Part shown: positions 1 through 44,522 of the stretch, in pieces
Numbering within the stretch: the first letter of the stretch is position 1
How the letters are laid out: each line of letters starts with the position of its first letter
Assembly (NCBI GenBank): GCA_027050205.1
Contig: JALUCS010000060.1
Location: 1-44,522, forward strand
Length of the DNA stretch: 44,522 nt
From: a candidate division WOR-3 bacterium
GTDB lineage: Bacteria > Hydrothermota > Hydrothermia > LBFQ01
Direction of reading: 5' to 3'
Notes under the pieces: generated by a model
Told to the model about the DNA's origin: nothing
Seen by the model: only the letters and a program-made list of their open reading frames with translations
The model's database searches: none
Made by a program: the position numbers and the translations under genes

Positions 1-297
1 ACATAAAACGGGAGATAATGTTTAAGTTGTACATTTCTGCCTTGATGTTGGCCGCATAATTCCATTACCCATTCAGAAAAATGTCAAAAGGATGATACGC
101 CTACTAAAGTATTATTGGACACAGCAAAATTTTACACAGAATTATCTCCGATCATCAAAATCGCATATATGAAAACCCTAAATCTGACTACAAGATTCCG
201 GAACCTGCAACGGTCGTCTCACCATTAACATCGTACCGATTCCCCTCCGAAAGTATAACGGGGCTGATGATCGGAATTTTACGTCCCCCTTCCGGTG

Positions 298-303
298 TAA
301 AAT
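298..303 (+). promoter_or_regulatory. -10 box TAAAAT, 6 nt before GTG start (leaderless-type)
   Basis: TAAAAT-acaggt-GTG at 310. Confidence 0.6.
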
Positions 304-309
304 ACAGGT

Positions 310-1158
310 GTGAGAAGGTTGATACTCGTATTGGCGTTAGCTCCGCTATTAAGCGGATGCTTCTTCGGGACCTTCCAGACCGCCCAGCCCCTCAAACCCG
401 GTGAGATTGACGCCGGACTCTACGGGAACGTCCCCGCCCACATTACGCCCGAATCCAAGAATGCCGCCATATACGGAAAGTACGGGGTACTCCCCACCTT
501 CGGAGGTTTCTTCGGCATAGGGGCTATGAGGAACCTCTCCGTAGGCCTTACGGCCAACTTCCTCGGCCTCGCGCCCTACGCTAAATGGACCTTCTACAAA
601 CACCCCAAGTACGAGTTCTACTCCTCGCTGATGCCCAAGCTGTACGTGGACGTCCTAAGCACATCGTACATAACGCCGGAGATAGACCTGATAACGGGGG
701 CGAGGGTGAACAGGTACTTCTCCTGGTACGTGTCTTACCAGCTCCTCTACTCCATAACCGGCTACAAGTACGACCCCAACTTTATGTTAGACACCGTCCG
801 GATTCCCGGCTCCATAAGGAGGTTCCCCTACCTCCACCAGTACGTCGCCTTCGGAATAGACCTATCCGGACACTTCAAGGGGAAGACGGGGACCATCCCC
901 TACGGCCTAAGGTTGGAGTTCGGAGGCTCCTACTTCTACTACGACGGGAAGTATTACCCCTTCCTGAACCTCGGCATAGCCCTGACGGGTGGGACGGCCC
1001 TCGGATGTTTGAGCCTAGTCGCCCGGAATCCCCAGTGCTGTATGTACGGGACCCTCGTAGGGTACCAGCTGATGATGAAGGCATACACCACCCCGGAGGA
1101 GGACGAAGGTAAAAAACAGGATAAGGAGGTCGGCACGGGTAAGAAGAAGGGGAAGTAG
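310..1158 (+). CDS. Hypothetical lipoprotein, probably outer-membrane associated
   Basis: GTG start; MRR + hydrophobic core + lipobox LSGC; amphipathic beta-strand-like segments rich in aromatic residues; Lys-rich C-terminal tail. Confidence 0.75.
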   Translation: MRRLILVLALAPLLSGCFFGTFQTAQPLKPGEIDAGLYGNVPAHITPESKNAAIYGKYGVLPTFGGFFGIGAMRNLSVGLTANFLGLAPYAKWTFYKHPKYEFYSSLMPKLYVDVLSTSYITPEIDLITGARVNRYFSWYVSYQLLYSITGYKYDPNFMLDTVRIPGSIRRFPYLHQYVAFGIDLSGHFKGKTGTIPYGLRLEFGGSYFYYDGKYYPFLNLGIALTGGTALGCLSLVARNPQCCMYGTLVGYQLMMKAYTTPEEDEGKKQDKEVGTGKKKGK

Positions 1159-1163
1159 TTGCC

Positions 1164-1862
1164 TTGACACTCCTGAAGTACCTCCAGACCTTCTACGCCT
1201 TCTCCCGGAGGAAGGCCTTTCGCCTGATCCGGAAGGGAAAGGTAAGGGTAAACGGTGAGGTAATAACCCAACCCTTATACGAGGTGGGGGAAGGGGACGA
1301 GGTGGAGGTGGAGGGGTACGTCCCCGGAGGTTCCCGGAGGATGCTCTACGTGGCCTTCCACAAGCCCCCCGGCTTCGTCGTCTCAAGGGCGGATCCGAGG
1401 TACGCCACCATCTACACCCTCCTACCCCCCGACTTCTACGAGCTTAGGCCGGTGGGTCGCTTGGACGTACCCTCCGAAGGCCTCCTACTGCTGACGAACG
1501 ACGGGGAACTCCTCCACAGGCTGACCCATCCGAAGTACGGGGTACCGCGGGGGTACGTGGTTGAGGTCTCTCCCCCACCGGATAGGGAACTCTTAAAGCG
1601 GATCCTCGCAGGCGTAGAGGACAGGGGGGAACTCTTGAGGGCGCAGGAGGCTAAGATAACCTCCGGGGGTAAGGTCTTCCTCGTACTCAAACAGGGGAAG
1701 TACAGGGAGATAAGGAGGATGATGAGGAGGTTGGGGAGGAGGGTCAAGAGGTTGAAGAGGGTCTTCTACGGTACGGTGGAGCTGGATCTTCCCCCCGGTG
1801 AATGGAGATATTTGAGGGAGGACGAGGTCAGGTCCCTCAAGGAGTTGGTGAGGCTCACTTAG
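1164..1862 (+). CDS. rluB: rRNA pseudouridine synthase, RsuA/RluB family
   Basis: N-terminal S4 domain (SRRKA..LI..GKVRVNG), HKPPG, catalytic GRLD motif, GLLLLTNDG, LTHP; exact subfamily uncertain. Confidence 0.85.
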   Translation: MTLLKYLQTFYAFSRRKAFRLIRKGKVRVNGEVITQPLYEVGEGDEVEVEGYVPGGSRRMLYVAFHKPPGFVVSRADPRYATIYTLLPPDFYELRPVGRLDVPSEGLLLLTNDGELLHRLTHPKYGVPRGYVVEVSPPPDRELLKRILAGVEDRGELLRAQEAKITSGGKVFLVLKQGKYREIRRMMRRLGRRVKRLKRVFYGTVELDLPPGEWRYLREDEVRSLKELVRLT

Positions 1863-3285
1863 AGCCGTTCTTCTTCCTCTTCCGTCGCTTCCTTCGGTTG
1901 GGAGGTTTGCGGTTTTGAACGAGTTCCTTGGTCCTACGCACGATGTCCCTCTCCGCCTCCATCACCTTCTCCCAGAAACCAGTGTGCTTTTCCTCTTTCC
2001 TTTCCTCTCCTTCCACTTCATCCGTATTTTCGTGGAAGATTAGACGGGCGGCGAAGGTCCCGACGGTCATCCACACAACGCTAACCACTATGACACCGAA
2101 GGCGTAGGCCAGAATAACTTGAGCTTTATCGGTCAGTGCCGTCCCTATGCTGAAAGCCACTATGGCCGAGACCAGACCCCTGGGCATCATAAAGAAGAGG
2201 ATGAAGCCATCCTTGAAGTCTATGTCCCTATCCACCTTGTAGAGGACGAAGGTGCTGACCAACCTAACGGCGACGAGGACGAGAAAGATCCCGAAGATAC
2301 CTTGGAGGATGCTTACGTCCAGGAGGTACTCTATCTTCACCGTCATACCGAGTATGAGGAAGAAGAAGGTACTGAAGACGAAGGAGAGCTCCACGCTGGC
2401 CTGCTTGGTGAACTCGTCCAGGGTGAAGTTGAGCATGTCCAACTTTTCGCGGTTTATCCTAAGTATGGGTAGGATCCGCTCAACTACGGTCTGGGCGTTG
2501 GAGATGACCATACCCAAGATTATGGCGGCGAGGGGGCCGCTCCCACCGAGGAACTCCACCAGCCAGTACACTCCGAAGAGCATACCGAGGGTGAGGATGT
2601 AATAGACCTCGTTCTGAATCAGTATCTTTATGGCCTGAAGCCATACGAAACCCACGATTATGCCAATTATGGTGGCATGGACTATGGAGTTGTACAGGTA
2701 CTGTATTACGTTGACACTTCCCCCTTTCATAACGCTTAGGACGACGCTCGCCCCGACCACTATGTATATCTCGGCCAGTACGGCCTCAAACTTGGCTATT
2801 ATGTTGGCCTCCGGGGAGGTCTTGAGCTTGGCGATGGTGGGTAAGACTATGGCCCCGCTCGTCCCCCCCAACATTACCCCTATCAACGCACCGATGTACG
2901 GGTTCCCACCGTAGGCTGTCCAGAGGAGAGTTATGGCCAAGGCGGACAGGAGGAAGACGACGGTTGAGAACACGAAGGCTATGCCCAGCTTCTTGACGAG
3001 GGCGTAGATGTCCAGAGCGAGGCCACCCTCAAAGAGTATTATGGCGAAGGCCATCGTACCGAAGTAGGGGGCTATTACGAGGGCAACGTCCGGTGAGACG
3101 ATGTGGAGGACGTTGGTTATGAGAAACCCCAGGGTCAGTAGGGACAGGGTTGATGGGATGCTGAACTTCCTAAAGACTATATCGGCAAGGAAACCTGCGA
3201 GGATAATACCGGCTATAAAACCGAGAAAGGCGGAAGGGGAGAGACCGGCCGTTCCCCCTCCAGCAGATACGACGAAGTTCAGCAC
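1855..3285 (-). CDS. Cation:proton antiporter (CPA1/NhaP2-like)
   Basis: About 12 hydrophobic helices, ILFEGGL, GTSGAIVLP, MPRGLVSA motifs; basic C-terminal tail. Confidence 0.85.
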   Translation of the reverse strand: MLNFVVSAGGGTAGLSPSAFLGFIAGIILAGFLADIVFRKFSIPSTLSLLTLGFLITNVLHIVSPDVALVIAPYFGTMAFAIILFEGGLALDIYALVKKLGIAFVFSTVVFLLSALAITLLWTAYGGNPYIGALIGVMLGGTSGAIVLPTIAKLKTSPEANIIAKFEAVLAEIYIVVGASVVLSVMKGGSVNVIQYLYNSIVHATIIGIIVGFVWLQAIKILIQNEVYYILTLGMLFGVYWLVEFLGGSGPLAAIILGMVISNAQTVVERILPILRINREKLDMLNFTLDEFTKQASVELSFVFSTFFFLILGMTVKIEYLLDVSILQGIFGIFLVLVAVRLVSTFVLYKVDRDIDFKDGFILFFMMPRGLVSAIVAFSIGTALTDKAQVILAYAFGVIVVSVVWMTVGTFAARLIFHENTDEVEGEERKEEKHTGFWEKVMEAERDIVRRTKELVQNRKPPNRRKRRKRKKNGSK

Positions 3286-3293
3286 GACACTTT

Positions 3294-3299
3294 ATTATA
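3294..3299 (-). promoter_or_regulatory. -10 box TATAAT, 8 nt before GTG start of the antiporter
   Basis: attata on + strand; start codon at 3285. Confidence 0.6.
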
Positions 3300-3314
3300 G
3301 CCTTGACAGGAGGG

Positions 3315-4163
3315 CTACCTTATTCCAGCCGTCATTATGTCTAAGAGGCGGGCGATGGTGCGCTTCATCTCCCTGCGGTCCACCACGAGGTCCACCTGGC
3401 CATGCTCCAACTGGAACTCGCTCCTCTGGAAACCGGGAGGGAGGTCCTGGCCTATGGTTTGCTTTATTACCCGCGGCCCGGCGAAGCCTATGAGGGCGTT
3501 AGGCTCGGCTATTATCACGTCCCCCAGAGCAGCAAAGCTGGCCATCACACCGCCCATGGTCGGGTCGCCGAGGACGGTTATGTAAGGTACCCCCTTCTCC
3601 TCTAACTGTATCACCCCGACGGTCGTCTTCACCATCTGCATCAGGGAGAATATGCCCTCGTGCATCCTCGCCCCACCGCCGGAAAAGAGGACGGCTATGA
3701 GGGGGATCCTCTTGCGGCGGGCCTCCTTCGCCGCCCTGTAGAACTTCTCCCCGAAGACCGACCCCATAGAGCCACCGAGGAAGGCGAAATCGGTAAAGAA
3801 CCCTACGACCTTCCTACCGAAGATGTGTCCTATACCGGCTACGCTACTGTCCTTGAGGCCGTAGAGCTTCTCGTACTTCCGCATCTTTTCCCTGTAGCCG
3901 GGGAAGTTGAGTGGGTCCGTGGCGACCAGGTTTGCTCCTATCTCCTTCTCTATGCCCTCGTCAAACAGGAGGTTGGCGTACTCGTACGCTCCTATGCGGA
4001 AGTGGTAGCCACACTTGGGACACACCTTGGCGTTGGCTGCAAGCTCCGGGTTGGGGAGGATGCTTCCACAGGAGGGGCACTTTACCCAGAAGTCCTCCGG
4101 TATGCTTATCCGAGACTTCTTCTTCGGAGGCGGTGGTTTCTTTCTCTTCTTCCTAAAGAACAT
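3315..4163 (-). CDS. accD: Acetyl-CoA carboxylase carboxyltransferase beta subunit
   Basis: WVKCPSC...CPKC zinc finger, GGSMGS, GGARMHEG, IGFAGPRVI, GFQRSEF. Confidence 0.95.
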   Translation of the reverse strand: MFFRKKRKKPPPPKKKSRISIPEDFWVKCPSCGSILPNPELAANAKVCPKCGYHFRIGAYEYANLLFDEGIEKEIGANLVATDPLNFPGYREKMRKYEKLYGLKDSSVAGIGHIFGRKVVGFFTDFAFLGGSMGSVFGEKFYRAAKEARRKRIPLIAVLFSGGGARMHEGIFSLMQMVKTTVGVIQLEEKGVPYITVLGDPTMGGVMASFAALGDVIIAEPNALIGFAGPRVIKQTIGQDLPPGFQRSEFQLEHGQVDLVVDRREMKRTIARLLDIMTAGIR

Positions 4164-5351
4164 CTACGCTACCTCCACCCCCTCGTAGACTATCTTCCTC
4201 CACAGGGAGGTTATCCCCCTGACCCTCTCGGCCACGTACTCCTTGATGTCCTGAAGCTCGGCGTCGGAGATACCTCCCCACACGCGGGTATGGACGAGTT
4301 GAGGCTCGTTTATGGGCCGTCCGATCTGGGAGACGAGGTAGATATATACGTTCTCAACGGCCGGGAACTTCTCCACCACCTCCCTCGCTATCATGTTGGC
4401 GGCTATGTTGTATATCTTCCCCACGTGGGAGACGGGGTTCTTGCCGGCGGCCGCTTCAAGGGTCATGGGCCTGTAGGGGGTTATGAGGCCGTTGACCCGG
4501 TTCCCCCTACCTACCTGTCCGTCGTCTCCCGCCTCGGCGCTGGTCCCCGTCACGGTTATGTAGACGGAGCCTCTGGCGTAGTCGTCGGCGACGTTGATCT
4601 CAACGGAGAGGGGGTAGTCCCCCAGTATCCCCTTAGCAAACGTATAGACGTCGTTCTGGACCTTCACCTTCAGATCCCTGTAGTGCTTGACGTCCTTGAC
4701 GTACCTGTCTACGAAGGCGAGGGCTACCGTGACCCTGTAGGTCTTGAGGTCCCGCACCACCATGACCTTTATATCCTCCCCTATGAAGGGGTTGTCCGAC
4801 TTGTACCTCTCGGAGTTCAGGAACCGCTCCACCTCGTAGGCCAGCCTCTCCGCCCTCGTGAAGGGATAGAAGCCAACGCCGAAGGAGGTGTCGTTGGCGA
4901 GGGGTACCTCCCCCTCCCTCTCAAAGAGGTCCGTCAGGTCCTCGCTCCCAGCCCTCGCCTTCAGGTGTATCCGGATGTGTCTGTCTAAGTCAAGGTGGGG
5001 GAGGTTCCTTCGGAGCCAGTCGCGCACGGTCTCGTAGTACAGATCCTCTATCTCCTTGCGGAAGTCCTCCCCCCTGTACCGGTAGGTTGCCCTCCCAACG
5101 AGGGTGAACTCTATGGGTTCCCTGACCTCACCGCCGCCGAACCGTGGGGAAGCCTCACCACCGACCAGGATGGCCTTGTCAAGGTTGTGGTGAAGGATCC
5201 TCCCGAACCTGTCAAGGTAGAAACGGGATAGGGACCTGCTGTACTCCTCCGCGAGGCTGTCGCATATGGTGTCAGGGTGCCCCGTACCCTTTCGCTCCAC
5301 TATCTCAAAGTCTCCCATGAAGGGTGCCGTCTCCAGATCTATCCTGACCAT
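4164..5351 (-). CDS. mat: S-adenosylmethionine synthetase, archaeal type
   Basis: EIVERKGTGHPDTICD, ANDTSFGVG, GEDIKVM, GTSAEAGDDGQVGRGNRVNGLITPYRPM, EAAAGKNPVSHVGKIYN: archaeal-type MAT signatures. Confidence 0.93.
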   Translation of the reverse strand: MVRIDLETAPFMGDFEIVERKGTGHPDTICDSLAEEYSRSLSRFYLDRFGRILHHNLDKAILVGGEASPRFGGGEVREPIEFTLVGRATYRYRGEDFRKEIEDLYYETVRDWLRRNLPHLDLDRHIRIHLKARAGSEDLTDLFEREGEVPLANDTSFGVGFYPFTRAERLAYEVERFLNSERYKSDNPFIGEDIKVMVVRDLKTYRVTVALAFVDRYVKDVKHYRDLKVKVQNDVYTFAKGILGDYPLSVEINVADDYARGSVYITVTGTSAEAGDDGQVGRGNRVNGLITPYRPMTLEAAAGKNPVSHVGKIYNIAANMIAREVVEKFPAVENVYIYLVSQIGRPINEPQLVHTRVWGGISDAELQDIKEYVAERVRGITSLWRKIVYEGVEVA

Positions 5352-5406
5352 CTTGACCCCCTATTCTACACGGGATGCAGATTCCCACAGCGTCCTCTTT
5401 CGGGTG

Positions 5407-5412
5407 TATAAT
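5407..5412 (+). promoter_or_regulatory. -10 box TATAAT, 9 nt before ATG 5422; divergent TAGAAT for mat at 5363-5368 (-)
   Basis: Perfect consensus hexamer in a 70-bp divergent intergenic gap. Confidence 0.65.
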
Positions 5413-5421
5413 AAAGGTCCT

Positions 5422-6342
5422 ATGCTCACGTACGTCGTACTGGCCTTCAGCAGCACTGGGGAGGTGGAAGGTGCGGTGAATAGGAAGCCCTTCATCGTAG
5501 ATGAAGGTTTGAACTCCCTTAGCGGCATCAAGGTCCTCTACATCTACAACTCCCGATACGATACCCCCGACCGCCTCCGCTCCCTGGGGGCGACGGTCTA
5601 CGAGGCCAACGTCTCTTCCATCGGTGTGATAAGCGCCGATTCGCTTTGCAGCTACGACTTCGTAGTCGTTGACATTGGAGCCGTTTGGTACATCACTTCC
5701 CTATCCACGGCCATACACGATTACATCGCTATGGGCGGCGGCTACTGGGTAAACCAGCCTAACGGGACGGGGTCCGTCCCCACCCTCCCTCCGGGCTACG
5801 GTGTCCATATCTCCTCCGTATGGTACGGGTGCGGGAACTCCTCGTGTCAGAGTACCACACCGGCCTACAACACCCACCCCATCACGGCGGGGATGCCCTT
5901 GGACTGGACCAGCGGGGACTACGACACCCAAGATTACTACGGCTCCTCCTGGACCGTCCTCATAACCGACGTGGGTCCCACCCTGATGGCCGGGGAGTAC
6001 GGGGACGGTAGGCTCGTATATACGGACCACTGCCTCTCCTCCACCTGTATAGACCCCGGAGACAACCGATACCTGGACAGGATCGGTAGGTACCTCGCCG
6101 CCGGTCCGTGCGGCCCCTTTGCCGAGGTCGGCGACCTTGACGTCAGCGAGGCCACCCCCGAAAGCGGGGGCGTAAGGGTCTTGGGCGATAGGGTCCTCTT
6201 CCCCGAAGCGGTGGGATACGAGGTCTTCTCCAGCGACGGCCGTGTGATAGCGAAGGGTAGGGGCAGGGAGGTGAAGATAGAAGTCAGGGGCGTAGTCTTC
6301 GTAAGGTCCCCCTACGGTACGGTCAGGGTGGTGAGGCGGTAG
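5422..6342 (+). CDS. Secreted protein with GATase1/ThuA-like domain and T9SS-like C-terminal domain
   Basis: Start moved from 5266 (which overlaps mat) to ATG 5422, behind TATAAT 5407-5412; YDFVVV..DYIAMGGG..HPITAG..YGDGRLVY; C-terminus VFSSDGRVI..GVVFVR..VRVVRR. Confidence 0.7.
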   Translation: MLTYVVLAFSSTGEVEGAVNRKPFIVDEGLNSLSGIKVLYIYNSRYDTPDRLRSLGATVYEANVSSIGVISADSLCSYDFVVVDIGAVWYITSLSTAIHDYIAMGGGYWVNQPNGTGSVPTLPPGYGVHISSVWYGCGNSSCQSTTPAYNTHPITAGMPLDWTSGDYDTQDYYGSSWTVLITDVGPTLMAGEYGDGRLVYTDHCLSSTCIDPGDNRYLDRIGRYLAAGPCGPFAEVGDLDVSEATPESGGVRVLGDRVLFPEAVGYEVFSSDGRVIAKGRGREVKIEVRGVVFVRSPYGTVRVVRR

Positions 6343-7404
6343 CTACGGCACCACCCTTATAGGTACAGGGGTGAAGGTGAGGACGAATAGGAGAAGGGAG
6401 AGGACGCCGACGACCTTCTCACCGATGGTTATCTCCCGCTCGTTGAAGATGGGAGGGGGATGGCCGGGTCCCATCAGGAGGCCGATGAAGGCCCAGACCC
6501 ACCAACCGTTCCAGAGGAGACCTCCTGGGAGCATTAGGAGTACGACCAGCCACCATACCTTTCGGTGGAGGTTGGGGAGAAGACCGTAGAGGATGTGGCC
6601 GCCGTCCAACTGGCCTATGGGTATCAGGTTCAGGGCGGTGACGAAGAGGCCCACCCACCCGGCGAAGGCCATAGGGTGGAGCATCAGGTCCATACCCTCC
6701 GGCAATCTCCCCACGATGGCGAGGGACAGGAGCTTGAAGGCCAGAGGCTCACCGAAGACGAGCCGCAGACCTCCGAGGTCGGAGCTGACGACGTAGCTCA
6801 TCTTTAAGCCCATTACGAGGACGGGGATGGCGACGAGGAAACCGGCTATAGGCCCGGCGAAGGCCATATACAGCAACCCCCTGCGACTGGGGAGGACCCC
6901 CCTCAACCTTATCACCGCTCCCATCGTCCCTATGAGGGACGGGAAGGGGATGAAGTAGGGTAGAGAGGCGGGGATGCCGTAGCGACGGGCTACGAAGTAG
7001 TGGCCGAACTCGTGGGCGCCCAAGATGGCGAGGAGTGGGAGGGCGAAGGACCACCCCTCCAATATCCCAGGGCCGAAGGGGTTGGCGCCGGCGTTTATGG
7101 CCCCGGCGAAGAAGGTGGAGAGGAGGGTCAGGAGGAACATAACGACGTTCAACCATGGAAAGTCCCTCTTCTCGTACGCTACAATATGTACCGCCAACCT
7201 CCCCCTGTCCCTATAGACCACCGTCCGGGGGAATATCCGGTTCCTCTCTATGACCTTTACGTCCTCCTCCGTGTAGTCTCCGTACAGGATGAGGATGTAC
7301 CCCCCCTCCTTACCGGTGTCGTAGGCCTTGAAGTCTGCCAAGATGAAGCGTCCGTAGACGTAGGACTCAAGGAAGAGGGCGAGTTTAGAGGAACCTTGAA
7401 ACAT
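6343..7404 (-). CDS. Site-2 protease family (M50) intramembrane metalloprotease
   Basis: HEFGH, AGPIAG, NLIPIGQLDGGH; multiple TM helices. Confidence 0.92.
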   Translation of the reverse strand: MFQGSSKLALFLESYVYGRFILADFKAYDTGKEGGYILILYGDYTEEDVKVIERNRIFPRTVVYRDRGRLAVHIVAYEKRDFPWLNVVMFLLTLLSTFFAGAINAGANPFGPGILEGWSFALPLLAILGAHEFGHYFVARRYGIPASLPYFIPFPSLIGTMGAVIRLRGVLPSRRGLLYMAFAGPIAGFLVAIPVLVMGLKMSYVVSSDLGGLRLVFGEPLAFKLLSLAIVGRLPEGMDLMLHPMAFAGWVGLFVTALNLIPIGQLDGGHILYGLLPNLHRKVWWLVVLLMLPGGLLWNGWWVWAFIGLLMGPGHPPPIFNEREITIGEKVVGVLSLLLFVLTFTPVPIRVVP

Positions 7405-8668
7405 ACATCCCGAAGCCTACGGCCCTCTCGTCCTCCCCGAAGGGGGCCACCACCTGCGCCCCGACGAAGGAGCCGAGGGGGACGTTGAGGACGGGGACGC
7501 CAGCGAGACTGAAGGGGACGGTGAGGGTGTCCAGCCTGTAGTACTCAACGGGTGAGAAGCCCGCCCCTATCTTCGGGGGTAGGGTGGGGTTGGTGGGGGT
7601 GAGGACCACGTCTACGTCTTTGAACCACCCCTCCACCTCCTCCTTTATCAGGCGGCGGGCCTTGAGGGCCTTTAGATAGTACGCCTCGTAGTAGCCGTGG
7701 GAGAGGACGAAGGTGCCGAGCATTATCCTCCTCTTCACCTCCCTACCGAAGAGGGAGCGGGTACGTACGTAGGTCTCCAACATATCCCTCCCCTCAAGGC
7801 GCACACCGTACCGCACACCGTCGTACCGGGCGAGGTTGGAGGAGGCCTCCGCCGTTGCTATGACGTGGTAGGCGGGTAGGGCGAATCTCCCACCCTTCAG
7901 GGAGACCTCCACGACCTCGTTCCCCTCCCGGCTTAGGCGGTCTATGAGGCTCAAGAACCTCTCCCTGATCTCCTCCGAGACTATACGGAGGTGGTCGGAC
8001 ACTACCCCTATCCTGTACCTGCCCCTGCGGGCGAACTCCTCTGCCTTCCAACGGGAGAATGGGGGACGGTTGAGGGTGGTTGCGTCCCTGTCGTCCGGGC
8101 CGGAGATTACCTCCATCACGGCGGCGAGGGTGTCTATGTCCCTCGCTATGGGGCCGATGACGTCAAGGGAGGAGGCGAAGGCGATGAGGCCGTAGCGCGA
8201 GACCCTCCCGTAGGTGGGCTTGAAGCCCCAGACGTTGCAGAAGGCAGCCGGCAACCTTATGGAACCACCAGTGTCGCTGCCGAGGGCGACGGGTACCACA
8301 CCCGCCCCTACGAGGGCGGCGGAGCCGGAGGAGGAGCCACCGGGGACGAGGGAGGGGTCATGGGGGTTCTTCGTCGGGCCGAAGGCGGAGTTCTCTCCGG
8401 TTGAACCCATGGCGAACTCGTCAAGGTTGGTCTTGGCCACTATTGCGGCCCCCGCCTTCTTGAGTCTCTTAACGACCGTAGCGTCGTATGGGGGGACGTA
8501 GTTCTCCAAGATCTTGGAGCCGGCTGTCGTCCTTACGCCGGCGGTGGCTATGTTGTCCTTTACGGCCACCGGCAGCCCCGAAAGGGGTCCCTCCCCAGGC
8601 TCTACGCCCTCAACGACGGTCAGGACGGCGTTCAACTCGTCCCTACGGAGCCTTTCCAGAACTTCCAT
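7385..8668 (-). CDS. gatA: Asp/Glu-tRNA amidotransferase subunit A
   Basis: AVKDNI, GGSSSGSA, GSDTGGSIR amidase signature; EASSNLARYDGVRYG; EVKRRIMLGTFVLS. Confidence 0.95.
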   Translation of the reverse strand: MEVLERLRRDELNAVLTVVEGVEPGEGPLSGLPVAVKDNIATAGVRTTAGSKILENYVPPYDATVVKRLKKAGAAIVAKTNLDEFAMGSTGENSAFGPTKNPHDPSLVPGGSSSGSAALVGAGVVPVALGSDTGGSIRLPAAFCNVWGFKPTYGRVSRYGLIAFASSLDVIGPIARDIDTLAAVMEVISGPDDRDATTLNRPPFSRWKAEEFARRGRYRIGVVSDHLRIVSEEIRERFLSLIDRLSREGNEVVEVSLKGGRFALPAYHVIATAEASSNLARYDGVRYGVRLEGRDMLETYVRTRSLFGREVKRRIMLGTFVLSHGYYEAYYLKALKARRLIKEEVEGWFKDVDVVLTPTNPTLPPKIGAGFSPVEYYRLDTLTVPFSLAGVPVLNVPLGSFVGAQVVAPFGEDERAVGFGMYVSRFL

Positions 8669-8697
8669 AAGCGGAACGGGATTATACGGTGGGGTAC

Positions 8698-9927
8698 CTA
8701 GAGGTATATCTTCACGTAGTAGTCCTTCTTTGCCTCCTCTACCAGTTTGTTCAACTCCTCCTCTATCTTGCGCTGCAGGAGTATCTGCCTTATCTGCTCC
8801 TTCGTGGGCTTCCGACCCTCCTGAACGTCCAAGACTTTGAAGATGTTTATCATACTGCCGTCCGGTGTGGGTATGGGGCCGACTATGTCCCCCGGTTTGG
8901 CCTCCTTCAGCTTCTCAACTATGTCCGGCGGGAGAGCCTGGGCGCTCACCCATCCGATCTCCCCGCCGTTCTCCTTGGATACGGGGTCGTCGGAGTACCT
9001 CTTGGCTAACTTAGCGAAAGAGTACCCGGCCTTGAGCTTCTTTACGATGCTTTTGGCCTTCCTCATTACCCGCTTGACGTCCGCTTCGGAGGGGGTCACC
9101 TTTACGAGAATGTGGGCGAGGAGGTAGGCGTCCTTTCTCTTCCCCTTTACGTAGAAGATGTGGTACCCCTGCGGTCCCCTCAAGGGTTTGGTGTAGCTCC
9201 CTTCGGGAGTCCTCTCAATCTCCCTAACGAAGTTGGGAGGTAGGGCGTTCTTGGGTACGATGCCGAGGTCTCCTCCTATCTTGGCGCTCTCCCTATCGTC
9301 GGAGTACTTCTGCACCATCTCCTCCCAGTTCGCCCCCCGCTTGAGCTGCTTGTAGATCCTCTTCGCCTTAGCGTAGTACTCCTGCTCTGCGGAGGCGGAG
9401 GGCTTGACCATCAAGGTTATGACGGCCAATTTGAACTCCGGGGGCGTAGAGAGGGAGTCGGCGAGGGTCTTGTATGCCTCTTCAACCTCCTTATCGCTCA
9501 CCTTTATTCGGGGCTTGAGCTTCATCTCAACGTACTTCTGGATGTATAGGGTCTTTCGGATGTCGTCCCTAAGGTAGCGACGGTAGGACTCAAGGGTGAA
9601 TCCGGCCTCTTTCAACTTCTTCTCAAACTCCTCCTCGCTCATATTCCCCCTCATCTGTTGGAGCTGCATGTCTATCGCCCTCTCCACCTCGTCCTCGCTC
9701 ACGTGTATGGTGGTGTCCTCCCTTATCTTCAGGTAGAGTAGCTCCGTATTCACCATCTGCTGGAGGACCTCCCGGCGGAGGGAGGGGAGCTGTTGAGGAG
9801 GTATCCCGTAGGTGGCGGCGTAGAGAAGCGCCCTCTCGTCTACGTCCGAGAGCCATATCGCCCTGTCATCCACCACCGCCGCCACCCTGTCCAAGGTGTC
9901 AAGCTGGGCGGCCAGTAGGATTATCAT
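8698..9927 (-). CDS. surA: SurA-like periplasmic chaperone/parvulin PPIase
   Basis: LDRVAAVVDD..IWLSD SurA N-domain; two parvulin domains (YSDD..SAKIGGDLG; FAKLAKRYSDD..SKENGGEIGW); ATGA overlap with upstream stop. Confidence 0.85.
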   Translation of the reverse strand: MIILLAAQLDTLDRVAAVVDDRAIWLSDVDERALLYAATYGIPPQQLPSLRREVLQQMVNTELLYLKIREDTTIHVSEDEVERAIDMQLQQMRGNMSEEEFEKKLKEAGFTLESYRRYLRDDIRKTLYIQKYVEMKLKPRIKVSDKEVEEAYKTLADSLSTPPEFKLAVITLMVKPSASAEQEYYAKAKRIYKQLKRGANWEEMVQKYSDDRESAKIGGDLGIVPKNALPPNFVREIERTPEGSYTKPLRGPQGYHIFYVKGKRKDAYLLAHILVKVTPSEADVKRVMRKAKSIVKKLKAGYSFAKLAKRYSDDPVSKENGGEIGWVSAQALPPDIVEKLKEAKPGDIVGPIPTPDGSMINIFKVLDVQEGRKPTKEQIRQILLQRKIEEELNKLVEEAKKDYYVKIYL

Positions 9928-10787
9928 TTCCCACCTCCGGCGTACTTCCTTTCAAACACCTTAACGAGCGAGTCCTCAACCTCCTTGCGCCTCTGCTCCA
10001 GAAGGTACTGATAGACCACCCCCTTTACGTCGGGTCCGAGTTTCTTGAGGCTCACCCTCTTTATATCCACGATCTTGGCGAGGGCGTAGGTACCGGGGGC
10101 AACCTGGAAGGGACCTACCACGTCTCCCACCTTGGCCTTCTTGAGGCTCTCGTACTCCTTCTCATCCATAGCAAACCTTCCGAGGCCGAGGTTCTGGTAG
10201 GGGGAGGGCTGGACGTTTATCTTACCGGCTTTAGCAAACTCCTCCAACATCAGGTTGGCGGCGTAGCTGCCGTCCTTCAGGAGCTTGCGGAGGGTATCCG
10301 TGAGGGAGGGGTCCTGATACACCACCATAAGCATGGCTATCTCCTTGGAGAACTCGTCCTTGTGGGCGTTTATGAACTCGTTCACCTTGGAGGTGTCCAG
10401 CTTTATGAGGGGGACGACGTACCTCTGGTAGAAGAGGTCGGCGTAGACACTCTTGTCGGCCCAGTAGGCCATACGGCGGGCCTGGGGGTCGGAGGTTATG
10501 CCCTTCTCCTTGGCGGCGTTGTAGAAGAGGGCGATCTTTCTTAGGGACTGGCGGAGGTCCTGCTGGGGATTCAGTCCGGGTACCTTGGAGGCTGCCTGTA
10601 GGTCCTCCTTGGCTATCACCACGTCCCCTACAACCTCAAGGGTGTCCAGTTTCACCTCCTTGGCGGATGAAGTCTCACCTCCCTCGGCCTTCCCCTTCCC
10701 CGTAAAGTACATGAGGCCAAGCGAACCTAAGAATATTCCGGTGGCCAGGGAGACGATGGCCACCACCACAACCGTCAGTCTGTTCAT
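9924..10787 (-). CDS. Membrane-anchored SurA/PrsA/PpiC-like protein with degenerate PPIase domain
   Basis: N-terminal TM helix; AKEKGI; LKKAKVGDVVGPFQV..YALAKIVD; coupled to surA. Confidence 0.65.
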   Translation of the reverse strand: MNRLTVVVVAIVSLATGIFLGSLGLMYFTGKGKAEGGETSSAKEVKLDTLEVVGDVVIAKEDLQAASKVPGLNPQQDLRQSLRKIALFYNAAKEKGITSDPQARRMAYWADKSVYADLFYQRYVVPLIKLDTSKVNEFINAHKDEFSKEIAMLMVVYQDPSLTDTLRKLLKDGSYAANLMLEEFAKAGKINVQPSPYQNLGLGRFAMDEKEYESLKKAKVGDVVGPFQVAPGTYALAKIVDIKRVSLKKLGPDVKGVVYQYLLEQRRKEVEDSLVKVFERKYAGGGK

Positions 10788-10813
10788 GGGGAGGGAGTTT
10801 AAGGGGGAAAACC

Positions 10814-11320
10814 CTACGGTACGCTCAAACGGAAGAGGCTGTCGGGTAGGGGTACGTTTACCCTGTGGTTCTTCAAGGTTATCTTAACGTAATTCTCCGC
10901 CTGAAAGGCCTCTATCCTCTCCGGTAGCAGGTCCTTCCGTAGGTACACGAGGAGGGAGTCGTACCCGACCTTCTCGCTCGTTATCTTGAGGACCGTCCTG
11001 TCCCCTTCCCTCCGCTCTTCAACGTTCAGGGCGGAGTAGTCGCCCATGAGGAGGGATTTGAGGTCGTAGGGTACGGGCTGGGAGTATATCTCTCCTTGGT
11101 ACTTCACCCAGGAGCTGTCTCCCCGTGCTACGATTATGTACTCCTCCGGGTCGGTCAGTTCCCACCGGAAGAGGTCGGGCTTCTTCAGGTAGACCTTCCC
11201 CCTATAGACGGCGACGTTTCCGAACTTCACCTCCTGTACGACGTCCGCCTCAAACGTCCTGACGGTGTCGTAGATGCGCTTTATGTCGTCTACGACGTTG
11301 AGGGTGAAGAACCACAGCAT
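10814..11320 (-). CDS. lolA: Outer-membrane lipoprotein carrier LolA family
   Basis: FEADVVQ..GKVYLKKPDLFRWE..P..IIVARG..W; C-terminal VNVPLPDSLF. Confidence 0.8.
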   Translation of the reverse strand: MLWFFTLNVVDDIKRIYDTVRTFEADVVQEVKFGNVAVYRGKVYLKKPDLFRWELTDPEEYIIVARGDSSWVKYQGEIYSQPVPYDLKSLLMGDYSALNVEERREGDRTVLKITSEKVGYDSLLVYLRKDLLPERIEAFQAENYVKITLKNHRVNVPLPDSLFRLSVP

Positions 11321-11323
11321 ACC

Positions 11324-12781
11324 TCACCTCACCACTACCCTGTAGGTCCTATCTCCCACCTTGAGGAAGTATATGCCCGTACCGAGGCGCACGTTCAGGC
11401 TTAGGCCCCGATCTACAAGGCGGCCGTCCGCGGAGTAGAGGGAGAGGTATTGCCCTTCGGAGCGGGCTACGAGTTCCTTCCCCCTCACGGTGAAGGCTAC
11501 CCCCTCCATTCTGGTGGTCTTGAGGGTGGGGGAGGGTGTGGCGAGGAGGGCGAGGTATGCGTTAACGAGGCCGTATCCGTAGAAGTAATCCTTACCGTAT
11601 TCCCCCATATCTATGGCCGTAGCGTCCAGAATCGCCCTTACGGTGTCAGCAGACAGGTTGGGGTTCTTTGAAAAGACGAGGGCGGCCACACCGGAGACGT
11701 GGGGCGTCGCCATAGATGTGCCGTCCGCGTAGGCGTAGGCGTTGGTAAAGGGTACGGTGGAGGCTATCAGGTTGCCCGGAGCCACCAGCTCCAGTTCCGG
11801 GCCGTAGTTGCTGAAGTACGCCCTCTGGCCGAGGGTGTCTATGGCCCCTACAGCCATCACCTCCGGATAGGCGGCGGGGTAGAGGACCCCGTTGAGGCCA
11901 TCGTTCCCGGAGGCGGCGACGAAGAGGGGAGGGTTGTCCGTGCTGTCCGTCGCGTAGATGACGGCGTCGTGGATCTCGGAGGCCGGGGAGGAGGAGCCGA
12001 GGCTCATGTTTATGACCTTCGCCCCTTGGGAGACGCACCACCTTATACAGGAGGCTATGTCCTCGCTCGTCCCGGAGCCTCCGGCCATCGCCCTACAGGA
12101 GAGTATCCCCACCTGGGCCACCCCGACGACGCCCCTACCGTTGTCCATAACGGCGGCTATGGTGCCGGAGACGTGGGTTCCGTGCATCTCCGAGGCGTCT
12201 GCGGGGTAGGGGTCGGAGTCCAACTCAACGAAGTCGTACCCCCCGACGTAGTTCCCGCTTAGGTCTTCGTGGTTGTAATCTACCCCCTCATCTACGACGC
12301 ACACCTTAACGGCGGAGTTCCCACGGGTTATGTCCCAGGCCCTATCAGCGTAGATAGCCCACATCCCCCACAGGTAGGTACCCATTCCGGGGTCGTTCGG
12401 CCAGTACTGGGTGCGGTATATCACCATCGGCTCGGCGAAGAGGACACCGGGGTGGGAGTTGAGGGCGTCTAATACGGCCTTGGCCCCTTCTACGCTCCGC
12501 TTCCCCTCTGGGAGCCTTACGATGTAGGAGGGGGTACCCTTGGCCTTACGGTAATCCAGACCCGACAGGACCTCCTCCGGCGAGTACCCGGCCTTCAACC
12601 TAACTACCAACCTCTTACCGTCCCAAGACTTCCAGTAGGAGGGGTCGTCCCTCCGGACGAGGTACCAGGCGTAGGGCCTCTCACCTACCCTATCCTCCCT
12701 CAAGGCAGTTAGGACCTCCCCTACGCTTCTCAAGTTAGCAACGGCCACGTCCGGCCTGAAGAAGGCCAGTTGCAGTATCAT
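11324..12781 (-). CDS. Subtilisin-family (S8) serine protease with propeptide and T9SS-like CTD
   Basis: VVDEG, HGTHVSG, ASGN, GTSMATPH catalytic motifs; C-terminus LYSADGRLV..GIYFLKV..RVVVR. Confidence 0.93.
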   Translation of the reverse strand: MILQLAFFRPDVAVANLRSVGEVLTALREDRVGERPYAWYLVRRDDPSYWKSWDGKRLVVRLKAGYSPEEVLSGLDYRKAKGTPSYIVRLPEGKRSVEGAKAVLDALNSHPGVLFAEPMVIYRTQYWPNDPGMGTYLWGMWAIYADRAWDITRGNSAVKVCVVDEGVDYNHEDLSGNYVGGYDFVELDSDPYPADASEMHGTHVSGTIAAVMDNGRGVVGVAQVGILSCRAMAGGSGTSEDIASCIRWCVSQGAKVINMSLGSSSPASEIHDAVIYATDSTDNPPLFVAASGNDGLNGVLYPAAYPEVMAVGAIDTLGQRAYFSNYGPELELVAPGNLIASTVPFTNAYAYADGTSMATPHVSGVAALVFSKNPNLSADTVRAILDATAIDMGEYGKDYFYGYGLVNAYLALLATPSPTLKTTRMEGVAFTVRGKELVARSEGQYLSLYSADGRLVDRGLSLNVRLGTGIYFLKVGDRTYRVVVR

Positions 12782-13212
12782 CTTACCCCCCTTAGGTAAG
12801 CCCTTATCCAGAACCTCTTGGTCGTTATGGTAGAGGAGTTACCGAGGACGACGTAGTAAGTTGAGGAGTCAAGGGCGACGGTGTAGGAGACCCTTGGGAC
12901 GCTCTCCCTGTAGCCGTTGAGGACGGCGGAGGAGTCGTCGGCCAGCCACCTCGCGTAGTTTATGCTGTCCGACCAGAAGGCGAAGCTTATGTCTCCGTCC
13001 CCGTCCCTGGCGCGGGCCTCAAAGAAGAGGGTATCGCCAGTCCTCGCGGAGAACTTGAGGCGGAAGTGGTACCCCGGTCCCACGTCGTAGTACCCGTGGA
13101 AGAGGTCCACGTTCGTTATCCTCCCGCTCCCACCTCTCTCCTCGTTTTCCTCTGTCTCACATCCCGCGAGTAGCAGAAAGAGGAACGAGACACCTAAAAG
13201 GAACCTCCTCAT
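12778..13212 (-). CDS. Hypothetical lipoprotein (beta-sandwich-like)
   Basis: MRR + hydrophobic core + lipobox LAGC; TAAAAT at 13222-13227 (-), 9 nt upstream. Confidence 0.75.
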   Translation of the reverse strand: MRRFLLGVSFLFLLLAGCETEENEERGGSGRITNVDLFHGYYDVGPGYHFRLKFSARTGDTLFFEARARDGDGDISFAFWSDSINYARWLADDSSAVLNGYRESVPRVSYTVALDSSTYYVVLGNSSTITTKRFWIRAYLRGVR

Positions 13213-13269
13213 CCATTGGGTATTTTAAGGTAGGCTTTAGGGCCGGATGGGGAGGAGTAAGCTTACCTC

Positions 13270-14037
13270 TCACTTCAACAACCTCATTATCATAACGATG
13301 ACACTTATTATAGTCACGGTTTGGGAGACCACAAATATAAACATCCACTTGATCATATCCGACTTTATCTTTCCCATCTGACCGTATATATCGGCGCGGA
13401 GCTTCTCTATCCTCTCTATCATCTCGGAGCGGAGTTTGCCTATCTCGTCGTGCATCTCGGAACGTAGGCCTTCAATCTGACTCGTCATCTCCGAGCGGAG
13501 TTTGCCTATCTCGTCGTGCATCTCGGAGCGTAGGCCTTCAATCTGACTCGTCATCTCCGAGCGGAGTTTGCCTATCTCGTCGTGCATCTCGGAGCGTAGG
13601 CCTTCAATCTGACTCGTCATCTCCGAGCGGAGTTTGCCTATCTCGTCGTGCATCTCGGAACGTAGACCTTCAATCTTCTCATCCACCTCGGCGCTGTGCT
13701 GGGCAAAGAGCTTGTACATCTCGGAGCGGAGGTCCTCAATCTGTCTCGTTATCTCGGCCCGCAACTTCCCTATCTCGTTCCAGACCTTGGCTATCTCCCG
13801 CTGAACCTCGGCCCGGAGTTTTCCTATCTCGTTCCAGACCTTCCCTATCTCCCGGTTCATCTCGGCTCGGAGCAGGCCGATCTCCTCGGCTAACCTCCGG
13901 GCGAACCTCTCCTCAAGAAGGCGGAAGAGGTAGTCCCTCGTCCTCTCCCTCTCCTCCTCAAGCACCTCAAACAGGGCATCTACCCCATCTTCGCCGAGCT
14001 TTTCCTTTAAAGTGTTCAAAGCAGTGATTTTACTCAT
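13270..14037 (-). CDS. Coiled-coil repeat protein with C-terminal membrane anchor (DUF1640/CCDC90-like)
   Basis: LKEKLGEDG..AL head, repetitive coiled-coil stalk, C-terminal KSDMIKWMFIF + TM helix; TATAAT at 14048-14053 (-). Confidence 0.8.
   Translation of the reverse strand: MSKITALNTLKEKLGEDGVDALFEVLEEERERTRDYLFRLLEERFARRLAEEIGLLRAEMNREIGKVWNEIGKLRAEVQREIAKVWNEIGKLRAEITRQIEDLRSEMYKLFAQHSAEVDEKIEGLRSEMHDEIGKLRSEMTSQIEGLRSEMHDEIGKLRSEMTSQIEGLRSEMHDEIGKLRSEMTSQIEGLRSEMHDEIGKLRSEMIERIEKLRADIYGQMGKIKSDMIKWMFIFVVSQTVTIISVIVMIMRLLK
13420..13676. repeat. Intragenic 66-bp tandem repeat, about 3.9 near-identical copies (22-aa unit)
   Basis: Unit catctcNgagcggagtttgcctatctcgtcgtgcatctcggaRcgtaggccttcaatctgactcgt starting at 13420, 13486, 13552 and 13618. 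Confidence 0.95.
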
Positions 14038-14232
14038 TTCAACGCCTATTATAAGGGGGAGAACGTATCTATCGGCCGTGGGATCTTACCTTCCGCCTCC
14101 GCTCGCTACAGAACCAATCAATCACATTTCATTCGTTTATTATTGGATAATTATGAAACTATTGTGCGTATTTTCCGAAGAAACGTGATCTATTAGGAAC
14201 AAAAGCAGATTTTAAGGTTACGCCGCAGACAG

Positions 14233-14262
14233 TTGTCGCAGATTAGGCAACGGCCTTATAAT
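14233..14262 (+). promoter_or_regulatory. sigma70-type promoter TTGTCG-N18-TATAAT, 9 nt before ATG 14272
   Basis: -35 at 14233-14238, -10 at 14257-14262. Confidence 0.6.
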
Positions 14263-14271
14263 AGTAGTGCT

Positions 14272-14562
14272 ATGATGCTCTGGATCTTGGGCCAGGTGGC
14301 CACACCTTACGGGCAGACGCCGGCCGACGTTAGTCGGCTCGTGGTGGTGTTCAAGGACGAGAGGATAAGACGTTGCGGTTGTATAGACCGCATAGAGAGG
14401 CGGCTCCTAACGGATCTAAGGGGTACGGTTAGGCGGGTGATATACGGTGCCGAGAAGAACGTCCTCTACCTCCTCCTGAAGCCCGACAGCCCCATAGATA
14501 CCGCTGCTGTCGGTCGCATACTGAGGGAAGAGGGGGTGAGGAGCTATGAGATACGCCGTTAG
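14272..14562 (+). CDS. Small protein resembling an HMA (heavy-metal-associated) fold with a CxC motif
   Basis: RCGCIDRIERRL..L.GTVRRV pattern parallels HMA CxxC..IE..L..GV..V; start placed after the -10 box. Confidence 0.55.
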   Translation: MMLWILGQVATPYGQTPADVSRLVVVFKDERIRRCGCIDRIERRLLTDLRGTVRRVIYGAEKNVLYLLLKPDSPIDTAAVGRILREEGVRSYEIRR

Positions 14563-16156
14563 TGCTTTCCTCCTGACGGCTTTGGTCGGGGGTCTCAACG
14601 CCCAGGTCACGTGGGCGGGATTGGCCACGTACGGTGGAAGCAGCTACGATATGATGTGGGGGATAGACTTCCGCGGGGACTCCCTCCCCGTCCTCCTCCT
14701 TTTCACCATTAGCTACTCCATAAGTGGGAGCGACGAGGACTACATCCTGATGACCCCAAGGTGGAAGAGGGTAATAGGAAACACCGGAGGGCGGGACGAC
14801 TGGGCCTACAAAGTGGCGTGGCTGAACGGTGGGAGTATAGTCGTAGGTGGGACGTGGTGCTACGATGGAGGGGCCGGTCCCGGCAGTTGCTATGCCCCCC
14901 TCTACGGTTTCCTAACCCAGCTCAACTCCTCCGGGGACTTTCTCCGAGGGAGGCACCTGGACTTCGCGAACAGCTGGGGATGCTCCGGGGAGAGCAGACG
15001 GCAGACGAGGGTCCTCTCCGTATCCCCTACCAACGACGGTGGCTTCGTCGCTGCCGGTTATATGAGCTACTGCGAGAGTACCGGGGATCAGGACGCCTTC
15101 ATAGCGAAGTTTGACTCCAACCTCAACCTCCAGTGGATCAAGCCCGTAGGTACCACCGACTACGAATTCGCCACGACGGCCTTCCAAACCACGGACGGCA
15201 ACTACGTCCTCATAGCCCCATCCTTCTACGAGATATGGATCGGCAAGTTCAACGGAAGCGGAAATCTGATCTGGCAGAAGAGGTATCCGAGGAGGTACGC
15301 CGGAGGGGGTAAGTACTTCGCTTGGGGTAAGCCCACGTCCGACGGCGGTTTCATCCTCGCCGACGAGATAGACGGCCCCGGTAGCGGCAGGGACGCCCTC
15401 TTCGCCAAGTTTGACTCCATGGGCAACTTCGTATGCGGCAGGATACTCTACACCGGAGGCGACGACGTCGGCATAGACGTGGTTGAGGGCGACAACTACT
15501 ACTGGATGACGGGCTTCTTCCGCAGCTCCGATCTCTTCATCGCTGCCTTCAACAAGTCGGACTGCCGGCTGGTGAAGTTTAGGTACCTCCTCTCCTCCGG
15601 GACGGAGAGCGGAAGGGCGATAGACTTAAGCGACAACGGTATCCCTTACGTGGCCGGGTTCACCAGCAACCCGGCGTGGTCCAGAGGAGGGTACGACGGT
15701 CTCGTCGCCGCCGACTCCGGAGGGTTGGACACGTGCTACTGGAGGTCCTACAGCATACCCAACACCTCCCTACACCTCTCGCGATCCGGTTCTTGGACGG
15801 TCTATAGTTTCCACTACTCCCCCTCCTCCTACTCGGTTTCCGTAGACCATCCTTCCATAGGGAGCAACGTCATATGCGGCCTGGCTCTCGGTTCCGACGA
15901 CACCGACCTATCTACGGAGGAGAGGTACGGCGACTGCTTCATAAACTACGGCACCTACCCCGGCGGTGTGAAGGTGCGAGTGAAGGCTCGGACGGACGTC
16001 TCCGTGGAGGTGTATTCGCCCGACGGCAGGCGGGTGGCCTACGTCTCCAAGGCGGGATTCAGCGGTGTCCTCCGCATCCCCCTGAAGCCGGGTATGTACT
16101 TCCTCCGGATCCGACACGACCTCGCCACCGTCAGAGGTAAGGTGGTGATACGCTAG
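14546..16156 (+). CDS. Secreted beta-propeller-repeat protein with T9SS-like CTD
   Basis: Canonical signal peptide (..LNA-Q); repeats T(N/S)DGGF..DAFIAKFDS..W.K; C-terminus VYSPDGRRV..PGMYFLRI..GKVVIR. Confidence 0.85.
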   Translation: MRYAVSAFLLTALVGGLNAQVTWAGLATYGGSSYDMMWGIDFRGDSLPVLLLFTISYSISGSDEDYILMTPRWKRVIGNTGGRDDWAYKVAWLNGGSIVVGGTWCYDGGAGPGSCYAPLYGFLTQLNSSGDFLRGRHLDFANSWGCSGESRRQTRVLSVSPTNDGGFVAAGYMSYCESTGDQDAFIAKFDSNLNLQWIKPVGTTDYEFATTAFQTTDGNYVLIAPSFYEIWIGKFNGSGNLIWQKRYPRRYAGGGKYFAWGKPTSDGGFILADEIDGPGSGRDALFAKFDSMGNFVCGRILYTGGDDVGIDVVEGDNYYWMTGFFRSSDLFIAAFNKSDCRLVKFRYLLSSGTESGRAIDLSDNGIPYVAGFTSNPAWSRGGYDGLVAADSGGLDTCYWRSYSIPNTSLHLSRSGSWTVYSFHYSPSSYSVSVDHPSIGSNVICGLALGSDDTDLSTEERYGDCFINYGTYPGGVKVRVKARTDVSVEVYSPDGRRVAYVSKAGFSGVLRIPLKPGMYFLRIRHDLATVRGKVVIR

Positions 16157-16216
16157 GGCTTCCTCTCCTACCAACGACCCTATCCGCCGCCCCATTCACA
16201 GGTAGAATCCCCTCCG

Positions 16217-18283
16217 ATGGAGAAACTCTTCTACCCCGACAGCATCATCGTCTTTGGAGCCTCCCCCCGGAAGGGGAACCTCGGCCGGGTGATAGTCGGG
16301 AACCTCCTGCGCTTCGGTTATCCCGGAAGGATATACATGTACTCCCCCCGCGGGGGCGTCCTCTACGGCCAGCAGATCATAAGCGACCTAAACGAGGTCC
16401 CGCCGGGCATAGACCTCGCCGTCATAATAACCCCCGCCAACACCGTCCCCCACATCCTTGAGGTCTGCGGAAAGAAGGGTATAAAGCGGGTGGTGATAGA
16501 GTCGGCTGGGTTCGGTGAGTTCGCCGAGGAGAGGAAGGTACTGGAAAGGCAGATGTTAGACATAGCCGAGGAGTACGGCATAAGGTTCGTGGGACCGAAC
16601 GGCCTCGGTATAATCAACCTTGAGAAGGGGGTAGTCCTCCCCTTCACGGCAATGTACCCGGAGACTACGAAGGCCGGGAACATCTCCATCCTCTCCCAGA
16701 GCGGGGGGATAGGACTCTCTTACATAGACCTCCTGTCCTTTGAGAACCTCGGCGTCAACAAGTTCGTGAGCCTCGGCAACAAGCTCCAGATGGACGAGAA
16801 CGACTTCCTTGAGTACCTGAACGCCGACCCCTCCACCCGAATTATTGGCATGTACCTTGAGGGGATAAAGGACGGGAGGCGGTTCATGGAGGTGGGGAGG
16901 CACGTCACCAAGCCCGTCATAATCCACAAGTCCAACACCGGAAAGTCCAGTCAGGGGATAGCGAAGTCCCACACGGCCTCCCTCGCCGTAGATGACCGGA
17001 TAGTGGACGCCGCCACCAAGCAGCTCGGCTTCGTCCGGGTGCATACCCTCCACGATATGATAAACGCCGCCAAGGCCTTCTCCCTCCCGCCCATGCGGGG
17101 GAACCGCCTCGCCATAATCTCCAGGTCCGGGGGACACGCCGTCGTGGCGGCCGACGCCGTGGACGAGTACGGCTTTGAGCTGGTACCCTTCTCTGACCGC
17201 TTCCTGAAGGAGGTGCGGAAGCACTTCCGGGCCAACGTCATAAACCCCACCAACCCCCTTGACCTCGGGGATATGTTTGACTTCAACCTCTACGTCGCCG
17301 TCATAGAGCAGGCCCTGAAGGAGACCCAGTTGGACGGCCTCGTCTTCCTCCACGTCTACTCCCCCAACCAGGCCGACATCTCCCGCCCCCTCATCCCCAA
17401 GATAAAGGCTCTCTCCGAGAAGTACGACAAGCCCATAGCCGTGGTCATCTTCAGCACGCAGGAGGAGGTGGCCACCGTCAAGAAGATGTACGACTTTCCC
17501 CTCTTTGACGAGCCGGGGGACGCCCTGAAGGCCCTCGCCGTGAGCAGGGACTACTACATCTACAAGCCCCGCTTCATGGACACCCACAACCCGGCCGTCA
17601 TAGACACCGAAAAGGTGGCCGAACTCCTTGAGGGCAAGGAGAGGCTGGACCTGGTGGACGCCCTTAAGTTGGTGGAGGCCATAGGGATAAAGGTCGCCCC
17701 CTACCGCTTCGTACCCGTCGGTGAGGACCCCCTGAAGTACGCCTCCGACCTCAACTACCCTCTGGCCGTTAAGATAGTGGCCGACGAGGGCATACACAAG
17801 ACGGACGTCGGAGGGGTGGCCCTCAACGTAAAGGATGAGGAGATGCTCCTGAAGCGCGTAAGGGATATGGAGGAGAGCGCCAAGGCTCACGGAATAGACT
17901 TCAAGGGCTTCCTGCTTCAGGAGATGGTGAGGAGCCGGAGGGAGCTGATAGTGGGGGCTAAGATGGACGATCTCTTCGGCCACGTCGTCCTCTTCGGTCT
18001 CGGTGGCATAATGGTGGAGGTCTTCAAGGACGTCTCCCTTGGGGTGGTACCCTTCGGTGAGCCGTGGGCGGAGCATATGATAAGGAGCATAAAGGGGTAC
18101 AACGTCCTTCAGGCCTTCAGAGACGAGCCGAGGGCCGACATACCCGCCATAAAGGACGCCATCCTGAAGGTGGCGAAGCTGGTTCAGAAGTTCCCGCAGA
18201 TAAAGGAGCTGGACATAAACCCCCTCTTCGCCCTACCGGAGGGTAAGGGGGTCGTGGCCGTGGATGCGAGGGTGGTGATTTAG
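16217..18283 (+). CDS. ADP-forming acetate/acyl-CoA synthetase (fused alpha-beta)
   Basis: CoA-binding GAS..G, GPNGLG, SQSGG, KSHTASLA (phospho-His), NPLDL, ATP-grasp HKTDVGGV, LDINPL; no GNAT domain; TAGAAT at 16203-16208. Confidence 0.9.
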   Translation: MEKLFYPDSIIVFGASPRKGNLGRVIVGNLLRFGYPGRIYMYSPRGGVLYGQQIISDLNEVPPGIDLAVIITPANTVPHILEVCGKKGIKRVVIESAGFGEFAEERKVLERQMLDIAEEYGIRFVGPNGLGIINLEKGVVLPFTAMYPETTKAGNISILSQSGGIGLSYIDLLSFENLGVNKFVSLGNKLQMDENDFLEYLNADPSTRIIGMYLEGIKDGRRFMEVGRHVTKPVIIHKSNTGKSSQGIAKSHTASLAVDDRIVDAATKQLGFVRVHTLHDMINAAKAFSLPPMRGNRLAIISRSGGHAVVAADAVDEYGFELVPFSDRFLKEVRKHFRANVINPTNPLDLGDMFDFNLYVAVIEQALKETQLDGLVFLHVYSPNQADISRPLIPKIKALSEKYDKPIAVVIFSTQEEVATVKKMYDFPLFDEPGDALKALAVSRDYYIYKPRFMDTHNPAVIDTEKVAELLEGKERLDLVDALKLVEAIGIKVAPYRFVPVGEDPLKYASDLNYPLAVKIVADEGIHKTDVGGVALNVKDEEMLLKRVRDMEESAKAHGIDFKGFLLQEMVRSRRELIVGAKMDDLFGHVVLFGLGGIMVEVFKDVSLGVVPFGEPWAEHMIRSIKGYNVLQAFRDEPRADIPAIKDAILKVAKLVQKFPQIKELDINPLFALPEGKGVVAVDARVVI

Positions 18284-18284
18284 A

Positions 18285-20426
18285 CTAACCCCTTACGATC
18301 CGCTTCAGCTCCTCAACCGACATAAGTATCCTCCTTGGCCGGGACGTACCCTCCGACTTGGAGAGGAAACCGAGCTGCTCCAGCTGGTCCACTATCTTGG
18401 CCGCCCTCGGATAACCTATACCCAGCTTACGCTGGAGGAGGCTCGCGGAGCCGTACCCCTCCTCCTGAATGACCTCCGCCGCCCGGATTATCAGGGAGTC
18501 CAGCTTCCGCATATCCGTAATACCCCCGCCCTCCTCCTCCTCGTACCTGTAGGAGTAGTAGGTGGCAAGGGCCTCCTTAAGTCTCTCCTCGGCGTCCCCC
18601 TCCCCTATCTCCTTGGCGTATATCTCGGCGAGCCTCTCCATCCGGGTGGAGTGGGCAGGCTCATCGTCCCGGAAAAGGGCGTTTAGGACCCCTTCCTCCT
18701 TCGCCCTCCGTACGAACTTCTCCGCCCGTACGTACTTGACTCCCCACAGGTTGGCCAACCGGTAAGCTATCCAGGAGACGAGTACGGGGTTTATATGCTC
18801 CGGGCCGGTGTAGTACCCATGGACCCGGACGGGGTCGTGCCTGTCGGCCGTCAGGACGAGCATATCCCCCTTCCCGAGTAGCCTCTCCGCCCCGTCCCTG
18901 TCCAGAATGGTGCGGGAGTCAAAGCGGGAGGCCACCTTCAGGGCTATCCGGGTGGGAAAGTTGGCCTTTATTACGGGCTTTACGACATCCACGGAGGGTC
19001 GCTGGGTGGCCACTACCATGTGTATCCCTACCGCCCTCGCCAACTGGGCTATCCTCTGTATCGCCTCCACCGTGTCCTTGGGGGAGAGCATCATCAGGTC
19101 GGCCAGCTCGTCTATGACTACTACGATGTAGGGCATAGGCTCCAAGTCCAGACGGCCGGCCTTCCGGTTGTAGGTCTCTATGTCCCTCGCACCGACGGAG
19201 GATAGGAGGGCGTACCTCTCCGTCATAACCTCCACCACCTTCTTCAGGGCATACACCGCCTGCGGTACCATCTTGGCCACCGGGAGGAGGAGGTGGGGCA
19301 GCCCCTCAAAGGAGGAAAGCTCCACCATCTTGGGGTCCACAAGGACGAGCCGGAGAGTGTCGGGGGTGTTCTTCTTTATCAAACCGAGGATGAGGGTGGC
19401 CAGTAGGACGCTCTTACCGGAGCCTGTGGCCCCGCCCACCAAAACGTGGGGGGCCTTGTGGAGGTCAAAGACGTAGGGCTTTCCGAAGACGTCCACCCCT
19501 ATCGGTACGCTCGTGGGACCCCCAACCTTCAGGTGAAGCTCCGCATCCTTGAAGGTGAAGACCTTCCTTCTGTCGTTTGGAACCTCTATCCCTATGTTTC
19601 CGCTGGGGAGGGGTGCCACTATCCGTACGGGCTTCTTAAGGGAGACGTGGAGGTCGTCCTCCCTCCCTACGACGGAGCTGACCTTTACCCCCGGAGCCGG
19701 TACGAACTCGTACAGGGTGAGGACGGGACCCCTCCACACCTTCACTATCTCCCCCTTTATACCGAACTCGGCGAGCTTGGATAGTATGGCCTCCTTCGTG
19801 CGGCTGACCTCGTCCCCCTCTTCCTCGGCATCGGGTGGAGGCTCCTCTACTTCCGGGGCCTCCGGCTCCGTAGGCTCCCCCTCAACTATCTCCGGCGGTG
19901 AAACATCCTCCTCTTCCGTCTCAACCCCTTCCTCAACCTCCTCCCGCTCCACTATCGGGGGTTTCACTTCCTCCTCTATCTCCACGTCAACGGTGACCTC
20001 CTCCTCCCCTTCTTCCTCTGCTCTCTTATCCCTCCCGGCGGTGAATAACTCCCTAAGCCTCCGAACCGCACCGGTACCCAACAGTGCGGGCAGGGGGGAG
20101 AGGAGGAGGGCCAGTATTCCGAGGGGGACGTACCTCCCGGAGAGGACGGCGAATATGCCCCATAGGAGGAGGAAGGGGGAGGTCCAGTAGTACTCCGGCA
20201 CCTCCCTGAAGAGCCTGTAGGCCATCCAGAGGGGAGGGACGACGAGGGATGGTCCGAAAACCTCCCTCATAGGGCGGAAGGCGGGGGAGAGTAGGGTAGC
20301 CAAAACTGCCAACGATAGGCCGAGGAGGACGAAGGGCCTGTTCGTGCGGTCGTTGATGGACTTCAAAAACAGGTAGTACAGGCCACCCCAGACCGCAACG
20401 TCAAAGAGGAGGAGGAGCGAGTACAA
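18285..20426 (-). CDS. ftsK: DNA translocase FtsK
   Basis: N-terminal TM helices, acidic linker, GGATGSGKS Walker A, IDELADLM, ATQRPSVDV, DSRTILD..GAERLLGKGDML, gamma domain SASLLQRKLGIGYPRAAKIVDQLE. Confidence 0.95.
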   Translation of the reverse strand: MYSLLLLFDVAVWGGLYYLFLKSINDRTNRPFVLLGLSLAVLATLLSPAFRPMREVFGPSLVVPPLWMAYRLFREVPEYYWTSPFLLLWGIFAVLSGRYVPLGILALLLSPLPALLGTGAVRRLRELFTAGRDKRAEEEGEEEVTVDVEIEEEVKPPIVEREEVEEGVETEEEDVSPPEIVEGEPTEPEAPEVEEPPPDAEEEGDEVSRTKEAILSKLAEFGIKGEIVKVWRGPVLTLYEFVPAPGVKVSSVVGREDDLHVSLKKPVRIVAPLPSGNIGIEVPNDRRKVFTFKDAELHLKVGGPTSVPIGVDVFGKPYVFDLHKAPHVLVGGATGSGKSVLLATLILGLIKKNTPDTLRLVLVDPKMVELSSFEGLPHLLLPVAKMVPQAVYALKKVVEVMTERYALLSSVGARDIETYNRKAGRLDLEPMPYIVVVIDELADLMMLSPKDTVEAIQRIAQLARAVGIHMVVATQRPSVDVVKPVIKANFPTRIALKVASRFDSRTILDRDGAERLLGKGDMLVLTADRHDPVRVHGYYTGPEHINPVLVSWIAYRLANLWGVKYVRAEKFVRRAKEEGVLNALFRDDEPAHSTRMERLAEIYAKEIGEGDAEERLKEALATYYSYRYEEEEGGGITDMRKLDSLIIRAAEVIQEEGYGSASLLQRKLGIGYPRAAKIVDQLEQLGFLSKSEGTSRPRRILMSVEELKRIVRG

Positions 20427-20432
20427 CGCTGT

Positions 20433-20483
20433 ATTGTACGGAAGAAACTACCTCTCCGGGGGATGCGGGGGCGACCTTAAAAT
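20433..20483. promoter_or_regulatory. Back-to-back divergent -10 boxes for ftsK (TACAAT, -, 20433-20438) and ccmC (TAAAAT, +, 20478-20483)
   Basis: 6 and 8 nt from TTG 20426 and GTG 20492 respectively. Confidence 0.6.
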
Positions 20484-20491
20484 ACCCTATC

Positions 20492-21166
20492 GTGAAGAAG
20501 AGCCTCCTCTTCGCCTTAGGGGTGGGTGTCGTAGCTTTGACCCAAGCCTACGCCCTCTTCGTGGTCCCCCCCGTCAAGTGGCCCGGCCCCAACGGTGAGG
20601 TGTTGGGTACGGTGCAGAAGATCTTCTACCTCCACGTACCCCTCGCGTGGGTGGGCTTCCTGATGGCCTCAATATCCGCCCTCGCCGGCTTCCTGTACCT
20701 CACCCGTCGGAGTGCGAAGTGGGACAGGCTTTCGGCCTCGGCTATGGAGGTGGGGGTGGTCTTCCTCACCGTCGCCATAGCGACCGGTTCCCTCTGGGCC
20801 AGGCCGGCCTGGGGTACCTTCTGGACGTGGGATCCGAGGCTCGTCAGCATGGCCGTCCTCTGGGTCCTCGCCGTTGGCTACCTGTTCCTGCGGAACCTCG
20901 TGGATGAGCCGGAGTTGAGGGCGAGGGTCTCCGCCCTCCTGTCCCTGATAATCTTCGTCAACATCCCCGTCGTCTTCCTCTCCATAAAGCTCTTCCGGAC
21001 CCTCCATCCCGCCGTGGTCAAAGGCCTCTCCAAGGGGGACACCTACGGCATGGATACCCCCATCCTCGTCGGCCTCCTCCTCAACCTCACAGCCATGACC
21101 GTCCTCGGTTTCGCCCTCCTCTACCTGCGGTACTCAAAGGAAAACGGGGAGGAAGCATGTACCTGA
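20492..21166 (+). CDS. ccmC: Cytochrome c biogenesis heme-handling protein CcmC
   Basis: IFYLHVPLAW, WWD motif WARPAWGTFWTWDPRL, RTLHP. Confidence 0.9.
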   Translation: MKKSLLFALGVGVVALTQAYALFVVPPVKWPGPNGEVLGTVQKIFYLHVPLAWVGFLMASISALAGFLYLTRRSAKWDRLSASAMEVGVVFLTVAIATGSLWARPAWGTFWTWDPRLVSMAVLWVLAVGYLFLRNLVDEPELRARVSALLSLIIFVNIPVVFLSIKLFRTLHPAVVKGLSKGDTYGMDTPILVGLLLNLTAMTVLGFALLYLRYSKENGEEACT

Positions 21167-21969
21167 CCCTACTCTCCTTCCTGACGGAGGACTACGGCCT
21201 CGTGGCCTACTTCCCCTCCTACGGCGACAGCGTACGGTTCTCCGCCAACTACTACACGGGGAGCCGATATCCCCTCTTCGTAGGGTGTTTCAGGGGTTTC
21301 TGTCTTTATGCCGGCACCTACGCCGGCTTTTACAGGGACTCTTCCTTTTACCTTCGGGACCACAGGAGGATAATAGACACCATAGACCTCCGCCGGAGCG
21401 CCGTACAGGAGTGGGCGGTGTTGAGTCGCTTCTTCTACTCCGGCAACCTCCTGATGGGTTTTGAGGCCGGCCTTATGAGGGAGACCTATTCCTCCGTCCT
21501 TCGCTCTTACAACGACGTCTTCCCGGACAACCACTTGAGCCTCGGAAACGAGAGGAGGGGGATGCTCTTCGGTGGGGTGATGGGATACGTGAGGGGGAAC
21601 GCCTCCGGCTACCTCCTTTTCCGTTACAGGAACATCACGAAGGACTCCTCCATCTCCTCCGGGGATACCACCGGCTGGGTCATAACCGTCCCCCAACCTC
21701 CGGAGGGGAACTTGGAGCTACTCCTGCACCTGCGGTACAGGTGGGTGTCCCTCAACGTCAGTAAGAGGGGGAAGATGGCCGGATACGTCCGCACCGAAGG
21801 GGCCGTAAAGGGCTTTCCATTTGCCTTCAGTCTGGGGTACGCCCCCGGTACGGGTCCTGTACTCTCCGGAGCCTTTGGTCTCACCTTCAGGGAAGTCCTG
21901 TTGATGGTGGGTGGGGCTTACGCTGGGGGACCGACCCTTGGGGTAGGGGTTAGGTATCCGTATCCCTAA
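21157..21969 (+). CDS. Hypothetical protein, possibly an outer-membrane beta-barrel
   Basis: Typical codon usage; alternating Gly/aromatic strands ending LGVGVRY; overlaps the end of ccmC. Confidence 0.55.
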   Translation: MYLTLLSFLTEDYGLVAYFPSYGDSVRFSANYYTGSRYPLFVGCFRGFCLYAGTYAGFYRDSSFYLRDHRRIIDTIDLRRSAVQEWAVLSRFFYSGNLLMGFEAGLMRETYSSVLRSYNDVFPDNHLSLGNERRGMLFGGVMGYVRGNASGYLLFRYRNITKDSSISSGDTTGWVITVPQPPEGNLELLLHLRYRWVSLNVSKRGKMAGYVRTEGAVKGFPFAFSLGYAPGTGPVLSGAFGLTFREVLLMVGGAYAGGPTLGVGVRYPYP

Positions 21970-21991
21970 CTCGGCCGTAGAATAGGCGGCT

Positions 21992-22618
21992 ATGGAGTAC
22001 GTAGTTAAGGCGCAGTTGAGGGATAAGTTCGGCCGTAACGCCGCCAAAAAGTACCGGAGGGCGGGGTACATCCCTGTGGTCCTTTACGGAAAAGGGGAGA
22101 GGAACATCCACGCCGTAGTTAAGAAGAGTGACCTTATGAAGTTCCTCCACGCCGTCCACGGTGAGAGCGTGGTCGTGACGGTTGAGGTGGATGGTGAGAG
22201 CAAGATGGCCATAGTCAAGGACATCCAGCTGGATCCCGTTACCGACGACGTCATACACGTGGATTTCCAGATCCTCCACAAGGGTGAGGAGGTTGAGGTG
22301 GAGGTGCCGGTCGTCCTCGTCGGTATGGAGAACGCCCCCGCCGTCCGTGCCGGTGGGATAATAGAGGCGTTGGTGGATACCCTCGCCGTTAGGGCGGAGC
22401 CTCAAAACATCCCTGCCCACATAGAGATAGACGTCTCCAACCTTGAGTTGGGCGACGTCATCCATGTAAAGGACATAAAGACGGAGAACTTCACCATAGC
22501 CGAGGACCCCGATATGCCTGTCGTCACCGTACTCTCCGAGAGGGTGGAGGAGAAGCCGGAGGAGGCCGAAGCCGAAGGGGAGACGTCCGCCGAGTCCTCC
22601 GAGGGTGGAGCCTCGTAG
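21992..22618 (+). CDS. rplY: 50S ribosomal protein L25/Ctc
   Basis: R..G..AA...RRAGYIPVVLYG, KDIQLDPV..IHVDF, TL5 C-terminal domain, acidic tail; TAGAAT at 21978-21983. Confidence 0.95.
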   Translation: MEYVVKAQLRDKFGRNAAKKYRRAGYIPVVLYGKGERNIHAVVKKSDLMKFLHAVHGESVVVTVEVDGESKMAIVKDIQLDPVTDDVIHVDFQILHKGEEVEVEVPVVLVGMENAPAVRAGGIIEALVDTLAVRAEPQNIPAHIEIDVSNLELGDVIHVKDIKTENFTIAEDPDMPVVTVLSERVEEKPEEAEAEGETSAESSEGGAS

Positions 22619-22627
22619 TCCCTCCGT

Positions 22628-23170
22628 ATGAAGACCGCCCTGGTGGGCCTCGGAAATCCGGGGCCCGAATATCTCCTTACCCGCCATAACGTCGGTTTTA
22701 TGTTTGCCGACTTCGTAGCCAAGAAGCACGACTTAACCTGGAAGGTCTATCCGAGCGTAGCCCTAGCCGAGCATAGGGACTTCTACGTCCTGAAGCCCCT
22801 CCTCTATATGAACAACTCCGGCAAGGCCCTACTGACCGCCCCCATCCCTGTCGTCAAGATGCCCATAGTAGTGGCTTACGACGACGCCGACCTCCCCTTT
22901 GGCACCGTACGTTTTAAGAGGGAGGTAAGGTCTGTCCCCTCCCACAAGGGCCTTAGGGACATATACGAGGCCTTAAAGCGGCGGGATATAATGAGGTTGA
23001 GGTTCGGGATAGGGAGGCCACCGGATGGAGTTCCCCTGGCCCAGTACGTCCTTTCACCCTTTACCGAGGAGGAGCTTGAGAAGTTGCCCGAAATCCTGGC
23101 CAAGGTCTACGAGGCCTTCCGCCTTATAATACAGGGAAAGTACGACCTAATAGGACGGGTGCTGTTATGA
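22628..23170 (+). CDS. pth: Peptidyl-tRNA hydrolase
   Basis: GLGNPG..Y..TRHNVGF, KPLLYMNNSG, RLRFGIGRP, YVLSPF; usual rplY-pth synteny. Confidence 0.95.
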   Translation: MKTALVGLGNPGPEYLLTRHNVGFMFADFVAKKHDLTWKVYPSVALAEHRDFYVLKPLLYMNNSGKALLTAPIPVVKMPIVVAYDDADLPFGTVRFKREVRSVPSHKGLRDIYEALKRRDIMRLRFGIGRPPDGVPLAQYVLSPFTEEELEKLPEILAKVYEAFRLIIQGKYDLIGRVLL

Positions 23171-24018
23171 GCAGGGAGAGCGTATCGGACGACCCGCTAC
23201 ATTACTACTGGAAGGCTCTGGAGGAGCTAAAACCCCTGCCGTTAGAGGAGGAGTTGGAGCTGGCCAGGAGGGCGAAGAGGGGGGACAGGGAGGCCTACGA
23301 GAAGGTCATAAAGTCTAACCTAAGGTACGTGGTGGATGTGGCCCTTAGGGAGGGATGGAACTCCGGGGTCCCGTTGGAGGACCTCATATCGGAGGGGAAC
23401 CTCGGCCTACTCAAAGCTTTTGAGAGGTTTGACCCCGACAAAGGAGTCAGGCTTATAGCATACGCCGACAAGTGGATAAGGGAGGCCATACTGAAGTTCA
23501 TCAGGTCCTACAAACCCCTTTCGGGAATGCCCCACATCTCCCGCAAGGACCTCCAGAAGATAACGGAACTCTATCAGGAGTTAGGGAGGGAGCCTACGGT
23601 GGAGGAGATAGCGGAGAGGCTCGGATCCTCCACCAAGAAGGTAAGGAGACTCCTTGATGCGATAAGGACGCGGTTCCTAAGCACCGAGGGGAAGATATCC
23701 GACACCGGCGAGGGGCCGTCCGACCCCTTCATACCCTTGGTCGCCACGGACGGCGAGTCAATAGAGAAGGAGTACGTGAAGGGGAAACTGGAGGAGCTGT
23801 TTGAGAGGGTCTTCGCCTCGGACATATTGAGCGAGCGGGAGAAGATAGTCCTCTCGGAGTACTTCGGCATAGACGGGAAACCGAAGAAGATGGCCGAGAT
23901 AGCCCGAAAGTGGGGGGTGAGCCGGGAGTACATCCGCCAGTTGAAGGAATCGGCCCTTAGGAAGATAAGGAAGGCCTTTCCGGAGTTCCAGAAGCTCGTA
24001 GATGAACATCTCGTATAA
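23167..24018 (+). CDS. RNA polymerase sigma factor, sigma70 family (RpoD/RpoS-like, no region 1.1, divergent)
   Basis: NLRYVV, DLISEGNLGLLKA.ERFDPDKG, LGREPTVEEIA, SREYIRQL..ALRKIR. Confidence 0.9.
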   Translation: MSRESVSDDPLHYYWKALEELKPLPLEEELELARRAKRGDREAYEKVIKSNLRYVVDVALREGWNSGVPLEDLISEGNLGLLKAFERFDPDKGVRLIAYADKWIREAILKFIRSYKPLSGMPHISRKDLQKITELYQELGREPTVEEIAERLGSSTKKVRRLLDAIRTRFLSTEGKISDTGEGPSDPFIPLVATDGESIEKEYVKGKLEELFERVFASDILSEREKIVLSEYFGIDGKPKKMAEIARKWGVSREYIRQLKESALRKIRKAFPEFQKLVDEHLV

Positions 24019-24044
24019 AGGCCTTTCGGCTTTACAATAACGGC

Positions 24045-24704
24045 ATGGCGAAGGTGAAGATAGGCAAGAAGCTCGGTAGTAAAAGTAAAAAGACCTCCCT
24101 AAGTTCCAAGATCCGTACCCAAGAGTTCAAAATGGTCGGGGGAATAGGCAAGAAAGGGTACGACCCCGACGAAGTGCGGGAGTTCCTCAACCGTATAGCC
24201 CGTGAGGTGGCCGAGTTGGAGAAGAAGGTGGAGGAAGCAACAGGTGGCGGTGTCAGCGAGGAGGTGGTTGAGCAGTACAAGGAGAGGGTGGAGACCTTGG
24301 AGGCCCAGCTGGAGCTTCTGGCGAGGGAGAACGAAGAGCTTAAGCGGAAGCTCAAGGAGATGGCCGAGAGGGAGCCGGAACCGGCCCAGACTATAGATTG
24401 GGACTCCATACCGGAGGACAAACTCGCTACGGAGCTGTTGAAGATGGCCAAGGAGACGGGGGACCGCATAGTGGCCCAGAAGAGGAAGGAAGCCGAGGAG
24501 ATCCTCCAAAAGGCCCGGGCCGAGGCCGAGGAGCTCCTGAAGAACGCCCGCATAGAGGAGATGGAACTACAGAAGAGGTTGAGCCTCCTAAAGGCCGAGA
24601 TAGAGAAGGCCAAGGAGGAGAGGGACGCTATCAGGAGGAGCTTGAAGAGTGACCTCCTCAACATCGCCCGCAAGATAGAGGACTTCGCCGCCACCTTAGA
24701 ATAG
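24045..24704 (+). CDS. divIVA: DivIVA-domain coiled-coil protein
   Basis: I..QEF....KGYDPDEVREFL DivIVA motif followed by a long coiled coil; TACAAT at 24033-24038. Confidence 0.8.
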   Translation: MAKVKIGKKLGSKSKKTSLSSKIRTQEFKMVGGIGKKGYDPDEVREFLNRIAREVAELEKKVEEATGGGVSEEVVEQYKERVETLEAQLELLARENEELKRKLKEMAEREPEPAQTIDWDSIPEDKLATELLKMAKETGDRIVAQKRKEAEEILQKARAEAEELLKNARIEEMELQKRLSLLKAEIEKAKEERDAIRRSLKSDLLNIARKIEDFAATLE

Positions 24705-24712
24705 ATTCGGGC

Positions 24713-26479
24713 ATGCTCAAGGTCAAGATCCTCATAGGGGATAAGGAGAAGGTCGTAAATATACGTAAGGTCCCTTTCATCATAGGAGGCTCGGCGAAGA
24801 GCGACCTCTTCGTCATAGGGACCCCTCCGGAGTTCGCCGTAATTGACCGTAAGGGCGACACCTACGTCCTGAAGGTTTCGGGCAGGGGGGTGAAGGTAAA
24901 CGGCGTTGAGAACGTCAGGGAGGCGGAACTCGTTCCCGGAACGGAGGTGGACTTCCTCGGAAAGGTCAAGATGATCGTCTTGGAGGCTCCGGAACCGGAG
25001 GACGGGGCAAGCCAACCTACCCAGTACCTTGAGGCGGAGGAACCCCCGTACTTCAAGATAATCACGGGGCCGAACGCGGGGAGTACCATAGAGATAGTCT
25101 CGTCCGGTATCTTAGGGAGGGCGGCCGACGTGGAGTACAGGGTAACGGATCCCCACACCTCACGGGAGCATCTCAAGATATACTTCCTCGGGGACGAGGT
25201 TGAGGTTGAGAACCTAAGCCAGACCAACCCGACGGAGATAAACGGGAAACTCCTGACCGGGAGGGTCAGGTTGAGGAGCGGTGACATCCTGAAGGTGGGG
25301 CGAATGACCCTCCTCTACGTCAATCCCAAGGAGAAGCCGGAGACGGAGCTGATGGCCGGTAGGGGGAAGATGGGGTTGGTGGTCTTCGGCTCTGTCGGAT
25401 TTCTTGCCATCCTCCTGGTGGCCATAGCCACCTTCCTGTACTTCAACCAGAGGAAGAGCGAGGCCCGTTCCAACCTAAGTCTGGCGGTCTCCACCTTCAC
25501 GGCGGCGGAGAACGAGGGGGACCCGGAACGCATAAAGAGGAACTACATCCTCGTAAAGAAGTACGCCCAGAACGCCCTGAAGATAGACGGGGGGCTGCTC
25601 CAGGCCAAGGATTACATACGCAAGGCCGACAGTCTTCTAACTGCTTGGGACAAGGTGGTTCGGGCCAAGAAGCTCGTAGCCGAGGGTAAGTTGGAAGAGG
25701 CCCTCGCCAAGTTGGACTCCGTCGCCCCCATCCTCGGAGACCGCCCACAGTTTACGGCGATATACGCCCCTCTGCTCAACCGTCTCGCCGTTGAGGAGAA
25801 CGTGAACGCCGCCCGTGCCTTAATGGAGAAGGGTAAGTACGACGAGGCCCTGAAGGCCTTAGAGGTGGCCCTGTCCATAGCTCCGGACAACCCGGACCTC
25901 CTCGCCCTGAAGGCCACCTTGGAAGAGCTGAAGTCCTCTAAGAAACCCGTAAAGATGGAAGAGATCAAGCGGAGATACGCCAAGAAGAGGGAGGAGGCCC
26001 GAAAGAGGACCCAGAGCAAGGGTAAAACGCCCCCCAAGGCGACCAAGGGCGGTAAAACTGCCTCCAGGTCTTTCGGCAGTGCCACCCTGAAAGGTGAAAA
26101 GATTACCCTAAAGCGGGGCCTACCGGCAAAGCAGGAACCCTCCATATCCCTCCCCTCCCTCTCCGTAGACTTGGGCGCCCCCAAACCCGCCATAAACCTC
26201 GCCTCCTCCAAGACCATAGACAAGCAGAAGCAGATGATAGACGCCTACAGGAGGGGGGACCTGCGTACGGTCAAACGCATAGCAACGGACCTCTTGAGCG
26301 AAAATCCTCGGAACGTTACGGCGAGGCGGTACCAGCAGCTGGCCGAGCTTGAGAGCAAAGCCAGAGCTTACGAGAGGGCCGGGAACAAGAAGGAGGCCCT
26401 CAAGTACTGGAGGTTGATCCTTAGGTACGACAAAACCAACGCGAGGGCCAAGAAGGCCATAGCCCGTCTTAGCAAATAA
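24713..26479 (+). CDS. Membrane protein with two FHA domains and TPR-like region
   Basis: Degenerate FHA, then canonical FHA (LGR..SREH..NPTEING), a TM helix, TPR-like helices, Lys-rich linker. Confidence 0.85.
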   Translation: MLKVKILIGDKEKVVNIRKVPFIIGGSAKSDLFVIGTPPEFAVIDRKGDTYVLKVSGRGVKVNGVENVREAELVPGTEVDFLGKVKMIVLEAPEPEDGASQPTQYLEAEEPPYFKIITGPNAGSTIEIVSSGILGRAADVEYRVTDPHTSREHLKIYFLGDEVEVENLSQTNPTEINGKLLTGRVRLRSGDILKVGRMTLLYVNPKEKPETELMAGRGKMGLVVFGSVGFLAILLVAIATFLYFNQRKSEARSNLSLAVSTFTAAENEGDPERIKRNYILVKKYAQNALKIDGGLLQAKDYIRKADSLLTAWDKVVRAKKLVAEGKLEEALAKLDSVAPILGDRPQFTAIYAPLLNRLAVEENVNAARALMEKGKYDEALKALEVALSIAPDNPDLLALKATLEELKSSKKPVKMEEIKRRYAKKREEARKRTQSKGKTPPKATKGGKTASRSFGSATLKGEKITLKRGLPAKQEPSISLPSLSVDLGAPKPAINLASSKTIDKQKQMIDAYRRGDLRTVKRIATDLLSENPRNVTARRYQQLAELESKARAYERAGNKKEALKYWRLILRYDKTNARAKKAIARLSK

Positions 26480-26494
26480 AAAGGAGGTAGGAGT

Positions 26495-26782
26495 ATGAAG
26501 GCCGTCATCAGGTTCAAAGGTTTTCAGATACCCGTGGAGGAAGGTCAGACGATAACGGTTCCCAAGGTGGAGGCCAAGGAGGGCGACACCTTAGAGGCCG
26601 ACGTCATCCTCTACAAGGGGGAGAACGGCTTAGAGTTCGGGAACCACAAGGCCATCCTGAAGGTGGTGGGCCACGTCCAGAAGCCCCTTCTGGTCTTCAA
26701 GATGCGCCGCAAGACCAACTACCGCAGGATGTATCACCACGTTCAGGAATACACGAAGGTGGTGGTGGAGAGGATTGAGTGA
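26495..26782 (+). CDS. rplU: 50S ribosomal protein L21
   Basis: MKAVI..G.Q..V.EG, VFKMRRKTNYRR..HH.Q.YT; strong SD AAGGAGGT. Confidence 0.9.
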   Translation: MKAVIRFKGFQIPVEEGQTITVPKVEAKEGDTLEADVILYKGENGLEFGNHKAILKVVGHVQKPLLVFKMRRKTNYRRMYHHVQEYTKVVVERIE

Positions 26783-27311
26783 CCTCCTGAATCTCCTGAA
26801 ATCCCTTCCACCGGAGGCGGCGGTCCTCGTGGCCGCCGCCTTACCGGTCCTTGAGTTGCGGGGAGCCATACCTTTGGGTGTATTCTACTTCGGTATGCCC
26901 GTCTGGAAGGTCCTACTCGTCTCCCTCATCGGGAACCTGATCCCCGTCCCCTTCCTTCTGGTCCTCCTCCGTCCCCTAAATCTCCTCGCTCGCAGGTGGA
27001 GGCCGTCCCGCCGCTTCTTTGAATGGCTGTACGCACGGGCGGAGCGTAAGGGGATATCCGTCCGTCGCCTTGGAGCGGTGGGGGTCTTCCTTTTCGTGGC
27101 CATACCTATGCCGGGGACGGGGGCGTGGATGGGCAGCGTGGTAGCCGAGGTCTTCGGCCTTCCCTTTTCCCTCGCCCTCGTCAGCATAACCCTGGGAGTC
27201 ATAACCGCCGGCATCTTAGTGGCTGTCGCCTCCCACATCGGGTGGTGGGCCGTCGCCGTCCTCTTTACCGTTCTCCTGACGGTTACCTACCTGCTCTCAA
27301 AAAGGGTATGA
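26775..27311 (+). CDS. Putative small multi-drug export family membrane protein (COG2426)
   Basis: LPVLELRGAIP, GNLIPVP, FVAIPMPGTGAW. Confidence 0.88.
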   Translation: MSDLLNLLKSLPPEAAVLVAAALPVLELRGAIPLGVFYFGMPVWKVLLVSLIGNLIPVPFLLVLLRPLNLLARRWRPSRRFFEWLYARAERKGISVRRLGAVGVFLFVAIPMPGTGAWMGSVVAEVFGLPFSLALVSITLGVITAGILVAVASHIGWWAVAVLFTVLLTVTYLLSKRV

Positions 27312-27754
27312 TAGACCTCCTGACCAACCGTTTCCTCTGGGGGGCGATCCTCTCCTCTCTCATAGCCCAGCTCATAAAGGTTATAGCCACACTGATAAAG
27401 ACGGGAAAGTTTGACTTCTCCCGTCTCGTGGGGACCGGAGGTATGCCATCGGCCCATTCGGCGTCGGTTATGACCCTTACGACGATGGTGGGACTCTCTC
27501 AAGGTTTCGGCAGTCCCCTGTTCGGCGCCGTGGCCTTCTTCAGCCTGATAACCATGTACGATGCCGCCGGTGTAAGAAAGGCGGCCGGGGAGCAGGCCCG
27601 CGTCTTAAATGTGATGGTGGAGGAGCTTATGAAGGGGCATCCCATATCCGACGTAGAACTTAAGGAACTGCTCGGTCATACCCCGAAGGAGGTCCTCGTG
27701 GGCGCCCTTATGGGCATAGCCCTGGGGGTACTCTTCCACCTCATCTGGACTTGA
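27308..27754 (+). CDS. Divergent PAP2 family protein (DUF212/YuiD)
   Basis: AQLIK, TGGMPSAHSA, MYDAAGVR..AG.QA..LN, ELLGHTP.EV; ATGA-coupled start at 27308. Confidence 0.9.
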   Translation: MIDLLTNRFLWGAILSSLIAQLIKVIATLIKTGKFDFSRLVGTGGMPSAHSASVMTLTTMVGLSQGFGSPLFGAVAFFSLITMYDAAGVRKAAGEQARVLNVMVEELMKGHPISDVELKELLGHTPKEVLVGALMGIALGVLFHLIWT

Positions 27755-28097
27755 TCAGGTACCGGACGGCATCGTCCAGATCCCGGAAGTGCTTGAAGAG
27801 ACTGGAGAACCCCATTATCCGGAAGATCCTCTCAACGGATACCCTCAAATTCACGAGGACGAGGTCTCCGTTCTCCCTCCTCGCCTTGTATATGGACTGG
27901 ACCAGGACTCCCCACCCCATGGAGCTAACGTACCCCACACGCTCCATATTTACGGCAAACTTCTTGTAATTCTTTATAAGCTCTTTGAACTTCTCCCTGA
28001 AGGTGTCGGCCGTATAGGTGTCCAGATCCCCCTCAAGGTGGAGGATAAGGACGTCCGGATAACCTTCAACCTCTTCCGTAGTTATCTTTAGGGCCAT
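27741..28097 (-). CDS. Anti-sigma factor antagonist (STAS domain, RsbV/SpoIIAA-like)
   Basis: LEGDLDTYTA, YVSSMGWG, GDLVL, IF.IMGF; start MALKITT at 28097. Confidence 0.9.
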   Translation of the reverse strand: MALKITTEEVEGYPDVLILHLEGDLDTYTADTFREKFKELIKNYKKFAVNMERVGYVSSMGWGVLVQSIYKARRENGDLVLVNLRVSVERIFRIMGFSSLFKHFRDLDDAVRYLIKSR

Positions 28098-28099
28098 TA

Positions 28100-28453
28100 T
28101 CAGTACTTTCTCTTTAGGGCCTGTCTCATAGCCTCGCGCATGTCGTCGTAGGCCTTGAGGATGACCTTGAAGCCCATTATCCTGTAGACCCTCTTCACCT
28201 GCCCACGGAGGCCGTAGAGGACGAGGTTCCCACCCTTCTCTACGCTCTTCTTGTAGGCGGAGGACAGCGCCCCCCATCCGGAGGAACTAACGAACCCCAC
28301 CTCGGACATATCAACGACGAAGCGGTTCTTCCCCCTATCCAACTGCTCTTTGAAGAAACGCAGAAAATCTTGGGCCGTGTAGGTGTCCAGATCCCCCCGA
28401 AGTTTGAGGATGAGGACGTCCCCACCCTCAACGGCGGACAGGTCCAGTGCCAT
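28100..28453 (-). CDS. Anti-sigma factor antagonist (STAS domain), paralog
   Basis: LRGDLDTYTA, FVSSSGWG; start MALDLS at 28453, behind TATAAT 28464-28469. Confidence 0.9.
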   Translation of the reverse strand: MALDLSAVEGGDVLILKLRGDLDTYTAQDFLRFFKEQLDRGKNRFVVDMSEVGFVSSSGWGALSSAYKKSVEKGGNLVLYGLRGQVKRVYRIMGFKVILKAYDDMREAMRQALKRKY

Positions 28454-28550
28454 AAACGGTGGTATTATACTGGTGAAGTACGACCTTATCGTCCGTAGGG
28501 TGAGAAAGGATAAATTACACATTTAACGAATAATTGAGTATAATCAAACA

Positions 28551-29822
28551 CTAATATGGAAGCATTGCACCGTATCGGATGTACTGCCCAGTGATAGGGT
28601 CAAAGACGATAGCCCATTCGTGGAGCATCACGGGAGGGGCGTTCTTGGAAGGACTCAAGGGGGCCGGATAGTATCCGGGATAACTGACCTTCCCCGTCGT
28701 GGGGTCCAATACGACGCACACACTTCCCGCTACGTTGAGGTACCTGACGTTCAGGGGCGATGACTGTTTAGGAGGGGCATACGAGTACCAGAGTTCAAGC
28801 GACACCTCCACGATGGCGTCGGACAGGTTGGGGTTGGCGATGGCTATTACGCTGGAGGGTAAAACGTTGAGGCATCTCCTACCGTTTATTTCGGATACGC
28901 CGTAATCGTAGCAGCCGGTCCATATGCTGAAGTAGTCCGAATTCAAAAATCTATACAGATTTTCGCGATCTCCGGGTATTACGAAGATGTTTATAGGGAG
29001 GTTGGACTTTACGGAGTAGATAACATCCATACGACTGGAAACTTTAGGTAAATCCCCTACGTTCAACGTAGGGATCACCTTACTACCGCCCCTGACGAGG
29101 AACTTCATCCTCCGTTTATGTACGATATATATCCTGTTATCCTTGACGATCACCGTATCTCCCAGACTTCGGGCGGTTTCTTTGGCCCTCATCTCGGCAA
29201 AGGAGAATCTCGCGTACGCCGTCAATCTTTTAAGGTTTAGGTCGCAGGCTAAGGCAAACATATGGCCGGGAATCAGCACCAGATAGGTCCTTATCCCAAT
29301 GTTCTCAAGGAGGGACACCAGGAGGATGCTCAAATCCTCACAGTCTCCCCCTCCCATCCTCATCGTCGTAAATGGAGACTGGATAAAGTCGTCCGGTCTT
29401 GGATCCGAGCGGTAGCGGTAGTTTTCAACGATGTACCTGTAAATCGCATTCACCATACACTCCCTGTCGCCGTCCGGACAGTCCCTCACTATCCTTCCCG
29501 CCTTTAGCCTTAAATATCGGTTCGGGACGCATACCTTTGCCAGATACGGACGTATCCAGCGGTACGTTGTATCACCTCTGTGCATCTCGTCAATCTTTGA
29601 TAAGTTTGGATTTGAGCAGTTGTACCTCCTTAAGGTTCTTTTTTGAGTTCTCGGATACCTTTGATCACCTTTGGCGGGACTTTTAGATATCCGTCCCCTA
29701 TATCTGCGATTAATGGCTATGTTAAGGGTTTTATTGATCTCCTCCAAAGAATCGCAGTTCAGATTCAGGGCCTGGAACATCACGAGGACAATTACGGGGA
29801 GGACACCCCTTCCCCTTATCAT
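28551..29822 (-). CDS. Transglutaminase-like cysteine protease domain protein
   Basis: YRSDPR..FIQSP..T...GGGDCED.SILL.SLL..IGI..GH; distal VLDPT; atypical AT-richer codon usage. Confidence 0.8.
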   Translation of the reverse strand: MIRGRGVLPVIVLVMFQALNLNCDSLEEINKTLNIAINRRYRGRISKSPAKGDQRYPRTQKRTLRRYNCSNPNLSKIDEMHRGDTTYRWIRPYLAKVCVPNRYLRLKAGRIVRDCPDGDRECMVNAIYRYIVENYRYRSDPRPDDFIQSPFTTMRMGGGDCEDLSILLVSLLENIGIRTYLVLIPGHMFALACDLNLKRLTAYARFSFAEMRAKETARSLGDTVIVKDNRIYIVHKRRMKFLVRGGSKVIPTLNVGDLPKVSSRMDVIYSVKSNLPINIFVIPGDRENLYRFLNSDYFSIWTGCYDYGVSEINGRRCLNVLPSSVIAIANPNLSDAIVEVSLELWYSYAPPKQSSPLNVRYLNVAGSVCVVLDPTTGKVSYPGYYPAPLSPSKNAPPVMLHEWAIVFDPITGQYIRYGAMLPY

Positions 29823-29883
29823 AAGAGCATGATTCTAAAGGAGATGCCGTACGTTAAGGGTGAAGCAGGTTTAAAATACTCCC

Positions 29884-30816
29884 TTGAGGAAGTTTCTTGG
29901 TGTGTTCCTTTTGGCGGTCCTCGTCTCCGGATGTGGCAGGAAGGCCAAGATGGTGATCGGGACGAGCAGGGAGGTCCTGATGGCCTACTCCGAAGATACC
30001 AAATTCTCGGCGGGGGCCTTGTACAAGTATATGATCCGCGTCCTCTACACCCCGCAGCCGGAGACCCTCATCTACGTCCACCCCATAAAGTGGGACCGGT
30101 TCCCACAGTTTGACAACTACAGGAACAAGATCCTCTTCCTTCTACCCAACGATTCCCTGTGGAAACTGTGTAAGGAGGAGGAGGGCATATTCTTTCGGAA
30201 GGATATGTTCGTCAGAGGGGACTTTACCGTCCTCGTATGCTCCTACGATTCCCGTGCTATGCTGCGGATGGTCTCCGACAACCTCCCCATAATATGGGAC
30301 ACCCTCCTCAACAAGGCCATACGGGAACTTTCCGAGGTGGAGTTTATGGGAGGGAAGAACCGTAAGCTAATGAAGTTGGTAGAGAGGGAGACGGGTCTCA
30401 AGATGGTGATACCGGCAGGGTGGAGCGTGTATAGGAGGGGGGAGGGCTTCGTGTCCTTCATAAAGTCCCATCCGAGCCGTTTCATATTCGTCTATACCGA
30501 GCCTTCGGAGAGGTTGATAACCTTGGAGGATATCCTCAACCTTAGGGACAGCCTGACGACCCTCTACTACAAGGGAGACAGCGTAGTCAGGGAGTACGTG
30601 ACGTCTATGACCGACGATGTGGGCGGTGTTCAGGTCTTCAAGGTCTACGGCCTCTGGAAGAACGACACCCTCATCGCCGGTGGGCCTTTCGTGACCTACG
30701 CCTTCAATAAGGATGGAAGGTTCTACCTGTTGGATGCGGGAGTCTTCGCCCCGGAGAGCCAGAACAAGGTCAATCTCATCCTAAGAGTGGAGGGCATCAT
30801 TAGGACCTTCCGGTGA
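29884..30816 (+). CDS. DUF4837-like lipoprotein
   Basis: Lipobox VSGC; TPQPE, LRDS, GLW..GGPF..Y, VFAP..K motifs; TAAAAT at 29872-29877, 6 nt before TTG. Confidence 0.75.
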   Translation: MRKFLGVFLLAVLVSGCGRKAKMVIGTSREVLMAYSEDTKFSAGALYKYMIRVLYTPQPETLIYVHPIKWDRFPQFDNYRNKILFLLPNDSLWKLCKEEEGIFFRKDMFVRGDFTVLVCSYDSRAMLRMVSDNLPIIWDTLLNKAIRELSEVEFMGGKNRKLMKLVERETGLKMVIPAGWSVYRRGEGFVSFIKSHPSRFIFVYTEPSERLITLEDILNLRDSLTTLYYKGDSVVREYVTSMTDDVGGVQVFKVYGLWKNDTLIAGGPFVTYAFNKDGRFYLLDAGVFAPESQNKVNLILRVEGIIRTFR

Positions 30817-30854
30817 CGGTGGGAGGTTTATCCGAGGTCTAAAGATGTATCGGT

Positions 30855-30925
30855 CGGCATTACGCTGATGGGGTGGCACTCTGCCCTTCGCCTGAACTTA
30901 GCCGTTAACGGATTTTGAACAGCAT
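30855..30925 (+). repeat. Dispersed degenerate non-coding element, copy A
   Basis: Shares CGGCATTACGCT with 40056-40067 and two blocks (22/31 and 16/17 identity) with the minus strand of 37542-37665. Confidence 0.6.
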
Positions 30926-31306
30926 CAGGAAGGACCTGTCCTTTCGTCAAATAGAGGTATGGGTGGGCGTTCGGATACGCCCTCAAAACTAAAAATCTGT
31001 CTTAAGGAAACTTGATCTACGCTTTAAAAAATCTTCAGTTTCGCTTCAGAATTCTTTCAAGCTCCATTTCCGGTAGAGAACCGTCCGAAACTTGAAGTCT
31101 AAACTCGGAAAATTGGAAGTTTCATTTCGGAAAATCGCGAGTTTGGAAGAAATTCTTTCAATACACATTATAAAATTTTATGATGCATTTTTCACAAAGT
31201 AGTGAATAGCTGTAGTCTGATTTCGTTCCAACGCCTCCCCGTAGGCCATGCCCTACCCGACGAGCGGTAAGACCACTCACCAGTCCGCCATCGCCCAAAG
31301 GGGAAC

Positions 31307-31335
31307 TTGACAAATCGCCCTTTTCCTGCCATTAT
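31307..31335 (+). promoter_or_regulatory. hsp20 promoter TTGACA-N17-CATTAT (TGn extended -10); SD AAGGAGGTG before ATG 31385
   Basis: Perfect -35 hexamer, 17-nt spacer; gives a leadered transcript. Confidence 0.65.
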
Positions 31336-31384
31336 TCCACGGACGCAAGTTAACATAAGTTAAAACCAAAAAGGAGGTGAAACC

Positions 31385-31819
31385 ATGGCAAGGCTCGTAA
31401 GGTTTGATCCCTTCAGGGAGCTTGAGGCCCTCCGTAGGGAGATGGAGAGGGTGTTTGACACCTTTCTCGCCGAGAGGGGCATAGAGGGGGAGTTCGTATG
31501 GACGCCTCCCCTTGAGGTCAAGGAGACCGACGACCGCTACATCGTCCGCATGGACATCCCCGGCGTCAACAAGGAGGATATCAAGATAGAGATCAGCGAC
31601 AACACCCTCATCGTCTCCGGCGAGCGCAAGGAGGAGAAAGAGGAGAAGGAGGCCAACTACTACCGCCGTGAGATCGCCTACGGCTCCTTCTACCGCGCCA
31701 TCCAGCTACCCTCCGACATAGACCCCGAAAAGATAAGCGCCAAGTACGAGAACGGCGTCCTCGTCATAGAGGTGCCTAAGAGCGAGAAGGCCAAGAAGAG
31801 GGAGATCAAGGTCCAGTAA
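31385..31819 (+). CDS. Small heat shock protein Hsp20/alpha-crystallin family
   Basis: FDPFREL, DIPGV.KEDI, E..YGSF.R.I.LP, A.YENGVL.I.VPK, IKV tail. Confidence 0.95.
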   Translation: MARLVRFDPFRELEALRREMERVFDTFLAERGIEGEFVWTPPLEVKETDDRYIVRMDIPGVNKEDIKIEISDNTLIVSGERKEEKEEKEANYYRREIAYGSFYRAIQLPSDIDPEKISAKYENGVLVIEVPKSEKAKKREIKVQ

Positions 31820-31825
31820 AACGTT

Positions 31826-31844
31826 GGGGCGGCTTTGCCGCCCC
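31826..31844. terminator. GC-rich hairpin after hsp20, probable terminator or stabiliser
   Basis: GGGGCGGC-TTT-GCCGCCCC; no U-tract on the + strand; a second small hairpin follows. Confidence 0.55.
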
Positions 31845-31877
31845 CTCCCCTTAGGGGGACAACGTTAGAATCCCCCC

Positions 31878-32381
31878 TTGATGCGAAGGTTAAGGGAGAT
31901 ACTAAGACGCGATAACCTCATCTTCTCGCTTCTGCTCCTTCTGTACGCCGTCCTCTTGGGGATGTTGGACCTCATAACGAAGGCGTGGGCCTACTCCTCC
32001 CTTGAGATGCACAGCCCCGTAAAGGTGTGGGGGGATTTCCTGCGTTTCACTTTGGTGATCAACTACAATACCGCCTTCGGCCTGTCCTTCGGTGAGAACT
32101 TCCCCTACGCCCTGATGGCCTCGCTTCTCGCCCTCTTCTTGCTCGCCGTGATGGTGTGGGAGAGGAGGAAGCTCTACAAGTTCCTGTACGCCACCATCCT
32201 CGGAGGGGCCATAGGCAACATAATAGACAGGGTACTGCGTGGGGGGGTGGTGGACTTCGTGGATGTGGGCATAGGAAACTTCCGCTGGTACACCTTCAAC
32301 CTCGCCGACGTGTGGGTGTCTATAGGACTGGCGGGCCTCATTCTGCTGATGCTCTTCGGGGAGAGGAACCCTCGGTCGTAG
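31878..32381 (+). CDS. lspA: Lipoprotein signal peptidase II
   Basis: DLITK, N..AFG, GGAIGNIIDR, VVDF, FNLAD; start TTG 31878 or ATG 31881, behind TAGAAT 31866-31871. Confidence 0.95.
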   Translation: MMRRLREILRRDNLIFSLLLLLYAVLLGMLDLITKAWAYSSLEMHSPVKVWGDFLRFTLVINYNTAFGLSFGENFPYALMASLLALFLLAVMVWERRKLYKFLYATILGGAIGNIIDRVLRGGVVDFVDVGIGNFRWYTFNLADVWVSIGLAGLILLMLFGERNPRS

Positions 32382-32395
32382 AATAGAGCCTTCCT

Positions 32396-33730
32396 ATGTG
32401 CGGCATAGTGGGTGTAAGGAGTGCGAAGGGGGTCCGTTTGAGCCGACTCATCACCGTTCTGCAGGGCCTCCAGCACAGGGGACAGGAGGCGAGTGGTTTC
32501 GCCGGTATAACGGTGGATGGTAGGGAGGTGAGCTTTAAGGATCTGGGTCTGGTCGCCGACGTCTTCAAACGCTACGGACACGACCCCCTCCTAAAGGTGG
32601 CCATAGCCCATACCCGGTACTCCACTCGTGGGGAGACCTACAGGCCGGAGAACGTTCAACCCTTCGTCGGTTTCATCGGCGGGAGGATGGTCGCCCTCGT
32701 CCATAACGGGAACCTGACCAACTACGCCGAGCTGAAGGGGGAGTTGGAGAGTGAGGGGGTCGTATTCCGCTCAACGTCCGATTCCGAGGTCATTTTGCTC
32801 CTCTACGCAAAGGAGGGGGGAAGCCCACAGGAGAAGATCAAGCGGATGGCGGGGAGGTTGGAGGGGGCCTGGACGGTGCTGCTTGTGGACGGGGATCGCC
32901 TCGTAGCCTTCAGGGACCCCTACGGCTTCCGCCCCCTATGGATGGGTGGGGACGGTGAGGAGGTGTGGTTTGCATCCGAGGACTCCGCCTTGAGGGCGGC
33001 GGATATAGAGGTGGTCAGGGAGGTGTCCATAGGCGAGGGGTACGTCGTAGGGGAGGAGGTTGAGAGATTCTACGTAAGGAGGAAGGGAAAGCTACCCTGT
33101 TCGTTTGAGCTGGTGTACTTCGCCCGCCCGGACAGCAACATCTTCGGTAGGTCGGTCTACGAGTGGAGGCTCAAGGCGGGGGAGATACTCGCGGAGGCCG
33201 ACCCCGTAAAAGGGGACGTGGTGGTACCCGTCCCGGACTCCGGCACCATCTACGCCATAGGGTATTCGGGGCGCTCCGGTGTTCCCTTTCAGATGGGCTT
33301 GATAAGGAGCCACTACGTCGGGAGGAGCTTCATCCAACCGAGTCAGGATATGAGACGCAGGACGGTGAGGGCCAAGCTCTTTCCCGTCCCCTTCGTCCTC
33401 AAGGGCCGCAGGGTGATACTCGTAGACGACTCCCTCGTCAGGGGGACGACCATGCGGGAGATCGTGAGGATGGTCAGGGAGGTTGGGGCGAGGGAGGTCC
33501 ATGTAAGGATAGGTTCCCCTCCCGTCGTCTCCCCGTGCTACTTCGGAATAGATACCCCCACGAGGGAGGAACTCGCCGCCGCCCGTATGAGTAGCGAGGA
33601 GATAGGTCGCTTCATAGAGGCCGACAGCATCCTCTACCTACCCTTGGATAGGTACCTTCGGGAGATGGAGGGCTTCTGCGTATCCTGTTTCACCGGAAAC
33701 TACAAGGTGAAGGTTCCGGATACCCGGTAG
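32396..33730 (+). CDS. purF: Amidophosphoribosyltransferase (4Fe-4S type)
   Basis: N-terminal MCGI, LQHRGQE, HNGNL, VDDSLVRGTT, Fe-S cysteines (CSFE, PCYFG, CVSC). Confidence 0.96.
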   Translation: MCGIVGVRSAKGVRLSRLITVLQGLQHRGQEASGFAGITVDGREVSFKDLGLVADVFKRYGHDPLLKVAIAHTRYSTRGETYRPENVQPFVGFIGGRMVALVHNGNLTNYAELKGELESEGVVFRSTSDSEVILLLYAKEGGSPQEKIKRMAGRLEGAWTVLLVDGDRLVAFRDPYGFRPLWMGGDGEEVWFASEDSALRAADIEVVREVSIGEGYVVGEEVERFYVRRKGKLPCSFELVYFARPDSNIFGRSVYEWRLKAGEILAEADPVKGDVVVPVPDSGTIYAIGYSGRSGVPFQMGLIRSHYVGRSFIQPSQDMRRRTVRAKLFPVPFVLKGRRVILVDDSLVRGTTMREIVRMVREVGAREVHVRIGSPPVVSPCYFGIDTPTREELAAARMSSEEIGRFIEADSILYLPLDRYLREMEGFCVSCFTGNYKVKVPDTR

Positions 33731-33759
33731 ATAACGGACCGAGCCTATAATCTTACCCT

Positions 33760-34236
33760 ATGCGGGTAGCGATGGTGGTAGGTAGCTCTTCGGACCTGCC
33801 TATAGTTAAGGAAGCCTACAGGCTACTCCGGGACTTCGGGGTTGAGGTGGAGGTGCGGGTCCTCTCCGCCCACCGGACACCGGAGGAGCTTAGGGAGTAC
33901 GTTAAGGAGGCGGATGAGAAGGGGGTTGAGGTCTTCATAGCCGCAGCCGGAAAGGCCGCCCACCTTCCGGGGGTGGTGGCGGCCCACACCACTAAGCCCG
34001 TCATCGGCCTCCCCATCCCTGCCAAACACCTCTACGGTATAGACGCCCTCCTCTCCATCGTTCAGATGCCCCCCGGAGTACCCGTAGCCACCGTCGGCGT
34101 TGGCGAGGCCCGGAACGCCGCCCTCCTGGCCGTTCAGATCCTCTCCCTCAAGTACGGGGAACTGGCGGAGAGATTGAAGGAGTACAGGGAGGGGATGAGG
34201 AAGAGGGTCCTGTCTTCCGAGGTAGAGATGGAATGA
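33760..34236 (+). CDS. purE: N5-CAIR mutase
   Basis: GSSSDL, SAHRTP, AAHLPG, SIVQMPPGVPVATV; TATAAT at 33746-33751. Confidence 0.96.
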   Translation: MRVAMVVGSSSDLPIVKEAYRLLRDFGVEVEVRVLSAHRTPEELREYVKEADEKGVEVFIAAAGKAAHLPGVVAAHTTKPVIGLPIPAKHLYGIDALLSIVQMPPGVPVATVGVGEARNAALLAVQILSLKYGELAERLKEYREGMRKRVLSSEVEME

Positions 34237-34967
34237 ACTTCAAAGGTTTTTCGGAGATAGCGAAGATTTACGACCTCCTGTTTGAGGACATAGACTACGG
34301 GGAGTGGGCGGTGTATATCTCCAAGATACTGAACTTCGCCCCTATACCCGTCAGGAGGATCCTGGAAGTGGGTTGCGGCACGGGGAACCTAACGAGGGAG
34401 TTGGTAAGGTTGGGGTACGAGGTCGTAGGGGTGGACGTCTCCGAGGGTATGTTGGAGGTGGCGAGGAGGAAGGTGCCGGGGGTGAGGTTCGTAAGGGCGG
34501 ACGTGAGGGAGCTGGCCCTCGGTGAGGAGTACGATGCCGTCGTCAGCACCTTTGACAGTTTAAACAACCTCCTGACGGAGGAGGACCTCGCCCTCGCCTT
34601 CAAGCGGATCAGGGAGCATCTGAAACCCCGCGGCATATTCGTCGGCGACCTAAACACCCCCTACGCTATGATGACGGACTGGAACGACACCCTCTTTGTG
34701 AAGGAGGTGGGGGACGGTATCCTGACCATATGGCGAGGGGAGTACGTAGGGGACAGTGTATCGGAGTTGAACCTGACGGTCTTCCTGCCCGTAGGTGAGG
34801 GCCTTTACAGGAGGATGGACGAGACCTTCAGGGAGAAGGGCTACTCCCCCAACGTTGTGATGCGGCTCCTGAAGGGCGCCGGCTTCATAAGGGTGTGGGC
34901 CTTTGACGACACCTCCTTTGAGAAACCCACCCGCAGATCCAAACGGGTGACCTACGCTGCTATCTGA
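34233..34967 (+). CDS. Class I SAM-dependent methyltransferase
   Basis: LEVGCGTG, GVDVS..ML, FDSLN; ATGA overlap with purE. Confidence 0.9.
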   Translation: MNFKGFSEIAKIYDLLFEDIDYGEWAVYISKILNFAPIPVRRILEVGCGTGNLTRELVRLGYEVVGVDVSEGMLEVARRKVPGVRFVRADVRELALGEEYDAVVSTFDSLNNLLTEEDLALAFKRIREHLKPRGIFVGDLNTPYAMMTDWNDTLFVKEVGDGILTIWRGEYVGDSVSELNLTVFLPVGEGLYRRMDETFREKGYSPNVVMRLLKGAGFIRVWAFDDTSFEKPTRRSKRVTYAAI

Positions 34968-36525
34968 TCACCACCTTCGCCCGCCCACCTCCGTAGGTCA
35001 GGAAATAGATACCGGGCTGAAGGGATACCTTACCCGGACCGTACCGCCCCACCAACCTACCGTCCGCACCCCATACGGCTACCTTCCCCTTGAGGACGAG
35101 GCTTCGCCCGACCACTTCCCATACCTTTTCGGCATGCTTAGGGTGGGCCTCTCCCGTACTTAGGTCCCCCAACTCCGAGAGGATACCGCAGTTGCTCAAA
35201 GGTCCGTCAAGGACGAGCAGGCTATCCACGTAGGACACGCAACGGTACATCACTATCTCCGAGCATCCGTCCCCGTCCACATCCCCGACGGCCACGCTGG
35301 GGTCCGTATAGCACCCGTGTATCCGGCTGTACTCCACGTTCCCGTTCCGGGTGTCAAATATGCGGAGGCGACCGGGTGGTGAGAGGTCCCCGTCGCAGGT
35401 CTTTATCACCTCCCACCTGCCGTCGTGGTCGTAATCTACGGCCGCAAGGCTCGCGTCCCAGCAGGAGTTCCCCTCCGGTCCGAAGTCCCACGATACGGAG
35501 GCGGAAGTACCCGTCTGGTCTATCCTATAGACGTGCTGGTCCCATCCGAGGAATATCTCCGGCCTACCGCTCGCATCCACGTCCAAGGTGGCGAAGTACT
35601 GGAAGCCTATGGCCCCGATGTTCCTACCCAAGTCAAGGGACCAGAGGAGGCTACCGTTGTGATTTACGGCCTTTAGGGTCTGGTCGTGGGGTCCGTAGGC
35701 GTTATCTGTGAATACTACGTCGTATCTCCCGTCGCCGTTGAGGTCCTTCAGGGAAGGGGTCTGGATGTCGGTCGTCGTGCTTATCGGATATATCCACTCA
35801 AGGGCGCCCGTGCGACCGTTGTAGGCCCTTAGACCGTTCCTTCGGGTCTTAACCACTATCTCCTGCGTCCCGTCTCCATCTATATCCCACACCGCCGGCG
35901 TAGAGTAGGCCGGTTGCCCGTCGTAGCTCGTTACGTACTCGGAGTTGTCCATCACCCTGCTCCATATGACCTGTCCGTTTGACCCCCTTAGGACGTAGAG
36001 GACGGGGATACGAGAGGAGTTATGCTCTATGTAGATGACCTCCGGTCCGGAGAAGGTGGGGACCACGTCTGCCACGACCGGGGAGGATCCGAGGTTTGAG
36101 ACGTACCGGTACCACAGCCTCCGCCCGTCCCGACCCCTAAGGGCCACGAGCTGGGTAGAAGTCCTGATAACTACGTCGTCAAGGCCGTCCCCGTTGAGAT
36201 CCCCACAGGCCGGCGTAGCATACTCCGCTCCGCTTCCGTACGTCTTACTCCACAGCAGCGCACCGTTCGTACCGGCGAAGGCGAAAACCTTGTTGCTGTA
36301 GTAGTTCGTCGTCTTCACAACGACCTCACCGCCGGCGTAGGAGTTGGTAAGGTTGCATATCACAGGAGAGCCGTGGATGTTCAAGGAGTACCGACTTCCA
36401 AGGTACTTCTTCCACTTTACGAACACGTACGTCATACCACCCCTAAGGGGCTGTACCCCTATGTGCCTGGGGTCCTTACCGTACATCTTCCAGTATCCTA
36501 CTCCACCGACGAGGAGGATTACCAT
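34960..36525 (-). CDS. Secreted FG-GAP/PQQ-like beta-propeller protein with T9SS-like CTD
   Basis: Repeated TPA..D(L/I)(N/D)GDG..(E/D)(I/V)V Ca-binding motifs and G...W repeats; C-terminus WGADGRLV..PGIYFL..KVVIR; start moved to ATG 36525, behind TACAAT 36535-36540. Confidence 0.85.
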   Translation of the reverse strand: MVILLVGGVGYWKMYGKDPRHIGVQPLRGGMTYVFVKWKKYLGSRYSLNIHGSPVICNLTNSYAGGEVVVKTTNYYSNKVFAFAGTNGALLWSKTYGSGAEYATPACGDLNGDGLDDVVIRTSTQLVALRGRDGRRLWYRYVSNLGSSPVVADVVPTFSGPEVIYIEHNSSRIPVLYVLRGSNGQVIWSRVMDNSEYVTSYDGQPAYSTPAVWDIDGDGTQEIVVKTRRNGLRAYNGRTGALEWIYPISTTTDIQTPSLKDLNGDGRYDVVFTDNAYGPHDQTLKAVNHNGSLLWSLDLGRNIGAIGFQYFATLDVDASGRPEIFLGWDQHVYRIDQTGTSASVSWDFGPEGNSCWDASLAAVDYDHDGRWEVIKTCDGDLSPPGRLRIFDTRNGNVEYSRIHGCYTDPSVAVGDVDGDGCSEIVMYRCVSYVDSLLVLDGPLSNCGILSELGDLSTGEAHPKHAEKVWEVVGRSLVLKGKVAVWGADGRLVGRYGPGKVSLQPGIYFLTYGGGRAKVVIR

Positions 36526-36617
36526 AGAGATTGAATTGTAAGGGAGGATGACAACCAAGAAACCGTACGTCCAAACTGAAATTCTCAAATTTGTAGTAAA
36601 ATTTCAAATTTTTTAAC

Positions 36618-36633
36618 ATTTTGACGTCAAAAT
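36618..36633. promoter_or_regulatory. Perfect 16-bp palindrome ATTTTGACGTCAAAAT, candidate operator
   Basis: Exact inverted repeat about 90 bp upstream of the FG-GAP gene start. Confidence 0.45.
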
Positions 36634-37541
36634 AATCCAGTTTCCTTACCTTACGTTGAACGACTTTAGGTCCGGTGGAAGTGAATCTCAACGCCTATTG
36701 AGGGAGCAAAGACCGAAGGCAGACTTCGGAGTCCCGTACTTCACTGAAAGTCGGACACTTCAAACCCGAACCCTCCAATTATACCCTATCGGAAGTCGGA
36801 ATACAGATTTTTATGCCGTTTTTCGGTGCAGTTACGACCAGATGCGATACCTTGGAAGATCTAACACGGGTATTCGGCGTATGGAGTGATGACCTCCGGG
36901 GAGCCGCCGGCATAAATTCCCGTAGCCATTACCGAAATACTGCGTCTCACATGGATGGGCCAAATCCGCATAAAGTCGGACTACGAGTTTTCCGATTTGA
37001 ATATACGTTCCACCGGCGGGAACTACCCCTTCCGTCAGGGCTTCCGCCGTACCCTATCTTGGGATGCCCTATCAAATCGGATGTTGCAATATCCGTATAT
37101 CATCAAAAAATTACACCGTTTTTGCGGGTTAAAGTTTGATATACCAAAATTCCTTCCAAAAGTTGATACCTACAATCATTTATTGCTCTGAAGGTACGAC
37201 GTCAAAACTCGCAGGGAGGATAACGGGATGTTTGGTAGATGGGACGATGCAGTCTCCGGAGATCCGGTAAAACGGAATTCCCCATATAGCGACTTCTACC
37301 AGTCGTACTTCGTACCTCCCGGAGGTGGGTTATATGCCGCCGCTCTACGGAAAGCACACTGTCGCACTTTTCAACGTATCTATGTAAAGGTGAGACACTT
37401 CTATGCTAATCTCTAACAGTGCCATCGGCTACACGTATTCGCCCGATGAGGCGACTCCGCTTTCATTGGGTCGTTGGAGCGAATTTCCTATACTCGGAAC
37501 CTTGGACCCGGATCGGTTTCCGAGGAGGTAGAGCGTAGGAT

Positions 37542-37665
37542 ATGCTCTTCAAAATCCGCAATTGAAGGGCGACTTACGATTTTTTGAAGTCCAACCCACA
37601 GTTTTTAAAGAGGTGTTGTGCAACCTCTGGCGATGGATGGAGCGTCATCCTATCGGCGTAATACC
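37542..37665 (-). repeat. Dispersed degenerate non-coding element, copy C
   Basis: Minus strand aligns to 30856-30899 and 30909-30925, with an extra hairpin-containing insert. Confidence 0.55.
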
Positions 37666-37992
37666 CTAACACGGTAGGTTAGAATTTTGTACAATTTTTG
37701 GGTTTGTAGGGATTCTGCGGAACATACGCGTTGGGTTCAAAGGAACTTACAAACCCTACCCAAATAGGCCTTAAGTTGTATTTTATGTATTCCTATGATG
37801 GGCGGCTCACCTTCGGGAAATCGAAACGATCTTTTGGGGGAACCTCGCCCCACCCGGAGGATACGATCCTCCCACCGAGTACCCGAACGGTCCGGGAGAA
37901 CGGGAGGTGCCAACCTCGGCAATAGGGACCCCGTATCCTCCTTCCTACTTCGCTGCCATCTCACCTGCCCTACGGAAGTAAAATGCTCCTCT

Positions 37993-39333
37993 ATGCGTTA
38001 TCCGGTTGAGCCTTTCCGAATCAAGGTCGTTGAGCCTATAAACCTACCGACGAGGGAGGAGAGGGAGCGGCTCCTGATAGAGGCGAAGTACAACATCTTC
38101 AAGGTCCCCTCGGAAAAGGTCTTTGTGGACTTCCTCACGGACTCCGGTACGGGCGCCCTCTCGCAGAGCCAGTGGGCTGCTATGATGGAGGCGGACGAGT
38201 CCTATGCGGGATCCCGCAGTTGGTTCCGGCTCAAGGGGGCGATAGAGACCTTCACGGGCTACGAGGACCCCATACCCGTCCATCAGGGACGGGCCGCCGA
38301 GAAGCTCCTCTCCGCCTTGTACCTCCACGAGGGGGCCATAGTGGTCTCCAACACCCTGTTTGACACGACGCGGGGGAACTTTACGGCCGTAGGGGCGAGG
38401 ATTTACGATATACCTACCCCGGAGGCCCAGGACATAGGGAGCGACTTCCCCTTCAAGGGCAACATAGACCTGAACCGCCTTGAGGACCTCCTGAAGGCCG
38501 GGGGCGTGAAGTTGGTGGTTATGGTCCTGACGAACAACACGGGTGGAGGTCAGCCCGTGGATCTGGACAACCTGAAGGAGGCCTACGCCCTCACCCAGAA
38601 GTACGGCGTACCCTTGATAATTGACGCCTGCCGCATATCCGAAAACTCCTACTTCGTCAAGAAACGCAACCCCAAGTACGCCAACTGGAGCGTCAGGGAC
38701 ATAGTCTTGGAGTCCTTCAAGTACAGCGACGGCGCCTTTATGAGCGGGAAGAAGGACGGCCTGTCTAACATGGGCGGTTTCCTCGTCCTCCGGGACCCCG
38801 AAAAGCGGCTTAGGGCGAAGGAGCTTCTGATACTCTGGGAGGGGTTCATACACTACGGGGGCCTTTCCGGTAGGGACATGGAGAGCTTCGCCGTCGGCCT
38901 GATGGAGTCCCTTGATGAGAGGTACCTTGAGTACCGGACGGGACAGGTGGCATACTTTACGGAGAGGGTGAAGGAGACCGGCTGGGACGTGATGTGGCCT
39001 CCGGGGGGACACGCCGTCTACGTTGAGGTCCGTAGGGCGCTACCTCACATACCGAGGGAGCAGTTCCCCGCCCACTCCCTGGTGGTGGAACTCTACCGCA
39101 GGGGGGGAATAAGGGCGGTGGAGATAGGGAGCCTTATGTTCAAGGACGCCGCCCGGTACGAGTTCGTGAGGTTTGCCATCCCCCGGAGGATGTACCTCCA
39201 GAGCCACCTGGACTACACGGTTGAGGTCTTGAGGGAGATCTACGGCGATAGGGAGAAGCTCCGGGGCTACCGCCTCACCTACGAGCCTCCCTACCTACGG
39301 CACTTCCTCGCCGAGCTGGAGCCGGTGGCTTAG
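37993..39333 (+). CDS. tnaA: Tryptophanase (PLP-dependent beta-eliminating lyase)
   Basis: EPFRIK, LTDSGT, MSGKKD (PLP Lys); TnaA-type residues FDTTR, VEIGS and LRHF rather than tyrosine phenol-lyase FTTTR/MERG/LRFF; start ATG 37993, behind TAAAAT 37979-37984. Confidence 0.9.
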   Translation: MRYPVEPFRIKVVEPINLPTREERERLLIEAKYNIFKVPSEKVFVDFLTDSGTGALSQSQWAAMMEADESYAGSRSWFRLKGAIETFTGYEDPIPVHQGRAAEKLLSALYLHEGAIVVSNTLFDTTRGNFTAVGARIYDIPTPEAQDIGSDFPFKGNIDLNRLEDLLKAGGVKLVVMVLTNNTGGGQPVDLDNLKEAYALTQKYGVPLIIDACRISENSYFVKKRNPKYANWSVRDIVLESFKYSDGAFMSGKKDGLSNMGGFLVLRDPEKRLRAKELLILWEGFIHYGGLSGRDMESFAVGLMESLDERYLEYRTGQVAYFTERVKETGWDVMWPPGGHAVYVEVRRALPHIPREQFPAHSLVVELYRRGGIRAVEIGSLMFKDAARYEFVRFAIPRRMYLQSHLDYTVEVLREIYGDREKLRGYRLTYEPPYLRHFLAELEPVA

Positions 39334-40032
39334 ATGCCGAAGAGTAAGAGGGTCCTCTTCTACGTCGCCCTCCTCCTGATAGCCGTCTTCTTCTGGAACA
39401 CTGGCGTATTCTACCCCATTCGGATGCTCGCCGTCTTCTTCCACGAACTTTGGCACCTATCCGTAGCCCTCCTGACGGGGGCAGAGGTCAGGGAGTTCGT
39501 CCTGGTGCCACAGGAGGGGGGACACGTCAAAACGGTGGGTGGGAACCTCCTCCTCACAGCCTTGGCCGGATACCTCGGCTCCCTTATAAGCGGCGTCTTA
39601 ATCTTGATAGTCTCGGACAGGACGGCTCTGGACAGGTGGGTGGCGGGCTTCCTTGGCCTCCTCATCGTCTTCGTAGGCTTCGCCTTTGGGGATACCCTCT
39701 TTACCGTCCTCTTTTGTCTGGCCGTAGGCTCCTCCCTCCTAGCTATGGCCCTCTTCCTCCCGGCCGAGATAAACGACCTCGTCCTCCGCTTCCTTGGACT
39801 CTCCGTTATGCTCTACGCCCCCTACGATGTGGTTATGGACGTCTTCCTGTCCAACGCCTACCTCGGGGACGCGGGTCTCCTAGCGGAGGAGGTGGGAGGC
39901 TCCCCCCGGACCTGGGGTCTCCTGTGGCTCTTAGTCTCCGTTATCGCCATCGCCGGCGTTATGGCCTACCTCTTTCGCAAACCGTTACCCGGAGAGGAGG
40001 AGGAAGCCAACACCGAAATAGGGCAACCGTAA
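39334..40032 (+). CDS. Peptidase M50B-like membrane metalloprotease
   Basis: HELWH, AGYLG, DA..LA; multiple TM helices. Confidence 0.85.
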   Translation: MPKSKRVLFYVALLLIAVFFWNTGVFYPIRMLAVFFHELWHLSVALLTGAEVREFVLVPQEGGHVKTVGGNLLLTALAGYLGSLISGVLILIVSDRTALDRWVAGFLGLLIVFVGFAFGDTLFTVLFCLAVGSSLLAMALFLPAEINDLVLRFLGLSVMLYAPYDVVMDVFLSNAYLGDAGLLAEEVGGSPRTWGLLWLLVSVIAIAGVMAYLFRKPLPGEEEEANTEIGQP

Positions 40033-40043
40033 ACTTTCTCCCG

Positions 40044-40108
40044 AAAGGGAATCGCCGGCATTACGCTTATAGGCGGCATCTAACCCCCAACACCGTTCGG
40101 TGGATCTG
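40044..40108 (+). repeat. Dispersed degenerate non-coding element, copy B
   Basis: atcgcCGGCATTACGCTtat.ggcggca matches copy A atcggtCGGCATTACGCTgatggggtggca. Confidence 0.5.
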
Positions 40109-40374
40109 TAGGTTATGGTCGGGCTTTTAATTCGTTAAACCCACATTTTAAGTTTTAAAAATACAGTTTTAGAATTTTGAAAATGACTCGCATTCAAAGG
40201 CAAGCATTACGATGTAGATTTACGTTCCTATCAACCCCATTGATACCGGGCCGGTCAATCCCTCTATTCTTTGAATACCCGAAGCCTTACCTCCTCGGAG
40301 TACGTAAGACTGAAACTGACCAACGGTCGGCGGGTATCCCGCAGACGGCAGGGAAATCCCGGTTGACCCTCGTC

Positions 40375-42111
40375 CTAACCCAAACGCTCAACCTTCCTGC
40401 GGAGGAGCCTTAGGAGTTCCTCAAGGCCGAGGACGTTTATGACGTCCCCCTTCTCCAACCACCCCCGGCGGGCGGTGCCGACGGCCAGTCTCATCTGCCA
40501 GAGCTGGCCTATCTGGTGGGTGTCCGTTCCGAGGGTTATCTTTACGCCGTTCTCCTTCGCCAGGCGGGCGTTGACGTCGTTGAGGTCCAGCCTCTCGTAG
40601 TACCCGTTTATCTCAAGGAAGGTACCCGTCTCCCTCGCTTTTTTGACCACCTCCTCCATATCCACCCTGTACCCTTCCCTCTTGCCTATGAGCCTCCCCG
40701 TGGGGTGGGCTACGGTATGGACGAAGGGGTTCTCCATCGCCTTAACTATCCTCTCCGTTACGTCCTCGTCCTTCCTCCACGTATGGACAGCAGCTATCAC
40801 GAAGTCCAACTCCGCCAAGACCTCGTCCGGGTAGTCAAGGGAGCCGTCGGGCAGTATATCCACCTCCGCCCCCTTCAGGAGCCTGATCCCCTTGAGGGAG
40901 GCGTTTATGCGGTCTATCTCCCTGTTCTTGGCTCTAAGGGTGTCTATATCTAAGCCACCGGCGTACTTCGCGCTCTGTGAGTGGTCGCATACGGCCACGT
41001 ACTCGTACCCCATCTTCAGGGCGGCGAGGGCTATCTCCTCAAGCGTGGCCGTGCCATCGGAGTAGCGGCTGTGGACGTGGAGGTCCCCTTTTATGTCGCC
41101 GTAATCAACCAGATCAGGCAACCGGCCCTCCATCGCCGCCTCTATCTCCCCCCTGTCCTCCCGTAGCTCCGGAGGTATCCAGAGCATACCGACGGCCGCA
41201 TAGACCTCCTCCTCCGTTTCGCCCGCCACCTTCTCGTTTCCTTTGAAGACCCCGTACTCGGATATCTTAAGCCCTTTCGCCCTCGCTATGGTGCGCAGGT
41301 GGATGTTGTGTTGTTTGCTCCCCGTGAAGTACTGGAGGGCAGCCCCGTAGGACTCCGGGGGTATGACCCGCAGGTCCACCTGGTACTTTCCGAATACGGC
41401 CGACCCCTTGGTGTCCCCGGCGGCGAGGACCTGGACGACCTCCGGCAATTTTACGAACTCCTCTATTATCTTACGGCCATCCTTGGGGTCGGCACAGGCG
41501 AGGATGTCAATGTCTCCTACGGTCTCCTTCATCCTGCGGAAAGACCCGGCCGGATGTATCTCAAGCACCTCCGGTATCTTCCCAAGTTCCCCCACTATGT
41601 TCTGGACGATGGGATAGGCGAGGCCCAGGGGGATCCGCCCGGCCATCCTCTCGTAGAGCTGTAATGCCCGCTTTATGTTGGCGACCTTCTTCGGGCCAAA
41701 GCCGGGGAGTCTGGCCAGGGAGCCGTCCTCCAACACCCTGCGGAAGTCTTCCTTGGTACGTACCCCAAGCTTCTCGTAGGCCACCTTGAGTGTCCTTGGG
41801 CCTATGCCGGGGACGGACAGGAGGTCAATTAGGTCCTTCGGCACCTGTGCCATCACCTCCTCGTACTTCCTCATTCTGCCCGTCTCAAGGTACTCGGCTA
41901 TCTTCTTCGCTATCCTCTCCCCCACACCGGGAAGGTCCATAAGGCCGTCTATACCCCTCCTACGGTAAAGCTCCTCTATGTCTTCGGGGTAGTTCTCTAT
42001 CACACGGGCGGCCTTCCTGTAGGCCCTGACCTTGTAGGGGATCTCACCGAGGAACTCAAGGGCATCCGCCAGACGGTCCAGAAGCTCCGCAATCTCCTCG
42101 TTCTTCCTCAT
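40375..42111 (-). CDS. polX: DNA polymerase X family / PHP 3'-5' exonuclease
   Basis: HhH motifs, AGSFRR.KETVGDIDIL, VDLR, YFTGSK.HN, PHP motifs DLHVHS, AHPTGR, GTDTH; start MRKNEEIA at 42111, behind TAGAAT 42117-42122. Confidence 0.95.
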   Translation of the reverse strand: MRKNEEIAELLDRLADALEFLGEIPYKVRAYRKAARVIENYPEDIEELYRRRGIDGLMDLPGVGERIAKKIAEYLETGRMRKYEEVMAQVPKDLIDLLSVPGIGPRTLKVAYEKLGVRTKEDFRRVLEDGSLARLPGFGPKKVANIKRALQLYERMAGRIPLGLAYPIVQNIVGELGKIPEVLEIHPAGSFRRMKETVGDIDILACADPKDGRKIIEEFVKLPEVVQVLAAGDTKGSAVFGKYQVDLRVIPPESYGAALQYFTGSKQHNIHLRTIARAKGLKISEYGVFKGNEKVAGETEEEVYAAVGMLWIPPELREDRGEIEAAMEGRLPDLVDYGDIKGDLHVHSRYSDGTATLEEIALAALKMGYEYVAVCDHSQSAKYAGGLDIDTLRAKNREIDRINASLKGIRLLKGAEVDILPDGSLDYPDEVLAELDFVIAAVHTWRKDEDVTERIVKAMENPFVHTVAHPTGRLIGKREGYRVDMEEVVKKARETGTFLEINGYYERLDLNDVNARLAKENGVKITLGTDTHQIGQLWQMRLAVGTARRGWLEKGDVINVLGLEELLRLLRRKVERLG

Positions 42112-42138
42112 AACGAATTCTAACCCCGCAACGGGTAC

Positions 42139-42165
42139 AAAAAAGGGGGCCACCTTCGGCCCCCT
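42139..42165 (-). terminator. Rho-independent terminator of the 43173-42187 gene
   Basis: Stem AGGGGGCC/GGCCCCCT, 6-nt loop, followed by a T-tract on the minus strand. Confidence 0.85.
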
Positions 42166-42186
42166 ATCCGTACATAAAGTCGCTTC

Positions 42187-43173
42187 CTACCGTACGTACG
42201 GCTTTATCAAGGCCCTGTCCTTGGTCCGGAAGACGACGAAGTACACCCCCTTCCTGTAGGGCAGGCTGTAGGTGTTCCTGCCGCTGCCGTAGAACCTCTT
42301 GATGAGGCGGCCCGCCGAGGAGTATATGCTCAAGGTGTAATCCTCCGGATAGGCTACCTCAACTACGTCCCTCCGGATCACGATGGGGGAGTACCCCGTG
42401 CTGGGCTTCTCGGCCACATTTACGGTTAGGGTCTTGTGGTAGATGTCGTATAGCATCGTATCAAGCACCGGAGAACCGAAAGAGTAGTATATGGCCTCCA
42501 CCGAATCGGTGTGGGTTCCTACCTTGCCGAAACCTATCTGGAAGACGTGGCGGTCAAACTCGTTAAAGGTAATGGAGTCTATCATATAGCTGGTCAGAGC
42601 AGAGGCCCACAGCCTGATCTGGAGAGGGAATATGACGGTTGCCAGCTCGGAGGAGGTGATGTTGGCAACCACGGCAGAAGAGGAGATGACCCAAGCGGTG
42701 TCAACCGTGGAGTCGCCGTCTATATCGCCGACGGGGAAACGGGTGTTGAGGGGTGTCAGGCACGTGTCCCAGGCCTCCCAGGTGTCCCCGCTGTCGGGGT
42801 TGTACTTCGCCACCATTACGCCCCTCTCGCTGTAGAGGGTGCCGTCAAAGTAGGTGAAGGAGGTATCGTCTATGGCGGCGGAGTCGGTCGTACCTATGCT
42901 GACCCAGAAAGCCACCTCCGTACCGGGCTTGGAGCAACTCCCTACGCTGTCCGTCGTGATGATCCCTATGACGCTATCGGATACGTGGCCGTTCCCGTAG
43001 GCCGACCCGCTGATGTCGTACTCCCAGTGGGCGCCGTCTACGTACCCCAACCACGAGAGGGAGAAGGGACTGTAATCGGAGGATCTCTTGAAGGTCACCC
43101 TCCTCACGAGGGCCTCCTTAACCTTCAAAGGGAGGTAAGGGTCTACCGGTATGCTCGCAACTACCCAAATCAT
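42187..43173 (-). CDS. Secreted acidic Ser/Thr/Asp-rich protein with T9SS-like CTD
   Basis: GDIDGDSTVD loop; NVAE linker; C-terminus IYSSAGRLI..GVYFVV..K.YVR; TATAAT at 43182-43187. Confidence 0.8.
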   Translation of the reverse strand: MIWVVASIPVDPYLPLKVKEALVRRVTFKRSSDYSPFSLSWLGYVDGAHWEYDISGSAYGNGHVSDSVIGIITTDSVGSCSKPGTEVAFWVSIGTTDSAAIDDTSFTYFDGTLYSERGVMVAKYNPDSGDTWEAWDTCLTPLNTRFPVGDIDGDSTVDTAWVISSSAVVANITSSELATVIFPLQIRLWASALTSYMIDSITFNEFDRHVFQIGFGKVGTHTDSVEAIYYSFGSPVLDTMLYDIYHKTLTVNVAEKPSTGYSPIVIRRDVVEVAYPEDYTLSIYSSAGRLIKRFYGSGRNTYSLPYRKGVYFVVFRTKDRALIKPYVR

Positions 43174-43213
43174 AACGCTATATTATAGGGACGTTCGGCG
43201 AGGGCGTGTCCCT

Positions 43214-43927
43214 CTATTGCCCGTCCGGTACCAGATAAGGCACCCCATCCGGAGCCAACCTGACCCTTCCAACGACCACCACCACCTCCCGCCCTGGGCG
43301 ATATACGGGATGGGCCTCCGGGGAGAGGAACCTGCCGGCTACGATCCTGCCAGTCCCATAGATACAGCCCGTGGGGTCGTAGAGGGTCGTGGCTGATCTG
43401 CTCAAGTCGCTGGGCAGGGGAGTCCCCCTCCCAACCGGGCAACCCCACCCACCGGGGGAGACGACCAATAGGACCCTCTTTCCGGCGTAGGCCTTAGGTG
43501 AGTCAAGGATGTCCCCGACCCTGACCCTTACGATAGGCTCCCCAGAATACTCCAGTCGCACGCTCAAAGTCTCACCTACCAGTCTGGCCATCCCCTCCGG
43601 GACGACCTTGAGCCTTACGGTGGTATCCGGGGGCCGCCCTTCCAACTCCCTCTGGCTCTTCCCGCGGGAGACGTACCATCTCCCACCCTCGTACCCGACC
43701 ACAACTTCGCCGTCCCCCACGAGGGCGGAGGTCCCCCCTACGGACACCCTCGCCTTCCCCTTCAGGTTGAAGAGGATATACAGAGACTTGAGGGTATCCC
43801 CCTCCGAGAGGGGGAGGTGGAGGGTGTATGTGGCCCCATCGTCAGGTAAGACTATCTCCCTGGCCATGTACTCCCCGGCAGGAGAGCCGTCGTAGGCTCC
43901 GAGGGGGATCGGAAACATAAGGAGCAT
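43214..43927 (-). CDS. Hypothetical protein with possible C-terminal OB-fold-like domain
   Basis: Start MLLMFP at 43927, behind TAGAAT 43935-43940 (the longer ORF overlaps the mutase antisense); V.DIL..P..Y.GK.V..GW..LYD.TGCIY pattern. Confidence 0.6.
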   Translation of the reverse strand: MLLMFPIPLGAYDGSPAGEYMAREIVLPDDGATYTLHLPLSEGDTLKSLYILFNLKGKARVSVGGTSALVGDGEVVVGYEGGRWYVSRGKSQRELEGRPPDTTVRLKVVPEGMARLVGETLSVRLEYSGEPIVRVRVGDILDSPKAYAGKRVLLVVSPGGWGCPVGRGTPLPSDLSRSATTLYDPTGCIYGTGRIVAGRFLSPEAHPVYRPGREVVVVVGRVRLAPDGVPYLVPDGQ

Positions 43928-43996
43928 AACCCCGATTCTACGGTGGGTTCGCCACCGTCCCACCGCCAACTTTAAAATCCCAAACCTACGGGGATT

Positions 43997-44522
43997 ATGA
44001 AGAAGAAGTACATCACCTCCTCCGGCATAGAGATAAAGGAGCTTTACACGGACGAGGACCTGAAGGACTTTAACCCAAAGGAGAAGCTCGGCCTTCCGGG
44101 GCAACCCCCCTTCACCCGCGGCGTATATCCCAACATGTACAGGGGCCGCCTCTGGACGATGAGGCAGTACGCCGGCTTCGGCACGGCCCGTCAGACCAAC
44201 GAGCGCTTCAGGTACCTCCTGTCGCAGGGGCAGACCGGCCTCTCCCTGGCCTTTGACCTGCCAACGCAACTGGGGTACGACGCCGACCATCCCATGGCCG
44301 AGGGGGAGGTGGGGAAGGTGGGGGTCTCCGTCTCCACGATTGAGGACATTAGGGAGGTCTTTGAGGGGATAGATCAGGGGAAGGTCTCCACCTCAATGAC
44401 CATAAACGCCACGGCGGCCATACTCCTGGCCTTCTACACCCTCGTGGCCGAGGAGAAGGGGGCGGACCGTAGGATATTGAGGGGGACGCTCCAGAACGAT
44501 ATGCTCAAGGAGTTCGCCGCCC
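43997..44522 (+). CDS. Methylmalonyl-CoA mutase large (substrate-binding) subunit, 3'-truncated by the window end
   Basis: Manual translation [72 protein letters not shown]; the Tyr in RQYAGF fits methylmalonyl-CoA specificity. Confidence 0.93.

Follow-up and report, generated by a model that had tools for sequence, protein, structure and literature searches.

How can a protein that has to leave the cytoplasm begin with only seven uncharged residues? Canonical Sec/SPI signals measure about 18–30 residues in total, Sec export is generally taken to follow the n-h-c signal plan with hairpin insertion, and these textbook rules have no room for a seven-residue signal. The question is raised by a 44,522-nucleotide stretch of DNA from a candidate division WOR-3 bacterium, hereafter the window, in which three closely spaced genes on the minus strand encode such proteins. 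The periplasmic chaperone SurA (8698..9927; PF09312 from residue 12, PF00639) starts with MIILLAA (9907..9927) followed by Gln, LolA (10814..11320; PF03548) with MLWFFTL (11300–11320), and an S8 subtilase with a T9SS-like C-terminal domain (CTD) (11324..12781) with MILQLAF (12761–12781). Nine such N-termini had been singled out by a sequence-only reading of the window, and all of them lie where it placed them. It was also right that the SurA and subtilase starts (9927 and 12781) are coupled to upstream stops, both overlapping them as ATGA (a TGA in the case of SurA), and that the ATG of LolA (11320) follows an in-frame TGA by 3 nt. Contrast cases lie close by on the same strand: the PPIase-like protein upstream of SurA (9924..10787) has a long, basic-led N-terminal hydrophobic segment, and a lipoprotein (12778..13212) has a normal basic signal with an LAGC lipobox.

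The six remaining examples are a CTD protein starting MLTYVVLA at 5422 (5407..6342, plus strand; -10 box at 5407–5412), a 96-aa protein starting MMLWILG-Q at 14272 (14257..14562, plus; -10 box at 14257–14262), a protein starting MYLTLLS (21157..21969, plus), an FG-GAP CTD protein starting MVILLVG at 36525 (34960..36540, minus; TACAAT box), a CTD protein starting MIWVVAS at 43173 (42187..43187, minus; TATAAT, in-frame stop three codons upstream) and a protein starting MLLMF at 43927 (43214..43940, minus; TAGAAT box). A -10 box had been proposed ahead of most of these starts; five of them (5422, 14272, 36525, 43173, 43927) indeed sit 13–15 nt behind a TAnAAT box, but 21157 is led by a Shine-Dalgarno (SD) sequence and overlaps ccmC. 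The start at 36525 is a weak example, as a longer TTG start is possible at 36588. Of the nine proteins, all presented as exported, SurA, LolA and the subtilase are identified by family; those at 43927 (the weakest example), 14272 and 21157 belong to no family and thus count only as putatively exported. A further CTD protein of the window (14546..16156, plus) has a canonical 19-residue signal ending LNA-Q. Only two of the five CTD proteins (43173 and 14546) pass the TIGR04183 cut-off; the other three, including the subtilase, were assigned by a CTD profile of our own; because the seeds of this profile were these same five proteins, the three match it by construction. This profile has 123 matches in the genome, where SprA scores above the TIGR04189 cut-off and a PorV-like match falls below its cut-off, so that the type A CTD and the SprA translocon expected for T9SS cargo are both present and the CTD could be used as a marker of export.

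Across the genome, an ultra-short leader of Met and about six uncharged hydrophobic residues (the stub) takes the place of a signal peptide of about 20 residues. It is carried by 86 of 119 CTD proteins and by 10 of 18 proteins with barrel-like C-termini, compared to only 3 of 106 motif-defined cytoplasmic proteins, and internal start codons of CTD proteins yield such a hexamer by chance in 62 of 2654 cases (2.3%). When the first start codon of each ORF was taken without any start model, 63 of the 119 CTD proteins still had a short leader. Short leaders also occur on BamA, SprA, LptD, Skp, TolC, SurA and LolA, and a Pfam scan of 68 non-CTD stub proteins returned SprA, BamA, two further Omp85 proteins, LptD, TonB-dependent receptors, two TolC, Skp, FadL, OmpA, amidases, DsbA-like proteins, PCuAC, YceI and YajC; the longest outer-membrane cargo is a barrel of 1851 residues. 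In total the stub rule selects 282 proteins, which is an overcount since the rule also flags cytoplasmic proteins (a methyltransferase, a CysRS-like protein). The class lacks Lys and Arg at residues 2–7 by definition; the 12 SurA leaders chosen by homology contain no charged residue, and neither do 9 LolA leaders. The first polar or charged residue mostly occurs at positions 8–11, and residues 9–28 lean slightly to the acidic side when compared with unsignalled proteins (-0.29 vs +0.21, p = 0.0015). Canonical Sec signals and normal lipoprotein signals coexist with the short leaders. The lipoprotein route with its normal signals is intact (LspA, 31881..32381, plus; PF01252); a basic n-region in 78 of 79 lipoproteins is a circular count, because the lipoprotein rule largely demanded a basic residue. 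Ultra-short lipoproteins were rejected, as Cys at positions 8–11 shows no excess (11 of 282 vs 8.3 expected). Most periplasmic, outer-membrane and surface-bound proteins of this organism and its order carry the short leader. The leader recurs in relatives (12 SurA orthologues, 9 LolA relatives). There is thus support for the earlier proposal of a putative minimal signal for export, employed throughout the genome alongside ordinary lipoprotein and Sec signals. The source organism is a hydrothermal-vent bacterium.

We then considered whether normal signals are concealed because the true starts lie further upstream, or by frameshifting, readthrough or faulty assembly. A single start model had picked all starts, and upstream frames are open in a few cases (36525, 43927). 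Against this, an in-frame stop lies within 8 codons upstream of 130 of the 282 stub starts, with all three stop types occurring, the hydrophobic run continues upstream in only 4 of 282, and signal-like sequence in any upstream frame does not exceed the control. There is thus no support for starts further upstream or at non-AUG codons, for signals hidden by a frameshift, or for recoding of stops. In addition, 174 TAnAAT boxes lie 11–18 nt ahead of stub starts. In each of the family's 12 SurA genes a stop lies 1–8 codons upstream and 6–7 uncharged residues precede the Gln, and the leader keeps its length while its sequence drifts (39% identity compared to 79% for the mature start). Gene finders of outside origin gave this kind of start to 9 of 9 LolA relatives. 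Two other studies contributed three runs whose contigs span the LolA and subtilase starts without gaps, and these independent contigs showed no assembly error. Taken together, an artefact of this kind is hardly credible.

What the stub corresponds to is indicated by paralogue pairs, in which it aligns with the final seven residues of canonical 18-residue signals, at an offset of mostly 11–12 residues (for example MLVAIIS-IPAFARMY vs MKRLFVGFGLLLAVPLWG-IPTYARRY, and MVLFLIS-Q vs MRRSLTYLTLLLAGGLYA-Q). Gln occupies position 8 in 12% of stub proteins compared to a background of 1.5%, and lies at positions 6–10 in 63 of 282 (22%). The residue before this Gln is Ala or Ser in 43 of the 63 (vs 11.6%; p about 1e-22), and Leu stands at -3 in 40 of them. 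Because of this register and of the Gln peak at position 8 behind Ala/Ser, the stub looks like a bare signal-peptidase c-region with a predicted cut after residue 7, and cleavage after a small residue is probable. Alternatively, the stub may direct Sec export and often stay uncleaved, being too short to anchor and remaining on the mature protein. This would accommodate the Val or Met that precedes the conserved Gln in 4 of 12 SurA orthologues and the Leu at position 7 of the window LolA, which at the predicted -1 position agree poorly with the preference of SPase I for a small residue, and it would be in line with a LepB that carries no matching change. The strong enrichment of Ala/Ser-Gln and Leu(-3) at one position, and the register with the cleavage sites of canonical paralogues and of YajC, argue against it, and we regard an uncleaved stub as rather unlikely.

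For the export machinery, the sequence-only reading had suggested an adapted SecA, SecY or SPase I. SecY, SecG, SecDF, YajC, YidC and LepB are present; profile searches of this genome found LepB, TatC, SecDF and the ATPase, which motif searches had missed, and did not find SecA. SecA is absent from this assembly (93.5% complete) and present in 10 of 11 family relatives and in 39 of 41 genomes. Its adaptation was rejected, as the large insertion in its preprotein-binding domain occurs throughout the phylum, also in families that have SRP, and the comparison yielded just one column specific to the order; likewise, LepB is single-copy and, over the three compared stretches around its catalytic boxes, shows no change specific to a family. 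SecY is the part of the proposal that found support. Arg replaces E. coli Ser405 in 26 of 26 genomes of the class (probably WOR-3 Hydrothermia), in 0 of 15 other genomes of the phylum and in 1 of 150 diverse representatives, and Ile195 is replaced by Ser/Thr in 26 of 26, while all 148 representatives with a residue there have I, V or M. These polar substitutions lie in TM10 and TM5, near prlA sites, and from helix periodicity both positions seem to face the funnel; D/E197 is a further candidate. The pore ring I191/I278/I408 is unchanged; of the known prlA sites, I278 and I408 are invariant, S282 is S or T, and this genome has F at F286. Since R405 and S/T195 extend over the entire class and thus also to families in which canonical signals prevail (13 canonical, 7 short, 5 neither), they do not explain the stub alone. 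The leader tally behind these figures had small samples per genome (1–15); ten genes of this genome that were judged to be cytoplasmic look-alikes had been taken out, as had orthologues whose alignment began only beyond residue 30. R405 is no general mark of SRP loss either, as seven genomes from outside the class that lack SRP carry Ser or Ala there.

The signal recognition particle itself is missing. PF00448 (Ffh/FtsY) matched in none of 41 genomes of the class and in 14 of 14 controls, and the RF01854 model found SRP RNA in none of three class genomes and in two of two SRP-positive ones; the loss affects the class as a whole and is seen again in other parts of the phylum. As SRP is absent, something must deliver hydrophobic chains, which would speak for a lineage-specific factor, either a chaperone that stands in for SRP by binding hydrophobic N-termini or a Met-acylating enzyme that makes a lipopeptide-like signal. 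That seven residues fall below the textbook signal anatomy, as outlined in PMC9360617, points the same way. No candidate gene came up among those parts of the relatives' gene content that were compared, and YajC and BamA have stubs even in families that possess SRP; we therefore think such a factor unlikely. SRP loss as the cause was rejected as well, since there are SRP-less families with mostly canonical signals and SRP-positive families with some short leaders. Neither SRP loss nor R405 is needed for every short leader, because BamA has one in two SRP-positive families without R405 (f24, MIFFLLS; f31, MIIFILFA). Another route, via YidC alone or as passengers of Tat substrates, could draw on the presence of YidC, and of TatC in 4 of 5 genomes. 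Still, the stubs have neither a twin-arginine nor any basic residue, the cargo includes the 1851-residue barrel, and YidC-only substrates have short translocated regions according to PMC9360617, which makes this route very improbable. A formyl group on the N-terminus would remove, and not supply, a positive charge. The idea that (formyl)Met replaces the n-region finds no support: deformylase is present in 40 of 41 genomes, and SRP, which in E. coli protects the N-terminal formyl group (PMC5454389), is missing. Loss of deformylase or formyltransferase was likewise rejected, both being present. Overall, the earlier interpretation is partly supported.

The distribution of the stub suggests where it came from. 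It dominates in two families of one order and a sister family (f1, f2 and f5), which form one SecY clade (99/99). The SurA leader measures 7 residues in f1, 9 in f5, 11 in f3 and 15–20 in the others, mostly ending at the same Gln. YajC has a stub in most families of the phylum, SRP-positive ones included, a full basic signal ending A-Q in f4, f7 and f8, and a short, uncharged hydrophobic start in 4 of 4 cases from other phyla. With its single TM followed by basic residues, YajC should be N-out by the positive-inside rule. In the window, a polytopic protein of predicted antiporter-like family and topology (1855..3285, minus) starts MLNFVVSA-GGG, a candidate stub before an N-out tail. The YajC pattern suggests that an N-tail signal already in existence was generalised.

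We favour SecA-driven, head-first entry of the stub into SecY, followed by LepB cleavage, as the probable mechanism. SecA would rely for most of its targeting information on the unfolded mature chain together with the stub. Seven residues without a basic n-region should be unable to form the usual bilayer-spanning hairpin, so the N-terminus would lead into SecYEG as in N-out membrane proteins. R405 and S/T195 may loosen the closed channel in a prlA-like way, being permissive and not sufficient. The stub would then slip into the outer leaflet and fill the LepB site as a bare c-region (L-x-A/S/G), freeing the mature protein, and the export route may have grown from the stub already on N-out proteins such as YajC. 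More tentatively, the stub possibly represents a distinct class of export signal, a bare seven-residue peptidase site without a membrane-spanning part that takes entire soluble and outer-membrane proteins head-first through a naturally unlocked SecY in SRP-less cells. If true, the envelope biogenesis of a bacterial order would largely take place outside the hairpin model of signal peptides.

We found no published report of such leaders in a search mostly outside subscription papers, and the terms 'signal', 'secret' and 'SRP' are absent from the main text of the WOR-3 papers examined. With essential BamA, LptD, SurA, LolA and Skp relying on seven uncharged residues, the lineage offers a natural test of the tasks of a signal, namely targeting, channel opening and cleavage. 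Matched controls are available in one genome, as some of its paralogues differ in having a long or a short signal; the SurA leaders form a graded natural series across families, and SecY positions 405 and 195 are two named candidates. A cultured member of the class is strain sy37 (PMC12285271; class from PMC12542636), placed to class level only. As many as about one gene in seven here would probably escape signal predictors, which would skew what is concluded on the secretome and ecology of the phylum.

Like a Sec/SPase I signal, the stub is N-terminal, hydrophobic and fast-drifting, often with a small residue at the predicted -1 and an aliphatic one at -3; it is interchangeable with canonical signals on paralogues and YajC, and SecY, SecA (in the relatives) and LepB are present. 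Where Gln marks the site, the canonical -1/-3 rule is followed by 43 (Ala/Ser) and 40 (Leu) of 63 stubs, with 4 of 12 SurA leaders deviating. Unlike the n-h-c anatomy described in PMC9360617, the stub has no basic n-region, comprises about seven residues with h- and c-regions merged, and cannot span the bilayer as a helix. A Tat signal would require the twin-arginine that the stubs lack. Gln is enriched directly after the predicted cut as under the Q-rule of Bacteroidetes, to which two of the starts had been likened; the match is not supported, as Gln marks only 22% here compared to >48% of SPI substrates at +1 there (PMC5837995), on signals of normal length, and the 93.5% complete genome has no match to a glutaminyl cyclase of the PF05096 type. 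Leptospira, Dehalococcoides and SAR86 also lack SRP (PMC4758666), with Ffh and FtsY missing and, in Leptospira as here, SRP RNA; the accessible text of that source describes no shortened signals, and here the loss is class-wide, recurring elsewhere in the phylum. The prlA mutations of E. coli SecY map to TM7, TM10 and the plug (prlA4 is F286Y/I408N), and an I284C/T404C pair was engineered to pull TM7 toward TM10 in the activated state, as given in PMC4826270. Shared with prlA SecY are polar TM10 substitutions near the TM7–TM10 contact and a translocon that would serve minimal signals; by contrast, the candidate positions 405, 195 and 197 are natural and fixed class-wide, with I278, S282 and I408 wild-type. 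Also close are N-out membrane proteins with a short hydrophobic N-terminal tail such as YajC, which has the same stub-plus-Gln start across the phylum; the stub of the present lineage differs in standing at the front of entirely soluble and of outer-membrane proteins, up to 1851 residues long.

The sequence-only reading had proposed that proteins are exported in this lineage behind a minimal signal, and every N-terminus it quoted was found to be genuinely present. We surveyed the WOR-3 genome under study (G000; 2.05 Mb in 135 contigs, 57% G+C, 93.5% complete) with our own gene caller, which yielded 1917 genes, 1760 of them 5'-complete and at least 80 aa long. A stub, i.e. a Met followed by about six uncharged hydrophobic residues in place of a canonical signal peptide, was scored where residues 2-7 lacked D, E, K and R, at least four were hydrophobic and a long hydrophobic segment was absent. 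This rule was satisfied by 282 of the 1760 genes. To mark exported proteins without reference to their N-termini, we used the T9SS-like C-terminal domain (CTD), whose profile, grown from five window proteins, matched 123 proteins (about 6% of the genes). The leaders of 119 CTD proteins comprised 86 stubs, 16 canonical signals and 17 of neither type, about eight of which resemble near-miss stubs and the remainder mis-starts or fragments. In contrast, 3 of 106 proteins with cytoplasmic motifs passed the rule, one of them a TonB-dependent receptor that matched the P-loop motif by chance, and the chance level at arbitrary start codons was 2.3%. The proposed minimal leader on exported proteins was thus borne out genome-wide. 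SprA and, as a match below the cut-off, a PorV-like barrel accompany the CTD-bearing proteins.

Of the 196 stub proteins without a CTD, 68 were compared with Pfam; 39 of these received a family at E ≤ 1e-5, the majority being envelope proteins. These included SprA, BamA, two further Omp85 proteins, LptD, TonB-dependent receptors, two TolC proteins, Skp, FadL, OmpA, two amidases, thioredoxin-fold proteins, PCuAC, YceI and YajC, as well as PntB and a Na/Pi transporter. A methyltransferase, a GT4 enzyme and an ankyrin protein probably, or at least possibly, passed the stub rule in error. Contigs C109, C114, C126 and C101 encode at least six near-identical 210-residue proteins, some in tandem, that start with MLLY/C(F/L)LS-Q; three members scanned had no Pfam match. 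BamA, LptD, SprA and a V/A-type ATPase are all encoded in the genome, and labelled sequencing runs containing the window sequence are hydrothermal vent metagenomes. The EM3 lineage, which 16S trees put close to Thermotogae (PMC4791363), is now a WOR-3 class, and V-type ATPases are reported to be common in WOR-3 (PMC12285271). WOR-3, class Hydrothermia, is therefore the most probable placement of the genome.

A longer signal hidden upstream of the called start was rejected as an explanation for the short leaders. An in-frame stop within eight codons closes the upstream frame in 130 of the 282 stub genes (TAA, TAG and TGA in 66, 48 and 16), the hydrophobic run continues upstream in only four, and among all 282 no signal-like upstream frame exceeded the control even when stops were ignored. 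The SurA leader is constant in length across 12 family orthologues while its letters drift (39% identity versus 79% in the next 20 residues). In nine LolA proteins, external gene callers also placed the start directly ahead of a short leader, and contigs of two other studies match ours across the LolA and subtilase starts. A TAnnnT box peaks 12-15 nt 5' of the start codon among 1130 constrained starts, and a -10 box lies 12-16 nt ahead of the start in about 46% of the genes, with an SD motif ahead of about one third. Leaderless translation is dominant in this genome, which leaves scant or zero upstream room at many genes. Within the window, 36600-37990 and 30820-31380 are long intergenic regions, richer in AT, in which no gene was called. 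On the minus strand, 28551-29822 is an atypical, low-scoring and possibly acquired gene with a transglutaminase-like Cys motif, and 13270-14037 encodes a coiled-coil protein that has 18-residue repeats in tandem and, at its C-terminus, a hydrophobic anchor.

Gln occupies position 8 in 12% of the stub proteins, against a background of 1.5%. It occurs at positions 6-10 in 63 of the 282 stubs, preceded by Ala or Ser in 43 of these and with Leu at -3 in 40. The canonical signals of the genome are 17-23 residues long and end in P-x-L-x-G/A or L-x-A, and in paralogue pairs with long and short signals the offset is mostly 11-12 residues, which places the stub over the seven C-terminal residues of its longer counterpart. 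Because of this residue pattern and this register, we read the stub as a c-region made hydrophobic. Counting against cleavage after residue 7, the -1 residue is Val or Met in four of 12 SurA proteins and Leu in the LolA of the window. A ChaN-family protein (L132:13134-13913, contig C83) starts with MLLTLVAS-C, and its orthologue from an SRP-positive family carries a normal lipoprotein-like signal preceding the Cys; the short form is possibly an ultra-short lipoprotein signal, though stubs overall are not enriched in Cys.

Short leaders extend beyond this genome. The SurA leader has 7 residues in f1, a family of the same order, 9 in the sister family f5 and 11 in f3; in f4 and f6-f10 it contains basic residues and is 15-20 long. 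Leaders of orthologues and CTD proteins (1-15 per genome) were tallied in 40-100 kb windows from 17 genome sets, leaving out 10 genes of our genome judged cytoplasmic look-alikes and orthologues aligning only after residue 30. Short, canonical and neither type numbered 21, 5 and 3 in the order (f1, f2), 6, 2 and 3 in f5, 7, 13 and 5 in the remaining class families, and 6, 12 and 3 in SRP-positive families. In a midpoint-rooted SecY tree, f1, f2 and f5 form one clade (support 99/99). BamA leaders are short in these three families and also in the SRP-positive f24, f31 and f21; three BamA genes (L170, L172 and L178, of G013, G014 and G020) lack an ATG ahead of the short hydrophobic run and may start with TTG or a rarer codon. 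YajC of most families, SRP-positive ones included, has a stub whose last residue before Gln is Ala, Gly or Ser, whereas that of f4, f7 and f8 has a full basic signal ending in A-Q, which indicates that the two forms are interchangeable on this N-out protein. YajC of one Bacteroidota, one Gemmatimonadales and two proteobacterial genomes also has a short uncharged hydrophobic start, and the stub is therefore not unique to the order.

The genome encodes SecY, SecG, SecDF, YajC, YidC, one LepB, LspA, TatC, a deformylase and a formyltransferase; SecA was found in 39 of 41 genomes, the exceptions being the present assembly and one further genome. Ffh and FtsY were found in none of 41 class genomes by a search positive in 14 of 14 controls, and SRP RNA in none of the three class genomes searched. 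Across the phylum, Ffh/FtsY occurred in 133 of 201 genomes, the other 68 all falling within 16 families with zero matches. As three SRP-less families outside the class (G057, G059, G069, G079, G087, G091, G095) branch together with SRP-positive families in the SecY tree, SRP was probably lost more than once.

The suggestion of an adapted SecA, SecY or SPase I found support in SecY, which carries class-wide substitutions; in SecA and in the LepB stretches compared near the catalytic boxes, the comparison across families revealed no convincing order-specific change. On the E. coli chain, SecY S405R occurs in 26 of 26 class genomes, none of 15 other phylum genomes and 1 of 150 diverse representatives of 50% clusters. 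I195 is replaced by Ser or Thr in 26 of 26 class genomes and, in five of the eight SRP-positive genomes, by Cys, while all 148 representatives having a residue there show I, V or M. In addition, A197 is changed to D/E, and RAG stands in place of the RPG motif in f1 and one f3 genome. Class-specific columns are, in own numbering, R404, E204 and D317 (L113:11596-12933; L133-L162, L316-L325), and f1-specific changes, RPG to RAG among them, lie in the SecA-binding cytoplasmic loops. Judged by their spacing to I408 and to I191, which we take to be a pore-ring residue, positions 405 and 195 would line the periplasmic funnel. T404, adjoining 405, was one of two positions made into a TM7-TM10 cysteine pair engineered for the activated SecY state, and prlA mutations passing defective signals are located in TM7, TM10 and the plug (PMC4826270). 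Throughout the phylum, the preprotein-binding domain of SecA (L053-L082, L306-L310) is enlarged by an insertion of about 100 residues. Complete SecA of f1, f2, f4, f5, f6, f8 and f9 lacks the C-terminal zinc-binding motif, which f3, f10 and three SRP-positive families retain.

We consider it fairly probable that export is SecA-driven and stub-first. SecA would engage the unfolded chain, and the stub, which has no basic anchor and too few residues to form a hairpin, would lead through an easily opening SecY, in which R405 and S195 may play a part; it would then partition into the outer leaflet and be cut by LepB after residue 7. In this scheme the anatomy of the leader, its association with exported proteins, its register with cleavage sites and the machinery are shown, while the route, the orientation, the part of R405 and S195 and the cleavage are inferred. 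The earlier idea that an N-terminal formyl-Met might replace the n-region gained no support: here the deformylase is intact, and SRP, by which the formyl group is protected in E. coli (PMC5454389), is absent.

SRP loss by itself is already known in bacteria (PMC4758666). In the main texts searched we found no description of such short leaders, and PMC8082313 added nothing further. To judge from its sequence, the stub would work like a Sec/SPI signal; however, it departs from the n-h-c model outlined in PMC9360617 in two features that define such signals, and we therefore place it as a variant of the Sec/SPI signal rather than a member.
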